From the NCBI GenBank assembly GCA_024234165.1, contig JACKOP010000005.1, forward strand, positions 123,409 to 187,408: a stretch of 64,000 nucleotides of DNA, read 5' to 3'. Positions 1-64,000 of this stretch are shown here, piece after piece (positions within the stretch are counted from its first letter, which is position 1; each line of letters begins with the position of its first letter). The stretch is from Pseudomonadales bacterium. Its GTDB lineage: Bacteria > Pseudomonadota > Gammaproteobacteria > Pseudomonadales > UBA5518. The notes beneath the pieces were generated by a model that saw nothing but the letters and a program-made list of their open reading frames with translations, did no database searches and was not told the origin of the DNA. The position numbers were made by a program, and so were the translations under genes.

Positions 1-235
1 GCGCCGGCTTGTCGATCGTGTAGGACTGCGGCGCGGGCGGCGTGCCGTCGAACTTCATGCGGATCTCGAACTTGCCACCCGGCAGCGCGTTGAATCCGAT
101 ATCGGTCATGGATACCGGCGCGGCCAGCGCGGAAAGCGCAGGCAGCAACAACGCCAGCAGCAGTGCGACGGGGGCCTGCCACCAGCCGCGGACCGTAGCG
201 GTAACGCGAGGCGATCTGAGTTTTACGCTGTCCAT
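1..235 (-). CDS. pilQ: Type IV pilus secretin PilQ, N-terminal part only (gene runs off the left edge)
   Basis: Hand translation of the minus strand from the ATG at 233-235 gives MDSVKLRSPRVTATVRGWWQAPVALLLALLLPALSALAAPVSMTDIGFNALPGGKFEIRMKFDG..., a signal peptide followed by an AMIN-like start. It lies immediately downstream of pilP, as in pilMNOPQ operons. It is absent from the ORF track because the window edge truncates it. Confidence 0.7.
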   Translation of the reverse strand, partial: MDSVKLRSPRVTATVRGWWQAPVALLLALLLPALSALAAPVSMTDIGFNALPGGKFEIRMKFDGTPPAPQSYTIDKPA

Positions 236-249
236 ACTGTCTCCGCGCT

Positions 250-774
250 CTACTGTTCTGTCAGCTTTATCGTTCGGGGGCGTTCGATCCATCCACCGAC
301 GCCATTGGGCACGATCTCGACCACCGAGACTTCGGTCGCTGCGACGGTGACGATCTTGCCGTGGTTCCTGCCCAGGTAATTGCCCGTCGTGACGCGATGG
401 ACTCCGCCTTCCTCGTCCCGGATCAGCACCCAGAGGGTCCCCTTCTGTTCCAGCGTGCCCACCATCGCCAGCCCCTCGATGTTGAAGCGCTCGAGGAACT
501 CGCGTGCACGCAGCAGATCCGGTTTCACCACCTTGCCGGTCTGCAGCGTCGCCGTTTCCTTCGCGCTCAGCGGCACGTCGAATGGTGCACGCAGCGACTG
601 CGCCGAATAGGTGAACGACTGGTACGGCTTGAACGCGGGAATGGGTTCGATCGCCCCCGCCGGGCGCGCCTGCACTTCGGCCATGTACGCGTCCAGATCG
701 GAGAAATCCCCGCCGCAGCCGCCCAGCAGAGCGGCCCAGAACACAAGGCTTGCTGTTCGCTTGACGCCCATCAT
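250..774 (-). CDS. pilP: Type IV pilus assembly lipoprotein PilP
   Basis: 174-aa ORF with a lipobox-like LLGGCGG and a PilP-like C-terminal domain (GTLWVLIRDEEGGVHRVTTGNYLG). Its ATGA overlap with the pilO stop suggests coupling. Confidence 0.85.
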   Translation of the reverse strand: MMGVKRTASLVFWAALLGGCGGDFSDLDAYMAEVQARPAGAIEPIPAFKPYQSFTYSAQSLRAPFDVPLSAKETATLQTGKVVKPDLLRAREFLERFNIEGLAMVGTLEQKGTLWVLIRDEEGGVHRVTTGNYLGRNHGKIVTVAATEVSVVEIVPNGVGGWIERPRTIKLTEQ

Positions 775-1379
775 TCTTCGCCCTTGTAGCGGTACGTCCT
801 GGCCTGGATCTGCATGGTCAACTGCCCCGCGTTGCCACCGGGGGCGATCGTGAAATCATGCAGGGTCACGATTCTCGGCAGCCCGGCCACACCGCTCGCG
901 AAGCCTCCGAGATCGTGGTAGGCGCCCTTGACATTGATATTGATGGGAAGCTCCACGTAGAACTCGGCCGCACGCTCGCCCTCGAGGGCGATGCTGTTGA
1001 ACGTGAGTCCGGCGTCGACGCCCTTCTCGGTGATGTCCTCGAGCAGTCCCGGCACCTCGGTGTCCTTCGGCAACTGGCTGAGCAGTGCACCGAACTGCTC
1101 CTCCATCTCGGCGAGTTGCGCGCGCAGCGCGTCGAGATTCGCCACCTGGAACGCCTTCATGCGGAACTCTTCGCGCAGCTGGGTCTCACTCTGGCGTGTC
1201 GCCTCGTACTGCGCCTGCATGTCCTTCAGGTGGTAGTTGTAGCCGAGGAAGCACACCAGTCCGAACGCCACCACCCACACGATGATCTTCACCGCCACCG
1301 GCCAGGCGCCGATGTTGTCCAGCGTGAGTTCGGACAGATTGACTTCCCTGAGCGCCTTCAGCGAATCAGCCAGTGCCAT
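771..1379 (-). CDS. pilO: Type IV pilus assembly protein PilO
   Basis: I chose the internal ATG (MALADSLKALREVNLSEL...) at 1377-1379. The protein has a TM helix followed by a coiled coil, typical of PilO. It sits between pilN and pilP. Confidence 0.85.
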   Translation of the reverse strand: MALADSLKALREVNLSELTLDNIGAWPVAVKIIVWVVAFGLVCFLGYNYHLKDMQAQYEATRQSETQLREEFRMKAFQVANLDALRAQLAEMEEQFGALLSQLPKDTEVPGLLEDITEKGVDAGLTFNSIALEGERAAEFYVELPININVKGAYHDLGGFASGVAGLPRIVTLHDFTIAPGGNAGQLTMQIQARTYRYKGEE

Positions 1380-1383
1380 GTGC

Positions 1384-1964
1384 CTATTCTCCCGTCTCGC
1401 CCTGGCCTTCACCCTTGGCGGCACCCGGCGTGCTGACCTGGACCGTCAGTTCGAAATCGTTTGCCTGGTCACCAAACCGCGGATTCGCCGTCACGGCTTT
1501 CAACGCCGGGGCGCTGAACCACTCCGACGCATCGAGCCGTCGCATCAGGCTGGACACGCGGTTGTTCGATTCCGCCGTGCCGCGGATCGTGATGGTCTGC
1601 CCCTTGCGCTCCATACCACGGAAAAAGACCCCATCGGGCAGGGTCCGCACGATCTCGTCGAAGATGTGCACGATCAGCGGCCGCGTTCCCTGCAGATCCT
1701 GGATCACCTTCATGCGGTCGAGAAGCTGGTTGCGCCGCGTATGCAGGTCCTTGATCTCCGCGACCTGCTTGTCCAGTTCGCGGATATGCGAGCGCAGGTA
1801 CTCGTTGCGCTCGTTCTGGTGGGTGATCCGGCCATCGATCACGATATGCCCGAGCACCGCCACCAGCACGCCGACGGCGACGACCGCGCCGAGCACGGCC
1901 AGGAACTCCTTGCGCAGCCGCTCGCGCCGCTGCTCGCGCCAGGGCAGGAGGTTGATCTTTGCCA

Positions 1965-1965
<1 letters not shown>
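1384..1965 (-). CDS. pilN: Type IV pilus assembly protein PilN
   Basis: MAKINLLPWREQRRERLRKEF is the canonical PilN N-terminus. The start overlaps the pilM stop (TGATG). Confidence 0.9.
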
Positions 1966-5602
<3,637 letters not shown>

Positions 5603-6430
5603 TCAGTCGAGCACCACCAGCGACGCCGGGTGACGCAGCGCCATCGTCCACGATGGATGGGCCACCGCGCTACGCCCGGATGCATCCCGCCACACGAGCC
5701 AGCCACGGAACTCCACCTCCCGACCACGCAGGCGCTGCAGGGCCGGCAGATCGAAATACCCCTGGTCGGCACGAGCGATTCGCAGCGCCACCCGATCCTC
5801 GATCTCCAGCCACCAGGCCGAGCGGCTGCGACCCAGCGCGCTGACGCGCCCGCGCAGCAGGCGAAAGCCGCTTTCACCGCTGCGCAACGCGGATACCGCG
5901 TGCGGAGCAAACTCGCCGCTGCCCCATAACCCGCTACCGGCACTGCGTGCACGCCGTTCGCTGGCACTCAGACACTCGAGTTGGCGCAGATCGGGAGGCA
6001 GCGCGATATGGCGCGCCAGTCCCGCCGCAAGCAGCGCGCCCTCGAGGCTGGCGCCATCGGCACGCCAGACGTGCGCGAGCGTGCGCCCGTACCGGTCGTG
6101 GCGCACCTCGCCGACCACCAGCATGATCCGGGAGCCGCCCAGGAAACGGCTTGCGAAACGCCGCGCGCTGACAGCCCCGGGCTCGGCGTGCCCGCTGCGG
6201 TCATGCAATTCGGGAGCGTTGACGCCGATCAGACGTACGCGCCGCCCGTCGGCAAGCCGCAGCGTATCGCCATCGACCACCGCTTCGACGCGCGCCGTCT
6301 CGGTCGCGGCAAAGGGTACGCAGGACGGGGAGGCGGTGTTGGCTGCCACCGCCCACGACAGCAGCGCGCCGACCAGTACGATCAGCGCGTGCGCAGGCAG
6401 GAGGGCAGATGCGGCGCGGAACCGGAGCAT
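5603..6430 (-). CDS. Secreted thermonuclease (SNase)-family nuclease
   Basis: VDGDTLRLADGRRVRLIGVNAPE ... RYGRTLAHVW are SNase-fold motifs. The signal-like N-terminus MLRFRAASALLPAHALIVLVGALL starts at the internal ATG 6428-6430. Confidence 0.7.
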   Translation of the reverse strand: MLRFRAASALLPAHALIVLVGALLSWAVAANTASPSCVPFAATETARVEAVVDGDTLRLADGRRVRLIGVNAPELHDRSGHAEPGAVSARRFASRFLGGSRIMLVVGEVRHDRYGRTLAHVWRADGASLEGALLAAGLARHIALPPDLRQLECLSASERRARSAGSGLWGSGEFAPHAVSALRSGESGFRLLRGRVSALGRSRSAWWLEIEDRVALRIARADQGYFDLPALQRLRGREVEFRGWLVWRDASGRSAVAHPSWTMALRHPASLVVLD

Positions 6431-6447
6431 TCCGCTGCCGACGGGAA

Positions 6448-6660
6448 TCAGCCGGGCTTGCGTGTACCGAAGCGCTTCTTGAAGCGGTCGATACGACCAC
6501 CCGTGTCCAGCACCTTCTGCTTGCCGGAATAGAACGGATGGCACTTCGAGCACACGTCGATGTTCAGGTCCCGCACCAGCGTCGAACGGGTCGTGATCAC
6601 ATTGCCGCAACTGCAGCTTGCGGTCACCTTGTCGTATGCGGGATGGATGTCGGCTTTCAT
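6448..6660 (-). CDS. rpmE: 50S ribosomal protein L31
   Basis: [28 protein letters not shown]...[13 protein letters not shown] is a full-length 70-aa L31 with its Cys motif. The remainder of the 339-aa ORF upstream is antisense to priA. Confidence 0.95.
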
Positions 6661-6849
6661 GGTGTCACCTTGTCGCGCCGGCGCCTGCCTCCGCCGGTAC
6701 CGGAGGGGAATCGCCACGCTCGTGAAACGAAAAGAGCGCGGCATACTAAGCACTCGCCCCGTCGATGGCAAGGCAAGAACGAACGCCCTGTGGAAAAACC
6801 CCCGTACCCCTTGCTGGACGCGCCGGGCGGCTGCGCCTACGCTGCGCGC

Positions 6850-9084
6850 ATGCCTGCCGATTCCGTCCTGCGCATCGCAGTACCGGCGCCGTTGCGCCAG
6901 TTGCTGGATTACCTGCCGCCCTCCGGCATCAACCCCGCGCTGCTCGCACCGGGCATGCGCGTGGTGGTGCCGCTGGGTGCGCGTCGCGTGCTTGGCGTGA
7001 TCGCCTCGATCCGCGAACGCAGCGAACTCGAGCCCGCGAAGCTGCGTCGCGCTCTCGCACTGCCCGACCGGCAAGCGGTGCTGTCGGCCGAACTGCTGCA
7101 GTTGTGCCTGTTTGCTGCCCGCTACTACCACGCACCGCCGGGTGAGGCACTCGTGAACACGCTCCCGGTGGCGCTGCGCACGTTGCGCGCACCGGCTGCC
7201 CGCAGCGCACGGCGCTGGAGCCTCACCAGCGCTGCGCATGGCCTTGGCCCGGGCGCGCTGGCAAACGCGCCGCGACAGGCAGCAGCCGTCGAATTCCTGC
7301 GTGAACACCACCCAGCCAGCGATGCCGAACTGCGTGCAGCAGACATCGAGTCCACGACGATGCGCGCACTCGCCGCCAAGGCGCTGGTGGTGGCGACTCA
7401 CGACGAAGCCATGCCGGGCGTGACTGCGACGGGGACGACTGGCCCCGTGGAAACACAGCCGCCACACGCCAACACCGCGCTGGCGCTAAATGCTGCGCAG
7501 CAGGCGGCAGTGGACGCACTGGAGACGACTCACGGACGCTACGCCTGCTGGCTGCTCGAGGGCGTGACCGGCAGCGGCAAGACCGAGGTCTACCTGCGCT
7601 TCATCGAGCGCGTACTCGCGGCACAACGCCAGGCGCTGGTGCTGGTTCCCGAGATCGGGCTCACGCCGCAGACGCGCCGGCGCTTCGAGGCGCGCTTCGG
7701 CAGCGGCGTTGCGGTGCTGCACTCCGGGCTCGGTGATCGCGAACGGTTCGCAACCTGGCAGCGCTGTGCCGAAGGCTCTGCACGCGTGCTGATCGGCACA
7801 CGCTCGGCCCTGTTCAGCCCGTTGCCCGCGCTCGGCGCCATCATCGTCGACGAAGAACACGACGCATCGTTCAAGCAACACGAGGGTTTCCGCTATTCCG
7901 CGCGCGACCTGGCGATCGTGCGCGCCCGGCAGCAGCAGATCCCGATCGTACTCGGCTCGGCGACACCTTCGACCGAAAGCCTGGCCAATTGCGCTGCCGG
8001 CCGCTTCCGGCATCTGCTGCTGTCCGACCGCGCCGGCGCCGCCACGGCGCCGACACTGCGCCTGATCGACGTACGCGGGCAGACGCTCGATGGCGGCATG
8101 TGCCCCGAGCTGACGGCGCGCATCGCCGCCGAACTCACGACCGGGAACCAGGTGCTGGTATTCCTGAACCGCCGCGGCTGGGCGCCGCTGCTCAATTGCA
8201 TCGACTGCGGGTGGATGGCCGAATGCCGTGACTGCGACGCCCGGCTGACGCTGCACCGCGCCGAGCGGCTGCTGTGCTGCCACCATTGCGAGCGGCGCTT
8301 GCCGGTGCCGGTAGTGTGTCCTCACTGTCGCAGTGCGCGCCTGCTGGCGCAGGGCGCCGGCACGGAACGCGCGGAGCACACGCTGCAACGCCTGTTTCCG
8401 TCGGTTCCGATCCGGCGCATCGATCGCAGCACGATGCAGGCTCGCGACGCGATGGAACGCCTGGGGCACGAAATCGATCGTGGCGAGCCGTGCATCCTCG
8501 TCGGCACCCAGATGCTCGCGAAGGGCCACCACTTTCCGCGTGTCACGCTGGTCGCGATCCTGGACCTGGATGGCGGCCTGTTCAGCCCGGATTTTCGCGC
8601 AGCCGAGCGTACCGGCCAGTTGCTGATCCAGGTTGCGGGACGCGCAGGACGCGCCGAACTCCCTGGCGAGGTGCTGGTACAGACCCTCCATCCGCAACAT
8701 CCGTGGCTGACCCGTCTGCTCGAGGGTGGCTATCGGGCGTTCATCGACCCGCTGCTCGTCGAACGCCGCACACACGGACTCCCGCCGTACACGCATCTCG
8801 CGCTGATCGGCGCCGAAGGGCGTAACGAACAGGCGACGCTGCGCATGCTGCAGGAGATACGCGCAGACGTGTCGCGCACCCACCCCGGCGTCGATGCAAT
8901 CGGCCCCCTGCCCGCGATGCGGCCACGCCGGGCCGGGCTGTACCGCCTGCAACTGCTGCTGAGGCATGCGCAACGCACACCGCTGCATGCAGCCCTGGAC
9001 ACCGCGTGCACACTGCTCGAGTCGCGCCGTTACGGCAGCGTCGCACGCTGGCACATCGACGTCGACCCGCAGGACGGGGCATGA
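6850..9084 (+). CDS. priA: Primosomal protein N' (replication restart helicase PriA)
   Basis: Start [15 protein letters not shown] at the ATG 6850. Walker [16 protein letters not shown] box IIVDEEHD, and a Cys-rich zinc region CIDCGW..CRDCDA..CCHHCE..CPHC. Confidence 0.9.
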
Positions 9085-9201
9085 TGAACGGCGCCGGAAG
9101 TTTGGCAAGCAGGCGCGCGATCCTGATAATACGCACTCCCGCGTCACGGGGAGGTCTTCCGCCCGGAAGCCTGCTGACGCCCGCACGGTGCAGATCCACC
9201 C

Positions 9202-9936
9202 ATGGCCCATGATTTTGCCAAACAGCGCGCCGCGCGCGACGGACGTTCCGGCAAGAGCACGTCCGCACCATGGACGTGGTTGCTGAGCGGTGTCGTGATC
9301 GGGGGTGCATTCAGCTTCCTCGCCTACCTGGCGATGCTGAAACCCCCGGCTCCGGCTCCGGCGCCCGCACCCGGACAGGCAGGCACCGGCGCTCCCACCG
9401 CTGCCGCATCACAGCCAGCGCAGGCGCCGGAAGAACCGGAAGAAGCAAAGCCGGCGCAGAAATCCGAGCCAGCCACCTCGGCACGACCTCAGTTCGACTT
9501 CTACGACATCCTGCGTGACAACCACGCTGCACCCACGACGACGCGAGGTGCTGCGACGGATGCCCGCAGCACGGATGGCGCGCAACCGGTCGAGGTTCCC
9601 GAGCCGGCACCGGCGCCTGCGGCGACAGCCCCGGTCACACCGACAGCGCCCCCCGCTCGAACGCCTGCGACCCCACCGCCCGCACCAGTCGAGACAGCAC
9701 CTGCCAGCGCACAGCCGGCCGCGCTGGTGCTGCAGGCAGGCGCATTCAGCCGCGCGGCCGACGCCGACCGCCGGCGCGGCGAGCTACTGCTGCTCGGTTA
9801 CGATGCAAAGGTCGAGACCGTGCGCCTCCCGGACGGGCAGACGCGCTACCGCGTCCAGGTCGGGCCGTTCACGGATCCACAGGGACTGGCCCACGCGCGT
9901 CGCGCCCTGCGCGACGTCGGCATCGAAACGCTGTGA
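9202..9936 (+). CDS. SPOR domain protein (FtsN-like septal peptidoglycan-binding protein)
   Basis: N-terminal TM helix, a Pro/Ala-rich linker, and a C-terminal SPOR-like LVLQAGAFSRAADADRRRGELLLLGYDAKV...YRVQVGPF. Its position between priA and hslV matches the ftsN locus. Confidence 0.7.
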   Translation: MAHDFAKQRAARDGRSGKSTSAPWTWLLSGVVIGGAFSFLAYLAMLKPPAPAPAPAPGQAGTGAPTAAASQPAQAPEEPEEAKPAQKSEPATSARPQFDFYDILRDNHAAPTTTRGAATDARSTDGAQPVEVPEPAPAPAATAPVTPTAPPARTPATPPPAPVETAPASAQPAALVLQAGAFSRAADADRRRGELLLLGYDAKVETVRLPDGQTRYRVQVGPFTDPQGLAHARRALRDVGIETL

Positions 9937-10015
9937 TACCGTCAGGAAGCACAACGTCCCCTTGAAATCCGGGAATCGTGGCAGCATATCGCGATGACGC
10001 ATCCGATCCGGATGC

Positions 10016-10588
10016 ATGCAGACCAGGCCCAGGGAGCACAGCGTGGAGCAATTCAGGGGAACCACCATTCTGTCGGTGCGTCGCCACGGCAAGGTCGTGA
10101 TCGGGGGCGATGGCCAGGTCTCGCTGGGGCAGACGATCATGAAGTCCAACGCACGCAAGGTACGCCGTCTGCACGGTGGCAGCGTGATCGCCGGCTTCGC
10201 CGGCGGGACCGCCGATGCGTTCACGCTGTTCGAGCGCTTCGAAGCGCAACTCGAACGGCATCAGGGTCAGTTGGTACGCGCCGCGGTCGAACTGGCGAAG
10301 GCCTGGCGCACCGACCGCGCACTGCGTCGGCTCGAGGCGTTGCTGGCCGTGGCCGACGCCACCAGCTCGTTGATCATCAGCGGCAACGGTGACGTGATCG
10401 AACCCGAGGACAGCCTGATCGCGATCGGCTCCGGCGGACCCTACGCCCAGGCGGCTGCACGCGCGCTGCTCGCGCACAGCGACCTCCCTGCCCGCACGAT
10501 CGTCGAAAGCGCACTCGGCATCGCCGCCGACATCTGCATCTACACGAACCACAACCGCACGATCGAAGAACTCGATGCCGCCGGCTGA
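10016..10588 (+). CDS. hslV: ATP-dependent protease subunit HslV
   Basis: [38 protein letters not shown]. The start is ambiguous: ATG at 10016 or GTG at 10043, the latter giving MEQFRGTT. Confidence 0.9.
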
Positions 10589-10633
10589 ACGCCAAGCGAT
10601 CCGGCACGTGTGCACAGCCACGGTGATCCCGCC

Positions 10634-11971
10634 ATGTCTGCCATGACACCTCGCGAAATCGTCCACGAACTCGACCGCCACATCGTCGGCCAACAGGCCG
10701 CGAAGCGCGCCGTGGCCGTGGCGCTGCGCAACCGCTGGCGCCGGATGCAGCTCGACCCGGCGCTCGCCGTCGAGATCACACCGAAGAACATTCTGATGAT
10801 CGGACCCACCGGGGTCGGCAAGACCGAGATCGCCCGCCGCCTCGCACGGCTGGCAAATGCGCCGTTCCTGAAGATCGAGGCAACCAAGTTCACCGAGGTC
10901 GGCTACGTGGGCCGTGACGTCGAATCCATCGTGCGCGACCTCGTCGACGTGGCGATGAAGATGCATCGCGAGGCCGAGATCGAACGCGTACGCCCGCGCG
11001 CGCTCGACGCGGCCGAGGAACGCATCCTCGACGCGCTGCTGCCGCCGGCGCGCCAGACCCCCGGCGCCGAACGTGAACGTGACTCCGCAGCACGCCAGGT
11101 ATTCCGCAAGAAACTGCGCGAAGGCGAGCTCGACGAGCGCGAGATCGATATCGATGTCGCTGCCACGCAGGTGGGAGTGGAGATCATGGCGCCGCCCGGG
11201 ATGGAGGAGATGACGAACCAGTTGCAGGGCCTGTTCCAGAAGCTGTCGACGAGCCGCAGCAAGACGCGTCGGCTCAGCGTGCGCGCAGCGCTGAAGATGG
11301 TCGAGGACGAGGAAGCAGCGAAACTCGTCAACGAGGACGAACTGAAGCGCCACGCGCTCGACTCCGTCGAGCAGAACGGCATCGTGTTCATCGACGAGCT
11401 CGACAAGATCGCACGCCGCTCCGAATACCAGGGCGCCGACGTCTCGCGCGAAGGCGTGCAACGCGATTTGCTGCCGCTGATCGAAGGCTGCACGGTCAGC
11501 ACCCGCCACGGCATGGTGCGCACGGACCACGTGCTGTTCATCGCGTCGGGGGCGTTTCATCTCGCCAAGCCGTCGGATCTGATCCCCGAACTGCAGGGCC
11601 GCCTGCCGATTCGCGTCGAACTCGACGCACTGGGGCCGGATGACTTCGAACGCATCCTGACCGAACCGCACGCCTCGCTCACCGAGCAGTACCGCGCACT
11701 GTTCGCCACCGAGAACCTGCACGTCGAGTTCAGCCCCGATGGCATCCGGCGCATCGCCGAAGTCGCGTGGGAAGTCAACGAACGCACGGAGAACATCGGC
11801 GCACGACGCCTGCACACGGTGATGGAGCGGCTGCTCGAGGACGCGTCCTTCAGTGCGGCCGACCGCGGCACCGGCGCGGCCGGCGAGAGGCTCGTCGTCG
11901 ACGCTGCCTACGTCGATGCGCAGCTCGGTGAACTCGCGCGTGATGAGGATTTGAGCCGCTTTATCCTGTAA
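10634..11971 (+). CDS. hslU: ATP-dependent protease ATPase subunit HslU
   Basis: [20 protein letters not shown], Walker [16 protein letters not shown], and a typical HslU C-terminus DEDLSRFIL. Confidence 0.95.
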
Positions 11972-12011
11972 GCTAGCCGCCCACCCGGAACGTCAGAGAC
12001 CCGCCGCCGGC

Positions 12012-12404
12012 ATGAACGCGCAGACCAAGGTTCCCGTCTCCGTCCGCCTGCACCGCGCATCACGCATGCTGGAGCTTGGCTACGGCAACGACGAGACCTA
12101 CAGCCTGAGCTGCGAGTTCCTGCGCGTGCAGTCCCCGTCGGCCGAGGTGCGCGGTCACGGGCCTGGACAGGAAACGCTGCAGAGCGGCAAGCGACTGGTG
12201 ACCATCGAACGCATCGAAACCGTCGGCAACTACGCGTTGCAGTTCCATTTCTCCGATGGGCACGACTCCGGGATCTACTCGTGGGACTACCTGTACAGCC
12301 TGTGCCGCGACCAGCAGCGCCTGTGGGCCGACTACCTCGCACGCATGGCGCTCGCCGGCGCATCACGCGAGCCTGCCGGTCCGGTGCTGATCGCGAGACA
12401 GTAG
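12012..12404 (+). CDS. DUF971 (gamma-butyrobetaine hydroxylase-like N-terminal domain) protein
   Basis: LSCEFLRVQSPSAEVRGHGPGQ...GNYALQFHFSDGHDSGIYSWDYLY is characteristic of DUF971. Confidence 0.7.
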   Translation: MNAQTKVPVSVRLHRASRMLELGYGNDETYSLSCEFLRVQSPSAEVRGHGPGQETLQSGKRLVTIERIETVGNYALQFHFSDGHDSGIYSWDYLYSLCRDQQRLWADYLARMALAGASREPAGPVLIARQ

Positions 12405-12428
12405 GCCGGTTCGTCCACGGAGATCCTC

Positions 12429-13184
12429 ATGAGCGAGCAACGCACCACGGATTTCGGCTACCGCCAGGTGCCCGAAGAGGAAAAGACACGCCTGGTAGGT
12501 GGCGTGTTCGACTCGGTAGCCACGCGCTACGACCTGATGAACGACCTGATGTCGGGCGGCATCCACCGCATCTGGAAGCGCGTGACGATCGAACTGAGTG
12601 GCGTACGCGAAGGCCATCGCGTGCTGGACGTCGCCGGCGGGACCGGTGATCTCAGCTCGCGCTTCGCGCGGATCGTCGGTCCCAACGGCCGGGTGGTGCT
12701 CTCGGACATCAACGAATCGATGCTGCGCGTCGGTCGCGACAAGCTGATCGACTCCGGAACCATCGCCAACCTCGAGTTTGTGCTCGCCGACGCCGAAAGG
12801 CTGCCGTTCGCCGAGCGCAGCTTCGACTGCGTCACGATCGCCTTCGGCCTGCGCAACGTCACCCACAAGGAACGTGCGCTCGAGTCGATGCTGCGCGTGC
12901 TGCGCCCCGGTGGGCGACTGCTGGTGCTGGAATTCTCCAAACCGACCAATGAACTGCTCGGCAAGCTCTACGACGCCTACTCGTTCGGCGTGCTGCCGCG
13001 ACTCGGCAGGCTCGTCACCGGTGATGCGGACAGCTACCGCTATCTCGCCGAGTCGATCCGCATGCACCCCGACCAGGACGCGATGCGCGACATGATGGAA
13101 GACGCCGGCTTCGAGCGCTGCGACTACCACAACATGACCGGGGGCATCGTCGCGATCCATCGGGGCTTCAGGGCGGGCATGTGA
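12429..13184 (+). CDS. ubiE: Ubiquinone/menaquinone C-methyltransferase UbiE
   Basis: [45 protein letters not shown] and the SAM motif [10 protein letters not shown]. Confidence 0.95.
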
Positions 13185-13834
13185 GCGTTTCCACGCTGAA
13201 CGTGGCTGCACTGGCGGCGCTCGAACGCGCGCTGGACGCTGCGCTGACGCTTGCTCCGGCGACGCGCGACGAGCTTGCAGGACTCTCCGGCAAGGTGTTC
13301 GGCGTGCGCGTCAGCGTGCCGGCGCTGAGCGTCTTCATCGCGCCCGACGACGCCGGAGTGCGCTTGCTCGCATACCACGAAGGCACGAACGCGTGCACCG
13401 TAAGCGGCGCAGGATCGGATTTCGTGGCGCTCGCAGGCGCTGCCGACAAGGCGGCCGCACTGGTCAACGGCAACCTGCGCATCGAGGGTGACAGCGGCGC
13501 ACTGATCACACTCGCGCGGTTGCTCGCAGGAATCGAGATCGACTGGGAACGCCACCTTGCGCTGCTCATCGGTGATGTACCGGCACACCAGTTCGGACGC
13601 GCCGTGCGCGCATCGGCCCGCTGGGGGCGCGATGCCCACGCGGCGCTGCTGCGTCATGCCGGCGAGTTCATGCACGAGGAAGCACGCCTGGCGCCGTCGC
13701 GCGCCGAGACCGACGATTTCGCCACCGATGTGCAGACGCTCGCACAGCGCGCGGCACGTGTGGAAAACACCCTGCGGCGCATCGGACGGCGCATCGACGC
13801 ACTCGCAGCACAGCGCCCGCCGCTCAGCGGATGA
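13181..13834 (+). CDS. ubiJ: Ubiquinone biosynthesis accessory protein UbiJ (SCP2-like)
   Basis: Its position between ubiE and ubiB, a GTG start overlapping the ubiE stop (ATGTGA), and an SCP2-like core ([12 protein letters not shown]). Confidence 0.65.
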
Positions 13835-15457
13835 GTGCCGATGTCACGCCTGAGCCGACTCGCACGCATCATCCAGGTCTGCCGTCGTCACCGCCTCGAC
13901 ACCTTCCTCGACAGCGAGCAGTTGCCCGAGGGCTGGCAACGGTTCCTGCGCTGGCTTCCGGTGCGCTGGCGCCCTGAGCCTGTCGAACCACGCGCGCTGC
14001 GGTTGCGCCGCGCACTCGAGGAGCTCGGGCCGATCTTCATCAAGTTCGGCCAGTTGCTGTCGACCCGTCGCGACCTGATCCCGAGCGATCTTGCCGACGA
14101 ACTGAGCCGGCTGCAGGACAATGTGCCGCCCTTTGCGGCGAGCGAGGCGCGCGCGATCGTCGAGCGTGCGCTCGGCAAGCCGGTGAACGAACTGTTCGCG
14201 TGCTTCGAGGCCGAGCCGCTCGCGTCGGCATCGGTCGCGCAGGTACACGCAGCCACGCTGTTCGATGGCCGCGAAGTCGTCGTGAAAGTGGTCCGTCCGG
14301 GCATCGAGCGCACGATCCGACAGGACGTGCGGCTCCTGTATGCGCTGGCACGCCTCGTGCGCCGCTTCCATCCGGACGGACGACGACTGCGCCCGCTCGA
14401 TGTGGTGCGCGACTATGAACAGATCGTGCTCGACGAACTCGACCTGCAGCGCGAGGCTGCCAACACCTCGCAACTGCGGCGCAACTTCCTCGACTCGGAC
14501 CTGCTGTACGTACCCGAAGTGCACTGGGACTACACGCGACGCAACGTGTTCGTGATGGAACGCATACACGGCATTCCGGTATCCGATATCGAGGCACTGC
14601 ACCGTGCCGGTGTCGACATGAAGGAGCTTGCCGAGCGCGGCGTGCGCATCTTCTTCACACAGGTGTTTCGCGACAGCCTGTTTCATGCCGACATGCATCC
14701 GGGCAACATCTTCGTCGACGTCAGCAACCCTGCGAAGCCGCGCTACATCGGCATCGACTGCGCGATCATGGGCAGTCTCAGCGACTTCGACCAGTACTAT
14801 CTCGCGCGCAACCTGCTTGGCATCTTCCAGCGCCGTTACCGCGAGGTGGCCGAACTGCACGTCGAGTGCGGCTGGGTGCCGCCACAGACACGCGTGCACG
14901 ATTTCGAGGCGGCGATCCGCAGCGCCTGTGAACCGATCTTCGGCAAGCCACTGGGGGAGATCGGCTTTGCGCAGCTGCTGGTCTACCTGTTCCAGACTGC
15001 TCGGCGCTTCGACATGGAAATCCAGCCCTCGCTGGTGCTGCTGCAGAAAACCTTGCTGCACATCGAGGGGCTGGGGCGTCAGCTCTACCCCGATCTCGAC
15101 CTGTGGGAAACCGCCAAGCCGTTCCTCGAGCAGTGGGTGAGCGAACGCTACTCGCCGCGCGGCCTGATCGAGCGGCTGCAAAAGCGTGCCCCGCACTGGC
15201 TGGAACTTCTGCCCGAAGGCCCGGAGCGCCTGCTCGAGTTGCTGCGTCGCGCCACATCGCCACCCGATGCACCGCGCGCGACGGTGGCTCCCGCAGCGTC
15301 ACCACCGTGGCATCGCGGACAACTGCTGGCGGGCATCGCGGGCCTGCTGCTGGTGGAGCCGCGGTTCGCAAGCGTGGCCCCGCTCGACTGGCATCCGGCA
15401 GCCTGGGTGTTCGTGGCGCTGGCGATCTACGCACTCTCGCGCAGGAACATTTCATGA
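13835..15457 (+). CDS. ubiB: Ubiquinone biosynthesis protein UbiB (ABC1/atypical kinase family)
   Basis: [30 protein letters not shown] and [10 protein letters not shown], with C-terminal TM helices. The start is GTG 13835 or ATG 13841. Confidence 0.9.
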
Positions 15458-15506
15458 GCGCACGTGTAATCGTCACGCGAACGGCTCCGTGCCATAATCG
15501 CCAGCC

Positions 15507-15914
15507 ATGATGCAGACACGCTTCGATCCGACCACGGCAGTGCGCTGGGACGAACGCGGGCTCGCTCCCGCGATCGTGCAGGATGTGCACAGCGGGCGGG
15601 TTCTGATGCTCGCCTGGATGAACGCCGAGTCGCTGCGCCTGACCATCGGCGAAGGCCGTGCGGTATTCTGGTCACGTTCGCGCGGCAAGCTCTGGCGCAA
15701 GGGCGAAAGCTCGGGGCATGTGCAGCGGCTGCACGATCTCCGTCTCGACTGCGATGGCGACACACTGCTGCTCAGCGTCGAGCAGGACGGTGGCATCGCC
15801 TGCCATACCGGGCGCACGAGCTGCTTTTACCGGCGCCTCGCTCCCGGTGGCTGGGAGGATGCAGATCCGGTACTGCGTGACCCGCAGGCAATCTACGGAG
15901 ACGGCCATGAGTGA
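15507..15914 (+). CDS. hisI: Phosphoribosyl-AMP cyclohydrolase HisI
   Basis: LAPAIVQD...[10 protein letters not shown]...FWSRSR..LW.KGE.SGH...DCDGDTLLL...CHTG..SCF. Confidence 0.9.
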
Positions 15915-16266
15915 CGTGCTGGATCGTCTCGACGCGGTGATCACCGAGCGCCTGCAGAGCGCGGACCCGACGACTTCCTACGTCGCCAGCCTGCACCATG
16001 GCGGGATCGACCGCATCCTGAAGAAAATCGCCGAGGAAAGCGGCGAGACCCTGCTGGCAGCGAAGAACCTCGCCGCCGGCGGTGACCGGCAGGCGCTCGT
16101 CGGCGAAACGGCAGATCTGTGGTTCCATTGCCTGATCATGCTGGCAGCGCTCGATCTGCGCAGCCGCGACGTGCTCGAGGAACTCGAACGTCGCTTCGAT
16201 CTTTCCGGACTGGCCGAAAAGGCATCACGACGGCACCCGCTGCAAAGCAGCAACTCCGCAACCTAG
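15907..16266 (+). CDS. hisE: Phosphoribosyl-ATP pyrophosphatase HisE
   Basis: The ATG at 15907 overlaps the end of hisI by 8 nt. [30 protein letters not shown]...[13 protein letters not shown]. Confidence 0.9.
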
Positions 16267-16278
16267 AGGACGAAGTAT

Positions 16279-16515
16279 ATGGGCCTGGGCGGTATCAGCA
16301 TCTGGCAACTGTTGATCATCCTGGTGATCATCGTACTGCTGTTCGGAACCAAGCGACTGGGGTCGCTGGGTTCCGACCTGGGATCGGCGATCCGCGGCTT
16401 CCGCAAGGCGATGCAGGACGAGCCGAAACCGGAGGACAAGCGCCTGACCGAGGACGAGGCGCACAAGTCCGACGTGATCCAGGGCGAGGCCCGGCGCACG
16501 GAAGAGAAGCACTGA
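16279..16515 (+). CDS. tatA: Twin-arginine translocase subunit TatA
   Basis: [35 protein letters not shown]. Confidence 0.9.
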
Positions 16516-16525
16516 GGCGCAGCCG

Positions 16526-16885
16526 GTGTTCGAGATCGGCTTTTCCGAACTGCTGCTGGTGGCAGTGATCGGCCTGCTGGTGCTCGGCCCCGAGCGACTG
16601 CCGACGGCGATACGCACGGCTTCGCTGTGGATCGGGCGCATCCGGCGTCAGTTTCACGAGATCAAGACCGAAGTCGAGCGCGAAATCGGCGCTGACGAGA
16701 TACGCGCCCAGTTGCGCAACGAAGCGATCATGGACGAGCTGCGCCAGTCGCGCGACGCACTCCAGTCCTCGGTGCACGAACTCGGCTCCGACGTCACCGC
16801 AACGAGCACACCGCCAACCCTGCCGACGGCAACGACGACTGCGGCGAGCACGCCGGCGACCGACGGCGACGGCAAATCGGCATGA
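16526..16885 (+). CDS. tatB: Twin-arginine translocase subunit TatB
   Basis: GTG start; [26 protein letters not shown]. Confidence 0.85.
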
Positions 16886-17664
16886 GCGCACGCCTGCCTC
16901 CTCCGTCGCCGTCCGACGACGCCGAGATGCCGCTGATCGCGCACCTGACCGAACTGCGTCAGCGCCTGATCCGCGCGCTGTTCGCCGTACTGCTGACATT
17001 CGCTTCGCTGGTGTATTTCGCCAAGGACATCTACCACTTCGTGTCCGAACCGCTGCGGCGCTTCCTCCCGGAAGGCTCGACGATGATCGCCACCGAGGTC
17101 GCCTCGCCGTTCCTGGCGCCTTTCAAGCTCACGCTGATCGTCGCCGCACTGCTCGCGATGCCGTATGTGCTGTACCAGGCCTGGGCCTTCATTGCACCGG
17201 GCATGTACAGGCACGAGAAGCGTTTCGCGCTGCCGCTGCTGGTGTCCAGCATCGTGCTGTTCTATTCGGGCGTTGCGTTCGCGTACTACTTGGTCTGCCC
17301 GATGGTGTTCGGCTTCTTCACCCATATCAGCCCCGAAGGCGTATCGGTGATGACGGACATCAACCATTACCTCGATTTCGTGCTGACCTTGTTCTTCGCT
17401 TTCGGCTTTGCGTTCGAGGTACCCGTGGCTACCGTGTTGCTGGTCTGGGCCGGCATCACGACGCCGCAGGCGTTGACGGACAAGCGGCCCTACGTGATCG
17501 TCGGCTGCTTCGTCGTCGGCATGCTGCTCACACCGCCCGACGTGTTTTCGCAAACGATGCTCGCGGTGCCGATGTGGGGACTGTTCGAGATCGGCATCGT
17601 CGCGAGTCGCCTGCTGCTCGCGGAGAAGGCACGTACGGCCGCTAGCTCTGCAGAAGAAAAGTGA
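16882..17664 (+). CDS. tatC: Twin-arginine translocase subunit TatC
   Basis: [15 protein letters not shown] followed by six predicted TM segments. Overlaps the tatB stop. Confidence 0.9.
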
Positions 17665-18079
17665 CCGGACCATCGTTGCACAGGCTGACCTGCATGTTGG
17701 CGCCGAACTCGCCGCAGACGACCGGTCGGTGACGCTCGCGCAAGACTTCCAGCATCCGCTCGTAAAGCCGGCGCGCCAGCTCCGGCTCTGCCGCCGTACT
17801 GAACCCGGGACGCAAGCCGCGCGTCGTATCCGCCGCCAGCGTGAACTGCGAGACAAGCAGCAGCCCGCCCGCGGCGGCACGCAGATCGAGATTCATGCGC
17901 CCGGCCGCATCGGGAAACACCCGGTAAGCCAGCAGCCGCGCCGCGAGCGCGTCGGCGCGCCCCTCGTCGTCGTTGCGCTCCACGCCAAGAAACACCAGCA
18001 AGCCGCGATCTATACGCGCGACCTCCGTGTCGTCGACTGCGACCGCAGCCCAGCACACCCGCTGGATCAGTGCCCGCAT
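17642..18079 (-). CDS. dtd: D-aminoacyl-tRNA deacylase
   Basis: Internal ATG at 18077-18079: MRALIQRV....LLVFLGVE..D...[16 protein letters not shown]. Confidence 0.9.
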
Positions 18080-18089
18080 CTGCCGCCCT

Positions 18090-19046
18090 TCAGCCTGCGG
18101 ATTCGATCGTGGCGATCTCGCGCGTGGCACGCACCAGCGCATCGATGATCCCGGGTTCCGCAGCCGAATGCCCGGCATCGCGCACGATGCGCAGTTGCGC
18201 CTTGGGCCACGCGGCGTGCAGCGCAAACGCGTTGTCGACCGGACAGATCATGTCGTAACGCCCGTGCACGACGTAGCCCGGAACGTCCGCGATGCGCCAG
18301 GCATCGCGCAGCAGTTGTCCGTCGTCCAGGAATCCGCCGTTGACGAAATAGTGCGACTCGATGCGCGCAAGGGAGAGCGCCACGTGCGGATCCGAAAAAC
18401 GGTCGATCACGTCGTGGTTGGGTCGCAGTGTCGCGCACTGCGCTTCCCACAGCGCCCATGCCTTCGCCGCGGACATGCGCGCAATCTCGTTCGTACCGGT
18501 CAGCAGGCGATGGTACGCGTGGACCAGTTCATGGCGCTCAGCCGCAGGCACATGTTCGACGTATTCCTGCCAATGATCGGGGAAGACCCGACTGGCACCC
18601 TCCTGGTAGAACCAATCCAGGTCCTCGCGCCGGCACAGGAAGATGCCGCGCAGCACCAGCGCGATCACCCGCAGGGGAAACGCCTCGGCATACGCCAGGC
18701 CAAGCGTGCTGCCCCAGGAACCGCCGAACAGCACCCAGCGCTCGATGCCGAGAAAACTGCGGATCGATTCGATATCACGGATCAGCGCTGCCGTGTCGTT
18801 GCCGGCCAGCTCACCGTGCGGGGTCGAGGATCCCGCACCGCGCTGATCGAACAGCACGATGCGGTAACGCGCCGGATCGAAAAAACAGCGGTTCGATGCC
18901 TGACAGCCCGCGCCAGGACCACCATGCACGAACAGCACCGGGATACCATCAGGATTGCCGCTTTCCTCGAGATGAAGCTCGTGTGGCGGATCCACCGCCA
19001 GACGGTGCACCGCATACGGCCTGATTTCGGGATAGAGCGTCAACAT
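18090..19046 (-). CDS. pip: Prolyl aminopeptidase (proline iminopeptidase)
   Basis: [11 protein letters not shown]...[18 protein letters not shown] and the nucleophile elbow GGSWGSTL. Confidence 0.85.
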
Positions 19047-19228
19047 GGCGACCGTTCCGCATGACGGCAAGGCTGGCCATTCTACGCTGGCGACCGCTGG
19101 CGCGCTCGTCGATGCGACCCGCGATCGAGCACATTTGCCATGCCCTCCTCTTCAGAGGCTATCGCAAAACCCCTTGAGCGTTCACATGATCTGCGCGTGG
19201 CGCCTCGTGATGTTTTGTGACAGCCTCT

Positions 19229-20266
19229 TCAGGCGAGCAGAGCGGCGATATGCCGCGCCTGGGTTCGCAGACGCTGTCTTTCGATACGGCGAAACAAGCG
19301 GCTCGGCGGGTCGCGCTCCGCCAGCAACGCTCCCCAGCGGCGCATCACCTCGAGGAACTGGAACAGCAGGAAAGTCTGCTCATCGGGCGGCAGCAGCCGC
19401 TGGTCATAATGCGCCGTGAACGCCGACCAGTCGTCGTGCGCACAACCGCACACACCGAGCAGGCGCGCTCCCGCCGGCGCGTAGCGATGTGCAAACAGAT
19501 AGACGAGCATGCGATTCACGTCGACGACCAACGGGCTGGCACGCCGTGCGAGGAAGTCGATTCCGTAAGCCCGCTCACCGGCAAGCAGCAGGTTGTACGG
19601 AGTGAAGTCGCCGTGCACCGCGCCGTGCGCAACCGCCACACCGCGCAATGAGTCGACACGCTGCACGAGCAGTGCGAAACAGGTGTCGAAATCCCGTAGC
19701 CGCTGCCCGGCAGGAATGGCTGCGGCACGGTGTTCGACCCGCTGCAACGCAGCGTCCACATCGACCTGCTGCATCGCAATCGCGCCGCGCGAGTGAAACC
19801 ACGCAAGCCAGCGTGCGCTGCGTGCGAGTACTGCCTCACGCGACAGGTGCAGGCGCGCCGGACCATAGAGCACGCGCTGCAGCTCCACGCCCTCTATCCA
19901 CTCCATGAGCACGGCGGGGCGTGCCTCGAGCAGCGCAAACGGCGCCGCTACGCGCATGCTGCCGGCCTCGGCATGGTATCTGGCGAGTGCGGTATACGAC
20001 CTGCGTGCATGACGCAGCGGAGCCTCGCGATCGAGGAACACCTTGACGGCAGCGTCGCACGGAAGCGCGGACGAGCGTATCCGGTAGATGCGCGCGCTGC
20101 GCCTGACACGCGGGCGCCCCAGCGCGACCCAATCGCCGGGCGCACCGGTCGTCCGGCAGTACTCGTCCATGACCTGGTGCAACAATGGATCCAAGCGATG
20201 CTCCTGCGGCCTCGCGTGGCCGGTGCAAGCCGGCAGCCGCAACGGCATCATTGTGCGTGCGCGCAC
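19229..20266 (-). CDS. Protein-kinase-like (APH / LPS-kinase type) phosphotransferase family protein
   Basis: A catalytic-loop-like HGDFTPYNLLL followed by IDF. There is no further specificity, and the start is uncertain. Confidence 0.5.
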   Translation of the reverse strand: MRARTMMPLRLPACTGHARPQEHRLDPLLHQVMDEYCRTTGAPGDWVALGRPRVRRSARIYRIRSSALPCDAAVKVFLDREAPLRHARRSYTALARYHAEAGSMRVAAPFALLEARPAVLMEWIEGVELQRVLYGPARLHLSREAVLARSARWLAWFHSRGAIAMQQVDVDAALQRVEHRAAAIPAGQRLRDFDTCFALLVQRVDSLRGVAVAHGAVHGDFTPYNLLLAGERAYGIDFLARRASPLVVDVNRMLVYLFAHRYAPAGARLLGVCGCAHDDWSAFTAHYDQRLLPPDEQTFLLFQFLEVMRRWGALLAERDPPSRLFRRIERQRLRTQARHIAALLA

Positions 20267-20296
20267 CGCCGGCGCAAGCGCCGGCTGCGGGCTCGC

Positions 20297-22120
20297 TCAG
20301 ACCGCTTCCCTGTGCCGCCCTGCACGCCGGCGGTCGACCTCCTTCAGCAGCTTCTTGCGCAGCCGCACGTTCTGCGGCGTGACCTCGACCAGTTCGTCGT
20401 CGTCGATGAAGTCCAGCGCCTGCTCGAGCGACATGCGGATCGGCGGCGTCAGCAGGATGTTCTCGTCGGAACCGGCAGCACGGATGTTGGTGAGCTGCTT
20501 GCCCTTGGTCGGGTTCACGGCGAGGTCGTTGTCGCGGCTGTGGATGCCGATCAGCTGGCCCTCGTAGACCTCGACGTTAGGCCCGATGAACAGCCGTCCG
20601 CGCTCCTGCAGGCTGAACAGCGCGTAGCCGAGCGCCTTGCCCGGGACCATCGAGACGAGCACGCCGTTCTGGCGCGCCGCGACCTCGCCGGCCTTCACCG
20701 GGCCGTAATGGTCGAAGATGCTGTTCAGCACGCCCGTGCCCGAGGTCATGGTCAGGAACTGGTTGCGAAAGCCGATGATCCCGCGCGAGGGAATCATGTA
20801 CTCGAGGCGCACGCGTCCCTTGCCGTCCGGCACCATGTCGCGCAGCTCGCCGCGGCGCTTGCCGATCTCTTCCATGATCGCGCCCTGGTGGGTCTCCTCG
20901 CAGTCGATCAGCAGCGACTCGTAAGGCTCCTGCTCGATGCCGTCGATCACGCGCCGGATCACTTCGGGACGCGAAACGCCCATCTCGTAACCCTCACGGC
21001 GCATCTTCTCGATCAGCACCGAGAGGTGCAGCTCGCCGCGCCCGGAGACAACGAAGCGGTCCGGCGTGCTGCCGTCCTGCACGCGCAGCGCCACGTCGGA
21101 CAGCAGCTCGCGCTCGAGGCGGTCACGGATGTTGCGGCTGGTCACGAACTGGCCTTCGCGGCCTGCGAACGGCGAGTCGTTGACCTGGAAGGTCATGCTC
21201 ACGGTGGGCTGGTCGATGGTCAGCGCGGGCAGCGCCTCCGGCGTGGCCGGGTCGCACAGCGTCGAGGAGATCTTCAGGTTCTCGATGCCGGTGATGCTCA
21301 CGATGTCGCCCGCCTCGCCCTCGGCGATCTCTGCCTTCTCGAGGCCCGTCTGGCCCAGCACCGCATTGATGCGGGCGTTGCGGCGTGTGCCATCGGCCTC
21401 GATCACCGCCACCTGCATGCCCGGGCGCGCCACGCCACGCTTCACGCGGCCGATGCCGATCACGCCGACATAGCTCGAATAGTCGAGCGCGCAGATCTGC
21501 ATCTGGAACGGCCCGTCGATGTCCGCCGGCGGCGGCGGCACCCGCTCGATGATCAGGTCGAGCAGCGGCGCCATGTCCTCGGCGAGCTGGTCGGGTTCCG
21601 GACCCGCCACGCCGTTCAGCGCCGAAGCGTAGATCACCGGGAAGTCGAGCTGCTCCTCGGTCGCACCCAGACGATCGAACAGATCGAACACCTGGTCCAT
21701 CACCCAGTGCGGGCGCGCACCCGGACGATCGACCTTGTTCACGACGACGATCGGGTTGAGGCCGGCCTCGAAGGCCTTGCGCGTCACGAAGCGCGTCTGC
21801 GGCATCGGACCGTCAACCGCGTCGACCAGCAGCAGCACGCTGTCGACCATCGACAGGATGCGCTCCACCTCGCCACCGAAGTCGGCGTGTCCGGGTGTAT
21901 CGACGATGTTGATCCGGTAGCCCTTCCAGTCGATCGCGGTATTCTTCGCGAGGATCGTGATGCCGCGCTCGCGTTCCTGATCGCCGGAGTCCATGATGCG
22001 CTCCTTGCCGGCGTCGCGCCGTCCGAGGGTGCCGCATTGCTGGAACAGTCGGTCGACCAGCGTGGTCTTGCCATGATCGACGTGGGCGATGATGGCGATA
22101 TTGCGCAAGCGTTCCCGCAC
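20297..22120 (-). CDS. typA: Translational GTPase TypA/BipA
   Basis: GTG at 22118-22120 with GAGG upstream. [35 protein letters not shown]. Confidence 0.95.
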
Positions 22121-22229
22121 TGGAGACCTCGACGGATGGAATGGCAAGGAAAAAGGGCCGCGCATTGTATCGCCAATCGCGCCAAGACGATGCGGTGATT
22201 AATGCCGACCGGGAACTGCGGTGGCACCC

Positions 22230-22245
22230 TGGCCGGCACCATGCA
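22230..22245 (+). promoter_or_regulatory. Candidate sigma-54 (-24/-12) promoter for glnA
   Basis: TGGCCGGCACCATGCA has GG and GC exactly 12 nt apart, compared with the consensus TGGCAC-N5-TTGCA. It lies 66 nt upstream of the glnA ATG. Pattern match only. Confidence 0.4.
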
Positions 22246-22310
22246 CCCCAATTCATCCTCAAACTCAAACCCCGGGCGATGAGCCCACCGAGATTCGTAC
22301 GGAGGAAACC

Positions 22311-23717
22311 ATGTCGGAACAGACGCTGAGGCTGATCGAGGAAAACGAGGTGAAATGGATCGATCTGCGGTTCACCGACACCCGGGGCAAGGAGCAGCAC
22401 CTCACGATTCCGGCCAGCGAGGCGAGCGAGGAATTCTTCGAGGAAGGCAAGATGTTCGACGGCAGCTCGATGGCGGGCTGGAAGGCGATCGACGCCTCCG
22501 ACATGATGCTGATGCCCGATGACAGCAGCGCGGTCCTCGACCCGTTCTTCGAAGAATCCACGCTGATCGTGCGCTGCAACATCCTGGAGCCCGACACCCG
22601 CCAGGCGTATAACCGCGACCCGCGTTCGATCGCGACGCGTGCCGAGGAGTACATGCGCGCGACCGGCATCGCCGACAGCGCGCTGTTCGGTCCGGAACCC
22701 GAATTCTTCGTGTTCGACGACGTGAAGTGGCATGCGGACATCAGCGGCGCGATGTACGCGATCCATTCGGAGGAAGCGGCGTGGGCGTCCAGGCAGAACC
22801 TGGACGGCGGCAACACCGGGCACCGCCCCGGCGTCAAGGGGGGCTACTTTCCGGTGCCACCGGTGGATTCGCTGCACGACCTGCGCGCCGCGATGTGCCG
22901 CGCCATGGAAAAAATGGGCCTGCAGATCGAGGTGCATCACCACGAGGTAGGCACGGCAGGCCAGTGCGAGATCGGCGTCGGACCCGCCGCGATCGTGCGC
23001 AAGGCCGACGAGGTGCAGATCCTCAAGTACTGCGTGCACAACGTCGCCCACGCCTACGGCAAGACCGCGACCTTCATGCCGAAGCCGCTGGTAGGTGACA
23101 ATGGCTCGGGCATGCATGTGAACCTGTCGCTCGCCAAGGGCGGCAAGAACCTGATGGCCGGCGATGGCTACGGAGGCCTGAGCGAAACCGCGCTGTACAT
23201 GATCGGCGGCATCATCAAGCACGCACGCGCGGTGAATGCGTTCACGAACCCCGGAACCAACTCCTACAAGCGCCTGGTGCCGGGCTACGAAGCACCGGTG
23301 ATGCTGGCCTACTCGGCGCGCAATCGCTCGGCATCGATCCGCATCCCCGCAGTATCGAGCGCCAAGGCACGACGCATCGAAGTACGCTTCCCGGACCCGA
23401 GCGCGAACCCGTACCTGGCCTTTGCCGCACTGCTGATGGCAGCACTCGACGGCATCCAGAACAAGATCCACCCGGGCGATGCGCTCGACAAGAATCTCTA
23501 CGATCTGCCGCCGGAAGAGGCCGCACAGGTACCGACCGTGGCGCACAGTCTCGAAATGGCGCTGGCGGCCCTGAACGCCGATCGTACGTTCCTGACGGCC
23601 GGCGGCGTATTCGACGACGACATGATCGATGCCTACCTCGAAGTGCGTCAGGAGGATGTCAATCGCCTGCGCATGACCACGCACCCGGTCGAGTTCGACA
23701 TGTACTACAGCGTCTGA
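22311..23717 (+). CDS. glnA: Glutamine synthetase type I
   Basis: ATG at 22311 preceded by [29 protein letters not shown], and the adenylylation-site context [10 protein letters not shown]. Confidence 0.95.
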
Positions 23718-23729
23718 CGGAGTCCCGCC

Positions 23730-24308
23730 ATGAACACCTGCCCCGCCGTCGTGCGACTGCTGCTGCTCGTGCTCGCGGCGGCGATCACCGTCCCCTCGTT
23801 TGGCGCCGACGGCGGCATCTATCGCAGCCGCGACGCCCAGGGCAACGTGATCTTCAGCGATCGCAAGGACGAGGCATCGGAACCGGTGCGGCTGCCACCG
23901 ACCAACACCGTACCCGAAGTGTCAACGCCCGCGACGTCGCCAGACCCCGCCCGGGATCAGGATGTGCCGGCCACGCCTGCCTACGAAACACTCGCGATCA
24001 CGGCCCCGCTCGACGGCGAGACGATCGTTCACCCGATCGGCTATGTCGCAGTCACCGTCGCCGTCGAACCGCCGCTGCAGGCGCGGCACAGCCTGCGCCT
24101 GCTGCTCGACGGCGAACCGGCCGGCATCCCGCAACACGGCTCGCTGGAGCTGAGCGGGCTCACGCGCGGGGAACACACACTGCACCTGCTCGTCGTCGAT
24201 GATGACGGCGCCGTGGTGCAGGAATCCGCCGCCGTCACCGTGACCGTCGAGCGCCCGGGACGCCAGCCGGCAGCACGGCGTCGACCGGTTCGCCCGCCGA
24301 GCGATTGA
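23730..24308 (+). CDS. DUF4124 domain-containing periplasmic protein
   Basis: Signal peptide followed by GGIYRSRDAQGNVIFSDR, the DUF4124 signature. Confidence 0.6.
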   Translation: MNTCPAVVRLLLLVLAAAITVPSFGADGGIYRSRDAQGNVIFSDRKDEASEPVRLPPTNTVPEVSTPATSPDPARDQDVPATPAYETLAITAPLDGETIVHPIGYVAVTVAVEPPLQARHSLRLLLDGEPAGIPQHGSLELSGLTRGEHTLHLLVVDDDGAVVQESAAVTVTVERPGRQPAARRRPVRPPSD

Positions 24309-24772
24309 TGCTCGATGTAATCCTCTACCAGCCCGAGATTCCGCCAAACACCGGCAACGTGATCCGGCTGTGCGCGAACACCGGTTGCCGGCTCCATCTG
24401 ATCGAACCGCTGGGTTTCACGCTCGACGATGCCCGCCTGCGCCGGGCCGGGCTGGATTACCACGAATGGGTCAGGCTGCGCACCTGGCAAAACCTCGACG
24501 CCTGGCGCGACGCGCACCCGCAGAGCCGCCTGTTCGCGTGCAGCACGCGTGGCAGCACACGCTACGATCAGGCAGACATCGGTATGGATGATGCGATTCT
24601 GTTCGGCCCCGAAACCCGCGGCCTGCCGCAGCATCTGCTCGACACGCTGGCACCGGAGCAGCTGCTACGCCTGCCGATGCGTCCCGGCAACCGCAGCCTG
24701 AACCTCTCGAACAGCGTCGCCGTGGTGGTATTCGAGGCATGGCGTCGCAACGGTTTCACCGGTAGCGACTGA
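24305..24772 (+). CDS. trmL: tRNA (cytidine/uridine-2'-O-)-methyltransferase TrmL (SpoU family)
   Basis: MLDVILYQPEIPPNTGNVIRLCANTGCRLHLIEPLGF ... LNLSNSVAVVVFEAWRR. Confidence 0.85.
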   Translation: MMLDVILYQPEIPPNTGNVIRLCANTGCRLHLIEPLGFTLDDARLRRAGLDYHEWVRLRTWQNLDAWRDAHPQSRLFACSTRGSTRYDQADIGMDDAILFGPETRGLPQHLLDTLAPEQLLRLPMRPGNRSLNLSNSVAVVVFEAWRRNGFTGSD

Positions 24773-24799
24773 AGGCTGCGACGCCAGTGCTCCGTCGGC

Positions 24800-25267
24800 T
24801 CAGTTGACCGCGGGTGCTGCGCCGCCCTGCTGCTCCTGCTCCTGCTGCATGAGTGCCTGCTGGTACAGCGCATCGAAGTTCACCGGTGCCAGCATGAGGG
24901 GAGGGAAGCTGCCGCGTACGACCAGGTTGTCGATCGCCTCGCGCGCGTACGGGAACAGGATGTTCGGGCACACCGTCGCCAGCACCTGGCGCAGTTGCGG
25001 CTCCGCAATGCCGTTGACGTAGAAGATGCCAGCCTGCTGCACCTCGGCGAGGAATGCCGTCTTTTCCTCGATCGCAGCCGTGATCGACAGCGTCAGTATC
25101 ACTTCGAAATTGTTGTCGTCGATACGGGTCTGCTTCGTGTTCATCTCGAGGTTCACGCGCGGCTTCCACTGCTGGCGGAACACCTCATGGCCTTGCGGCG
25201 TCTCGAACGATACGTCCTTTATATAGATGCGCTGCAGCGCGAACTGCTGCTGGGCCTGTTCGGTCAT
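24800..25267 (-). CDS. secB: Protein-export chaperone SecB
   Basis: Internal ATG at 25265-25267: MTEQAQQQFALQRIYIKDVSFETPQ ... LFPYAREAI. Confidence 0.9.
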   Translation of the reverse strand: MTEQAQQQFALQRIYIKDVSFETPQGHEVFRQQWKPRVNLEMNTKQTRIDDNNFEVILTLSITAAIEEKTAFLAEVQQAGIFYVNGIAEPQLRQVLATVCPNILFPYAREAIDNLVVRGSFPPLMLAPVNFDALYQQALMQQEQEQQGGAAPAVN

Positions 25268-25315
25268 CGACTCTTCCTCTCGGTGGTATGGTGCATCGTG
25301 CCTTTTCTTCACTCT

Positions 25316-25585
25316 TCATTCATCGCTGCGCGTTGCGGCAAGCAGCGGTTCGAGCAGTCCCTGGCGGTGCAGCTCGTCCATGTCGTCGAAACCACCGATG
25401 TGGCGGTTGCCGACCCAGATCTGCGGAACCGTGCGCCGGCCGGCGCGCCGCTCCATCTCTGCGCGCAGCGCCGCATCCGCACCGACGTCGATGTCTTCGT
25501 AGTCCACGCCAAGTCGCCCCAGCAGTTCGCGTGCGGCGATGCAGTACGGGCACGAGCGCGTCGTGTATATCGTCACATGAGCCAT
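25316..25585 (-). CDS. grxC: Glutaredoxin 3
   Basis: VTIYTTRSCPYCIAARELL ... TVPQIWVGNRHIGGFDD. Confidence 0.9.
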   Translation of the reverse strand: MAHVTIYTTRSCPYCIAARELLGRLGVDYEDIDVGADAALRAEMERRAGRRTVPQIWVGNRHIGGFDDMDELHRQGLLEPLLAATRSDE

Positions 25586-25589
25586 ATGT

Positions 25590-26006
25590 TCAGGACCGCA
25601 CCAGTGGCAATTGCTGGTTCTGCCACTCGGTGATGCCGCCACCGAGCTTGAATACCCTGCCAAAACCGCTCTGCCTCAATGCCTTCGACGCGTCGGTCGC
25701 CGACTGCCCGTACTTGCAGACCAGCACGAGCGGCTTGTCACGATGGCATTCGAGTTCGGCGATGCGCTCGGCGAACTTCGCCGCCGGCACGCTGATGCTG
25801 TCGACGATATGCCCCTGGCGAAAGTCTGCGGTCTCGCGCAGATCGACCACCACGCCTTCGTGCTGATTGACCAGCATGGTCAGTTGCGCCGGGGAAATGC
25901 TCGGGCCACCCCGACGCCGCTCATGGTTCATGAGCAGGAACATCAGCAGGATGACCAGGGTAAACAGATACCAGCGGGCGCCGACGAATTCGATGAACAG
26001 TTCCAT
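25590..26006 (-). CDS. Membrane-anchored rhodanese-domain sulfurtransferase
   Basis: N-terminal TM helix and a rhodanese active-site loop in LVLVCKYGQSATDA, with Cys in a CxxGxxA-type loop. The secB-grx-rhodanese context supports it. Confidence 0.75.
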   Translation of the reverse strand: MELFIEFVGARWYLFTLVILLMFLLMNHERRRGGPSISPAQLTMLVNQHEGVVVDLRETADFRQGHIVDSISVPAAKFAERIAELECHRDKPLVLVCKYGQSATDASKALRQSGFGRVFKLGGGITEWQNQQLPLVRS

Positions 26007-26194
26007 GGAGACCCCGGCGAAGTGCGCTCCGTCGTGCGAAACGCCCCGTAAACGAAGCGCCGAAGTATACACGCCGACCCCATGCCGACCAAGCGCGAGC
26101 GTGCGGCCCGGCACCTATGGTGCCCCGTGCGCGCTTGATGCAAACTGCCGGGCACAACGCCATCACCTGCCCTCGTTGCAGTACCTCACGCACC

Positions 26195-27613
26195 ATGAAG
26201 CATCCCGTACTCGCCTGGCAGCACCGCCTCCTGCCCGCCGTGCTGCTCGGCTTTGGCCTCGCGCTCGGCAGCGCCGTCAGCAACGCGCAGCTCGATGACG
26301 CCGATTCCACCGCCGATGAACCACAGCAGAGCGGCGAGCTGCCGCTCACGGAACTGCGCGTGTTCGTCGACGTGTTCGAGCAGATCCGCAAGTCCTACGT
26401 CGAAGAGGTGGACGACCGCACGCTGCTGGAGAACGCCATCAAGGGCATGCTGAACGGGCTCGACCCGCACTCGGCGTACCTCGACGAGCAAGCGTTCGAG
26501 GACCTGCGCGAGACCACGACCGGCGAATTCGGCGGTGTCGGGCTCGAAGTCGCCGGTGACGAAACCGGCTTCGTGCGCGTGATCACCCCGATCGACGACA
26601 CCCCGGCACAGGCAGCAGGAATCGAGAGTGGTGACCTGATCGTCGAGATCGACGGCAAGAGCGTGAAGGGAATCGGCATCAACGAGGCGATCACGAAGAT
26701 GCGGGGAGCCAAAGGCTCGAAAATCGCACTGACGCTGATGCGCGAAGGTCGCAGCGCCCCGCTCACGGTCACGCTGACGCGCGACCTGATCCGCGTGCAG
26801 AGCGTGCGCGGACGCTTTCTCGAACCCGGCTTTGCCTATCTGCGCATCGCGCAGTTCCAGAACGAGACCGGCGCCGATCTGCACGCGACGATCACGCGCC
26901 TGAAGAAGGAAGGCGTGGTGCGTGGCGCCATCCTGGACCTGCGCAACAATCCGGGTGGTGTGCTGCAGTCCTCGGTCGAAGTCGCCGACGCGTTCCTCGA
27001 CGACGGCCTCATCGTCTATACGGAAGGCCGTGTCGACAACGCCCGTTCGCGTTTCAGCGCCAGCCCCGGTGACGACCTCGACGGGACCCCCCTCGTCGTG
27101 CTGATCAACGGCGGCTCTGCATCGGCCTCGGAGATCGTCGCCGGAGCGCTGCAGGACCAGCACCGCGCGATCATCGTCGGCACCGACAGCTTCGGCAAGG
27201 GATCGGTACAGACCGTACTGCCGCTCAGCGAGAAACGTGCGATCAAACTGACCACGGCGCGCTACTTCACGCCGTCCGGACGTTCGATCCAGGCACAGGG
27301 AATCACTCCCGATATCGTCGTCGAGCGAGCCCAGGTCACCGCGATTGCGGCTGCACCGCGCGTCAGCGAGGCCGACCTGGCGCGCCACCTGCGCAACGGC
27401 AACGGCAAGGAGGACAAGGGGCGCAGCGCGCGTGCCAGCGACCCCGCCGTCAGCGATCTGCGCGCGCAGGACAACCAGCTCTACGAGGCGCTGCACCTGC
27501 TGAAAGGCATCGTGCTCTCGCGCGGCGCACGTGACTCGGCGGCGAGAGAGCAGTCACGCGCGACCGGTTCGTCATCGCACGACCAATATGGATCACGAAT
27601 CCCTGCCGGATGA
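26195..27613 (+). CDS. ctpA: Carboxy-terminal processing protease (S41 family, PDZ domain)
   Basis: Signal peptide, a PDZ region (GGVGLEV...GDLIVEIDG), and an S41 core GGVL...VLINGGSASASEIVAGALQD...GTDSFGKGSVQ. Confidence 0.85.
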   Translation: MKHPVLAWQHRLLPAVLLGFGLALGSAVSNAQLDDADSTADEPQQSGELPLTELRVFVDVFEQIRKSYVEEVDDRTLLENAIKGMLNGLDPHSAYLDEQAFEDLRETTTGEFGGVGLEVAGDETGFVRVITPIDDTPAQAAGIESGDLIVEIDGKSVKGIGINEAITKMRGAKGSKIALTLMREGRSAPLTVTLTRDLIRVQSVRGRFLEPGFAYLRIAQFQNETGADLHATITRLKKEGVVRGAILDLRNNPGGVLQSSVEVADAFLDDGLIVYTEGRVDNARSRFSASPGDDLDGTPLVVLINGGSASASEIVAGALQDQHRAIIVGTDSFGKGSVQTVLPLSEKRAIKLTTARYFTPSGRSIQAQGITPDIVVERAQVTAIAAAPRVSEADLARHLRNGNGKEDKGRSARASDPAVSDLRAQDNQLYEALHLLKGIVLSRGARDSAAREQSRATGSSSHDQYGSRIPAG

Positions 27614-27709
27614 TTGACACGACTCGAAAGTTCGTGCGAACGTGACCTCCAGAATCGGAGCGCATCGCGAAAGACCAGGATCAGAAACGCGCTCGCAGAT
27701 CGGTTACGG

Positions 27710-27961
27710 ATGCAAGGCATGGACACGAATCGCAATGGCGAGTCCGGAACGGTACCCATTCGTACCGACAGGTTCTTCGCCGTCAACAGCGCCTGGTACT
27801 TCGCAACGCGCGAAGGCGCCTCGATCGGTCCTTTCGAAACCAAGCACGAGGCTGTCGGGGGGTTGCAGGACTTCCTCGATTTCATCCAGCTCGCCGAACC
27901 GCAGGTGCTGTCCACGTTCTACGCGTCGCTGCACTCCGCTGCCAGCAGACGCGCGCACTAG
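27710..27961 (+). CDS. Small conserved hypothetical protein (DUF6316-like by memory)
   Basis: [42 protein letters not shown] resembles a small family I recall as DUF6316. The start codon is uncertain (ATG at 27710 or 27719). Confidence 0.4.
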
Positions 27962-27971
27962 CGGCAACGCA

Positions 27972-28745
<774 letters not shown>

Positions 28746-28746
28746 C

Positions 28747-29490
28747 TCAGTCAGCTCCTGTATTCGCATCGCACCACGCCTGGGCGCTCGCCAGATCCAG
28801 CGTACCCTCGTACAGCGCCCGCCCGCTGATCGCACCGACGATACCGCTGCCGCCCTCGCGCGCCAGCAGGCGGATGTCCTCGATCGTGGTCACGCCCCCC
28901 GAGGCGATCACCGGAATGCCGCCGGCTTCGGCCAGCCGGCGCGTGGCGCCGATGTTGAGCCCCTGCATCATGCCGTCGCGGTCGATATCGGTGTAGACGA
29001 TCGCCGCCACCCCGGCAGCAGCGAAACGCCGTGCCAGATCGACCGCAGCGACACGCGACACCTCGGCCCAGCCGTCGGTCGCGACCATGCCGTCACGCGC
29101 ATCGATACCGACGATCACACGCTGCGGGAAGTCGCGGCACAGCGCGGCGACGAAGTCCGGGTCGCGGACCGCGAGCGTACCGACGATCACCCAGCGCACG
29201 CCGGCCTCCAGGTAACTGGCTGCAATCTCACGCGAGCGGATACCGCCACCGATCTGTACCGGCAGGTCGGGAAACGCCCGGGTGATCGCGCGCACCGCGT
29301 CGCCGTTGACCGGCTCACCGGCAAAGGCGCCGTTCAGGTCGACGAGATGCAAGCGCCGCGCACCTTCACGCACCCAGCGCGCTGCCATCGCGACCGGGTC
29401 GTCGCCGAATACCGTCGAGTCGTCCATGCGCCCCTGGCGCAGGCGCACGCACTTGCCGTCCTTCAGGTCGATGGCGGGGATGATCAGCAT
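28747..29490 (-). CDS. hisA: ProFAR isomerase HisA
   Basis: ATG at 29488-29490: [20 protein letters not shown]...VIASGGV. Confidence 0.95.
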
Positions 29491-30140
29491 GCGCTCTCCC
29501 TGGTGCGCCCGTCCCAGGCGACGAAGTTCGCGAGCAGTTGCAGGCCCGCCGTATGGCTTTTTTCCGGATGGAACTGCACCGCAAACAGATTCCCGCGCGC
29601 CAGTGCCGCCGCGAAATCCACTCCGTAGCGGCAGTTGCCTGCGACCATCGCGCGCTGCGTGGCCTCGACGTAGTAGCTGTGCACGAAATAGAACCGCGCG
29701 TGTTCCGGGATCCCGCGCCACAGCGGATGCGCTGCCTGGCGCACCCCGTTCCACCCCATGTGCGGCACCTTCAGCCGCTGGCCCTGTGCGTCGTGCAGTT
29801 CCTGCCCGAAGTGTCGCACACGCCCGGACAGGATACCCAGGCAACGGGTGCCGCCGTTCTCCTCGCTGCTGTCCATCAGAGCCTGCATGCCGGCGCAGAT
29901 CGCGAGCAACGGCTTCTCGTCAGCAGCACGGCGCAACGGTTCGAGCAGACCCCGGCGCGCCAGCCCGTCCATGCAGTCACGGATCGCGCCCACACCCGGA
30001 AACACCACGCGCTCGGCGCCGTCGATCAGCGCCGGATCAGCGCTGACGACGATATCGGCGTCGGGCGCCACGCACGCCAGCGCCTTCGCGACCGAGTGCA
30101 GATTGCCCATGCCATAGTCGACCACCACGACTCGCTGCAT
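29484..30140 (-). CDS. hisH: Imidazole glycerol phosphate synthase glutaminase subunit HisH
   Basis: [18 protein letters not shown], the catalytic Cys in [11 protein letters not shown], and FHPEKS. Confidence 0.95.
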
Positions 30141-30149
30141 CGAGGTGGC

Positions 30150-30743
30150 CTACAACAGTCCCTTGGTCGACGGCAGCGCACCGCCGGCACGAGGATCGGT
30201 GGCGACCGCCATGCGCAGCGCGCGACCGAAGGCCTTGAACACCGTCTCCGCCTGGTGGTGCGCGTTCAGCCCTCGCAGGTTGTCGATGTGCAGCGTCACC
30301 GCGGCGTGATTCACGAAGCCCTGGAAAAACTCGCGGCAGAGGTCGACGTCGAACTCGCCGATGCGCGCGCGCGTGAACGGCACGTCGAACGCGAGTCCGG
30401 GACGGCCCGACAGATCGACCACCACCCGCGACAACGCCTCGTCGAGCGGCACGTAGGCGTGCCCGTAGCGCACCAGCCCGGCCTTGTTGCCCAGCGCCCT
30501 TGCAAAGGCCTGCCCGAGCGTGATGCCCACGTCCTCCGCCGTGTGGTGGTCATCGATGTGCAGATCGCCTTCGGCCTGTACCGTGAGATCGAACAGGCCG
30601 TGACGCGCGATCTGGTCGAGCATGTGATCCAGAAACGGGATACCGGAAGCAAGATCGGCCCGCCCCGTACCGTCGAGGTTCACGCGCACGAAGATCTTCG
30701 TTTCCAGGGTATCGCGCTGGACTTCCGCACTGCGCTCGCTCAT
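30150..30743 (-). CDS. hisB: Imidazoleglycerol-phosphate dehydratase HisB (monofunctional)
   Basis: ATG at 30741-30743: [13 protein letters not shown]...IPFLDHML...[11 protein letters not shown]. Confidence 0.95.
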
Positions 30744-30870
30744 GTCGGCTGCTCCCGGGCCAGTGGCCGGCAAATGGAGGCGGGATTATAGGGAAGCTGC
30801 CCCGGCTTTTCAGCCGGACGATTCCGCTACAATCCAGCAGCACCAACCGGCCGGCACGGATCCACAATCT

Positions 30871-32967
30871 ATGAAAGCGCTGCTGAAATGGTCTGCAATC
30901 GGCATTGCCACACTGCTCGTGGTCGGCGTCGGCGCCACCTTCGTACTGCGCGCGCTGGTCGACGAGGAGCGACTGCGCACCACGCTGCTGGAGCTGATCA
31001 ATGCCCGCATCGACGGCGAACTGCGCATCGAAGGGCCGCTGCAGGTCGCCGTATGGCCCACGCTCTCGCTGGCGGCGAAGGATATTCATCTGGTCACGCC
31101 GCGCGGCGCCACCCAGGAGCTTGCCAGCGCACGCGAACTGCGCCTCGGCGTGGCGCTGCTGCCACTGCTCAGCGAGGAGCTGCAGGTGCACGAACTGCGC
31201 CTGGCCGGGCTGCGACTGGCCGCAGATTGCGATCGCAGCGGACGCTGCAACTGGGCCGCCCTCGGCGGAACAGGCGCCAACAGCAGCACAGCAGCAGGCA
31301 CCAGCGCCGGTGATGCCGCCGCAGCCCCGCTTGCGCTCGGCATCGAACGCATCCACATCGACGATGCCGAGCTCGGCTACCGCGATGAACGCGACGGCAC
31401 GCACGTCGAGGTCACGGGACTCACGCTGACCGGTGACGACATCAATTCGCACGGCGAACCGTTCCGGCTGCGCGGCGAAGCGACGATCCGCAGCGGCACC
31501 CCAGCGCGCGAGTTCGTGTTGAACGTGCAGACGGCAGCCAAGATGGACGGCCAGGCGCACACGGTCGCGCTCAGCGATGCACTGCTGCGACTGATTCCTG
31601 CGGGAGCGCCCGCGCTCGAACTCAAGCTGCCCGCGGCGCTGCTCGACCTCGACGCCAGCACGCTCAAGGCAGCGCAGCTCGGCCTGAGCGGGACGGGTCT
31701 CGATGCCAGCGCCTCGCTGGACGCGGGCTGGGGCACGCAGCAGGGCGCGCGGGCACGCGGCAAGCTCGAACTGCAGCGCCTCGACCTGCCCGCGCTGCTC
31801 GGCGCCCTCGGCAGCAGCCTGCCGCCGACGGTGAACGCCGCCGCGCTCACGAAAGTCACGCTGTCCGCCGACTACGCGTACGACTCGGCAAGCCTCGCGC
31901 TGGACACACTGGCACTCACCGCCGGCGAGTTCCACGCCAACGGGCGCGTGCGTCTGGGACTCGGCGAGAAGCTGCGCGTCGATGCGACGCTCGACAGCCC
32001 GCAACTCGACGTCGACTACTTCCTGCCGCCGGCAGAGCCAACCGCCGCCAAGCAGGCGAAATCGGCGGCCGACAGCGGCGACGGCGATCTGAGCGGCGTC
32101 GGCGCCCTGCTCGCGATCGACGGCAGCATCGAAGCACGCATCGGCCACCTGAAGCGCGCACCGCTCGAACTCGACACGCTGCAGGCACGGCTCGCACTCG
32201 GCCCCGGCAAGGCGCGACTCGAACGCCTGCAGGCCGGGCTGTACGGCGGCAAGCTGGACGCGAACGGGGAACTGGTCGCACAGGACGCTGGCGCCAGGAT
32301 GAACGTGGCCGCCACGCTCGCCGGGGTAGACCTCGAACGGCTGCTCGCGCAGACGGCCGACACCCACCGCTTCAGCGGGCGTGTCGACGGTTCGCTGAAA
32401 TTCGCTGCAAACGGTGCGAGCACGGCCGCGCTGCTCGCCTCGCTGGCCGGGCCGCTCGAGCTCACGATCGCCGATCCGGTGATCAAGGATCTCAGCGTCG
32501 AGGAAACGATCTGCAAGGCGGCAGCGACGATCAACCGGGAAAGCCTCAGCGCCCACTTCGAGCCGGTGACGCGCCTGCAGAGCGTCCGTACCACACTCGA
32601 TTTCCACGACGGCGTGGGACAGTTCCGCGAACTCGGGCTGCTGCTGCCGAACATGCGCATGAACGGCCAGGGCAGCGTCGACCTGCCGCGCCAGCGCCTC
32701 GACGTGCACCTCGACGTGCGGGTCACGAACGACCTGGCCGAACGCGACCCGGCGTGCCGCATGAGCCGCAAGATGCTGGCGATCGACTGGCCGCTGCGCT
32801 GCGCCGGCTCCTTCGACGAGGAGCCGAAGAAATGGTGCGGCATCGACCAGGACGGCATCGCGAAGATCGCCGGTCAGATCGCGACCGAAAAGGTGCGGGA
32901 AAAGGTCGAGGACAAGCTGCGCGACAAGCTCAAGGGCAAGCTCGGCAACTTCCTGAACCGTGACTGA
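30871..32967 (+). CDS. asmA: AsmA-family outer-membrane biogenesis protein
   Basis: MKALLKWSAIGIATLLVVGVGATFVLRALV is an N-terminal anchor. It is followed by a long beta-rich body and an AsmA-like C-terminus, and the gene sits upstream of mutY. Confidence 0.8.
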   Translation: MKALLKWSAIGIATLLVVGVGATFVLRALVDEERLRTTLLELINARIDGELRIEGPLQVAVWPTLSLAAKDIHLVTPRGATQELASARELRLGVALLPLLSEELQVHELRLAGLRLAADCDRSGRCNWAALGGTGANSSTAAGTSAGDAAAAPLALGIERIHIDDAELGYRDERDGTHVEVTGLTLTGDDINSHGEPFRLRGEATIRSGTPAREFVLNVQTAAKMDGQAHTVALSDALLRLIPAGAPALELKLPAALLDLDASTLKAAQLGLSGTGLDASASLDAGWGTQQGARARGKLELQRLDLPALLGALGSSLPPTVNAAALTKVTLSADYAYDSASLALDTLALTAGEFHANGRVRLGLGEKLRVDATLDSPQLDVDYFLPPAEPTAAKQAKSAADSGDGDLSGVGALLAIDGSIEARIGHLKRAPLELDTLQARLALGPGKARLERLQAGLYGGKLDANGELVAQDAGARMNVAATLAGVDLERLLAQTADTHRFSGRVDGSLKFAANGASTAALLASLAGPLELTIADPVIKDLSVEETICKAAATINRESLSAHFEPVTRLQSVRTTLDFHDGVGQFRELGLLLPNMRMNGQGSVDLPRQRLDVHLDVRVTNDLAERDPACRMSRKMLAIDWPLRCAGSFDEEPKKWCGIDQDGIAKIAGQIATEKVREKVEDKLRDKLKGKLGNFLNRD

Positions 32968-34060
32968 CACCCTGCCCGACGCCGACACGGCGGCGCACTT
33001 CGCGGCGCGCCTGCTCGCCTGGCACGACACGCACGGCCGCCACGACCTGCCGTGGCAGCGCGACCTCGACCCCTACCGCGTGTGGATATCGGAGATCATG
33101 CTGCAGCAGACGCAGGTGAGCACCGTCATCCCGTACTACGGGCGCTTCATGCAACGCTTCCCCACCCTGCGCGCGCTGGCCGAAGCACCGGAGGACGAGT
33201 TGCTGCACCACTGGACCGGGCTCGGCTACTACGCGCGAGCGCGCAACCTGCATGCTGCCGCGCGCATCGTCTGCGAACGGCACGGCGGCGAGCTCCCGCA
33301 GACGGTCGACGAACTCGCGGCGCTGCCCGGCATCGGCCGCTCCACGGCGGGCGCCATCTGTGCGATCGCGCACGGCATGCGCACGCCGATCCTCGACGGC
33401 AACGTGAAGCGTGTGCTGCTGCGCCAGTTCGCGATCGCCGAGGATCCGGCATCCGCCGCAACGCAGCGCACGCTATGGACTCTGGCCGCGCGGCTCACGC
33501 CTGCCGCTCGCAGCGGCACCTACACGCAGGCGATCATGGACCTGGGCGCGACCGTATGCACTCGCACGCGCCCGGCGTGTGCGCTGTGCCCGCTGGCAAG
33601 CACCTGCCTCGCCCACCTGCACGACGATCCGGCACGCTTCCCGCTGCGCAAGCCCCGCCACCCCGCCCCCGAGCGTCACTGTCAATTGCTGCTGATCCGT
33701 GACGCCAGCGGTGCAGTGCTGCTCGAGAAGCGCCCGCCGCACGGCATCTGGGGCGGTTTGTGGAGCTTTCCGGAAGTCGCTGCGCACGAGGATCCCGCCC
33801 TCGCCTGCGACCGCATCGTGCGCGTCACGCCGCTCGCCACGCACCGCGGCACGCCGTTTCGCCACACCTTCAGCCATTTCCGCCTGGTAGCCACGCCGGT
33901 ATTCCTGGACGTACCCGCCGTGCCCGCGCACGTGCTGGAAGACGATCGCCTGATCTGGTACAAGCCGGGCGGTGCGAACCTCGGTTTCGCGGCACCGGTC
34001 AAGCGCCTGCTCGATGCGTTGCACGAAGCCACCGATACCAGCCCATGGAGCGAGCAATGA
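32960..34060 (+). CDS. mutY: A/G-specific adenine DNA glycosylase MutY
   Basis: GTG start. [22 protein letters not shown], the HhH motif [12 protein letters not shown], the 4Fe-4S motif [17 protein letters not shown], and a NUDIX-like C-terminal domain. Confidence 0.9.
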
Positions 34061-34338
34061 GCCGTAGCGTGTTCTGCCGCAAGTACCAGCGCGAGATGGA
34101 AGGACTGGCGCAGCCGCCGTTCCCCGGGCCTCGCGGCCAGACGCTGTTCGAGACGGTGTCACGCCAGGCGTGGCAGGAGTGGATGACGTACCAGACGATG
34201 CTGGTCAACGAAAGGCGCCTGAACCTGATGGATCGCGGCACCCGTGCCTTCCTCGAAGAGGAGATGGAGAAGTTCTTCGACAACCGGGAAGTGGCGCGTG
34301 TCGAGGGCTATGTGTCACCTGCGCCGCAGCAGGGATGA
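34057..34338 (+). CDS. yggX: Oxidative-damage protection / Fe(2+)-trafficking protein YggX
   Basis: [52 protein letters not shown]. The start ATGA overlaps the mutY stop. Confidence 0.85.
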
Positions 34339-34418
34339 TCGGCACCGACGACGTCCTGCACCAATGCCTTCCTTGACGCCCGGCGCGGCCACCGAGTTAA
34401 ATACGCGCCTCTTCCGCT

Positions 34419-34494
<76 letters not shown>

Positions 34495-34501
34495 CTCATT
34501 C

Positions 34502-34535
34502 ACGCCCAACCGTTCCCGGTTGGGCGTTTTCGTTT
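34502..34535 (+). terminator. Rho-independent terminator after tRNA-Phe
   Basis: ACGCCCAACCG-TTCC-CGGTTGGGCGT has an 11-bp stem and is followed by TTTCGTTT. Confidence 0.6.
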
Positions 34536-34573
34536 GCGGGCGACCGCCGGTTACGGGCGACCGCCGGTCGCCC

Positions 34574-34764
34574 CTACGGGTGCCCATCGCCTTGGCGGTC
34601 AGCCTGCTCGTAGCGGACAATTTCAACCACCAGGTAGCGAACGGTTTTGGAGAGTTTGATGCACGGCGGGCTGCGTCCCTCGCTACGCCACTTTGCAAGG
34701 TCTTCATGCTGACGCTCCAGCGCAGGGCGAGTTCGGTTTCGGTGAAGGCAGGTTCGGTCAACAT
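34574..34764 (-). pseudogene. Frameshifted small helix-turn-helix (AlpA/MerR-like) gene
   Basis: Frame 1 reads MLTEPAFTETELALRWSVSMKTLQ. After the A-run at 34692-34694 the homologous reading (K)WRSEGRSPPCIKLSKTVRYLVVEIVRYEQ continues in another frame (the track ORF 34574-34834). The intact-looking paralog at 38366-38527 reads ...ATLERWRSEGMGPKFLKL. Confidence 0.6.
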
Positions 34765-34842
34765 GGCAATCCTTTCGTCGTTGGCGTCGGTCATTACGGC
34801 GACGAACGCGAAGGAAGCCAAGCGGAACCCGCACACCACACG

Positions 34843-34926
34843 GGGTTCCGGGCCATCACCAGCAACGCCGAGCACACCCGAGGCGCCAACGAGCTGATCG
34901 ACGTCCTGCGCACCTACATCACGTGA
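34843..34926 (+). pseudogene. Possible 3' remnant of an RcnR/CsoR-type (DmeR-like) metal repressor gene
   Basis: The open frame ends ...HHTGFRAITSNAEHTRGANELIDVLRTYIT*, 7 nt before the CDF start. Its C-terminal pattern resembles RcnR/DmeR tails (..ELxDVxxxYxx). No N-terminal part or start codon is present. Memory-based and weak. Confidence 0.3.
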
Positions 34927-34933
34927 GGGCAGC

Positions 34934-35926
34934 ATGCACACCGAGAACCCTTCCAACCGGATACACGTCCACGTCTTCGACAACGGCAACGAGGCCGCCG
35001 AGCGCAGCACCCGGGTGGTGATGTGGATCACCGCCATCACGATGGTGGTTGAAATTGCCGCCGGCTGGTGGTTCAACTCGATGGCCCTGCTGGCCGATGG
35101 CTGGCACATGAGTTCTCACGCGGTAGCCATCGGCCTTTCGGCTTTCGCCTACGCCACCGCCCGACGGTACGCCCAGGACCCCCGTTTTGCCTTTGGTACG
35201 TGGAAGATCGAGATTCTGGGCGGCTTTGCCAGTGCCATTTTCTTGCTGGGGGTGGCGGCAATGATGCTGGTCGGCTCGGTGGAGCGAATCGTCTCGCCAC
35301 AACCCATCCAGTACCAGGAAGCCATCGTGATTGCGGTCCTCGGGTTGGTGGTGAATATCGTCTGCGCACGGATTCTCGGCAAGGCACACCACCCCGATCA
35401 CGGGCATTCCCATGGACAGGACGGTCATGGAAGCCACGGCCACAGCCACGATCATCACCATGATCTCAACCTGGAATCGGCCTACCTGCACGTGATCGCC
35501 GATGCAGCCACTTCGGTGCTGGCCATCGCGGCACTGCTCGGTGGCTGGATTTTCGGTTGGTCATGGCTCGACCCTCTCATGGGCATCGTCGGCGCCGTGC
35601 TGGTCGCGGTCTGGGCGAAGGGACTGATCGCCGACACGGGCAAGGTGCTGCTCGACCGGGAAATGGATCACCCGGTGGTCAACGACATTCGGGAAGTGGT
35701 GGAAACGGGGCCAGAGGCGGGAGACACCCGGATCACCGACTTGCACGTCTGGCGCGTGGGGAAGAAGGCCTACTCGTGCGCGTTGACGGTAGTGACTCAC
35801 GACCGTGCGCTGACTCCAGACGTCGTGCGCGAACGCCTTTCGGTACACGAGGAGATCGTGCATTCGACCATCGAGATTCACCACTGCACCGAGGTGTCGG
35901 CCACGGCGGTGGCGGTAATGACGTGA
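34934..35926 (+). CDS. Cation diffusion facilitator (CDF) divalent-metal efflux protein, DmeF/CzcD-like
   Basis: SMALLADGWHMSSHAVAIG (TM2 HxxxD-type site), the His-rich loop HHPDHGHSHGQDGHGSHGHSHDHHHD, LHVIADAATSV, and a C-terminal cytoplasmic domain. Confidence 0.85.
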   Translation: MHTENPSNRIHVHVFDNGNEAAERSTRVVMWITAITMVVEIAAGWWFNSMALLADGWHMSSHAVAIGLSAFAYATARRYAQDPRFAFGTWKIEILGGFASAIFLLGVAAMMLVGSVERIVSPQPIQYQEAIVIAVLGLVVNIVCARILGKAHHPDHGHSHGQDGHGSHGHSHDHHHDLNLESAYLHVIADAATSVLAIAALLGGWIFGWSWLDPLMGIVGAVLVAVWAKGLIADTGKVLLDREMDHPVVNDIREVVETGPEAGDTRITDLHVWRVGKKAYSCALTVVTHDRALTPDVVRERLSVHEEIVHSTIEIHHCTEVSATAVAVMT

Positions 35927-36248
35927 AGGCGTCGGCGATGCGGAACTGCACGGTCAGAGCCCTTGCGTCAGTTCGACCAGATCTTGCGGCAACACATCCA
36001 TACCGAGGAGCGTTTGCCGGTCGGACGCCGTCATTCGCGGTGCGATTGCGGCAAACTCGATCCGCCAGTCTGCATAACGAGGGTGTGCGGCAAGGAAGCT
36101 TTCCGCACTGCTGCGCAGCCCGGAGATCGACCCGACCAGCCTCGGCTGCTATCCATGGCGGTTCCTCAGCGGAACTTAAGGTAAAACATTTTACGTTATC
36201 TGCTGGAATCTCATACCTATTTGAATATATTGATATTTCTTGTGATTG

Positions 36249-36884
36249 TTACACCCTGAACACCTTCATCACTTCGTCGCCCAGGTGGTTGATGACCTTC
36301 ACCGCGATGCGCCCCGACGCGGGCTTGTCGAACGGGCGCGAGGTGTCCGAGTTCAACGAGGCCCACGCCTCGGCGTCGATCTCGGCCTTCAAGGTGGTTT
36401 TCAGCGCCTTGTAGGGGTCGTTCGCGCCGAGGAAGCAGGCGTGGCGGCGATGGAAGCGTCCATTTCCTTTTGGCGGGCGATGCGCTGCTGCCACCAGTCG
36501 GTGTGCGCCTGCTTCGCCGCGTCTGGCCACTTGGCGTCCGCCTCGCGCGGGATCTCCCATTCCTGCCATTCGAGAGTGGATGTGGGTCGGGCTTCAGCCC
36601 GACTGTCACTGTGGAGTGTCGGGTTAAAACCCGACCTACCCAGCGCGGCGTTCAGTTGTTTGCGCAGGGTTTCCAGCGTGGGCTGGAACTTGTCCCAGAT
36701 GACGTCGATCTCGGCGTTGCGGGTCCAGATCACGATTGCGCCGCTCCATCGCCACGCGCACGGGTGCCTGCTCGGCCTTGGCCAGCACGGCCTGGTATTC
36801 CGCCGTGGGGATGTTCTTGCGGGTGGCTTCGTCGTGCTTGAGGGCTTCGACGCCGAGTGGAGTTTTGGTTTTCCTGGTGGCCAT
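36249..36884 (-). pseudogene. Multiply deleted, frameshifted remnant of a large N6/N4 DNA methyltransferase (Mod-like)
   Basis: Three pieces in three frames. The N-terminus is MATRKTKTPLGVEALKHDEATRKNIPTAEYQ...RNRDLDPQ (36717-36884). The middle piece is IWTRNAEIDVIWDKF...EWQEWEIPREADAKWPDAAKQAHTDWWQQRIARQKEMDASIAA. The C-terminus is DPYKALKTTLKAEIDAEAWASLNSDTSRPFDKPASGRIAVKVINHLGDEVMKVFRV*. Homologs I recall are about 900-1000 aa, and the catalytic core is missing here. Confidence 0.6.
36586..36635. repeat. REP-like palindromic element doublet (inverted pair)
   Basis: GTCGGGC-TTCA-GCCCGAC (36586-36603) and GTCGGGTT-AA-AACCCGAC (36618-36635). The flanks resemble the GTAGGTCGGG...CCCGACAC REP type of Pseudomonas and Xanthomonas-like genomes. 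The doublet lies inside the methylase remnant. Confidence 0.6.
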
Positions 36885-36910
36885 TTTCAGTTTCGTCTCG
36901 AAGTTGCAAT

Positions 36911-37996
36911 TCAGGGCTGCGAAATTTCAGGTTCGCCGGCCAGAATGCGAAACAGCGGGATGTTTATGTAGTAGTTGGAGCGGCCGACCTTGCGCTTGCT
37001 CAGGAAGCCATCGGCGGTCAACACATCGAGATAACGGGTGGCGGTGAGGCGGCTGACCTTCAAGTCGCGTTGCAGGAACTCGATCTTGGTGTAGGGGTGG
37101 GAAAACAGGTTGTTGATCAGGTCCTGGCTGTAGAACTTGTGCCCGGCGCGGATGCGGTGCTTGTAGTCCATCATCGCGGCCTTGATGGCCTGGATGGTAA
37201 GGATGCCGTCGGCAGCCGTGCGCTCCACCGCGCCCAGCAGGTAGAGCACCCAGTCTTCCCAGCGATCCTGTTCGCGCACCGATTGCAGCAGGCGGTAGTA
37301 GTCGACCTTGCTGCCCACGATGGCGCGGCTGAGATACAGCACCGGAATGTCCAGCAAACCCTGCTTGACCAGATACAGCACGTTGACGATGCGCCCGGTG
37401 CGGCCGTTGCCGTCGTAGAACGGGTGGATGCTCTCGAACTGGTGGTGGATCAGCGCCATCTTGATGAGCGGGTCGGCATCGAGCAGGGCGTCGTCGTTGA
37501 TGAAACGCTCCAGGTCGGACATCAGGCCAGCCAAGGCTTCGGGCGATGGCGGGGTGTAGACCACATGCCCGGCGCTGCTCTTCAGCACCGTGCCGGGCAG
37601 CTTGCGGTAGCCGGCGCGGTTCCTTTCCAGCGCCGCCTGGATCTGGCCGATGTGGTTGCCGGTGAGCAGGCCGGTGCTACGAACCTGTTCGAAGCCCACG
37701 CGCAGGGCGTGGTTGTAGCGGGCCACTTCCTTGGCAGCGGGTGTCGTGGTTCGATCCAGCGCGACTTCGCGGAACAGCTCATCGTGGGTAGTGATGATGT
37801 TCTCGATCTCGGAGCTGTCCTTGGCTTCCCGCAAGGCCAGGGTGTTGAGCAGGATGCCCTGATTGGGCATGGAGGCCGCCACGCCCTTGAACTCGGCCAG
37901 CCGCCTGTGGGCGGACACCAGCCGCTTGAGAATGGCCGGCGTCTCGAAGCGGGCCGAGCCCAGGGTTTCGAGCGCTGGCAGGGCGGACATGTTCAT
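36911..37996 (-). CDS. fic: Fic-family protein (AMPylase type with N-terminal inhibitory helix and C-terminal wHTH)
   Basis: Fic motif HPFYDGNGRTGR, and an inhibitory motif S-x-x-x-E-N in DSSEIENIITT. The 361-aa frame is uninterrupted. Confidence 0.9.
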   Translation of the reverse strand: MNMSALPALETLGSARFETPAILKRLVSAHRRLAEFKGVAASMPNQGILLNTLALREAKDSSEIENIITTHDELFREVALDRTTTPAAKEVARYNHALRVGFEQVRSTGLLTGNHIGQIQAALERNRAGYRKLPGTVLKSSAGHVVYTPPSPEALAGLMSDLERFINDDALLDADPLIKMALIHHQFESIHPFYDGNGRTGRIVNVLYLVKQGLLDIPVLYLSRAIVGSKVDYYRLLQSVREQDRWEDWVLYLLGAVERTAADGILTIQAIKAAMMDYKHRIRAGHKFYSQDLINNLFSHPYTKIEFLQRDLKVSRLTATRYLDVLTADGFLSKRKVGRSNYYINIPLFRILAGEPEISQP

Positions 37997-38091
37997 GAAA
38001 GAGTGGTTTCGTTAACTAGTCAGGCCATACTTGCATACATTTTGCCTGTTTTCTATGCATGTTTTGGTGACCTGCATAGAAAGCCGCATAT

Positions 38092-38370
38092 TCAGAACCG
38101 CACTCCGACCAGCATCTTCTCGAACTCCGCTGCCACCTTCCTGGCAAAGTCGTCCTGCATCTCGTACACGTCGGTGAACTCGGCGAAGGCCCAGCGCCCG
38201 TATTTGCCGGCCGCGTTCACGCCGGGTACCCAGTAGGTGTCCATGGTCATCTTCTTCACCACCGCATCCTCGCGCCGGTAGCCCTTCACTTCGACGATCA
38301 GGTGCAGGGGATCGTCCGCGCCGTGGCCGTCGTCGAGCTGGACGATGAAGTCGGGGATGTATTTGCGCAT
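38092..38370 (-). pseudogene. C-terminal fragment of a restriction-enzyme Res/helicase subunit
   Basis: MRKYIPDFIVQLDDG...LIVEVKGYRREDAVVKKMTMDTYWVPGVNAAGKYGRWAFAEFTDVY matches the conserved tail of type III/DEAD-helicase restriction subunits that pair with the above methylase family. Only 92 codons remain. Confidence 0.5.
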
Positions 38371-38527
38371 CCTCGTAGCCCTCGATGTCGACCTGCCGGT
38401 AGAGCACCCGGCCGCAGAGCTTCAGGAATTTGGGCCCCATCCCCTCGCTGCGCCAGCGTTCCAGGGTGGCCTCGCTGATGCACCAGCGTGCGGCCAGTTG
38501 TTTTTGATTGAGGTGAACGACGTCCAT
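38366..38527 (-). pseudogene. Small HTH (AlpA/MerR-like) gene, 3' end replaced at a deletion junction
   Basis: MDVVHLNQKQLAARWCISEATLERWRSEGMGPKFLKLCGRVLYRQVDIEGYEDA. The frame then runs on for more than 100 Arg/Gly-rich codons through the Res fragment in the wrong frame, down to 38012. Confidence 0.5.
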
Positions 38528-38676
38528 CTTGGTCTCCTTCCGAATGAGTTGGCAGGAGTCCATGAAGGCGCTGTTCCGCCCAGGAGCCAAGTGATACGTA
38601 GGCGTCGACTATTCGCCGTAGAAGTTGCGGAGATTGAAGAGCAGATTCGCCGCACTCAGAATGCCGTGTGCCGCTA

Positions 38677-39189
38677 TCACTGGACTGCTGCCGCCCTTGC
38701 CAGTGATTCCTGCATCCGCTGCGATTCTTTCTGCGCCTCAGCCAGGAGCTGCTCCCAATCATCGGGCGGATGGCTGCTTTCCAGCATCTTGCGGAACACC
38801 CGGTAGGCGTCGTCGCTACTTTCGCAGGCGCGTTTCGTATCTTCGTCATTCACCCATGCGTAGACGATCACCTTGCTTGGTGCGTGGTAGCGGAAAAATA
38901 GTCGGTACTGCTGGAAGAACTTGGCCCGAAACCAGTGCTTGTGATTGTCACCGAGCGTCCCACCCTGGCGGTATTCCGGTCGCGTCGGATCTTGCGGGAT
39001 GACATCGAACGCCAGTTTGGTGATCGCGGCTAGCCGTTTGCTGGCGTTCTTTTTTACGTACCCGACCGGGTCCTTCTGCTTCAGGGTCTCTACCTGCCGC
39101 GCCAGCGCTTCGATCTGCGCCAGGAACAGTGGATGGGCGAAGACCGTCCAGCCATGAATGACCAACGGCTCAGGCTTCCCTGCGCTCAT
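38677..39189 (-). CDS. yhaV: Type II toxin-antitoxin system toxin YhaV (ribonuclease)
   Basis: LVIHGWTVFAHPLFLAQIEALARQVE...HWFRAKFFQQYRLFFRYHAPSKVIVYAWVNDEDTKR is typical of the YhaV family. Confidence 0.85.
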   Translation of the reverse strand: MSAGKPEPLVIHGWTVFAHPLFLAQIEALARQVETLKQKDPVGYVKKNASKRLAAITKLAFDVIPQDPTRPEYRQGGTLGDNHKHWFRAKFFQQYRLFFRYHAPSKVIVYAWVNDEDTKRACESSDDAYRVFRKMLESSHPPDDWEQLLAEAQKESQRMQESLARAAAVQ

Positions 39190-39515
39190 TCATCGTCTTC
39201 CGGCAGGGCGGCATCGAGATCGACATCGACGCCGCCGACCAGCGCCTGGATGCGTTGGACGAGGCCGGCATCCACAGCTTGCAGCCGCTCGGGATGGCGA
39301 GTGATGTCGGCGGCCAGGAAGCCGAGGAACTGACCGAGCACCGGGTCGTCACCGTCCGATGCTTCGACGCGCGTCAGCACCACCTCTCCGCTGGGGCGAA
39401 TGGTGTAGTGGATCTTGTCGCGCTTGCCCAGCTTGAGGGCACGACGCACGGTTTCCGGCACCGTGGTCTGGTAGCGATCGGTGAGTGTGGATTCGACTTC
39501 GAGGGTCGCAGCCAT
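39186..39515 (-). CDS. prlF: Type II antitoxin PrlF (SohA), AbrB/SpoVT-type
   Basis: ATG at 39513-39515: MAATLEVESTLTDRYQTTVPETVRRALKLGKRDKIHYTIRPSGEVVL. Its stop overlaps the yhaV start. Confidence 0.85.
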   Translation of the reverse strand: MAATLEVESTLTDRYQTTVPETVRRALKLGKRDKIHYTIRPSGEVVLTRVEASDGDDPVLGQFLGFLAADITRHPERLQAVDAGLVQRIQALVGGVDVDLDAALPEDDE

Positions 39516-39553
39516 GGCAGTCTCCTGCGGATCTGGGTTGATGCCTGAATAGT

Positions 39554-39589
39554 AATGCAGTCGCATTGTCTTGCCAATGCAGTTGCATT
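39554..39589. promoter_or_regulatory. Twin palindromic operators upstream of prlF-yhaV
   Basis: AATGCAGTCGCATT (39554-39567) and AATGCAGTTGCATT (39576-39589) are 22 bp apart centre to centre. They sit 39-74 bp upstream of the prlF ATG in an AT-rich stretch. Confidence 0.5.
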
Positions 39590-39647
39590 GCCTTCAAGAA
39601 CACCCGGCTCGAATAGGTGTAAATGGGTGTGCTTTTGGTCGGGACGA

Positions 39648-39667
39648 CGGACGCGGGTTCGATTCCC
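39648..39667 (+). other. tmRNA/tRNA T-arm-like fragment (probable old att scar)
   Basis: CGGACGCGGGTTCGATTCCC matches the ssrA 3' region as I recall it from E. coli (CGGACGCGGGTTCAACTCCCGCC...) at 18 of 20 positions. It breaks off inside the T-stem, with no acceptor end or CCA. Confidence 0.4.
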
Positions 39668-40091
39668 AAACCGGAATTGAACTGGCGCCGGAAAGCAGGC
39701 GAGGTTGAGTGGCCTTTCCGGGCACCAATCAGCGCGAAAAACCCGCTTGATCGTCCACGGCTGAGGCCGTACCGGCAGACTTTTCGATCCGGTTCGCACA
39801 AGTTCGCAGCAGCCCGCAGCGCTTCGATTGCGTACTTTCAGATAGTCGTTTGATGCGGGGTACCATCCCACCAGGGTCAGGGTGTCGCGATCAGCTTCTG
39901 CCACGGAGGCGCCCGTGCAGGCGTCGAATCCGGATTGCCAAGTCTTGCAAATTCTCCCGCATTATAGTGATGCCGGCTGCCCGAGATCGCTCTGCAAGGA
40001 AATGGCGCGGACGACACCTTCGCACCGGTGGGACGCCGTGAATGCATCCCTGCAGGCTCGAGTGCCGCATCCCTGCGGCACACCAGACCCT

Positions 40092-40136
40092 TTGACATGG
40101 GTATCGACTCGAACAATAATGCGAACGATTCGCGTT
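40092..40136 (+). promoter_or_regulatory. Candidate sigma-70 promoter with overlapping palindromic operator, upstream of the TonB-receptor operon
   Basis: TTGACA (40092-40097), 17 nt, then AATAAT (40115-40120). The 19-bp imperfect palindrome AATGCGAA-CGA-TTCGCGTT (40118-40136) overlaps the -10/+1 region. It matches the Fur-box consensus at about 12 of 19 positions by eye. Confidence 0.35.
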
Positions 40137-40259
40137 AACGTAGTTGTTCCGTCTGCTGCTTTCCTCTTTGGCGAGCCGGTTCCCTCCGCACCCTGACCAC
40201 GACTGCCCGCGCGCGACAGCGACTCCCCCACCCCCCCTGGATCGACGAGGACCGAATCG

Positions 40260-42401
40260 ATGCGCCACCCGGCCGTGACGAAGATTTTTTCGATGAGCGG
40301 CGCCCGCCGCCCGGCGCGACTGGCGCTGGCGATCGCGGCCAGCGTCCTGCCGGCGACGCTACTGGCGCAAACGGTCGAGTTCGAACTCCCGCCGATGCAC
40401 GTGACCGCCAAGGGCTACGCCGCCGACGAGAACCAGACGCCCATATCCACCACGTCGATCGAGCGTGACCAATTGCTGCAGCGCAATGCACAGAACCTCG
40501 GCGACGCCTTGCGCGGCGAACCCGGGCTTGCGATCGCCAGTGATGGCGCGCAGGGGCAGAACCCGGTCATCCGCGGCCTGAAGAAGGAAAGCGTGGTGCT
40601 GCTGGTCGACGGCATGCGGCTGAATTCCGCGCAACCGGCAGGCGCCGTCGGCTCGTTCATGTCGCTCGGCCTGGCCGAACGCGTCGAGGTGGTCAAGGGG
40701 CCGGCATCGGTGCTGTACGGCACCGGCGCACTCGGCGGGGTGGTGAACGTGCTGTTGCCACAGGCTCGCTTCGAACCCGGCTCGGAAGTCTCCACGATCG
40801 CCAGTTGGGACAGCGCCAGCCGTGGCGTGCGCGGCACCGGACTGCTGAACGCCTCGAGCGGCGACCACGCGCTGATGCTGGGTGCTTCGCTGGCGCGCAT
40901 CGAGGACTATCGCGCGCCAGATGGGCGGGTGCGGCGCACCGGTTACGATTCGGACAGCTTCATCGGCCAGTACCGCCTGCGCATCGACGCCGCGCAGCAG
41001 TTGCGCGTATCGCTGCAACAGCATGTCGATGAAGACGTGTGGTATCCGGGCTCGACCAAACCGTTTACCCATCCGATGCCGGGAGTTGCCGCCGCAGTGG
41101 CCAGCACCACCATCCACTCGCCACGGCAGACCCGCGAACTGGCAGAGCTCGGCTACAGCTACCAGGGCTCCGGCGAACGCCCGCTGAACCTTGACCTGCG
41201 CGTCTACCGGCAGGAAATGGAGCGCACCATCTACGCCTGGTCGAACCGCTTGCTGCGCGACATCACGACGACCCGGGTGAGCTTCAGCACCGACGGGTTC
41301 GATGCGCGCGGCGACTGGCAGGCGCACGCGCAACACCTCGTTTCGTTCGGCACCAACCTGTGGCAGATGGACGCCTCCCCAAAGCGCCTCAACGCCATAC
41401 CGCCGAACAGCACCAACTTCCAGCGCACCGACCCGTTTACGGACGGGCGCATCCGCGCGCTTGGCGTCTACGTACAGGATGACATGCACTTTGGCCGCCT
41501 CGACGTCCTTGCTGCACTGCGTCACGACACGGTCAAGGGTGACGCCGACTCCATCGCCAACTCGGCCAACCCGCTCGGCCCGCGCCGGAGCACCGACCTG
41601 GACCGGCGCGACAACGCCTTTTCCGGCAGCCTGGGTGCCGTCTATGAGGTTTCATCGCTGTTGCGACCCTACGCCAACCTGTCACGCGGCTTTCGCGCCG
41701 GCGAGATGCGCGAGCGTTACGAATCGTCGCCGCGCGGTGACGGCTATTTCTACGTCGGCAACCCGCAGACCAAACCGGAGATCGCCACCCAGATCGAAAT
41801 CGGCCTGAAGGGACAGAACGAGGCATTCGCTTACGAACTGGCACTGTGGCGCAATCGCATCACGGACTACATGTCGGGCCTCGACATCTCCGGCACCCCC
41901 CGCGCCGCCGCCCTGTGCGGGCCGAACGCCGGCGCCTGCAAGGAAACGGTGAACATCAGCAAGGTGACCCTGCATGGCTTCGAAGCGCAAGCGCGCTGGG
42001 AAGTCACCCCGGACCACACGCTGAAGGCGAACCTGTCGCTGGTACGCGGCAGGAACGATGCGCTGCACGAACCGCTGTTCCAGATGCCTGCCGATGAACT
42101 CGGTCTCGGCTGGGAAGGCCACGTCGCACCGGGCTGGACACTGGATGCCAGCGCGCGCTTCGTGCGCCGGCAGAACCGGCTGGCAACGGTTTTCTCGCGT
42201 GGCAGCGAGAACCGCACGAGCGGCTACGCCACCTTCGATATGGGAGCCAACTGGCGTTACGCGCAGAACCAGTCGCTGCACATCGGCGCCAAAAACCTGT
42301 TCGACCGGTCGTATCATGAGCACCTGACCGAGGGAATCAGCGGCCAGGAAATCGATATGCCCGGACGCGGCCTGGTGCTCGCGTGGAAAGGAGACTTCTG
42401 A
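40260..42401 (+). CDS. TonB-dependent outer-membrane receptor
   Basis: Signal peptide ...ALAIAASVLPATLLAQ (a more likely start is the ATG at 40293). Plug motifs IRGLKKESVVLLVDGMRLNS and VEVVKGPASVLYGTGALGGVVNV, and a terminal ...LVLAWKGDF with C-terminal Phe. Confidence 0.85.
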   Translation: MRHPAVTKIFSMSGARRPARLALAIAASVLPATLLAQTVEFELPPMHVTAKGYAADENQTPISTTSIERDQLLQRNAQNLGDALRGEPGLAIASDGAQGQNPVIRGLKKESVVLLVDGMRLNSAQPAGAVGSFMSLGLAERVEVVKGPASVLYGTGALGGVVNVLLPQARFEPGSEVSTIASWDSASRGVRGTGLLNASSGDHALMLGASLARIEDYRAPDGRVRRTGYDSDSFIGQYRLRIDAAQQLRVSLQQHVDEDVWYPGSTKPFTHPMPGVAAAVASTTIHSPRQTRELAELGYSYQGSGERPLNLDLRVYRQEMERTIYAWSNRLLRDITTTRVSFSTDGFDARGDWQAHAQHLVSFGTNLWQMDASPKRLNAIPPNSTNFQRTDPFTDGRIRALGVYVQDDMHFGRLDVLAALRHDTVKGDADSIANSANPLGPRRSTDLDRRDNAFSGSLGAVYEVSSLLRPYANLSRGFRAGEMRERYESSPRGDGYFYVGNPQTKPEIATQIEIGLKGQNEAFAYELALWRNRITDYMSGLDISGTPRAAALCGPNAGACKETVNISKVTLHGFEAQARWEVTPDHTLKANLSLVRGRNDALHEPLFQMPADELGLGWEGHVAPGWTLDASARFVRRQNRLATVFSRGSENRTSGYATFDMGANWRYAQNQSLHIGAKNLFDRSYHEHLTEGISGQEIDMPGRGLVLAWKGDF

Positions 42402-43426
42402 TGTTCCAGCTTCGCCGCCTCGTCACCGCCAGCCTGCTGCTGCTCGCTGCGCTGCCTTCCGTCGGCGCACTGGCTGCCGGCGGGCGAGTGCCGAAGCTCG
42501 TGCTCGCCGGCCCGTTTGCGGCGGTCTCGTATCCGCTCATCCACATCGTCGAGAGCGGCGCACTGAAGGACCTCGCCGACGAGGCCGAATTCCGCGTCTG
42601 GAAGAACCCGGACCAGTTGCGCGCGATGGCCGTCGACACCCGATCCGGCGTCGACTTCATCGCGATGCCGTCGAACGTCGCGGCCAACCTCTACAACCGC
42701 GGCGTGAAGCTGCGCCTGATCAACGTCTCCACCTGGGGCGTGCTGTGGCTGGTCTCGCGCGATCCGAACCTGAAGACGCTGGAAGACTTCAGGGGCAAGG
42801 AAGTGGTGATGCCGTTTCGCGCCGACATGCCGGACATCGTGTTCCAGACGCTCGCGGCCAAGGCAGGGCTGGACGCACGCCACGATTTCACGCTGCGCTA
42901 CGTCGCCTCCCCGATGGACGCCATGCAACTGCTGATCATGCGCCGTGCCGACCACGCCGTACTCGCCGAGCCGGGCGTCTCGATGGCGTTGCGCAAGACC
43001 CACTCGTTCCCGATCAGCATCATCGCGCCGGAGCTGTACCGCAGCGTCGACCTGCAGCAGGAGTGGGGACGCCTGTTCGACCGCCCGGCACGCATCCCGC
43101 AGGCCGGCGTAGTCGCGATGGGCCGGGTGCTCGACAACCCGGTATTGATCGAGCGTATCCAGAAGGCCTACGCGGATTCGCTCGCCTGGTGCGAGGCCGA
43201 CCCCGACGCCTGCGGCGTCATGGCAGTGAAATATGCAGACATCCTCACGCCGGAGGCGATTGCCGATTCGGTGCGCACCGACCAGACCGCCTTCGTGACG
43301 GCACGCGACGCGCGGCCCGAACTCGAGTTCTTCTACAGCCAGCTCGCTGCGCGCCAGCCGGCGCTGATCGGCGGCAAGCTGCCGCCCGCCGACTTCTACC
43401 ACGGCGCAGGCGACGACGGGAAATGA
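42401..43426 (+). CDS. ABC transporter periplasmic substrate-binding protein (NMT1/SsuA/TauA-like, NitT/TauT family)
   Basis: The ATG overlaps the receptor stop (TGATG), with GGAAAGGAG upstream. Signal peptide MFQLRRLVTASLLLLAALPSVGALAAG. A roughly 340-aa two-lobe binding-protein pattern. Confidence 0.8.
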   Translation: MFQLRRLVTASLLLLAALPSVGALAAGGRVPKLVLAGPFAAVSYPLIHIVESGALKDLADEAEFRVWKNPDQLRAMAVDTRSGVDFIAMPSNVAANLYNRGVKLRLINVSTWGVLWLVSRDPNLKTLEDFRGKEVVMPFRADMPDIVFQTLAAKAGLDARHDFTLRYVASPMDAMQLLIMRRADHAVLAEPGVSMALRKTHSFPISIIAPELYRSVDLQQEWGRLFDRPARIPQAGVVAMGRVLDNPVLIERIQKAYADSLAWCEADPDACGVMAVKYADILTPEAIADSVRTDQTAFVTARDARPELEFFYSQLAARQPALIGGKLPPADFYHGAGDDGK

Positions 43427-43457
43427 GTGGTCGCAGGTCGGCACGGCGGACCATCCG

Positions 43458-44258
43458 ATGAGCCTGCTCCGAGCCTGGCTCGCCGGCCTGCCCGCCTACG
43501 TCTGGAGCGGCTGGGGCGCCGTCGCCAGCCTGCTGCTGCTGGTCGCGGCGTGGGAAGCGGGCAGCGCGGTCTACGGTCCGCTGATCCTGCCCGACCCTGC
43601 GACCACCTTCGTGACCCTCGTCGAGCTCACGAAAAACGGCACTGCGTGGCCGGAAATCGCCGTTACCACGCGCCGTGCGCTGAGTGGACTGGCGCTCGCG
43701 GTCAGCACCGGCAGCCTGCTCGGGCTTGCGGCCGGGGTCTCGATGACCGCATCGATGATGGCGCGCCCGCTGGTCACCGTGCTGCTCGGCACCCCGCCGA
43801 TCGCCTGGCTGGTGCTGGCGATGCTGTGGTTCGGCACCGGCGACGGCACGCCGGTGTTCACGGTCTTCATCGCCTGCTTTCCGATCGTCTTCGTCGGCGC
43901 CCTGCAGGGAGCACGCACGCTCGACCTGCATCTCCGGGACATGGCGCTGGTGTTCCGGCTACCGCTTCGCATGAAGATCCTCGATCTGTACCTGCCGCAC
44001 GTGGTGTCGTACCTGTTTCCGGCGTGGATCACCGCGCTCGGCACGGCGTGGAAGGTCGTCGTGATGGCCGAACTGCTGTCGTCGAACGACGGTGTGGGCG
44101 CGGCACTGGCGGTGAGTCGCGCCCAGCTCGACACCGCCGCGACGCTGGCCTGGGTGGGCGCGGTCGTCGGGCTGCTGCTCGCGGTCGAGTACCTGGTGCT
44201 CGAGCCAATCAAGCGCGAAGTCGAACGTTGGCGCGAAGTGCCGCATGAACCTGCCTGA
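43458..44258 (+). CDS. ABC transporter permease (NitT/TauT family)
   Basis: Six-TM pattern with an EAA-like loop (ALVFRLPLRMKILDLYLPHV). Confidence 0.85.
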   Translation: MSLLRAWLAGLPAYVWSGWGAVASLLLLVAAWEAGSAVYGPLILPDPATTFVTLVELTKNGTAWPEIAVTTRRALSGLALAVSTGSLLGLAAGVSMTASMMARPLVTVLLGTPPIAWLVLAMLWFGTGDGTPVFTVFIACFPIVFVGALQGARTLDLHLRDMALVFRLPLRMKILDLYLPHVVSYLFPAWITALGTAWKVVVMAELLSSNDGVGAALAVSRAQLDTAATLAWVGAVVGLLLAVEYLVLEPIKREVERWREVPHEPA

Positions 44259-45033
44259 ACTGCGCCTGAGCGGCGTGGCGCACGCCTACGCGATCCGCAA
44301 GGTCATCGAGAACGTCGACCTGCAACTGCCGGCGGGGCGCGTGCTCGCGCTGGTCGGCCCCTCCGGTTGCGGCAAGACCACGCTGCTGCACCTCGCGGCC
44401 GGGCTGCTGACCCTGCGCACCGGTACGATCAGCAGCGGCTTTCGCAACCCGGCGGTGATGTTCCAGCAGCCGCGCCTGCTGCCGTGGAAAACGACCCGCG
44501 ACAACATCGCGCTCGGCCTGAAGGCAGCAGGACTGGCGCGCGCCGAGTGCAGCAGCCGTGCGCTGGCGATGGGGCGGGCGGTCGGACTCGACGCCGAGGC
44601 GCTCGGCCAGTTTCCGCACGCGCTCTCCGGCGGCATGCAGAGCCGCGCCGCACTGGCGCGTGCGCTGGTGCTGGAACCGGACCTGCTCCTGATGGACGAA
44701 CCCTTCTCGGCGCTCGACATAGGCCTGAAGGCACAGTTGCACCGTCTGCTGCTCGACCACCAGGCGCGACGCAACCTGGCGGTGCTGATGATCACGCACG
44801 ACCTGATGGAAGCAGTGCGCCTGGCCGACAGCGTGCTCGTGATGGCGAGCGATCCGGGGCGGATCGCCGAGCGCATCGGAATCGATACCCCGGCGCTCGC
44901 ACGCGACGACGCCTTCGTCCACCGCACCACGGCGGAACTGCTGCAGTCGCAGGTGGTGCGCGCGTGTTTCGGTCTCGAAGCCGCCCCGCAAGCCACCGTT
45001 GCCGGCACCCGCTCCGGGGTGGTGTGCACGTGA
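44245..45033 (+). CDS. ABC transporter ATP-binding protein
   Basis: Walker A GPSGCGKTT, signature LSGGMQSR, Walker B LLLMDEPFSALD. Overlaps the permease gene by 14 nt. Confidence 0.9.
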   Translation: MNLPELRLSGVAHAYAIRKVIENVDLQLPAGRVLALVGPSGCGKTTLLHLAAGLLTLRTGTISSGFRNPAVMFQQPRLLPWKTTRDNIALGLKAAGLARAECSSRALAMGRAVGLDAEALGQFPHALSGGMQSRAALARALVLEPDLLLMDEPFSALDIGLKAQLHRLLLDHQARRNLAVLMITHDLMEAVRLADSVLVMASDPGRIAERIGIDTPALARDDAFVHRTTAELLQSQVVRACFGLEAAPQATVAGTRSGVVCT

Positions 45034-46271
45034 AGGCGGGGTTGCTGCAGGATCATCCGCTATGGCTGTGCGGCTTTCGCCCGTTCTTCCTGCTGGCAGC
45101 CGCCGGCATTCCGCTCTTCATCGCGCTGTGGCTGGGCTTCCTGCTGTTCGGCCTGCCGCTGCCGGCAGTGGCGGGTGGCCCCTTCGTCTGGCATGCGCAC
45201 GAGTTGATCTTCGGCGTGGCACTTGCGGCCGTCACCGGCTTTGCCTTGACGGCGATCCCCGAATTCACGGCTACGCCCGATTTCAGCCGCCGCGCCGTGC
45301 AGCGCCTCGTCGTGCTGTGGCTGCTCGGTCGCGTCGGCTTCTGGAGCAGCGGACTGCTTGGCCTGCCTGCACTGTTGCTGGCAGCGAGCGCTCACCTCGG
45401 CTTGCTGGGCTACCTCGGCCTCCTGCTGCTGGCGCGCCTGTGGCGCGATCCGGGCCGGCGCCATCTGTCGTTCGCGTGGTCGATCGCTGCGCTGATCGGC
45501 TGTGTCACCGGCTTCTACGCCGCAGCGGTTGCCGGCACCGATCCGTTGCGTTGGCTGCACGCGACGCTCGGCGTGCTGATGATCCTGATCGTCGTTGCGC
45601 TCAGCCGCATCTCGATGCGCATCGTCAACGCCGCGATCGAGGAGCGGGCCGGCAACACGGAAGCCGGCGACGAATACCGCGCGCGTCCGCCACGGCGCAA
45701 CCTCGCGATCGTCTGCATCGGCCTGCACACGGCGGTCGGGCTGCTCGTACCCGAGGCGCGCATCGGCGGCTGGCTCGCGCTCGCGAGCGCGGCAGCCCTG
45801 TTCAACCTGCTGAACGACTGGCATGTGGGACGGGCGCTGTGGCGCCGCTGGCCGCTGATGCTCTACGCCATCTACCTCTTCATGGCTGCGGGCTACGCGC
45901 TGATGGGCTGCGCGATCATTCTGGACGGCAACTACTTCAGCGCCGGGCGCCACCTTGCCGCGCTCGGCGCAATGGGGCTCGCGATCCATGCCGTGCTGTG
46001 CATCGCTGGCCGCCAGCACTGTGGCTACCCGCTCGATGAGCGCTCGTGGGTACCGATCGGCGCCTGGCTGATCGGCCTCGGTGCGCTCGCACGTGCGGCC
46101 ACCGTGCTGCCCGGCGCACCGACCGGCTTTTTGTTCGGTCTTGCCGGTCTCGCCTGGGGCGGAGCCTTCGTCAGCTATCTATGGCATATGGCGCCGCTGC
46201 TGCTCGGCCCGCGCCCCGACGGCGGCAGCGGCTGCGAGGGCGTCATTTCCGCCGGCGACGTGGCAAACTGA
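45029..46271 (+). CDS. nnrS: NnrS-family heme/copper membrane protein
   Basis: The GTG at 45029 overlaps the ATPase stop (GTGA). LWLCGFRPFFLLAAAGIPL...WHAHELIFGVALAAVTGFALTAIPEFT is the NnrS signature. About 12 TM segments. Confidence 0.85.
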
Positions 46272-46324
46272 GCCGGCCGTACAAGCGATCTGCATACACG
46301 ACACATTTGCCCGGAGAAGACGCC

Positions 46325-46846
46325 ATGAGTCATGAAAAGCCCCTGAGTGAACTCGTGAAGCCTGACTGGATCAGCGCCCCCGACTGGCAGGCGACGCTGG
46401 AGAAGGTCGGGTCACTGGAGCGCATCCGCGCCGACGCGCGGGCGCACGTCGCGACCTACCTGGCGACCAACGGCGAGGACGGTTACCACCAGGAGCTCGC
46501 ACCGCTCCCGTGCCTGCTGATCACGACGATCGGCCACCAGAGTGGCAAGCAGGCGATCACGGCGCTGAACTTCCTGCTGCTGGACCGGAAGTACTACGTG
46601 GTCGGCTCGCTTGCCGGTATCGGGACCGACCCGGTGTGGGCGAGGAACCTGAAGCACACGCCGCAGGCGTGGGTGCAGGTGAAGGACCAACGCTGGGAGG
46701 CCGATGTTCACCAGCTCGATGACGCGGAACGCGCGGTGATCTGGCCGACGCTGGTGAAGACGATGCCGCTGTGGGAAGTATTCCAGCAGCGCACGGACCG
46801 GCCGTTCCCGGTGTTTGCCCTCAGCCCGAAGGCGAACCAGGGCTGA
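46325..46846 (+). CDS. Deazaflavin-dependent-nitroreductase-family (DUF385, split beta-barrel) protein
   Basis: LLITTIGHQSGKQAITALNFLLLDRKYYVVGSLAGIGTDPVWARNLKHTPQAWVQV resembles the F420H2-dependent reductase (DDN/FDOR-A) fold family. Confidence 0.6.
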   Translation: MSHEKPLSELVKPDWISAPDWQATLEKVGSLERIRADARAHVATYLATNGEDGYHQELAPLPCLLITTIGHQSGKQAITALNFLLLDRKYYVVGSLAGIGTDPVWARNLKHTPQAWVQVKDQRWEADVHQLDDAERAVIWPTLVKTMPLWEVFQQRTDRPFPVFALSPKANQG

Positions 46847-46899
46847 GACGGGTTCACGCAACGCAGCAGCAGCCTACACGGTCGGAGCGCGCGGGCCAG

Positions 46900-47430
46900 A
46901 TGAACACCAGCGAAGACGCACTGAGGGACCTGCTCGACGAGCAGGCGATCCGCAAGGTGGTGTTGCGCTACTGTCGCGGCATCGACCGCCTCGACCGTGA
47001 GCTGGTCAGGAGCTGCTATCACGACGACGCCACCGACGAGCACGGCAGCTTTTGCGGCAGCGTGGACGAGTTCATGAGCTGGGCCTTTCGCGTCGCGGCG
47101 CGCTACGAGATGACGATGCATTTCATCGGCAATCTTCTGGTCGAACTCGGCCCGCCCCACGGGAACGGCCAGCGCACGGCGCGCGCCGAAAGCTACGGCG
47201 TCGCGCACCACCGCCGCAGCGGCGGTCCGCCCGAGCACAATCTGCTGGTCGGCTTTCGCTACATCGACCGCTTCGAGAAACGCGCCGACGGGGTATGGCG
47301 CATCGCACGCCGCGTATGCACCACCGAGTGGGTACGCCGTGACGACGAATCGGCGTGGTGGCCGATCCCGCCGGGCATGCGCACGGGCCGGCGCGACCGC
47401 AGCGACCCGGTCTACGAAGCGATCGACTGA
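46900..47430 (+). CDS. SnoaL-like / NTF2-fold protein
   Basis: LRDLLDEQAIRKVVLRYCRGIDRLDRELVRSCYHDDATDEHG...YIDRFEKRADGVWRIARR is typical of SnoaL_4-type NTF2 proteins. Confidence 0.6.
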   Translation: MNTSEDALRDLLDEQAIRKVVLRYCRGIDRLDRELVRSCYHDDATDEHGSFCGSVDEFMSWAFRVAARYEMTMHFIGNLLVELGPPHGNGQRTARAESYGVAHHRRSGGPPEHNLLVGFRYIDRFEKRADGVWRIARRVCTTEWVRRDDESAWWPIPPGMRTGRRDRSDPVYEAID

Positions 47431-49583
47431 TCCGCGCCGAGGGCCACACCGCGCAACAGGCGCAGCCCGTTGAACACGACAATCAGGCTGGCGCCCATGT
47501 CGGCGAATACCGCCATCCACATCGTCGCGCTGCCGAACACTGCAAGCAGCAGGAACACCAGCTTGATCCCGAGCGCGAGCGCGATGTTCTGCCACAGGAC
47601 CACGCGGGCACGGCGGGACAGGCGGATCATTTCCGGGATGCGGCGCAGGTCGTCGTTCATGATCACGATGTCCGCTGCTTCCATCGCGGTATCCGTACCG
47701 GCTGCGCCCATCGCGATACCGATATCGGCCTGCGCGAGCGCCGGGGCGTCGTTGATGCCGTCGCCAGCCATCGCGACCACGCCGAAGGACTGCTGCATCG
47801 CGCGGATCGCGGCCAGCTTGTCGGTAGGCAGCAGGTTGGCGCGCACGTCGTCGATGCCCGCCTCGGCGGCGATGGTGCGCGCCGTGGTCTCGTTGTCACC
47901 GCTCAGCATGAAGCTGCGCACGCCGAGCGCGTGCAGCTCGGCCAGCGCGGTGCGCGAGCTTTGCTTGATGCGATCGGCGACCGCGAAGATCGCGAGCACC
48001 TGCGTCCGCGATGCCAGCATCGTCACCGTCCTGCCCTGGCGTTCGTGCTCGGCCAGTCGTGCCTCGATGGCCGCGCCGCACAGCCCGCGCTCCTCGATCA
48101 GGCGGTGGTTGCCGAGCACGAGTCGCTGTCCGTCGGTCTGCGCTTCGATCCCGCGCCCGGCAAGCGCCGTGAAGCCGCTCAGCTCACCGTTGCCGGCCTG
48201 CGTGTCCGCAGCGATCGCACGCGACACCGGGTGGTCGGAATGCCCGGCAAGGACGCGTGCCCAGTACATCACGGTGGGCTCGGGAAACGGCGACGGCAGG
48301 TACTCGCTCGCGACCAGGCGCGGGCGGCCTTCGGTGATCGTGCCGGTCTTGTCGAGCGCAACGGCACGAATGCGATGCGCGCTTTCCAGATACACGCCGC
48401 CCTTCACGAGCACGCCGCGGCGCGCAGCCGCGGCCAGGCCGCTGACGATGGTGACCGGTGTCGCGATCACCAGCGCGCACGGGCAGGCGATGACCAGCAG
48501 CACCAGCGCCTTGTAGAGCGCCAGCATCCAGCTCCAGCCGACCAGCCACGGCGTCAGCACGGCGACGAGCACCGCGAAGGCGAACACCAGCGGCGTGTAG
48601 ACCGCCGCAAAGCGGTCGACGAACTGCTGGGTAGGCGCACGCGCGCCCTGCGCCTGCTCGACCGCGTGGATGATGCGCGCGAGCAGGGTGTTGCCGCTTG
48701 CGGCGGTCACCCGCAGCTCGAGCGTGCCAGTTTCGTTGATCGTGCCGGCGAACACATCGTCGCCTGGCGCCTTGTCGACCGGCAGGCTCTCGCCGGTGAC
48801 CGGCGCCTGGTTCACGCTGGCGTTGCCCGCGAGCACGACACCATCGAGCGGGATACGCGCACCCGGCCTGACACGCACCACCGCGTCGACCGGCACCTGT
48901 GCGGCCGCAACGCTCATCCAGCTACCGTCCGCCTGCTTCGACTCAGCGGTCTCGGGCGCAAGATCGAGCAGACCCTTGATCGCATTGCGCGCACGATCGA
49001 CGGCCCGCGCCTCGATCAGCTCCGCGATCGCGTAGAGCGCCATCACCATCGCCGCCTCCGGCCACTCACCGATCAGCAGCGCCCCGCTTACCGCAACCGA
49101 CATCAGCGCGTTGATGTTCAGCCGCCCGCGCAACAGCGCGCTGACGCCCTTGCGATACGTCGAGAAGCCCGACAGCGCGATGGCACTGACCGCGAGCGCC
49201 AGCGTCAGCACGCGCGCGACGCCACCCGCGGGCACCAGCAACACGACGGCTTCGGCGCATCCGGCCAGCAGCACTGCCAGCACGAGCCGCAACTTCTCGC
49301 GGCTCGGTCCTGCGTCGGTGGCAGCCACCGTGCCGGCAGATCCGGACAGCGCCTGCGGATCGAAGCCGGCCTTGCGTATCAGCGCGAGGATGGTCGGCAG
49401 CGCAGCAGCATCCGCATCGATGCGCAGCGTGCGCTGGCCGAGGTCGAAATGCAGCGCCCTCAGCCCGTCCACTCCCGCGACGGCAAGCCGGATTTCGGAC
49501 TCCTCCGCCGCACAGTCCATCGTCTCGATCCGGTAGCCAGGCAGCGTACGGCCGTTTGCGTGAACCGCTCGGTCAGACTCCAT
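47412..49583 (-). CDS. Heavy-metal translocating P1B-type ATPase (Zn/Cd/Pb type)
   Basis: N-terminal metal-binding domain with MDCAAEE, TM6 CPC in ACPCALVIATP, DKTGT, and GDGINDAPAL. I chose the ATG at 49581-49583 (MESDRAV...). Confidence 0.9.
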   Translation of the reverse strand: MESDRAVHANGRTLPGYRIETMDCAAEESEIRLAVAGVDGLRALHFDLGQRTLRIDADAAALPTILALIRKAGFDPQALSGSAGTVAATDAGPSREKLRLVLAVLLAGCAEAVVLLVPAGGVARVLTLALAVSAIALSGFSTYRKGVSALLRGRLNINALMSVAVSGALLIGEWPEAAMVMALYAIAELIEARAVDRARNAIKGLLDLAPETAESKQADGSWMSVAAAQVPVDAVVRVRPGARIPLDGVVLAGNASVNQAPVTGESLPVDKAPGDDVFAGTINETGTLELRVTAASGNTLLARIIHAVEQAQGARAPTQQFVDRFAAVYTPLVFAFAVLVAVLTPWLVGWSWMLALYKALVLLVIACPCALVIATPVTIVSGLAAAARRGVLVKGGVYLESAHRIRAVALDKTGTITEGRPRLVASEYLPSPFPEPTVMYWARVLAGHSDHPVSRAIAADTQAGNGELSGFTALAGRGIEAQTDGQRLVLGNHRLIEERGLCGAAIEARLAEHERQGRTVTMLASRTQVLAIFAVADRIKQSSRTALAELHALGVRSFMLSGDNETTARTIAAEAGIDDVRANLLPTDKLAAIRAMQQSFGVVAMAGDGINDAPALAQADIGIAMGAAGTDTAMEAADIVIMNDDLRRIPEMIRLSRRARVVLWQNIALALGIKLVFLLLAVFGSATMWMAVFADMGASLIVVFNGLRLLRGVALGADQSIAS

Positions 49584-49613
49584 CGGCGCCTCCCGTGGCA
49601 CGCGCGTGGTCGC

Positions 49614-50666
49614 TCATACGCCGGAGCCGCTCGTGCCGCGACGCATCGCCGACGGCACGCATCCGGTCCAGGATTTGAAGGCGCGCGAAAAGGTGACGGT
49701 GTCGCTGAAACCCAGCCGGGCAGCGATCTCACCGAGCGGCAACGAACGATCCCGCAGCAGGTCGAGCGCGAGCTCGTGCCGGCAGCGCTCCTTCAGTTGC
49801 CTGAGCGTGGTGCCTTCCTCGTTCAGTCGGCGCTTCAGCGTCGCACTGCTCAAACCCAACTGGCGGGCGATCCAGTTGGCATCGGGCGGCCGGTTCCCCT
49901 GCGCCAGTGCCGTGGCGAGCAGCTTGCGCACCCACGCGGAAGCGGGCGCAACGCTCGAGCGCCCGGCGCCGAGGTCGAACGGAAACGCCGTGCGCAGCAG
50001 TTCGTCGAGCTCGGCAGCACTGCGCACCACCGGCAACGCCAGATAGCGCGCGGGAAAGCTGAACGTGTTGTCTTGCGCGCCGTACTCGATGTCCCACGGC
50101 AGCAGCCACGATACGAGCTGCTGGTCCAGCACCGGACCGTAGCAGACCTTCACCGCAAGCGGCTCCAGATCCTTGCCCACCAACCAGCCGCCCAGCCGTG
50201 CAAAGCTCGACAACCCCGTGAAGACGCCGAAGATCATGTGCTCATCGCCGGGTATGTAGGCGGTATGCAGGCAGAACTCCGCAGTCGAACGCTCGGTACG
50301 CAACGACAGCGCGCCGGCTCCACCGTCGAACAGGGCATAGAAGTCGATTGCACGTTCGATGGCCTGGCCGAGCGTCGCGCTGCTGATCATGCAGTAGCAC
50401 ATCATGCGAAACTCGGACGGCCCCATCGGATGACGGCCGACGCGGCGCGCTTCGTTGCGCTCGAGCCGGTTCAGGCATTCACCGTAGACCGCCACGAACT
50501 GCGCATGGGAAACGTGCAGGCTGCTGCATGCTTTCAGATCAAGGATGCCTGCCCGGCGCAGGATCTCGTCCACATCGCCGCCGAGCTGGCCCACGACACG
50601 CAGCACGCTGCGCAGCAGCAGGCCTGCGGGCGGTGTGTGCGCTGATGCGAGCGGATTTCCGTTCAT
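49614..50666 (-). CDS. AraC-family transcriptional regulator
   Basis: The C-terminal double HTH ...LGLSSATLKRRLNEEGTTLRQLKERCRHELALDLLRDRSLPLGEIAARLGFSDTVTFSRAFKSWTG. It lies 30 nt upstream of, and is co-oriented with, the ATPase gene. Confidence 0.85.
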   Translation of the reverse strand: MNGNPLASAHTPPAGLLLRSVLRVVGQLGGDVDEILRRAGILDLKACSSLHVSHAQFVAVYGECLNRLERNEARRVGRHPMGPSEFRMMCYCMISSATLGQAIERAIDFYALFDGGAGALSLRTERSTAEFCLHTAYIPGDEHMIFGVFTGLSSFARLGGWLVGKDLEPLAVKVCYGPVLDQQLVSWLLPWDIEYGAQDNTFSFPARYLALPVVRSAAELDELLRTAFPFDLGAGRSSVAPASAWVRKLLATALAQGNRPPDANWIARQLGLSSATLKRRLNEEGTTLRQLKERCRHELALDLLRDRSLPLGEIAARLGFSDTVTFSRAFKSWTGCVPSAMRRGTSGSGV

Positions 50667-50746
50667 GGGCTGAATGGTGCGGCTCGATGCCGCCCATTCT
50701 AGCCCAGCCGGCAGCGACTGCTACGGCCGGGCTACCGGACCAGGAC

Positions 50747-53224
50747 TCACCTCAACACCCCATCGCTCAACAGACGCACGAATTCCTGGTCATCCATGTT
50801 CAGGATCTCTCGGCAGATCTGTTCCGTGTGTTCTCCGAACGATGGTCCGTAGATCTGAGTGACGGGGGTGCGCGACAACTTCAGCGGCCAACCGAAATAC
50901 AGGCTGTTGCCATAGCCCGGCTTGTCCAGTACGGAGTAGAACCCTCTCTCCCTGACGTGCGGATCAGATTCGACGATGTCACGGTCGTTCTTGACGACGC
51001 CGGCCGGAATGCCGGCATCCTGCAACAACTGCATCAACTCTTCGGCCGCATGCCCCACGGTCCACCGAGAGATTTGCCCATCCAGCTCATCCTCGTTTTC
51101 CTTCCTTCCTGTCAACGAATCGTATCGGGCATGGCGAACCCACTCGGGGTTCCCCATCACGCGTTTCAACGCATCCCATTGCCGGTCGGTCAATACGGCA
51201 ATGGCGCACCAGCGATTTTCGCCGCGGCACGCATACACGCCATGTGGTGCGGCATCGGGTGAACGATTTCCCTGCTTGCCCCTGACGCAACCATTTGCCG
51301 AGTATTCGAGCAACGGCAGGGCAAGCAGCGTCGTTGCCACTTCGTGCTGCGACAGATCGATGTACTGCCCCTCGCCGGTCCTCTCACGGTGATCAAGCGC
51401 AGAAAGAATCGCCAAGGTGCTGAACCAGGGCGCTGTTGCATCGGAGTAGGCGTTGTGTGGTGGTACCGAGATGCGATCGGGCCAACCCGTGAGGTAGGTA
51501 AACCCCCCGCGCGCCTGCTGCTCGACACCGAAACCGATCATCTCTGCCAGTGGTCCGGTTTGCCCGAAGCTGCTGGAGCTGATCATGATGATCGATGGGT
51601 TGATCTTGCGCAGTTCTTCGTAATCGAGCCCGAAGCTCTTCATGACACCCACGCTGAAATTCTCGGCAACGACATCCGCCCAGCTCACAAGTTTCCTGGC
51701 GATCTCCCGTCCTTCCTCCTTCGACAGGTCAAGATTCATCGCCCGTTTGCTGCTGTTCATCGCGATGGCAAAGTAACCGCCGTCCGCCGTACTCACGTTG
51801 TTCTTGTACGGCCCTACGGTTCGCAGGTTATCGATTGCTGCAAGGCTCTCGACCTTGATGACATCCGCGCCGAAATCTGCCAGGTACGTCGTGCTCAACG
51901 GGCCGGCAAGAATCCTGGAGAAATCCAGCACCTTCAGGCCTGCCAGCGCAGCGTGGATCCTTGCTCCCGATGCCGCATCGCCAGGCAATCGAGTTCGTGC
52001 GTTTCCAGCGTCAGCACGACGTGGCATCGAAGCGATTTCAAGGCGAATCTCGGCCGAGTGCTCTCCAGCTCGAGGGGCAGCCTTCGGCACAGCGCACGGG
52101 GTCGCACCAAGCTTGAACGGCGCCCCCGGGTGGAGCAGGCTGCGACCGAGTGCGGGATACCCGACATCAAGCAGGAAATTCCTGGATATCAGTTGTGGAT
52201 CCCGGGCAATGTCCGCAATGCTGTTGACCGGAGCCAATGCAAAGCGCCTTCTCAGCGCCTCGTCTGCAAGTTCCTGCTTGCTGTGTTTCGCAAAGAAGGC
52301 CAGAAAGGCTGCTTCGATACCTTCCAGTTCCTCCGGCGTGATCTTGAGAACGTCGAGTCGGCTCCAGTCGATGTCCACCAGATGCCCTGCATCACCCTTT
52401 TCGTCCATCCAGTCAACGAGCCGCTTGACCAGCCGGCCCAGCACGCCGCCGTAGACGCTGAACATCACTTCACCGTCCAGGCAGGGCCAGACCACCAACG
52501 GCGCAACCTTGGGTGAAAACCGCTGGCGGTTTCCGCTGCGCTCGGTAACCATCCGGGTGTGGTACCACCATGAAGGCGATGCCATGCCCAGTCGCATCAC
52601 CGCTTCATGCGCCGATACGTCGACATGCTGTCCTTCGTCGATCCGGTTTCTCGCCTGCAGGGCCAGCAAGGTACCGACCGCTCCATGCAGTCCGGCCTGG
52701 AGCCAGACCTGGTCGACCCCCATGCGCAAGGGCGCACGGTCCATGTATCCGCACTGGTTCATGATTCCGCCCAGCGCCCAGAGAACCAGGTCCGAGGCAT
52801 GCAGGTCGCGGAAAGGTCCCGTCTGCCCGAACGGCGTGATCGAGACGAAGATGAGGCCGGGGTTCAGCTCGCTCAAGGCCTCGTATCCGAGCCCCAGGCC
52901 GTCGAGATACCCGACTGGATACGATTCAATGAAAAAGTCGGCTGTTGCAACCAGTTGCTTCAGTTCTTCACGTCCGGACGGCGACTCGATATCGAGGGTG
53001 ATGCTTCTTTTTCCCGCATTGAGCGAATACCACAGGAGGCTCTTTTCAAGAGCCCGGGTGTCCTGCACCAAAGGCGCCGATTGACGCACGATATCGCCCG
53101 CCGGCGGTTCGACCTTGATGATATCGGCCCCGAGATCAGCCAGAAGCCGTCCGCAAAACATCCCGGTCTGGCCGCTGAGATCGAGGCCACGGTACGGGAG
53201 CAGGGGGCCTGTTCTGTTATGCAT
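50747..53224 (-). CDS. Tandem-fused family III CoA-transferase (two CaiB/BaiF/Frc-like modules in one 825-aa polypeptide)
   Basis: Module 1 has YRGLDLSGQTGMFCGRLLADLGADIIKVEPP and HASDLVLWALGG. Module 2 has LKVLDFSRILAGPLSTTYLADFGADVIKVES and AYSDATAPW. The ATG at 53222-53224 gives MHNRTGPLLPY. Confidence 0.85.
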   Translation of the reverse strand: MHNRTGPLLPYRGLDLSGQTGMFCGRLLADLGADIIKVEPPAGDIVRQSAPLVQDTRALEKSLLWYSLNAGKRSITLDIESPSGREELKQLVATADFFIESYPVGYLDGLGLGYEALSELNPGLIFVSITPFGQTGPFRDLHASDLVLWALGGIMNQCGYMDRAPLRMGVDQVWLQAGLHGAVGTLLALQARNRIDEGQHVDVSAHEAVMRLGMASPSWWYHTRMVTERSGNRQRFSPKVAPLVVWPCLDGEVMFSVYGGVLGRLVKRLVDWMDEKGDAGHLVDIDWSRLDVLKITPEELEGIEAAFLAFFAKHSKQELADEALRRRFALAPVNSIADIARDPQLISRNFLLDVGYPALGRSLLHPGAPFKLGATPCAVPKAAPRAGEHSAEIRLEIASMPRRADAGNARTRLPGDAASGARIHAALAGLKVLDFSRILAGPLSTTYLADFGADVIKVESLAAIDNLRTVGPYKNNVSTADGGYFAIAMNSSKRAMNLDLSKEEGREIARKLVSWADVVAENFSVGVMKSFGLDYEELRKINPSIIMISSSSFGQTGPLAEMIGFGVEQQARGGFTYLTGWPDRISVPPHNAYSDATAPWFSTLAILSALDHRERTGEGQYIDLSQHEVATTLLALPLLEYSANGCVRGKQGNRSPDAAPHGVYACRGENRWCAIAVLTDRQWDALKRVMGNPEWVRHARYDSLTGRKENEDELDGQISRWTVGHAAEELMQLLQDAGIPAGVVKNDRDIVESDPHVRERGFYSVLDKPGYGNSLYFGWPLKLSRTPVTQIYGPSFGEHTEQICREILNMDDQEFVRLLSDGVLR

Positions 53225-53340
53225 CGATGTCTCAAACCTCTTTTCTCGAACGCCGGAGACCGATTTCCTGGCTCTGACAATCCCCGCCGCCTCGACAGGC
53301 AAACAAGAACGATCCGGGTGCAAAGCGCAGCTTAGCAGAC

Positions 53341-53356
53341 TATTGCAATGACAATA
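53341..53356. promoter_or_regulatory. 16-bp palindrome TATTG-N6-CAATA upstream of the CoA-transferase gene
   Basis: TATTGCAATGACAATA lies 117 nt upstream of the start at 53224, in an AT-rich spacer. It has the same half-sites and spacing as the site at 58982-58997. Confidence 0.35.
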
Positions 53357-53474
53357 TATTTTTCATGTTTATCGATTTGACGAGACTGCACCGGCAGATC
53401 CACCCGGCCGACGACACAATCATCTTGGAACTACCGTTCGGCAAGAAAACGCCGAGCTGGCAGGGGGCACACGA

Positions 53475-54368
53475 CTAGTTCATCCACTTGCCGTTGCTTT
53501 GCATGGTGACGGAACGGCAGGTCGCCACCAGTTTTCGTGCATAACCCTGAATTTCTTCGGTTCCCAGCGAATCTCCGAAACCGGTCAGATAGATCACGTA
53601 ACTCACTTCGCCATGTGGATTGAAAATCGGTGCCGACAACATCCGCACCGGATAACGGCTTCCGCTCTTCGGGTACAGGAGGTAGTGGTCTTCAATGCCG
53701 AGTTTGTCGATGAGACTGGTCAGGCGCTCCCTGTCGCTGGGCGAGGACATTGAAAACGACACCTCTCGCACGGCTTCTCCGAGCTGGATCGGCAAGGCGG
53801 TTTCAAGATAGACAGCGTAGCCGTCCTTCCTGATGACGGAGAGGAGTTCATCGTACCTGGCTCGTTCGGCCTTGGTCACCTTGTGAGGAAGTTTCTTCAA
53901 CCATTGCTCGATCTTGTCGTTACTCGACCACGCCATGAACAAGGCTCCCAGGGGCGGGATCAATGGAACATGCTGGCCCACGCCCATGCTTGGCGCAGTG
54001 GAACGGTAACGACCATATCGCGCCAACCCCACCATGTCCTTTCCCATGCGTGCTGTCACCATCGCATCGAGATTGTTTTCTGCCGAGAGCTTGGCCGCTT
54101 CCTCTCTGGCTATGCCAATGGCCGGATGCCGCTCCAGCGCGGCCTGGCCGGTGGCAACCAGTGCCGGCCCCAGCGAGTAGGTCTTGTGGGTCGGATGCCT
54201 TACGAGATACCCGCTTTCCGTCAACGTATTCAGGATCGCATGGCACGACGCGATATTCACTTCAAGCCGCTGCACCAGCTCCGAGAGAGTGAATTCATGA
54301 CCGGGCTGATTCGCAATGAAATTGAGTATATCGATTGCGCGTGTTGCCGATAGCGCAGGTCTAGCCAT
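53475..54368 (-). CDS. IclR-family transcriptional regulator
   Basis: The N-terminal wHTH ATRAIDILNFIANQPGHEFTLSELVQRLEVNIASCHAILNTLTESGYLV, and a C-terminal IclR effector-domain length. Confidence 0.9.
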   Translation of the reverse strand: MARPALSATRAIDILNFIANQPGHEFTLSELVQRLEVNIASCHAILNTLTESGYLVRHPTHKTYSLGPALVATGQAALERHPAIGIAREEAAKLSAENNLDAMVTARMGKDMVGLARYGRYRSTAPSMGVGQHVPLIPPLGALFMAWSSNDKIEQWLKKLPHKVTKAERARYDELLSVIRKDGYAVYLETALPIQLGEAVREVSFSMSSPSDRERLTSLIDKLGIEDHYLLYPKSGSRYPVRMLSAPIFNPHGEVSYVIYLTGFGDSLGTEEIQGYARKLVATCRSVTMQSNGKWMN

Positions 54369-54374
54369 GCTTCT

Positions 54375-55670
54375 TCACTTCCCATGTACACGGAGCGGAG
54401 CAGGCAGATCCAGCAGCAGCACAAGACCGATTGCCAGCAATACCAATGTACCGCCAACAAGAAATGCGATCTGGTAACTGCCCAGTCGATCGTAGACGAA
54501 TGCGCCCAGCAGCGGACCAAGCGCCGGGCCCAGCACGGTAAAAACCGCAGCGATGCCCATGATTCCACCGAGAAACCGTGTTCCGAACAGCCCACCTATG
54601 ATGCGTGGATTTTGCGGGATGACCCCTCCGTAGGCAAATCCGAACATGACCGCAAAAAGATACAGCATCCATGCGTGACTTATGGCGGGCAAGATGAAAA
54701 GCGCCAGCGAAGCCAACAGCATGCTGTAAGTCAGCGCACGCCTCGTCCCGATCCGATCAGAGGCAGCCCCCATGACAAGGCGGCCAAGTGCATTGGATGC
54801 AGCTGCAACACCGAGGGCCAGCGCAGCGACGGATTCGGCAATTCCGACGTCCGTTGCATAGGGGACCATATGAATCTGGGCCATCATGATGCCGGAGAAC
54901 ATCAGGATCACCGACAGGTTGTAGATCCAGAACGCCGGACTGCACAACGCCTGCTTGACCGTGTGGTTTCGAGCGCCGCTCGCAGCCACATGCGCTGCGT
55001 GAACGGATGTGGCGCCGACAGCCTGTTCGCCAGACAGCATGGCCTCTTCGCCGAAGGCTTGCAGCCCCATCTCTGAGGGATCCTTCTTCATCAGGAGCCC
55101 CATGGCCAGGATCACACAGGCCGCACCCAACCCGGCGATCTCGAAAGTTTCGCGCCAACCGTATGCTGTTATCCAATGCTGCGTCAGCGGCGAAAGGATC
55201 ATGCCTCCCAGGCCTCCGGCGGAAAAAACGAGGCCAAGCGCAAGACCACGGCGCTGTACGAACCAGCGCGGGATCGTGGCCATCAACGGCACAATCAGGA
55301 AGGCAACGCCCAGCCCACCCAGGATGCTGTAGGCAAGGTAGAACTGTCGCAGATTCTCTACCTTGGCCGCACAAAAAAGACCGAGGCCAAGCAACAAGCC
55401 CCCAGCCAGGCTGGTGACACGTGGACCGAAGCGATCAACCGCAAATCCCGCCACGATGGACATGGCACCCACGATCATCATGAACAGGCCGAATGCACCC
55501 GTTACCTCGCTGCGAAGCCAGCCGAATTGCTGGGCCAGCGGCTTCACGAACACGCCGAAACAGATGGTTGGCCACAGAGCGATGGCATAGATGAGCGCGG
55601 CGGCCAGAACGATGACCCAGCCGTAAAAGAACGCTGCCTTGTCTCCTGGTGGGACGGAAGAGGTATTCAT
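54375..55670 (-). CDS. MFS transporter, oxalate/formate-antiporter (OFA) / monocarboxylate-type
   Basis: 12 TM segments with a central loop. FYGWVIVLAAALIYAI...FGVFVKPL..QFGW and the overall layout recall OFA/MCT-like MFS. The substrate is unknown. Confidence 0.8.
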   Translation of the reverse strand: MNTSSVPPGDKAAFFYGWVIVLAAALIYAIALWPTICFGVFVKPLAQQFGWLRSEVTGAFGLFMMIVGAMSIVAGFAVDRFGPRVTSLAGGLLLGLGLFCAAKVENLRQFYLAYSILGGLGVAFLIVPLMATIPRWFVQRRGLALGLVFSAGGLGGMILSPLTQHWITAYGWRETFEIAGLGAACVILAMGLLMKKDPSEMGLQAFGEEAMLSGEQAVGATSVHAAHVAASGARNHTVKQALCSPAFWIYNLSVILMFSGIMMAQIHMVPYATDVGIAESVAALALGVAAASNALGRLVMGAASDRIGTRRALTYSMLLASLALFILPAISHAWMLYLFAVMFGFAYGGVIPQNPRIIGGLFGTRFLGGIMGIAAVFTVLGPALGPLLGAFVYDRLGSYQIAFLVGGTLVLLAIGLVLLLDLPAPLRVHGK

Positions 55671-55671
55671 C

Positions 55672-57387
55672 TCAAGCGAAGAAGGCAGCCGTCATTTCGT
55701 TCAGTCCGGCGCCTTCGGGACTGACCATGAGTTCGATGAGCGTGGGCTTGCGCAAGCCGATCATCTCCTCCAGCGCCGGCTTGATCGCCGCTGCGTCGCT
55801 GATGCGCCTGGCAATCAGCCCGAAGCCCTCGGCCAGCGCGGCAAAGCTCAGCTCGCCAATGTCGTACACGGCACAATCGGCTCCATCCATCGGGGCGCCG
55901 ACCGCCTGCCCGTAGTAGCCGAAGAGGCCTCTCATCGAGCCGAAACCACCATTGTTGAAGACCACGAACACAATCGGTACCTGGTACCTGGCGGCGCTCC
56001 ACAGGGCCTGGATGCAAAACATGGCACCACCATCGCCAAGCAACGCGACGATCGCCTGGTCGGGACGCCCCATGGCGACTCCAAGTGCAGCCGGCACGCC
56101 CCATCCCAGGGAATCGACGCAGGTGAAGTAACTGCCTGGCTCACGAAATCCGATCACCTTGGGCAATTGTCCGTAGAACGATGCCAACTCGTCGACCACA
56201 GCAGCATTCCCGGGCAGCGCGGCAGCGATCTCCCTGAACGCTGCGCCCCAATGGACGGGCACCAATCCCGGATCGGCATTCAGGCAGCTCTCGACAAAGT
56301 CCTTTCGCTGCTGATGCTCTTCCCTCAACTGCGCCATTCGCTCGACATGCCTTGCCTTGTCAAGCAGCGGCTCGACGGCTTTGCGCAACTGGGCCAGTGC
56401 GAGCTTCGGATTCGCGAGCAAGGCGACTTCCGTCGGACAAAACCTGGCAAGTGCACAGGCATCGAGATCGATCTGGATGACACGCGTTGCCGGCGGCACG
56501 ACCGGCGAATCTGCCTGGTCGTCAAACTTGAATACATCGCTACCGATTTCCAGCAAGACATCGGCAGATGTCGCCACACGGCGAATGGCATGGCTCTGCT
56601 GGAAGAGCAGCCCACGATACAGGGGATGATCACTGGGGAAGATCAGTTTGGTTTCATTGCCCGTGTACACAGGCGCAGCCAACACTTCGGCCAATGCGAC
56701 CAGCTCGGACACCGCATCCGTATCAGCCACGGCGTGACCGGCAACTATCACCGGATTTCTTGCGGAGGCCAGCAGCCCGGCCACATGCTCCAGTGACCCG
56801 GCGGACAGGCCGGTATCCATTGTTACGCGCCGACCATGCGCAGGAAATGACTGGTGCGCCACGACCTGGCATTGCACTCCGTGCGGGATGGAGAGCACAA
56901 CCGGACCTGTTGGCGCGGTGCACGCTTCCTTGATTGCCCGATTCACGGCCACCGCCACGTCGTTTGCGCGCGTCACGCGCCAGCGTGCCTTGGTGACCTG
57001 GCTCACCATGGGGCGCACGTCGACATCCATGTAACGCTCGTTCCAGTCGAGCGAGGCATCCGTCTGTCCGACGATGACGAGAATCCGGCTTCCGGCGGCG
57101 TAAGCATTGTGCAGGTTTCCCATCGTGTTCGACAGGCCGCCGGTCGAATGCACGACTACGACGGCGAGCCTTCCGGTTGCCCGCGAATAGCCGTCTGCCA
57201 TACCCAGCGCAGCAGATTCGTGCGTGGCATGCACGAAGGTCATGTCAGGCGCTCGTCTCAATGCGTGCAACAGCGGTACGTTCGTGATGCCGCAAACACC
57301 GAAAACGCGATCGACGCCCTCTTCGCGAAGCATGCTCCACACGGCATCGGCACAACTCATCTCTACGGTCGTTTCTCCGTCATTCAT
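55672..57387 (-). CDS. Thiamine-diphosphate-dependent enzyme, benzoylformate-decarboxylase / acetolactate-synthase-like
   Basis: The N-terminal PYR domain VDRVFGVCGITNVPLLHAL...HESAALGMADGYSR. The ThDP-binding motif is LLGDGGAMFCIQALWSAARYQVPIVFVVFNNGGFG. 571 aa. Confidence 0.85.
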   Translation of the reverse strand: MNDGETTVEMSCADAVWSMLREEGVDRVFGVCGITNVPLLHALRRAPDMTFVHATHESAALGMADGYSRATGRLAVVVVHSTGGLSNTMGNLHNAYAAGSRILVIVGQTDASLDWNERYMDVDVRPMVSQVTKARWRVTRANDVAVAVNRAIKEACTAPTGPVVLSIPHGVQCQVVAHQSFPAHGRRVTMDTGLSAGSLEHVAGLLASARNPVIVAGHAVADTDAVSELVALAEVLAAPVYTGNETKLIFPSDHPLYRGLLFQQSHAIRRVATSADVLLEIGSDVFKFDDQADSPVVPPATRVIQIDLDACALARFCPTEVALLANPKLALAQLRKAVEPLLDKARHVERMAQLREEHQQRKDFVESCLNADPGLVPVHWGAAFREIAAALPGNAAVVDELASFYGQLPKVIGFREPGSYFTCVDSLGWGVPAALGVAMGRPDQAIVALLGDGGAMFCIQALWSAARYQVPIVFVVFNNGGFGSMRGLFGYYGQAVGAPMDGADCAVYDIGELSFAALAEGFGLIARRISDAAAIKPALEEMIGLRKPTLIELMVSPEGAGLNEMTAAFFA

Positions 57388-57453
57388 GCCTGCGTCCTCG
57401 CTCCCGGTCTGCTGCGTCTCAAGGAGTCAAATCCAGCTTTGCTCCGCATGTCA

Positions 57454-58911
57454 TCACGGTTGCGAATGGGCAAAGCTGGCACCACGTTCCACTACCTCGC
57501 GCTCGAAATTCTCGATGACCACCCAGCGCACCATGCGACGAAACAGCTCGATGCCATCATGCGGATAGCCCTCGGCCTCATACGTCGCGCAGCCCAGCGT
57601 GGTAAGACGCTGCGCACCCTGCAGGGCACATCGGTCACGGATTCGTTCCTTGAGGGATTCCGGATAGACGCCGATGGTCTGGGTATCGATGGTCACCCAC
57701 TGGAGGGCATCCTCGATCCTGTTCACCGGCACCAGGTTGACGACCCGGCCATTCAATTCGTCCTTGAACGGAACCGGTTCGCTTCGTCGTGAAATGACGA
57801 CACCGCCCTCGGATTGCTCGACACCGATGACACCGTAACGGGCGTCATGGCGTATCCCATCGATATCAGCGCGGAGTTGAGCGGGAAAATCGGGGCTGCA
57901 GGAACTGAACTGGGATGGCAGCGCCTGGATCGCCGCATGCACGAGCGCACCCAAGCGCTCTAGCCGCTCCACCCCCACCGCATCCACGCCACTTTCGACA
58001 TAGACCACCCGGGCATTGAGACATGCAGCCTGGTTCAACAGGCCTACGTCCTTGGCGATCTGTTCCGCAACATAATTCATGGACTCCTGCGACTCGAAAG
58101 CCTCGCTGCCGATCATCGAACCGCTGACCTTGGGATCGAGCGCGATGAGATCCAGCCCCGGCACGAGGTACTTGCGGACCTGGCGCATCGAGCTCGGACC
58201 GCCCCAGGCCAGGATCTTCTCGATGTTGCGTGGCGTGTACAGATGCTCCTCGACACCCGCATCCCCTCCTTTCCAGTAGCCCACCGTGTAGTGCCTGGTA
58301 ATCGGATGCGTGGGCGCCATCTCGATCATGGTCAAGCCCAGGGCCGTCGCAGTGAACGGGTCGTTGGATGGGAACTTGACGATGTTGTCGCACCGCAGGA
58401 TGGATCCGTGCATCAGACCGAAGGCAGCGGCTGCAGGGGAGTTGCCCGGGTTGAGGTGCACCGTCCGAGCGCCGAATGCGCGCACCTGGACTTCCCGATC
58501 GGCAAACTGGCGGCTCTCCCAGCCATCGAGGCATTCGATGCCCATCATCTTGTCGATCGCCTCCTCTATGGAGGCTCGATTGAAGGCAACGCTCAGTCCG
58601 TTGTACATCTGAGCCAGGATCTCCCTGGACTGGACGTTGGCTGCAAGATACATCTCCATGGCCTGACGAAGATGCGCATTCGTGTCCAGCCGGAGCCGCG
58701 CCCCGAGTTCTTCGAGATAGTCGAGGACATCCGCGACGGACAGCCGGTACATGTCCTCCATCTCGGCCGGATTGCGCAAGACGATCCGGTCGATGAACCG
58801 CTTTACATCAGGCGTCCGGAAGGACACGCCACCTCGCCGGCCCTGGAAAGGCACCATGTGATCGCGTATGACCTCGCCGCGAACAATCAGGGGGATGTCG
58901 TACTCTGTCAC
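57454..58911 (-). CDS. LuxC-family acyl-CoA/acyl-protein reductase paralog 1
   Basis: I prefer the GTG at 58909-58911 (AAGGAG lies 9 nt upstream). It gives MTEYDIPLIVRGEVI, parallel to paralog 2. VHLNPGNSPAAAAFGLMHGSILRCDNIVKFPSNDPFTATAL..HPITR..VGYW, ILAWGG, the active-site-type NQAAC, and GYPHDGIELFRRMVRW all align by eye with LuxC as I remember it. Confidence 0.8.
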   Translation of the reverse strand: MTEYDIPLIVRGEVIRDHMVPFQGRRGGVSFRTPDVKRFIDRIVLRNPAEMEDMYRLSVADVLDYLEELGARLRLDTNAHLRQAMEMYLAANVQSREILAQMYNGLSVAFNRASIEEAIDKMMGIECLDGWESRQFADREVQVRAFGARTVHLNPGNSPAAAAFGLMHGSILRCDNIVKFPSNDPFTATALGLTMIEMAPTHPITRHYTVGYWKGGDAGVEEHLYTPRNIEKILAWGGPSSMRQVRKYLVPGLDLIALDPKVSGSMIGSEAFESQESMNYVAEQIAKDVGLLNQAACLNARVVYVESGVDAVGVERLERLGALVHAAIQALPSQFSSCSPDFPAQLRADIDGIRHDARYGVIGVEQSEGGVVISRRSEPVPFKDELNGRVVNLVPVNRIEDALQWVTIDTQTIGVYPESLKERIRDRCALQGAQRLTTLGCATYEAEGYPHDGIELFRRMVRWVVIENFEREVVERGASFAHSQP

Positions 58912-58981
58912 GCTCGCATGCTCCTTGATCAAGCCTGAGAAATGGTTGCAAGCATCTCACGCTTACATCTATAGAAAACTT

Positions 58982-58997
58982 TATTGCTATATCAATA
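58982..58997. promoter_or_regulatory. 16-bp palindrome TATTG-N6-CAATA in the divergent luxC1 / luxE1 promoter region
   Basis: TATTGCTATATCAATA is palindromic at 14 of 16 positions. It lies in the 236-bp AT-rich spacer between 58911 and 59148. Confidence 0.35.
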
Positions 58998-59147
58998 CAT
59001 GGTATGGTCGCAACCTGATAGCGTCAAGTCACCCCATCAGGGGTCATGCACAACATGTTCACCCGCTGACGCAGCGTAACGGATCGGATACATCGGCATA
59101 CCAAAGCTCGTTTCCTGTCACGCGGCCCTGGAGTTGAAGCGACAATC

Positions 59148-60584
59148 ATGGCTACGCAAGTCGATCCGCAAACCGCTCGCGCCTATAAAACGCGGTTTCT
59201 CGAAAACCCCGCGAATTTCCTTGATTACCCGATCGACGTCGTCTTTTCGCTAGACCCGGCAGAGCTGGACGCAATGCATCTTCGACATGCGAAGGACAGG
59301 TTCGCCTTCGGCGTCGAACACATTGCCATGGTGCGCCAACTGGCAACGCAGAACGAGGTCTCCGGCATCGACTCCTTCGACGACCTCCTGCCTCTGCTGT
59401 ACAGCCAGGACACCTTCAAGAGCTATCCTCAATCCTGGCTCGAGACCGGAGATTTCAACCGCCTGAACAGATGGCTCGGGAAGCTGTGTGCCATCGATCT
59501 GCGCAACGTCGACGCATCGTCCTGCTCTCTCATCGAAGACTGGATAAAGGTTCTGGCCAGCGAATCCGGCGTCGACCTTCTCATTTCGGCTGGCGCCGAC
59601 GGGAAGGCCGCATTCCTGCCACGCACCCGTGACGAGTGGGGAGTGATGCATCGCGTCACCCTCTGGAACTTCCAGTCATCCATGACGGGAAGGAACGGAG
59701 AGTCCCTTGCCTTGCGGGTCGGGGTAGACAAGGCGCCACTGATACATCCCGGTGCGCGCGGCGGCGCACGCAGCTGGGGACGCTTCCTCGACTTCTACGA
59801 ACAGACCTTCGGTACCGGTCTTGTCGATGCGCCGCTCGGTTACAACGACTCCGATCTGCTCAGCCTTGCCGGTCGCATACGCGAAGCCAGCAAGAAGGGC
59901 GAAGCGGGTTCGCTGCAGATCAATCCGGAGTTGCTGGCGCGCAAGGATGAAATTGCCCGCATCAATGCGGACAAGCCACGGCGCATGGAAGCCCTGATGC
60001 AACGCCTGGGCAACGACTACCGAGGTCGCCGCATCATCTGTTACAGCAGCATGCAGATGCTCCACGATCTGGCAACGCGCCTGCGCGACCAGCACATCAC
60101 GGGGGCCTTCGCTCCCGACTCGTTTTTTTTCTGCGGAGGCGGATTCGCCGATGGCAAGGAGCCAGCCAACTGGAAACAGCAGGCAGCCGCGGTGCTGGGC
60201 ATACCAGAAACCTCGATTCACGTAGGCTACGGCATGCAGGAAGGTCTTTGGGCAACGAATCAGTGTCCGGCAGGCAGGTTCCACGTCCCGGTCACCGTCA
60301 TCCCGTTCGTTCTCGACGAAACGAACAATCAGCCGCTGCCCCGTACCGGCAGGCAGACAGGAAGGTTCGCCTTCTTCGACCTGCTGCCCACTACCTCGTG
60401 GGGCGGTTACATCAGCAGTGACCGGGTCACCATTTCATGGGATCGACACTGCGACTGTGGTCGCATGGGCGCCTTTCTCGACGCAGACATCAGCAAGGTA
60501 CCCGAAAGGCAGGACGACAAGATCGGCTGTGCCGGCACGTCCGGGGCTCTGGAAGACGCCACCGATTTCCTGCTCCGTACGTGA
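59148..60584 (+). CDS. LuxE-like acyl-protein synthetase paralog 1 (degenerate phosphate-binding motif, Cys-containing C-terminal tail)
   Basis: Collinear with paralog 2 (LLPLLYSQDTFKSY, FCGGGF, CDCGR). The SSGTSG position instead reads SAGADG (59586-59603). The C-terminal tail is ...ERQDDKIGCAGTSGALEDATDFLLRT, with the Cys codon at 60528-60530. Confidence 0.65.
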   Translation: MATQVDPQTARAYKTRFLENPANFLDYPIDVVFSLDPAELDAMHLRHAKDRFAFGVEHIAMVRQLATQNEVSGIDSFDDLLPLLYSQDTFKSYPQSWLETGDFNRLNRWLGKLCAIDLRNVDASSCSLIEDWIKVLASESGVDLLISAGADGKAAFLPRTRDEWGVMHRVTLWNFQSSMTGRNGESLALRVGVDKAPLIHPGARGGARSWGRFLDFYEQTFGTGLVDAPLGYNDSDLLSLAGRIREASKKGEAGSLQINPELLARKDEIARINADKPRRMEALMQRLGNDYRGRRIICYSSMQMLHDLATRLRDQHITGAFAPDSFFFCGGGFADGKEPANWKQQAAAVLGIPETSIHVGYGMQEGLWATNQCPAGRFHVPVTVIPFVLDETNNQPLPRTGRQTGRFAFFDLLPTTSWGGYISSDRVTISWDRHCDCGRMGAFLDADISKVPERQDDKIGCAGTSGALEDATDFLLRT

Positions 60585-60608
60585 TCAATAAATTCCGCGG
60601 GTATCGAC

Positions 60609-62069
60609 ATGACCAAGTACCGGATCCCCATCATTGCACGAGGCCAGGTCATCGATGACTACGAAGTCATCTGTCACGGCCGGTATGGCGCCGATTTCGC
60701 GTGCCCCGACCCGAACAAGTACCTGTCAAGAATCCTGTTGCCTTCACGCCGCGCAATGGAACCTCTCTACCAACTGTCGTTGGACGAGGTCGTCAGCTAC
60801 TTGCTGGAACTGGGAAAGCATCTGAAGACAGCGACCAATCCGCACCTGCAATGGGCTCTTGAACTTGCCAGGGCTTTCAACGATGTGCCACCGCACATGG
60901 TCCGGAACGCCATGGACAGTTTTCAGGATCGATTCCTGTCTCGCTCGACTCTCGAAGGGATGATCGATACGGTAGGACGCGAGCATCTCGACGGTTGGCA
61001 ACGTCACGAACGTGACTCGGGACGCATCTCCTACATCCGTGCCTTCGGGGTGCCCACGGCACACGTGATTGCCGGCAATGGCCCATCTGTCGCCATGATG
61101 ACGCTGGTGCGCAACGCTCTCATCCGCGGCTACGCCATCGTAAAGATCCCCTCGAACGAACTGGGCACCGCCGTTGCCCTCGCACGCACGGCAATCGACA
61201 TGGCTCCTGACCACCCTCTGACCAAGGCATTCAGTGCTGTTTACTGGCGCGGGGGCGACGACGCTTTCGAATCCCGCCTGTACCACCCCAGGAATGTCGA
61301 GCGCATCGTCGCATGGGGCGGCTTCGCATCGGTCACGCATATCGCCAAATACGTACGCCCCGGCATCGATCTCGTGACCTTCGACCCGAAGATCAGTCGT
61401 TCCGTACTGGGACCAGGCACGTTCGCCTCGGATGCCAGCATGAGTGAAGCGGCCATGCGCCTGGCCGACGATGTCGGCAATGGCAACCAGAACGGGTGCA
61501 CCAATTGCCGGGTGTCCTACGCCATAAACGATGGAAGCTCTGATTTCCTGGACAAGGTGAAGCGTTTCGGCCAGATGGTGTTCGATGAAATCCAGCGACT
61601 GCCTCACGAGGTGAGCAGCCCCGCCATTCACATGGACCCGGGGTTTCAGTCGAAAGTAGCGGCTTTGGCGATGCTCGACGACGATTATCACGTCGTCGGT
61701 GGTGACAAACGCGGAGGCGTGATCGTCTCGATCGAAGGCGACCAGGTGGATTTTGCCGACGAACTCAAGTATCGGACACTGAACATCGTCCCCGTGAAGG
61801 ATTACGACGCCATGCTTCGCTTTGTCACGCGCGACGTACAGACCGTAGGCGTGTATCCAGAAAGCGTGCGCGATGAGCTTCGCACGGTCCTGGCTCTCCA
61901 TGGCGTACAGCGAATCACATCCCTCGGGTTCATGCGCGAATACGACGCGGCAATTGATCCACACGATGGGAACGAAGCCTTGCGAAAGATGTGTACCTGG
62001 GTCGTTGCCGAGGATTGCATCACGAACCACGCCCCCGCACTCTGGCGCAAGGCAGGCAGCACGGGCTGA
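60609..62069 (+). CDS. LuxC-family acyl-CoA/acyl-protein reductase paralog 2
   Basis: MTKYRIPIIARGQVI, AHVIAGNGPSVAMMTLVRNALIRGYAIVKIPSNELGTAVAL..HPLTK..AVYW, IVAWGG, NQNGC, DPHDGNEALRKMCTWV. Confidence 0.8.
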   Translation: MTKYRIPIIARGQVIDDYEVICHGRYGADFACPDPNKYLSRILLPSRRAMEPLYQLSLDEVVSYLLELGKHLKTATNPHLQWALELARAFNDVPPHMVRNAMDSFQDRFLSRSTLEGMIDTVGREHLDGWQRHERDSGRISYIRAFGVPTAHVIAGNGPSVAMMTLVRNALIRGYAIVKIPSNELGTAVALARTAIDMAPDHPLTKAFSAVYWRGGDDAFESRLYHPRNVERIVAWGGFASVTHIAKYVRPGIDLVTFDPKISRSVLGPGTFASDASMSEAAMRLADDVGNGNQNGCTNCRVSYAINDGSSDFLDKVKRFGQMVFDEIQRLPHEVSSPAIHMDPGFQSKVAALAMLDDDYHVVGGDKRGGVIVSIEGDQVDFADELKYRTLNIVPVKDYDAMLRFVTRDVQTVGVYPESVRDELRTVLALHGVQRITSLGFMREYDAAIDPHDGNEALRKMCTWVVAEDCITNHAPALWRKAGSTG

Positions 62070-62076
62070 AAGATCG

Positions 62077-63387
62077 ATGAACACGAACATCTTCGCTCAT
62101 GTGCACGCCCCAGGCGATCTCTTGCTGCATCCACAGGTCGATCCCGGGTTCCTGATTCGCCGCGACGTCGAGGAATTCCAGCTGACAGCCGCCAGGCTCC
62201 GGCTGCAAAGCCATGCCGAACGCATCCCCGCCGTGAGCGAATTGCTGGCCGGCAAGGACCCCATGTCCTTCACCCGCATCGACGATTTCATTGCCGTGCT
62301 CTTCGAGGAAGACATCTACAAAAGCTACGACCCGACGTGGATCGACGACGGCGAATTCGACAAGATGACCCGCTGGCTGGATCGACTCAGCACACACGAT
62401 CTTTCCAGGGTCGAGACCCATGACTGTGACAGTCTTACCGCGTGGTGTCGGCGCCTCGACGAACAGGCGGGCATCTTCATCTGCCATTCGTCGGGAACCA
62501 GCGGCACCCTGAGCTTCGTTCCTCGTTCGCAGCGCGATCGCGATCTGGCGGTCGATCATGTGGTGTGGTACAGCCATCCGTTGTTCAAGCCGAACCAACG
62601 CAATGACGTAACGTATTTTTGCATGCAGGCACGGCGTCAGTACCGCATCACTCAACCCATCTATGATGGACTGGAGGAGCGGTTCCAGATCAATCCAGTG
62701 GAAGCACTGACCGATTTCCTCAGTCCAGAGTTCTTCATCACCCAAGGCAAGCTACGCAAGGCGGCCTCAGCCGGCACGATGGACGAGTGCCTGAAAAGAA
62801 ACCTCATCGTGGCAGCCCATCGCGAGGAAGTGGAACGCTACCAGCAGAACCTGCCGCACCTCATCAAGCGCTGGACCGAAAATCTCATTGAGAACTACCG
62901 CGGGCGGCAAATTTTTTTCCAGGGCTCATTCGACAAGGCCTGGCAGATCACTCAGCTCTTCAGCAAGATGGGTGTCACCTGTGCCTTCGCCCCTGAGTCC
63001 AGGTTTTCCCTGTTTGGCGGAGTCAAGGACGGCAGTCAGCTACCGGATGACTGGCAGGATCAGTTCCGGCGCGTAACCGGGGTGTCCGAAGACAATCTGA
63101 TCTTCGGTTGGGGCATGTCCGAGATGACGGGAGCACTATTGCGCTGCTCCCATGGCATGTTTCATTTCATGATCCAGATCATCCCCTTCCTGCTCGAACC
63201 GGGAACTCGCGTCCCGCTTCCGCGCCAGGGAACCCAGACCGGCCAGTTGGCCATTCTCGAACTCGTCTCGGAAGATTGCTGGGGCGGCATGATCAGCGGC
63301 GACCGTGGCACCATCCACTGGGACAAGACCTGTGCCTGCGGGCGTGACGGCCCCTTGCTCGACCCGCAAAGCATCGGACGCCTGTAG
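62077..63387 (+). CDS. LuxE-like acyl-protein synthetase / acyl-adenylate-forming enzyme paralog 2 (intact SSGTSG, no C-terminal Cys tail)
   Basis: IAVLFEEDIYKSY, FICHSSGTSGTLSFVPRS (motif at 62488-62505; compare LuxE F-T-S-S-G-T-x-G...VPR), FGGVKDG. It ends ...CACGRDGPLLDPQSIGRL*. Confidence 0.7.
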   Translation: MNTNIFAHVHAPGDLLLHPQVDPGFLIRRDVEEFQLTAARLRLQSHAERIPAVSELLAGKDPMSFTRIDDFIAVLFEEDIYKSYDPTWIDDGEFDKMTRWLDRLSTHDLSRVETHDCDSLTAWCRRLDEQAGIFICHSSGTSGTLSFVPRSQRDRDLAVDHVVWYSHPLFKPNQRNDVTYFCMQARRQYRITQPIYDGLEERFQINPVEALTDFLSPEFFITQGKLRKAASAGTMDECLKRNLIVAAHREEVERYQQNLPHLIKRWTENLIENYRGRQIFFQGSFDKAWQITQLFSKMGVTCAFAPESRFSLFGGVKDGSQLPDDWQDQFRRVTGVSEDNLIFGWGMSEMTGALLRCSHGMFHFMIQIIPFLLEPGTRVPLPRQGTQTGQLAILELVSEDCWGGMISGDRGTIHWDKTCACGRDGPLLDPQSIGRL

Positions 63388-63393
63388 CGCAGA

Positions 63394-64000
63394 TCACACG
63401 GTCAACAGCGGCGCCACGGAAGCTGCGAAGCACTGGATCTGTTCGATGCATTCCTGCGTTGACCGGGAGCGGAAGCGCACCTGGAGATGATTCACTCCCA
63501 TGCTCACCAGTCCTCGCAACGATTCCGCGATTTGCTCGGCATGACCGATCAGCGATCCAGCGGGAAGCTCCCATCCAGGATCGTTGCGACTGGATTCGAT
63601 TATGTGCATCGGCTCAACGATCGTGCCGATATCCAGCCACGAGTCGTTCCTGAACTCGCGGCGCAACTCGCGAATCCGCTGGATCTGCTCATGAAGAGCA
63701 CTTCTCGGTGTCCCTTGCGGCAGCCAACCATCGCCATAGGCCGCAACCCGACGCAGTGCCGCCGGACTCGATCCGCCGATCCACACCGGCGGTCTTGGTT
63801 CCTGTACCGCTCGCGGGCCAATATGCATGCCCGAGAAACTCCAGCAGGAACCCTCGTGGGTGGCAGCCTCTGCTTCGAGACATTGCATCAACGCCTCGAT
63901 TGCTTCGTCGCCCCGCTTGCCTCGTTGCGCGAAGCTGCCCGGACCGTTCAACACGTCGAACTCTTCCGCCACATGCCCGACGCCAACGCCGATGACGAGT
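63394..64000 (-). CDS. Luciferase-like monooxygenase (LLM) family flavin/deazaflavin oxidoreductase, C-terminal part (gene runs off the right edge)
   Basis: The frame is open to the window edge (...LVIGVGVGHVAEEFDVLNGPGSFAQRGKRGDEAIEAL...PVWIGGSSPAALRRVAAYGDGWLP...). This pattern resembles the LLM subclass annotated as F420-dependent. Convergent with luxE2, with a 6-nt gap. Confidence 0.7.
   Translation of the reverse strand, partial: LVIGVGVGHVAEEFDVLNGPGSFAQRGKRGDEAIEALMQCLEAEAATHEGSCWSFSGMHIGPRAVQEPRPPVWIGGSSPAALRRVAAYGDGWLPQGTPRSALHEQIQRIRELRREFRNDSWLDIGTIVEPMHIIESSRNDPGWELPAGSLIGHAEQIAESLRGLVSMGVNHLQVRFRSRSTQECIEQIQCFAASVAPLLTV

Follow-up and report, generated by a model that had tools for sequence, protein, structure and literature searches.

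At the right-hand end of the window, ie the whole 64-kb stretch of DNA analysed here, three genes lie in tandem on the forward strand. They encode a putative LuxE-like pseudo-synthetase with a carrier tail (E1, 59148-60584, 478 aa), a LuxC-type acyl-thioester reductase (LuxC2, 60609-62069, 486 aa) and a putative LuxE-like adenylating subunit without a carrier tail (E2, 62077-63387, 436 aa), and the tight spacers of 24 nt (E1/LuxC2) and 7 nt (LuxC2/E2) fit co-expression. Divergent from E1, a second reductase gene on the reverse strand (LuxC1, 57454-58911; 485 aa when started at a GTG codon, 492 aa as the longest ORF) heads a string of reverse-strand genes for a ThDP-dependent, benzoylformate-decarboxylase (BFD)-like enzyme (55672-57387), an MFS transporter of the monocarboxylate or oxalate:formate type (54375-55670), an IclR-family regulator (53475-54368) and perhaps also a fused tandem family III CoA-transferase (50747-53323). 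The last feature (63394-64000, reverse strand) is the C-terminal 201 codons of a 309-aa LLM oxidoreductase, convergent to E2 with a gap of 6 nt. These reading frames, coordinates and spacings, described in an earlier note on this DNA, were all correct on re-checking. The GC content is 0.596 at 50001-64000, compared to 0.66-0.68 upstream, as the note had remarked. No luxD, luxAB or luxG is present in the window, as it had also said, or in the next 10 kb beyond, and no characterised pathway of this gene composition, of which it knew none, was found in the literature searched.

Both reductases match the Pfam LuxC family (PF05893; 3e-42 for LuxC1, 9e-40 for LuxC2), in agreement with their first assignment. 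They are 40% identical (3e-115), and their only PDB matches are to PpLuxC (4e-20 and 1e-24, respectively; LuxC2 against 7xc6_A, 1.3e-24). The catalytic cysteine, which aligns to Cys296 of PpLuxC, is Cys297 in both and is kept in 74 of 75 homologs. The DPFTA block, previously ascribed to both proteins, occurs in LuxC1 only, LuxC2 having NELGTA at that place. Orthologs of LuxC2 are 74-86% identical across phyla and form a clade with 45/50 support. LuxC1 and its counterpart in the nearest relative (locus L008) make up their own clade (50/50), whose nearest kin (47-48%) are reductases from Halioglobus and Zhongshania loci paired with a canonical synthetase-like protein complete in one chain (E'). 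In those loci the second LuxC, only 44-49% identical to LuxC1, has its own complete E' partner; LuxC1 has none, and no third LuxE-like gene to partner it is present within the window.

The order E1-LuxC2-E2 was fixed wherever a locus extended far enough to display it, in several phyla. All the E2-seeded genome loci with upstream room displayed it, as did 3/3 E1-seeded metagenome loci with downstream room. E1-LuxC2-E2 is a conserved unit with LuxC2 as its reductase; LuxC1 in the window is an orphan and belongs to another operon, that of the ThDP enzyme, MFS, IclR and CoA-transferase genes.

Genes for a BFD-like ThDP enzyme and for another LuxC are found repeatedly beside the three-gene unit. 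The ThDP enzyme of the window carries three ThDP Pfam domains; its top NCBIfam match is BFD, at 338 bits and below the cutoff of 493, and its top PDB match is also BFD (2e-71). Orthologs (54-70% identity) adjoin the unit in L008, L010/L092, L015, L016, L017/L096, L095 and L099. The transporter matches MFS_1 (1e-47), with an L-lactate MFS transporter as its top NCBIfam match, which at 231 bits does not reach the cutoff (320); it is kept in L008, and in L095 an MFS gene also comes after the ThDP gene. The regulator has HTH_IclR (1e-9) and IclR_C domains, and homologs with 60-74% identity are found next to the unit in L008, L010/L092 and L093. The CoA-transferase has two CoA_transf_3 domains (PF02515, 1e-189 in two stretches of one 858-aa ORF; gene callers give 825-851 aa), and its halves match the subunits of benzylsuccinate CoA-transferase (N-half 9fn0_A, 4e-56; C-half 9fn0_B, 6e-84); it is also found in L008 (70%) and L099 (59%). 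The domains named for these neighbours in the earlier note were thus confirmed. Its description of a self-contained module was overstated, since MFS, IclR and CoA-transferase are kept together only in L008.

Neither E1 nor E2 has a Pfam or NCBIfam match, and PF04443 (LuxE) fails to match them even at E<=10. When a profile of the E family was used, the best PDB match was LuxE itself (7XC6 chain E, 9.5e-12), so that the original reading of two LuxE-type proteins stands by profile and not by Pfam; judged from sequence, the kinship is visible at the profile level only. The two proteins are 29% identical (6e-64), and their grouping as sister clades had a bootstrap of only 27/50. AF2 models of both have the fold of a PaaK-type N-domain (E1, pLDDT 82.8; E2, pLDDT 92.8, PaaK-family fold at E~1e-12). 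The E1 tail is modelled with low confidence (pLDDT 57-66), as expected of a mobile arm. Both proteins terminate at the end of the N-domain and therefore lack the ANL C-terminal subdomain, like LuxE (PMC9157457) and unlike PaaK ligases. The beta-hairpin region that touches LuxC in 7XC6 is kept by both. E1 orthologs share 57-96% identity, with about 140 invariant columns among nine of them, which points to purifying selection on E1.

In LuxE the K238A variant is dead, R355 is important, and Cys364, within the tail motif TRxxKGCxLS, bears the acyl group (PMC9157457). The family lysine column aligns to K238 of GGGWK, and in P0085, a member of PF04443, the tail cysteine is 9 residues past the aligned arginine, a distance equal to that between R355 and C364. 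E2 keeps the P-loop (S138-SGTSG), Lys317 (LuxE K238) and Arg435 (LuxE R355). It ends at residue 436, one residue past Arg435, and so has no carrier tail of the Cys364 type; no conserved tail was encoded past the E2 stop in any locus examined. In E1 the P-loop is degenerate (S147-A-G-A-D-G-K), Ala334 stands in place of the catalytic lysine and GMQE replaces GMSE; the C-terminal tail is retained (QDDKIGC461AG, then a helix), and its motif DDKIGCAG, cysteine included, is invariant in E1 orthologs. When proteins were clustered at 90% identity, all 44 E1-type clusters had lost the P-loop and lysine and 42 had kept the tail cysteine. The P-loop was kept in 45/45 E2-type clusters and the lysine in 44/45, and all 45 were tail-less. 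Canonical E' proteins kept both the lysine and the tail cysteine (105/106 in each case). By their motifs, E1 and E2 are complementary partial enzymes and not redundant copies, E1 being without adenylation residues and E2 without the carrier tail. The reductase and synthetase-like genes of this non-lux system are indeed adjacent and paralogous, as first reported, but the duplication does not extend to LuxE function.

The reading we favour, with a probability of about 0.55, is that E1-LuxC2-E2 is a three-subunit carboxylic-acid reductase of the LuxCE type, in which the acyl-protein synthetase is split over two paralogs. E2 would use ATP and the acid to form an acyl-adenylate by means of its P-loop, Lys317 and Arg435. 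As E2 has no acceptor cysteine, the acyl group would pass in trans to Cys461 on the flexible tail of E1, which could not itself adenylate; the tail would hand the thioester on to Cys297 of LuxC2, and LuxC2 would reduce it to the aldehyde with NAD(P)H. The sequences show that the motifs of E1 and E2 are complementary, that this pattern is strictly conserved, that the gene order is fixed and that the proteins are homologous to LuxE and LuxC; that E1, E2 and LuxC2 form a physical complex, that the acyl group is transferred in trans, and that the reaction is reductive and uses the cofactor named is inferred. Points against it are that neither Pfam nor NCBIfam identifies E1 or E2 as LuxE, and that the sister grouping of the two is so poorly supported.

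A further objection is that the acyl-adenylate on E2 could meet LuxC2 Cys297 or CoA directly, leaving the E1 tail dispensable. E2 would then be the sole working synthetase, passing the acyl group straight to LuxC2 Cys297, CoA or another thiol, and E1 a non-catalytic scaffold or regulatory pseudoenzyme, eg docking E2 to a LuxC2 tetramer, whose tail cysteine is no acyl carrier. The loss from E1 of every adenylation residue tested and the hairpin kept in both proteins suit such a role, and in vitro LuxC can use acyl-CoA with no LuxE present (10.1101/2025.08.11.669332; PMC9157457). However, a functionless tail is hard to explain when the complementarity is so exact, the element invariant in E1 being the one lost throughout E2, and PaaK-type ligases use for CoA thioesterification the C-terminal subdomain that E2 lacks. 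We regard this alternative as rather unlikely.

The neighbourhoods look catabolic (TonB-dependent receptors, PQQ dehydrogenases, SDRs, P450, hydrolases, besides the BFD-like decarboxylase), which is odd for an acid reduction consuming ATP and NADPH and would also suit aldehyde oxidation. The modules might then run in reverse, the BFD-like enzyme decarboxylating a 2-oxo acid and LuxC oxidising the aldehyde on its cysteine to a thioester passed to the E tail (to CoA for LuxC1). The energy of the bond would be saved in acyl-CoA, or used to make ATP out of AMP and PPi, and not lost to hydrolysis. One locus (L092) has the order E'-LuxC-ThDP-2-hydroxyacid dehydrogenase, mirroring the logic of the mandelate pathway (hydroxyacid, oxoacid, aldehyde, acid). 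LuxC-type aldehyde dehydrogenases have lost the hydrolytic Glu/Asn, so that the bound thioester is stabilised instead of hydrolysed (PMC12041015), and the CoA-transferase beside LuxC1 would also fit. Against this, LuxC and LuxE, the sole characterised members, work reductively, and the formation of ATP from an acyl-protein thioester by an ANL enzyme is not known for this family. The sequence features do not discriminate direction. We consider an oxidative role doubtful.

The earlier note had the complex feeding its aldehyde to the adjacent LLM oxygenase. The fragment does match Bac_luciferase (2e-23), as claimed, and lux operons that are rearranged and without luxB are known (10.1101/2023.02.27.530324). 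However, the full-length protein, taken from an identical contig (L002) extending past 64000, scores 186.4 bits against TIGR03619, an F420-dependent class (cutoff 166.9), and only 33 bits against luciferase beta (cutoff 500). Members of the TIGR03619 class are typically reductases or dehydrogenases. The gene follows a TonB-dependent receptor on the same strand, and its position convergent to E2, 6 nt from the stop, is kept only in the closest relatives (L008 and L009), most tri-gene loci having no LLM there. These features make the link to the unit weak and the proposed role improbable. A looser association is conceivable, as members of other LLM subfamilies occur near some units, at less than 10 kb in H. 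japonicus (L088) and immediately upstream of E1 in L099, and LLMs are recurrent neighbours of E'-LuxC pairs (approximately 10/78 loci).

Finally, it is highly improbable that the proteins belong to the ordinary PaaK-type CoA ligases and the ordinary aldehyde dehydrogenases, with a chance resemblance to lux: the silence of PF04443, the PaaK-family ligases found as best Foldseek matches and the label 'phenylacetate--CoA ligase family protein' given by one database to an E' homolog would favour it, but recovery of LuxE by fold search is probably limited by the 118 residues resolved in 7XC6 (PMC9157457), the profile puts LuxE seven orders of magnitude before PaaK (7e-5), E1, E2 and E' all lack the PaaK C-terminal subdomain, the reductases pass PF05893 with LuxC as sole PDB match, and E' and LuxC are neighbours in 59/78 loci.

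The neighbouring operon, with LuxC1, the BFD-like enzyme, MFS, IclR and the BbsEF-like CoA-transferase, probably serves the metabolism of the acid that E1-LuxC2-E2 acts on, or of a related acid or 2-oxo acid. LuxC1, having no synthetase partner here, may act on acyl-CoA made by the CoA-transferase, although confidence in this is low. There are hints that the substrate is an (oxo/di)carboxylate with an aryl or alkyl substituent, and that it enters through a TonB-dependent receptor or the MFS transporter. Single canonical E'-LuxC pairs are widespread and uncharacterised, and extend to Asgard archaea. By the reading favoured here, the E1-LuxC2-E2 unit would be a conserved variant of the lux fatty-acid reductase that is made up of three genes and has no connection with light emission.

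ORF mapping of the window agreed with the gene layout described in the earlier note. The two LuxE-like proteins, E1 ('luxE1', 59148-60584, plus strand, 478 aa) and E2 ('luxE2', 62077-63387, plus strand, 436 aa), flank the LuxC-type reductase LuxC2 (60609-62069, plus strand, 486 aa), with spacers of 24 nt between E1 and LuxC2 and 7 nt between LuxC2 and E2. Divergent from E1 is a tightly packed string of minus-strand genes, namely the second reductase, LuxC1 (57454-58911, 485 aa, GTG start), a benzoylformate decarboxylase (BFD)-like ThDP enzyme (55672-57387), an MFS transporter (54375-55670) and an IclR regulator (53475-54368). A gap of 151 nt, measured to the longest ORF, lies between the IclR gene and that of a fused double family III CoA-transferase (50747-53323, minus strand, two CoA_transf_3 domains). 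At the other end a partial LLM gene (63394-64000, minus strand), whose 3' end lies on the opposite strand six nt past the E2 stop, leaves the window on the right. The same locus, identical in sequence, is present in the NCBI MAG GCA_024234195.1 and in several metagenomes, so it could be read beyond 64000; beyond the LLM gene come, in order, a same-strand gene for a TonB-dependent receptor, two for PQQ dehydrogenases, one for an SDR and one for a second receptor.

From 50 kb on the GC content is 0.596, compared to 0.66-0.68 upstream, and the leftmost 45 kb carries ordinary core genes of the chromosome (PBP1A, PriA, HslU, UbiB, BipA, GlnA, CtpA, AsmA). A search for signs of a mobile-element origin of the lower-GC block found no integrase or transposase in that part of the window or in the 10 kb flank. 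A second lower-GC patch at 34000-40000 (0.59-0.62) may be a small accessory island; besides several small ORFs it holds the gene of a Fic/DOC-family protein (36911-37996, minus strand) with the domains Fic_N, Fic and SoFic-like_C. An Rfam scan of 50000-64000 gave no RNA family, and a promoter and terminator scan gave counts no higher than in shuffled sequence. The only feature between LuxC1 and E1 is an uninformative 13-nt imperfect palindrome at 58939-58958.

Both reductases matched PF05893 well above its cutoff of 21 bits (LuxC1, 145 bits, 3e-42; LuxC2, 137 bits, 9e-40), over profile positions 3-401 of 401, and their only PDB matches were to the Photobacterium phosphoreum LuxC of 7XC6. The NQAAC297 motif of LuxC1 aligns to chain index 285 of 7xc6_A, which is the catalytic Cys296; LuxC2 has NQNGC297 in the same NQxxC context, and the catalytic Cys is present in 74 of 75 LuxC homologs. 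Against the NCBIfam equivalog for the lux-operon long-chain fatty-acyl reductase (NF052251) the two scored only 112.5 and 113.4 bits, with a cutoff of 750. On these scores LuxC1 and LuxC2 are members of the LuxC acyl-thioester reductase family (PF05893/cd07080), not orthologs of the bioluminescence enzyme.

E1 and E2 are clear paralogs (29% identity, 6e-64). Neither gave any Pfam or NCBIfam match, even at E<=10; PF04443 was among the families searched, and membership of it cannot therefore be claimed. A precomputed PF04443 match exists only in a few distant members of the family (P0085, P0110, P0144 and others). Profiles built from homologs (A1 and A2) did find LuxE, 7xc6_E, at 9.5e-12 and 4.4e-12, the next matches being PaaK-type (phenylacetate-CoA) ligases at 7e-5 and 2e-3; the LuxE match was thus obtained twice, with two different alignments. 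Confident AlphaFold models (pLDDT 92.8 for E2 and 82.8 for E1) were grouped by Foldseek with the PaaK-type members of the adenylate-forming superfamily (E~1e-12). The end of the family profile aligns to about residue 299 of the 401-residue PaaK-type ligase ClxA, and it is here that E2 terminates. Both polypeptides stop at the end of the PaaK N-domain and do not have the mobile ANL C-terminal subdomain, which LuxE likewise lacks (PMC9157457). The earlier note had weighed its proposal against ordinary PaaK ligases beside ordinary ALDHs; that is not what was seen, as the profiles favour LuxE and the reductases pass PF05893. A set of residues in E2, C357, H363, C419 and C421 (Cys...His...Cys-x-Cys), is invariant or nearly so across the family, including E1 and the single-copy relatives E', and also aligns with ClxA; these residues may form a structural metal site.

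The functional residues of LuxE are known from the cryo-EM study of LuxCE: the K238A mutant is inactive, R355 is important, and the acyl carrier is Cys364, in the flexible C-terminal motif 358-TRxxKGCxLS-367 (PMC9157457). In HMM alignments the conserved GGGxK lysine of the E family falls on K238 of the LuxE GGGWK, and in P0085, which carries PF04443, a tail Cys lies nine residues past the conserved Arg, the same spacing as R355-C364. The full set of LuxE features is found in neither E1 nor E2 alone. E2 has the P-loop SSGTSG (138-143), K317 and R435, and ends at residue 436, one past R435, without a tail and without the carrier Cys. E1 has SAGADG (147-152) at the P-loop position; Ala334 stands where the Lys would be, and GMSE has become GMQE. 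E1 has a tail of 28 residues, QDDKIGC461AG and then a short helix, with Cys461 11 residues past the Arg/Lys position. The same pattern was found when motifs were counted over clusters at 90% identity from two database searches. The P-loop is degenerate and the Lys absent in all 44 E1-type clusters; E2-type clusters have the P-loop in 45/45 and the Lys in 44/45, and all 45 are tail-less. Canonical E' proteins, which are single-copy, keep the Lys in 105/106 and the tail Cys, in the motif DD[KR]I[TS]C, also in 105/106. Orthologs of E1 share 57-96% identity, with about 140 invariant columns among nine sequences, and are evidently under purifying selection. By this pattern E1 and E2 are complementary rather than redundant. 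E1 might alternatively be a pure scaffold, a reading to be set beside the retention of the tail Cys in 42 of the 44 E1-type clusters.

A tblastn alignment ran through the E2 stop codon into the downstream frame, and a hidden tail after the stop was considered. The in-frame sequence there, RRSHGQQRRHGSCEALDLFDAFLR, is faintly tail-like and was rejected, being the reverse strand of the LLM C-terminus. In ten further loci E2 stops at the same place, and no conserved sequence was found past the stop in any of them. In L008, a locus from a gammaproteobacterial MAG, the frame continues for 37 non-homologous, Cys-free residues, and in L009, where an LLM gene is also convergent, a similar segment follows the stop without a Cys. 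The stop in the window is TAG, which excludes selenocysteine.

The homology, residue pattern, conservation and synteny of E1-LuxC2-E2 suggest a three-subunit carboxylic-acid reductase in which the role of LuxE is shared, and from them we infer a complex, loading of the carrier in trans, a direction, a cofactor and the nature of the substrate. By homology E2 would adenylate a carboxylic acid. The acyl group would be accepted in trans by Cys461 in the tail of E1, which would swing it into LuxC2; Cys297 of LuxC2 would then take it over, and NAD(P)H would release the aldehyde. The low pLDDT of the E1 tail (57-66) fits a mobile arm like that of LuxE, whose tail is not resolved in the structure (PMC9157457).

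The distribution of the family was determined with a P-loop-seeded scan of 185,579 species genomes, which gave 218 loci, of which 78 were mapped. The most common arrangement is a simple E'-LuxC pair, and a LuxC is present in 59 of the mapped loci. E'-LuxC loci occur in Novosphingobium and other sphingomonads, many Actinomycetota, Chloroflexota, Gammaproteobacteria and around a dozen Asgard archaeal MAGs. The Asgard pairs (L018-L026, L036, L038 and L069, from Hodarchaeota, Heimdallarchaeota, Hermodarchaeota and Thorarchaeota MAGs) are common and complete in P-loop, Lys and tail Cys, and have conserved neighbours of their own. The order E1-LuxC2-E2 was found in eleven of the 78 mapped loci; its hosts are the gammaproteobacterial MAG of L008, Halioglobus, including the cultured H. 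japonicus, Zhongshania borealis, Litorivivens, a Novosphingobium MAG, an Acidobacteria MAG and a Binatia MAG. Metagenomes were scanned reciprocally with E1-specific peptides, which gave seven loci; all three with room downstream had E1-LuxC2-E2. When 1.84 billion representative proteins were searched with a profile, 409 clusters passed E<=1e-30 and 1039 passed E<=1e-10, the roughly 400 at the stricter threshold being clusters at 50% identity; the E/LuxC family is modest in size and phylogenetically broad. In the Litorivivens MAG locus L016 (1759-6000), Amidohydro_2, selA (selenocysteine synthase) and selB (Sec elongation factor) genes lie between LuxC2 and E2; no Cys-to-Sec (TGA) replacement was found at the positions checked in the adjoining E/LuxC genes.

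E1-type and E2-type clusters are about equal in number (44 and 45). Neighbour-joining support was 50/50 for E1, 46/50 for E2 and 45/50 for LuxC2, and only 27/50 for E1 and E2 as sisters. The simplest history is a duplication of E' followed by reciprocal loss, ie subfunctionalisation. A Rhizomicrobium MAG (L072, 6523-10780) has a tandem E'-E'-LuxC with both E' intact, as do L059 and L085, and this arrangement is a plausible intermediate toward the split E1 and E2.

Several kinds of gene recur beside the tri-gene unit: those for a BFD-like ThDP enzyme, for a second LuxC, for an IclR regulator and for TonB-dependent receptors. The ThDP enzymes of the window, L008, L010/L092, L015, L016, L017/L096, L095 and L099 are 54-70% identical. 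The window enzyme scored 337.8 bits against the BFD equivalog NF005485, below the cutoff of 493, and BFD is its closest solved structure (2e-71), so by its matches it is BFD-like. In Halioglobus, Zhongshania and Litorivivens the second LuxC is accompanied by its own complete E', and in L092 the order is E'-LuxC-ThDP-2-hydroxyacid dehydrogenase. The second LuxC (LuxC1 of the window) has no E' in three loci, those of the window, L008 and L095, and in the window and L008 the fused CoA-transferase stands in place of that partner. These two loci suggest that LuxC1 works on an acyl-CoA which the CoA-transferase makes or consumes. The transferase matches PF02515 at 630 bits in two full-length stretches of one polypeptide and misses every NCBIfam equivalog cutoff. 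It is a head-to-tail fusion; its N-terminal half is best matched by 9fn0_A and its C-terminal half by 9fn0_B, the two different subunits of benzylsuccinate CoA-transferase (BbsEF), so that a heterodimer is here encoded as a single chain. The same fusion is present in L008 and L099. That the CoA-transferase, the ThDP enzyme and the MFS transporter serve oxalate metabolism (Frc/Oxc/OxlT-like) was considered and is not favoured, because the ThDP enzyme is closest to BFD; no oxalyl-CoA decarboxylase was among its best 60 solved-structure matches, and the CoA-transferase is closer to BbsEF than to Frc.

Other neighbours were noted at individual loci. In L099 a class III aminotransferase and a 408-aa LLM (3412-5837) lie between the fused CoA-transferase and E1, and an omega-transaminase beside a module that turns acid into aldehyde would be in keeping with a route from acid through aldehyde to amine in that organism. 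The unit of Halioglobus japonicus (L088/L014) is flanked by two CN_hydrolase genes (nitrilase/amidase-type), DUF1214, a sulfotransferase and three SDRs, and a CN_hydrolase is also present in L092. These CN_hydrolase, DUF1214, sulfotransferase and SDR neighbours may be hints to the class of substrate.

The physiological direction could also be oxidative and coupled to the decarboxylase. In its favour, LuxC-type ALDHs have lost the hydrolytic residues and thereby stabilise the thioester (PMC12041015). LuxC would oxidise an aldehyde, coming for example from the BFD-like decarboxylase, to the thioester; this would be passed to the tail Cys of an E protein and then used with AMP and PPi to form ATP, or transferred to CoA; the E1/E2 split would part the carrier from nucleotide handling. 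That E/LuxC modules in general, the split unit and the E'-LuxC pairs, those of Asgard archaea included, serve energy-conserving aldehyde oxidation as LuxCE in reverse seems to us improbable; if true, energy would be conserved at substrate level by a new route.

A further rival is the model of the earlier note, in which the aldehyde is fed to a luciferase-like oxygenase; it is unsupported, as the LLM is of the TIGR03619 class, convergent and poorly conserved. The note had proposed extending the sequence past 64000, which completed the LLM gene at 309 aa in the identical contig (L002). At full length it scored 186.4 bits against TIGR03619, 'F420-dependent LLM class oxidoreductase' (cutoff 166.9; the window fragment, 110 bits), and only 33 bits against luciferase beta, from which it is remote. 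It is co-directional with the upstream TonB-dependent receptor, and an LLM gene is kept at that position only in L008 and L009. LLMs of other subfamilies occur near some units or pairs (L088, L099, about 10 of the 78 loci), so a loose functional association is possible. No luxA/luxB FMN-dependent luciferase or luxD acyltransferase was found in the window or 10 kb flank, where the TIGR03619-class gene is the only LLM, and no luxD-like hydrolase, flavin reductase or luxAB past 64000 in the identical contig. About 17 kb from the LLM, at 46325-46846 on the plus strand, is a gene of the PF04075 family (F420H2-dependent quinone reductase); with the TIGR03619 LLM, in a chromosome that seems gammaproteobacterial, it is a hint of possible synthesis or use of F420 by the organism.

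For the three-subunit reductase, the closest known system by homology is LuxCE of P. phosphoreum (7XC6; PMC9157457), which the locus resembles in outline. Both have an ALDH-fold LuxC-type reductase with a single catalytic Cys and an adjoining PaaK-related adenylating protein with no ANL C-terminal subdomain; the GGGxK Lys, the downstream Arg and a flexible C-terminal tail with a Cys, acyl-carrying by homology, are also LuxE-like. However, the synthetase role is here shared by two proteins, E2 with the catalytic residues and E1 with the tail, each 60-100 residues longer than LuxE and unseen by PF04443. The gene order is E-C-E rather than C...E, luxD, luxAB and luxG are absent, and LuxC identity is low (113 bits against an equivalog cutoff of 750). 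The locus thus falls outside LuxCE by both PF04443 (E1, E2) and the lux equivalog (LuxC). Myristate is an unlikely substrate, given the BFD-like and BbsEF-like neighbours. The E'-LuxC pairs of Novosphingobium, Actinomycetota (Mycobacterium, Rhodococcus and Streptomyces among them), Chloroflexota and Asgard archaea belong to the same families (30-36% identity to E1 and E2, 40-49% to LuxC1 and LuxC2) and share with the tri-gene unit the E-then-C order, the tail DD[KR]I[TS]C[AS]G and catabolic-looking neighbours, but in these a third gene is lacking and one E' combines the adenylation residues with the tail. They are named hypothetical in databases, occasionally 'LuxE domain-containing'.

Rearranged lux operons with no luxB (luxCEDA, luxCAED, luxAxxCE), from Enhygromyxa salina and others (10.1101/2023.02.27.530324, PMC7671414), are likewise non-canonical clusters, in which LuxC and LuxE homologs stand with one LLM-fold enzyme in non-luminous taxa. 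They differ from the window locus because a LuxA-like FMN luciferase and luxD are retained, whereas the window has an F420-class LLM and no luxD. As in the mandelate pathway (mandelate dehydrogenase, BFD, benzaldehyde dehydrogenase), an ALDH-superfamily enzyme adjoins a decarboxylase nearest BFD; however, the decarboxylase falls below the BFD cutoff, the 'aldehyde dehydrogenase' is LuxC-type and non-hydrolytic, and no mandelate dehydrogenase or racemase was found in the window. The fused CoA-transferase resembles BbsEF in its BbsE- and BbsF-type halves but is one polypeptide. Carboxylic acid reductase (CAR) is a single polypeptide with an A-domain, a phosphopantetheinyl carrier and an R-domain. 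The proposed sequence of ATP adenylation, swinging-arm thioester and NADPH reduction to the aldehyde is the same, but the carrier and reductase folds are unrelated, there are three separate subunits here, and the arm would be a cysteine of a pseudo-synthetase, not phosphopantetheine. The literature searched yielded no paper that describes a split LuxE or a function for the E'-LuxC family; matches in papers on Methylobacterium and P. syringae were to lux reporter primers, not to this E/LuxC family.

To our knowledge LuxCE is the only characterised system that reduces a free acid with a protein-cysteine swinging arm, and we know of essentially no study of its family outside bioluminescence. What sets this locus apart from LuxCE is its three subunits and split synthetase, a conserved cross-phylum variant in which the synthetase appears parted into a catalytic subunit and a pseudoenzyme that is a carrier arm only; it bears on enzymology and on pseudoenzyme biology. 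The analysis also flags an E'-LuxC family, mostly 'hypothetical' in annotation pipelines, in sphingomonads, actinomycetes, mycobacteria, Chloroflexota and Asgard archaea. If the proposed mechanism is true, the unit would be of interest in biocatalysis as a compact ATP- and NADPH-driven module that takes non-fatty-acid substrates from acid to aldehyde, and acyl carrier would join the list of pseudoenzyme functions. It would also mean that the tail of LuxE can be loaded in trans, which would bear on the mechanism of LuxE itself.

Follow-up and report, generated by a model that had tools for sequence, protein, structure and literature searches.

Two LuxE-like paralogs bracketing a luxC gene carry complementary losses that suggest a divided synthetase

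In the window (the whole stretch of 64,000 nucleotides that was analysed), two LuxE/PaaK-like paralogs, here called E1 and E2, bracket a LuxC-family gene and have lost complementary parts of one enzyme. E1 keeps a Cys-bearing C-terminal tail, its inability to adenylate being only predicted, and E2 has intact adenylation residues without the tail. That this complementary-loss pattern is not due to chance was confirmed. The reading of the pair as an adenylating half and an acyl-carrying half, put forward in an earlier note on this DNA, is supported, with contact, acyl transfer and obligate pairing remaining inference. The genes are arranged as follows:

55672..57387, minus strand: thiamine-diphosphate enzyme resembling benzoylformate decarboxylase, a context gene
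57454..58932, minus strand: luxC1, second LuxC-family reductase (PF05893, E 3e-42), divergently transcribed
58933..59147, no strand: intergenic region of 215 bp separating the divergent luxC1 and E1
59148..60584, plus strand: E1, LuxE/PaaK-like paralog, 478 aa
60609..62069, plus strand: luxC2, LuxC-family acyl-thioester reductase, 486 aa (Pfam PF05893, E 9e-40)
62077..63387, plus strand: E2, LuxE/PaaK-like paralog, 436 aa
63394..64000, minus strand: luciferase-like (LLM-class) oxidoreductase (PF00296), convergent with E2 and truncated by the window end

The pair brackets luxC2, as the earlier note had it: 24 nt separate the E1 stop from the luxC2 start, and 7 nt the luxC2 stop from the E2 start. 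The start of E2 is most likely the ATG at 62077; a longer frame (504 aa, from 61873) overlaps luxC2, and E2 orthologs are 435-457 aa long.

The two paralogs were claimed to be collinear, and they do align collinearly, with 428 columns at 29% identity (E 6e-64). A profile of the E1/E2 family matches the solved LuxE structure 7XC6_E (E 1e-9) and also PaaK, while the Pfam LuxE model PF04443 matches neither E1 nor E2. The label 'LuxE-like' thus holds at the profile level but not at that of Pfam, and the family is a distant relation of LuxE with the PaaK-type adenylate-forming fold. AlphaFold2 models of E1 (pLDDT 94) and E2 (pLDDT 95.6) both find PaaK-family ligases as their top matches in Foldseek, with probability 1.0. 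The residues that distinguish the paralogs are the following:

59586..59606, plus strand: degenerate P-loop of E1, SAGADGK, residues 147-153, in an alignment column common with SSGTSG of E2 and LuxE
60135..60155, plus strand: GGGFADG of E1, residues 330-336, with Ala334 in place of the Lys equivalent to LuxE Lys238
60495..60497, plus strand: Lys450 of E1, column 549; invariantly Arg in E2 and in complete relatives; probably LuxE Arg355
60501..60581, plus strand: C-terminal tail of E1, PERQDDKIGCAGTSGALEDATDFLLRT, residues 452-478, containing DDKIGCAGT
60528-60530, plus strand: codon of E1 Cys461 (residue 461 of 478), 18th from the C-terminus
62488..62505, plus strand: P-loop SSGTSG of E2, residues 138-143, from translation and alignment
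63025..63027, plus strand: Lys317 of E2 in GGVKDG, column 411, the LuxE Lys238 equivalent by alignment
63379..63387, plus strand: Arg435-Leu436-stop of E2, an end 1 residue past the conserved Arg, where the tail of relatives begins

Translation reproduces the positions reported earlier for SSGTSG (62488-62505), SAGADG (59586-59603) and the Cys codon, as well as the placing of that Cys 18th from the C-terminus. SAGADG does occupy the P-loop position, aligning exactly with the P-loops of E2, LuxE ('SSGTSG') and PaaK ('SSGTTGK'). E2 has an intact P-loop and no C-terminal tail, as described, and ends in ...SIGRL; E1 extends 27 residues further (452-478), not the 24 originally counted.

Approximately 50 'complete' relatives possess both the ATP-using residues and the Cys tail, and the elements lost in either clade are all kept among them (86-100%). 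Only the E1 clade has lost the P-loop Thr and Ser, the Lys of column 411, the Arg of column 549 and the Gly of the GD motif; only the E2 clade has lost the DDKIxC tail, and it has lost it entirely. Both types of loss are uniform, in 44 of 44 E1-type and 45 of 45 E2-type proteins found, each of the 45 E2 orthologs ending in ...R[LIV]. Within the E1 clade, Ala replaces the P-loop Thr in 66%, a residue that never varies in complete relatives, and the next Ser in 72%. At column 411, Lys stands in 96% of the E2 clade and 100% of the complete relatives, but in none of the E1 orthologs read, where Ala is commonest (66%). Column 549 varies among E1 orthologs (K, R, M) and is mostly Lys. Column 411 was matched to LuxE K238 by aligning the family to LuxE; for column 549, equivalence to Arg355 was drawn from the spacing and from P0205 as a bridging sequence, without a LuxE alignment, and hence E2 Arg435 is only probably that residue. 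The complementarity is therefore wider than first noted, the Lys238 equivalent being lost and the probable Arg355 relaxed in E1, and both being kept in E2. It applies to all relatives examined except an IS-disrupted Sphingobium locus.

Conservation of the C-terminal Cys, on which the earlier reading depended, is complete: it is invariant across the E1 clade and the complete relatives. The surrounding DDKIxCAG is likewise invariant in E1 orthologs and is the same motif as in complete enzymes. Positions conserved to at least 90% make up 44% of the E1 tail versus 30% of the whole protein, and a six-frame scan of the whole window found no copy of the tail motif beyond that of E1. The AlphaFold2 model of E1 places a helix at 461-477 (pLDDT 83-86), with Cys461 at its start; this fairly confident predicted helix, unlike the floppy loop of LuxE, is a point against the carrier model set out below. 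E1 also retains the Mg/ribose-binding Glu365 and Asp425, and His379. Since these are not obviously needed by a pure carrier, E1 may still bind AMP or an acyl-adenylate.

Both the pattern and the gene order recur in orthologous clusters, as had been anticipated. Of the genomes whose E1 ortholog lies on an intact contig and is 57% identical or more, all 11 have the order E1-luxC-E2; they come from Halioglobus, Zhongshania and Novosphingobium and from MAGs of Binatia and Acidobacteria. A deep-branching triad (P0227-LuxC-P0260) and a rearranged locus of order C-E2-E1 (L051) show the matching pattern, and E2 adjoins a tail-bearing dead copy in every case seen with enough contig. The exception is the Sphingobium locus (L015), where an E1-like gene and luxC have no E2 nearby. 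Duplication by itself does not give the pattern, as Paraburkholderia/Trinickia clusters hold two paralogs that are both complete. L057, which represents an independent lineage, has a dead paralog bearing the Cys next to one that is complete with its own Cys tail. Donating a missing Cys therefore cannot be the sole reason why dead copies persist, and the alternative already raised in the earlier note, E1 as a scaffold or acyl acceptor, remains open.

Bootstrap support is 100% for the monophyly of both the E1 and the E2 clade and 78% for their being sisters; the best explanation is that a complete LuxE-like gene was duplicated once and the two copies then lost complementary parts. Purifying selection acts on both genes (dN/dS ~0.12 for E1 and 0.09-0.15 for E2). 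Sludge metatranscriptome contigs cross the E1/luxC2 and luxC2/E2 junctions, although DNA carry-over is possible.

Of the three triad proteins, luxC2 is the best conserved (74-86% identity between orthologs), and it has its catalytic Cys, 'NQNGC' aligning with 'DQQAC' of 7XC6_A. luxC1, with its catalytic Cys in 'NQAAC', is 44-49% identical to the partners of complete enzymes versus 40% to luxC2, and by sequence comparison it most resembles reductases paired with complete LuxE-like enzymes. Among the loci read, just two have it as a neighbour of the triad, the window and L005; most genomes have a single LuxC with the triad. A promoter scan of the 215-bp luxC1/E1 intergenic region gave nothing above chance. 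The benzoylformate decarboxylase-like gene has homologs near the triad in other genomes, and the LLM-class oxidoreductase occupies an equivalent position in two loci (L005 and L010). A CoA-transferase gene lies within the same syntenic block.

We consider it fairly probable, though well short of certain, that E1, LuxC2 and E2 form a LuxCE-type carboxylic-acid reductase whose synthetase is divided between two paralogs. E2 would bind ATP and the acid and form the acyl-adenylate using its P-loop, Lys317 and Arg435, having no cysteine arm of its own to accept the acyl group. E1, predicted not to adenylate given its SAGADG P-loop and Ala334 for Lys, would present its conserved arm DDKIGC461AGT, with Cys461 attacking the adenylate in trans within the E2 site. 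The acylated Cys461 might then swing to the catalytic Cys of LuxC2, and the aldehyde would be released with NAD(P)H. We thus propose that E1, having lost adenylation and kept the Cys arm, is a dead enzyme repurposed as a dedicated acyl carrier. Physical association of E1, E2 and LuxC2, inter-subunit acyl transfer, the substrate and obligate pairing are all inferred, and a literature search found no published description of such a split pair.

A competing explanation, unlikely but to be taken seriously, is that E2 is a self-sufficient ligase passing the acyl group either directly to LuxC2, at its catalytic Cys, or to CoA, with E1 as a non-catalytic scaffold or regulator whose Cys has another role. 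LuxC uses acyl-CoA in vitro (bioRxiv 10.1101/2025.08.11.669332), the CoA-transferase gene is part of the block, and in L057 the dead paralog accompanies one that needs no donated Cys. Furthermore, a subclade of intact family enzymes has Cys-less tails, so that such members exist, their activity being undetermined. However, the invariant Cys and DDKIxCAG of E1 are identical to the complete-enzyme motif, the tail is the stretch of E1 that is best conserved, and E2 stops at the very point where the tail starts, beside a tail-bearing dead copy wherever the contig suffices. It is doubtful, too, that the split runs between half-reactions, E2 only adenylating and the acyl-adenylate moving to the E1 pocket, where Cys461 would thioesterify in cis before transfer to LuxC2. 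The pocket fold and the AMP/ribose-contacting Asp425, Glu365 and His379 are kept in E1, and its losses fall at the P-loop and the Lys238/Arg355 positions that LuxE needs to adenylate; but acyl-adenylates are normally held tightly by adenylate-forming enzymes. Moreover, LuxE K238A is fully inactive, and the Lys/Arg pair is assigned to both half-reactions (PMC9157457).

That E1 and E2 are independent enzymes for different substrates, E1 being active despite its odd P-loop and perhaps serving LuxC1 while E2 serves LuxC2, appears improbable. The window does have two LuxC genes, one beside each paralog, and some adenylate-forming enzymes with a variant P-loop keep partial activity. Nevertheless, E1 is also without the Lys at which substitution by Ala abolishes LuxE activity, E2 has no acyl-accepting Cys, most triad genomes have one LuxC only, and E1 and E2 co-occur except in L015. 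Least credible of all is that E1 is a decaying pseudogene and the pattern incidental. Its canonical catalytic residues are gone, but its frame is unbroken in several phyla, 71 columns are invariant, its dN/dS is like that of E2, it exceeds E2 in family-conserved positions kept (59 vs 50 of 73), and metatranscriptome contigs cover the region; the conservation data already contradict this reading.

The divided-synthetase model finds its closest counterpart in LuxE-LuxC of Photobacterium phosphoreum (PDB 7XC6), likewise an adenylate-forming enzyme that lacks the usual C-terminal subdomain, with a short C-terminal arm whose Lys-x-Cys motif serves acyl carriage and, encoded by the neighbouring gene, a LuxC-family reductase as partner that has a catalytic Cys. 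Both the P-loop SSGTSG and the Lys of GGGxK align. Lys238 and Arg355 of LuxE have a proposed role in both adenylation and thioesterification, K238A being inactive, and Cys364, in the C-terminal motif TRxxKGCxLS, is acylated and takes the acyl group to LuxC (PMC9157457). In LuxE one protein does all, whereas in the window the two paralogs bracketing luxC have the catalytic residues and the Cys arm divided between them; E1 and E2 are also 60-100 residues longer and fall below the Pfam LuxE threshold, and LuxC2 scores 113 bits against the LuxC equivalog cut-off of 750 bits. luxAB and luxD are absent, and hence this is not a light-producing system. The complete single-copy relatives belong to the same family (30-36% identity, equal length, common CxCG/His/Asp motifs) and likewise adjoin a LuxC-family gene as E-C pairs, for example in Mycobacterium marseillense (P0062, beside LuxC and a short-chain dehydrogenase), Halioglobus, Porticoccaceae and Heimdallarchaeota; in these, a single polypeptide has the P-loop, the Lys, the Arg and the Cys tail, whereas E1 and E2 each hold a half-set. 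PaaK-family phenylacetate-CoA ligases (PDB 2Y27, 2Y4O, 4R1M) are the top structural matches (TM-scores 0.52-0.59, probability 1.0) and have the P-loop and N-terminal helical region in common with E1/E2, but they possess a full C-terminal subdomain that contains the catalytic Lys422 and have free CoA as acceptor, whereas E1 and E2 stop shortly past the A7 Asp. In the literature searched, no adenylate-forming enzymes are described as a pseudoenzyme-enzyme pair. In pseudokinases and pseudo-GTPase septins (reviews), a dead paralog is likewise kept under selection as the partner of a live one; E1 differs from pseudoenzymes in general in that the function it appears to retain is that of a covalent carrier and not purely allosteric.

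ORF calling in the window resolves the region into four genes from two families, in which the LuxE/PaaK-like paralogs E1 and E2 flank luxC2 and luxC1 is a second, divergently transcribed LuxC-family gene:

57454-58932, minus strand: luxC1, 492 aa, LuxC family
59148-60584, plus strand: E1, 478 aa, LuxE/PaaK-like
60609-62069, plus strand: luxC2, 486 aa, LuxC family
62077-63387, plus strand: E2, 436 aa, LuxE/PaaK-like

E1 and luxC2 are separated by 24 nt, luxC2 and E2 by 7 nt. An alternative 504-aa ORF for E2 opens at 61873 and overlaps luxC2; given that the orthologs are 435-457 aa long, 62077 is judged to be the likely start. Scans of 58.8-63.7 kb for promoters, terminators and palindromes return nothing above chance. 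An earlier note had claimed that E1 keeps a cysteine-bearing tail without the adenylation residues and E2 the reverse, possibly as the two parts of a heteromeric synthetase. Translation places the motifs exactly where that note had read them (SSGTSG of E2 at 62488-62505, SAGADG of E1 at 59586-59603, and the codon of E1 Cys461, the 18th residue from the C-terminus, at 60528-60530), and the two proteins are indeed collinear paralogs (29% identity, E 6e-64). The extra tail of E1 is also present, although its length had been put at 24 residues: E2 ends in ...SIGRL, and E1 runs 27 residues further. No hidden E2 tail was found in another frame or downstream by a six-frame check.

Scanned against Pfam and NCBIfam, E1 and E2 give no hit, even with the E limit relaxed to 10 or 1, and single-sequence phmmer searches of the PDB with either protein give no match. 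A 110-member family profile, on the other hand, matches LuxE (chain E of the LuxC-LuxE structure 7XC6) at E 1.1e-9, and PaaK ligases as well; in the profile alignment, 'SSGTxG' and 'GGGxK' of the family line up with two LuxE segments, the P-loop 'SSGTSG' and, containing Lys238, 'GGGWK'. A precomputed match to PF04443, the Pfam model of the LuxE acyl-protein synthetase, is present in a few relatives. As far as sequence comparison can tell, the link of E1 and E2 to LuxE is one of superfamily-level homology, not of PF04443 membership. The AF2 models (pLDDT 94.0 for E1 and 95.6 for E2) have PaaK-family ligases as their best Foldseek matches (E 3e-12 to 9e-12, TM 0.52-0.59, probability 1.0), and both contain the large N-terminal domain fold of the ANL superfamily, in its PaaK-like branch. 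The A5 Glu of the YGxxE motif and the A7 Asp (GYGMQE and SSDR in E1, GWGMSE and SGDR in E2) are invariant in all clades. Both chains end 27-53 residues past the A7 Asp (Asp425 of 478 in E1, Asp409 of 436 in E2), and therefore neither has the rotating C-terminal subdomain that bears the A10 catalytic Lys.

A search of 1.84 billion representative proteins puts the family at 454 clusters at E ≤ 1e-30. Its 'complete' members, which have the P-loop, Lys, Arg and Cys tail in one polypeptide, also adjoin LuxC genes in Asgard archaea (locus L020 on a Candidatus Heimdallarchaeota chromosome; proteins P0378, P0400 and P0451), and one source annotates the Asgard members as 'LuxE/PaaK family acyltransferase'.

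In the LuxC-LuxE cryo-EM study, the Lys238/Arg355 pair of LuxE is critical and is assigned by the authors to adenylation and thioesterification, K238A being inactive, while Cys364 in the C-terminal TRxxKGCxLS is acylated and delivers the group to the LuxC cysteine (PMC9157457). The corresponding positions were compared among 44 E1-type homologs (43-96% identical to E1), 45 E2-type homologs and the many complete relatives (from Mycobacterium, Pseudomonas, Halioglobus, Heimdallarchaeota and other groups), which are ~30-36% identical to E1 or E2. Only columns with at least 85% conservation among the complete relatives entered the comparison.

Fate of conserved positions in the complete group, the E1 clade and the E2 clade
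P-loop Thr: conserved in complete; Ala in 66% of the E1 clade; kept in the E2 clade
Ser after the P-loop: conserved in complete; Ala in 72% of the E1 clade; kept in the E2 clade
Lys equivalent to LuxE Lys238: 100% in complete; missing in the E1 orthologs read, Ala being commonest at 66% (Ala334 in E1); 96% in the E2 clade (Lys317 in E2)
Arg, probably LuxE Arg355: 100% in complete; mostly Lys in the E1 clade (Lys450 in E1); 100% in the E2 clade (Arg435 in E2)
Gly of the GD motif: conserved in complete; lost in the E1 clade; kept in the E2 clade
DDKIxC tail: Cys 100% in complete; Cys 100% in the E1 clade; tail missing in 100% of the E2 clade

Lys238 was mapped by alignment and Arg355 by spacing only. 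The P-loop (motif A3) reads SSGTSG in E2 and SAGADG in E1, a contrast repeated in all orthologs. E1 ends in the tail motif DDKIGC461AGT, whose Cys is invariant, whereas E2 terminates one residue past the conserved Arg. Furthermore, E1 keeps 59 of the 73 family-conserved positions against 50 for E2, and its tail is its best-conserved part, with 44% of positions at least 90% conserved compared with 30% overall; from the aligned columns, the losses in E1 are read as targeted, not as general decay. Hence, the column analysis across clades bears out the complementary loss in the two paralogs, and finds it to go deeper than the earlier note had reported.

The Lys of a conserved N-terminal motif, F..YKSYP (Lys91 in E1, 59418-59420), is 100% conserved in E2 and the complete relatives and varies (K/R/Q/S) solely in the E1 lineage; it may be a further active-site residue, undescribed for LuxE. 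Cys373, His379, Cys435 and Cys437 of E1 (60264-60266, 60282-60284, 60450-60452 and 60456-60458), that is, a Cys, a His and the CxC of CxCGR, occupy the same columns in E2. They are invariant in E1, E2 and the complete relatives and are all swapped together in the Paraburkholderia/Trinickia clade, a co-variation that suggests a putative Cys3His metal (zinc?) site. A subclade comprising P0250, P0251, P0254, P0255, P0261, P0267 and P0269 preserves the catalytic residues and the tail at full length, with another residue in place of the Cys (e.g. ...EHAIGAAS...). To judge by sequence alone, this is another route to losing the acyl-accepting Cys; the contigs are short and the partners are not visible.

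In pairwise comparisons with three orthologous loci, dN/dS comes to 0.12 for E1, 0.05-0.07 for luxC2 and 0.09-0.15 for E2, values that are rough because dS is near saturation. The exact sequence is found in many activated-sludge and wastewater metagenomes, and contigs from sludge metatranscriptomes (60239-60873, 60243-61899, 61925-62274 and 61931-62138) cover all three triad genes and both junctions, with DNA carry-over into these libraries not excluded. We conclude that E1 and E2 are both functional and expressed, subject to the roughness of the dN/dS estimates and to possible DNA carry-over. In two metatranscriptomes, 57000-58945 (the side of luxC1 and a TPP enzyme) and 63249-64000 (an LLM-class gene) are each covered by single long contigs at a depth of 10-20, and the E1-luxC2-E2 operon lies below both flanks at a depth of ~3-6.

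A scan of one genome per species yielded 42 loci, in which every LuxE-like and LuxC-like ORF was classified. The order E1-luxC2-E2 and the same residue signature are found at 11 of the 11 loci where the contig is intact and the E1 ortholog reaches 57% identity or more; these come from Halioglobus species, Zhongshania borealis, the fully syntenic Gammaproteobacteria MAG locus L005, and Binatia, Acidobacteria and Novosphingobium MAGs. A deeper triad on one contig consists of P0227 (SSTLGGK, no Lys, Cys tail), a LuxC and P0260 (STGTSGK, Lys, ending in ...SRY), and the rearranged locus L051 has the order luxC, E2-like gene, E1-like gene. Neighbour-joining recovers E1 and E2 as separate monophyletic clades in 100% of bootstraps and as sisters in 78%, with the deep members falling on their respective sides; a single ancient duplication and subsequent complementary loss would be consistent with this. 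The one exception, L015 (9932-15538, Sphingobium sp. R-21), has a luxC2-like gene and, of the paralogs, only an E1-like one (STTTSGK, Lys absent, Cys tail present); transposase/IS-like ORFs occupy the place where E2 would be expected, and the locus may be a disrupted triad. The contigs of P0231, P0341 and P0251 are too short to show partners.

The control is provided by Paraburkholderia/Trinickia clusters in which two paralogs stand beside LuxC and both are complete, which argues against coincidence. At these loci (L022-L045; e.g. L022 6100-11311), luxC is followed by two LuxE-like paralogs with P-loop, Lys, Arg and Cys tail, and these paralogs are without the CxC/His quartet. The tail-less P0265 was considered as a further split example and rejected, as it lies in an IS-rich region without LuxC. 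It is the first of two tandem 436-aa genes (L055 and L056, 7001-9715) that occur twice in one 2.9-Mb contig in IS/transposase-rich DNA; the second gene was not compared with the family, and the ORF calls in the 7-kb flanks include no LuxC gene.

Adenylation residues have also been lost elsewhere. At L057 (3698-8111), the dead, Cys-bearing P0352 (HAVAEGGK, GGAFGQR, no Lys, no Arg, Cys tail kept) lies between the complete P0356, to which it is 50% identical, and a LuxC. The P0352 lineage, and also P0231, P0353 and P0437, represent an independent loss within the complete clade. It seems that members of the family have set out on the dead-paralog route more than once. The L057 locus looks like a first step or halfway stage of the E1/E2 split, and it also means that a dead copy can persist though the live copy still has its own arm.

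Both reductases of the window belong to the LuxC family by PF05893 (145 bits for LuxC1 and 137 bits for LuxC2, against a cut-off of 21) and each has a Cys aligned to the catalytic Cys of 'QQAC' in LuxC (7XC6 chain A), but neither reaches the LuxC equivalog model (~113 bits against a cut-off of 750). Within the triad, LuxC2 is conserved best (74-86%). LuxC1 resembles the reductases paired with complete enzymes; of these loci, only the window and L005 have its gene next to the triad. In the window, as in the remaining triad loci that were read, E1 and E2 lie next to a LuxC-family gene, from which a functional coupling can only be inferred.

In the mechanism that we propose, E2 would activate the acid with ATP; E1, unable to do so, would offer the only cysteine arm, which would be loaded at the E2 site and unloaded at LuxC2, with release of the aldehyde. 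Such a split is the most likely account and is backed by the conserved residue pattern and by synteny, selection and transcription; the contact between the proteins, the acyl transfer between subunits (acylation included) and the substrate are inferred. For the full reading, in which a dead adenylate-forming enzyme has turned into a dedicated protein acyl carrier whose swinging Cys arm is loaded in trans by the arm-less E2 and unloaded by LuxC2, we would claim no more than an even chance. Three points speak against a simple form of the proposed mechanism. With Glu365, His379 and Asp425 retained, E1 may not have lost the ability to bind AMP or the adenylate; in the AF2 model, Cys461 opens a helix and is not part of a loose loop; and L057 has its dead Cys-bearing protein beside a complete one and LuxC.

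That E1 is a scaffold, with E2 transferring directly to LuxC2 or CoA, has the invariance of Cys461 against it; we regard it as unlikely. The residues retained in the E1 pocket leave room for a division by half-reaction within it, which we consider more doubtful still in view of the missing Lys. That E1 and E2 are two independent enzymes we think highly improbable. Finally, the lost adenylation residues could mark E1 as a pseudogene, a possibility that selection and conservation contradict and to which we attach next to no weight. The trans-loaded carrier remains the reading that we prefer.

The neighbours of the triad are a benzoylformate-decarboxylase-like TPP enzyme, an MFS transporter, an IclR regulator, a double CoA-transferase and an LLM-class oxidoreductase. 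A bioluminescence (lux) operon was rejected, as no luxAB or luxD was seen; the sole luciferase-like gene (63394-end) has the F420-dependent LLM oxidoreductase TIGR03619 as its best NCBIfam match, below cut-off. LLM-class genes near LuxE-like/LuxC clusters (window 63394-64000, minus strand; L005 14273-14845; L010 3901-4470; L002 13250-14272; L001 2880-3980) span unrelated genomes, including a complete-type Mycobacterium locus, and echo the lux operon. The TPP enzyme, at 338 bits below the cut-off of 493 of the benzoylformate decarboxylase equivalog, recurs next to or near the triad (window 55672-57387, minus strand; L004 18475-20181; L011 and L012 ~14300-16010; L001 5209-6879; L006 1-1356), a hint that the pathway acts not on fatty acids but on 2-oxo acids or aldehydes. 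At 50747-53323 (minus strand), an 858-aa protein with two family III CoA-transferase domains and homologs in L005 and L006 matches succinyl-CoA:mesaconate and formyl-CoA transferase types in NCBIfam, all below cut-off. G+C drops from ~0.67-0.70 to ~0.59-0.61 over the last 14 kb (~50000-64000), with the whole cluster inside and the block from CoA-transferase to LLM gene syntenic with L005; this stretch may be a horizontally acquired island.

LuxE-LuxC is the textbook bacterial route from a free acid to an aldehyde via a protein-bound thioester, and to our knowledge hardly any work has been done on its relatives beyond the luminous bacteria. If the split holds, with the chemistry and the arm on two paralogs, adenylation and acyl carriage would be divided across polypeptides; the carrier protein would be of a kind not described before, and the pair would make a clear natural example of subfunctionalisation within one active site. 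Each LuxE step, including the reach of the arm to two active sites, could then be studied alone, and adenylate-forming enzymes would join the families with functional pseudoenzyme partners. These proteins are now annotated 'hypothetical'; the signature of P-loop, GGGxK, Arg and DDKIxC sorts complete, dead-with-arm and live-without-arm members from sequence alone. Carboxylic-acid reductases are sought in biocatalysis, and a modular three-protein reductase from abundant wastewater bacteria may take substrates other than fatty acids, as the benzoylformate-decarboxylase-like neighbour hints.

In full-text searches of the literature, neither a split nor a paralogous LuxE has turned up, nor a pseudoenzyme partner among adenylate-forming enzymes, and the 'lux-like' mel2 locus of Mycobacterium marinum is, by its authors' account, without a LuxE homolog. 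The known system closest to the triad is LuxE-LuxC itself: its way of working would be the same, and LuxE, like E1 and E2, is reported to be without the rotating C-terminal subdomain, while E1 and E2 stand outside the curated LuxE family.
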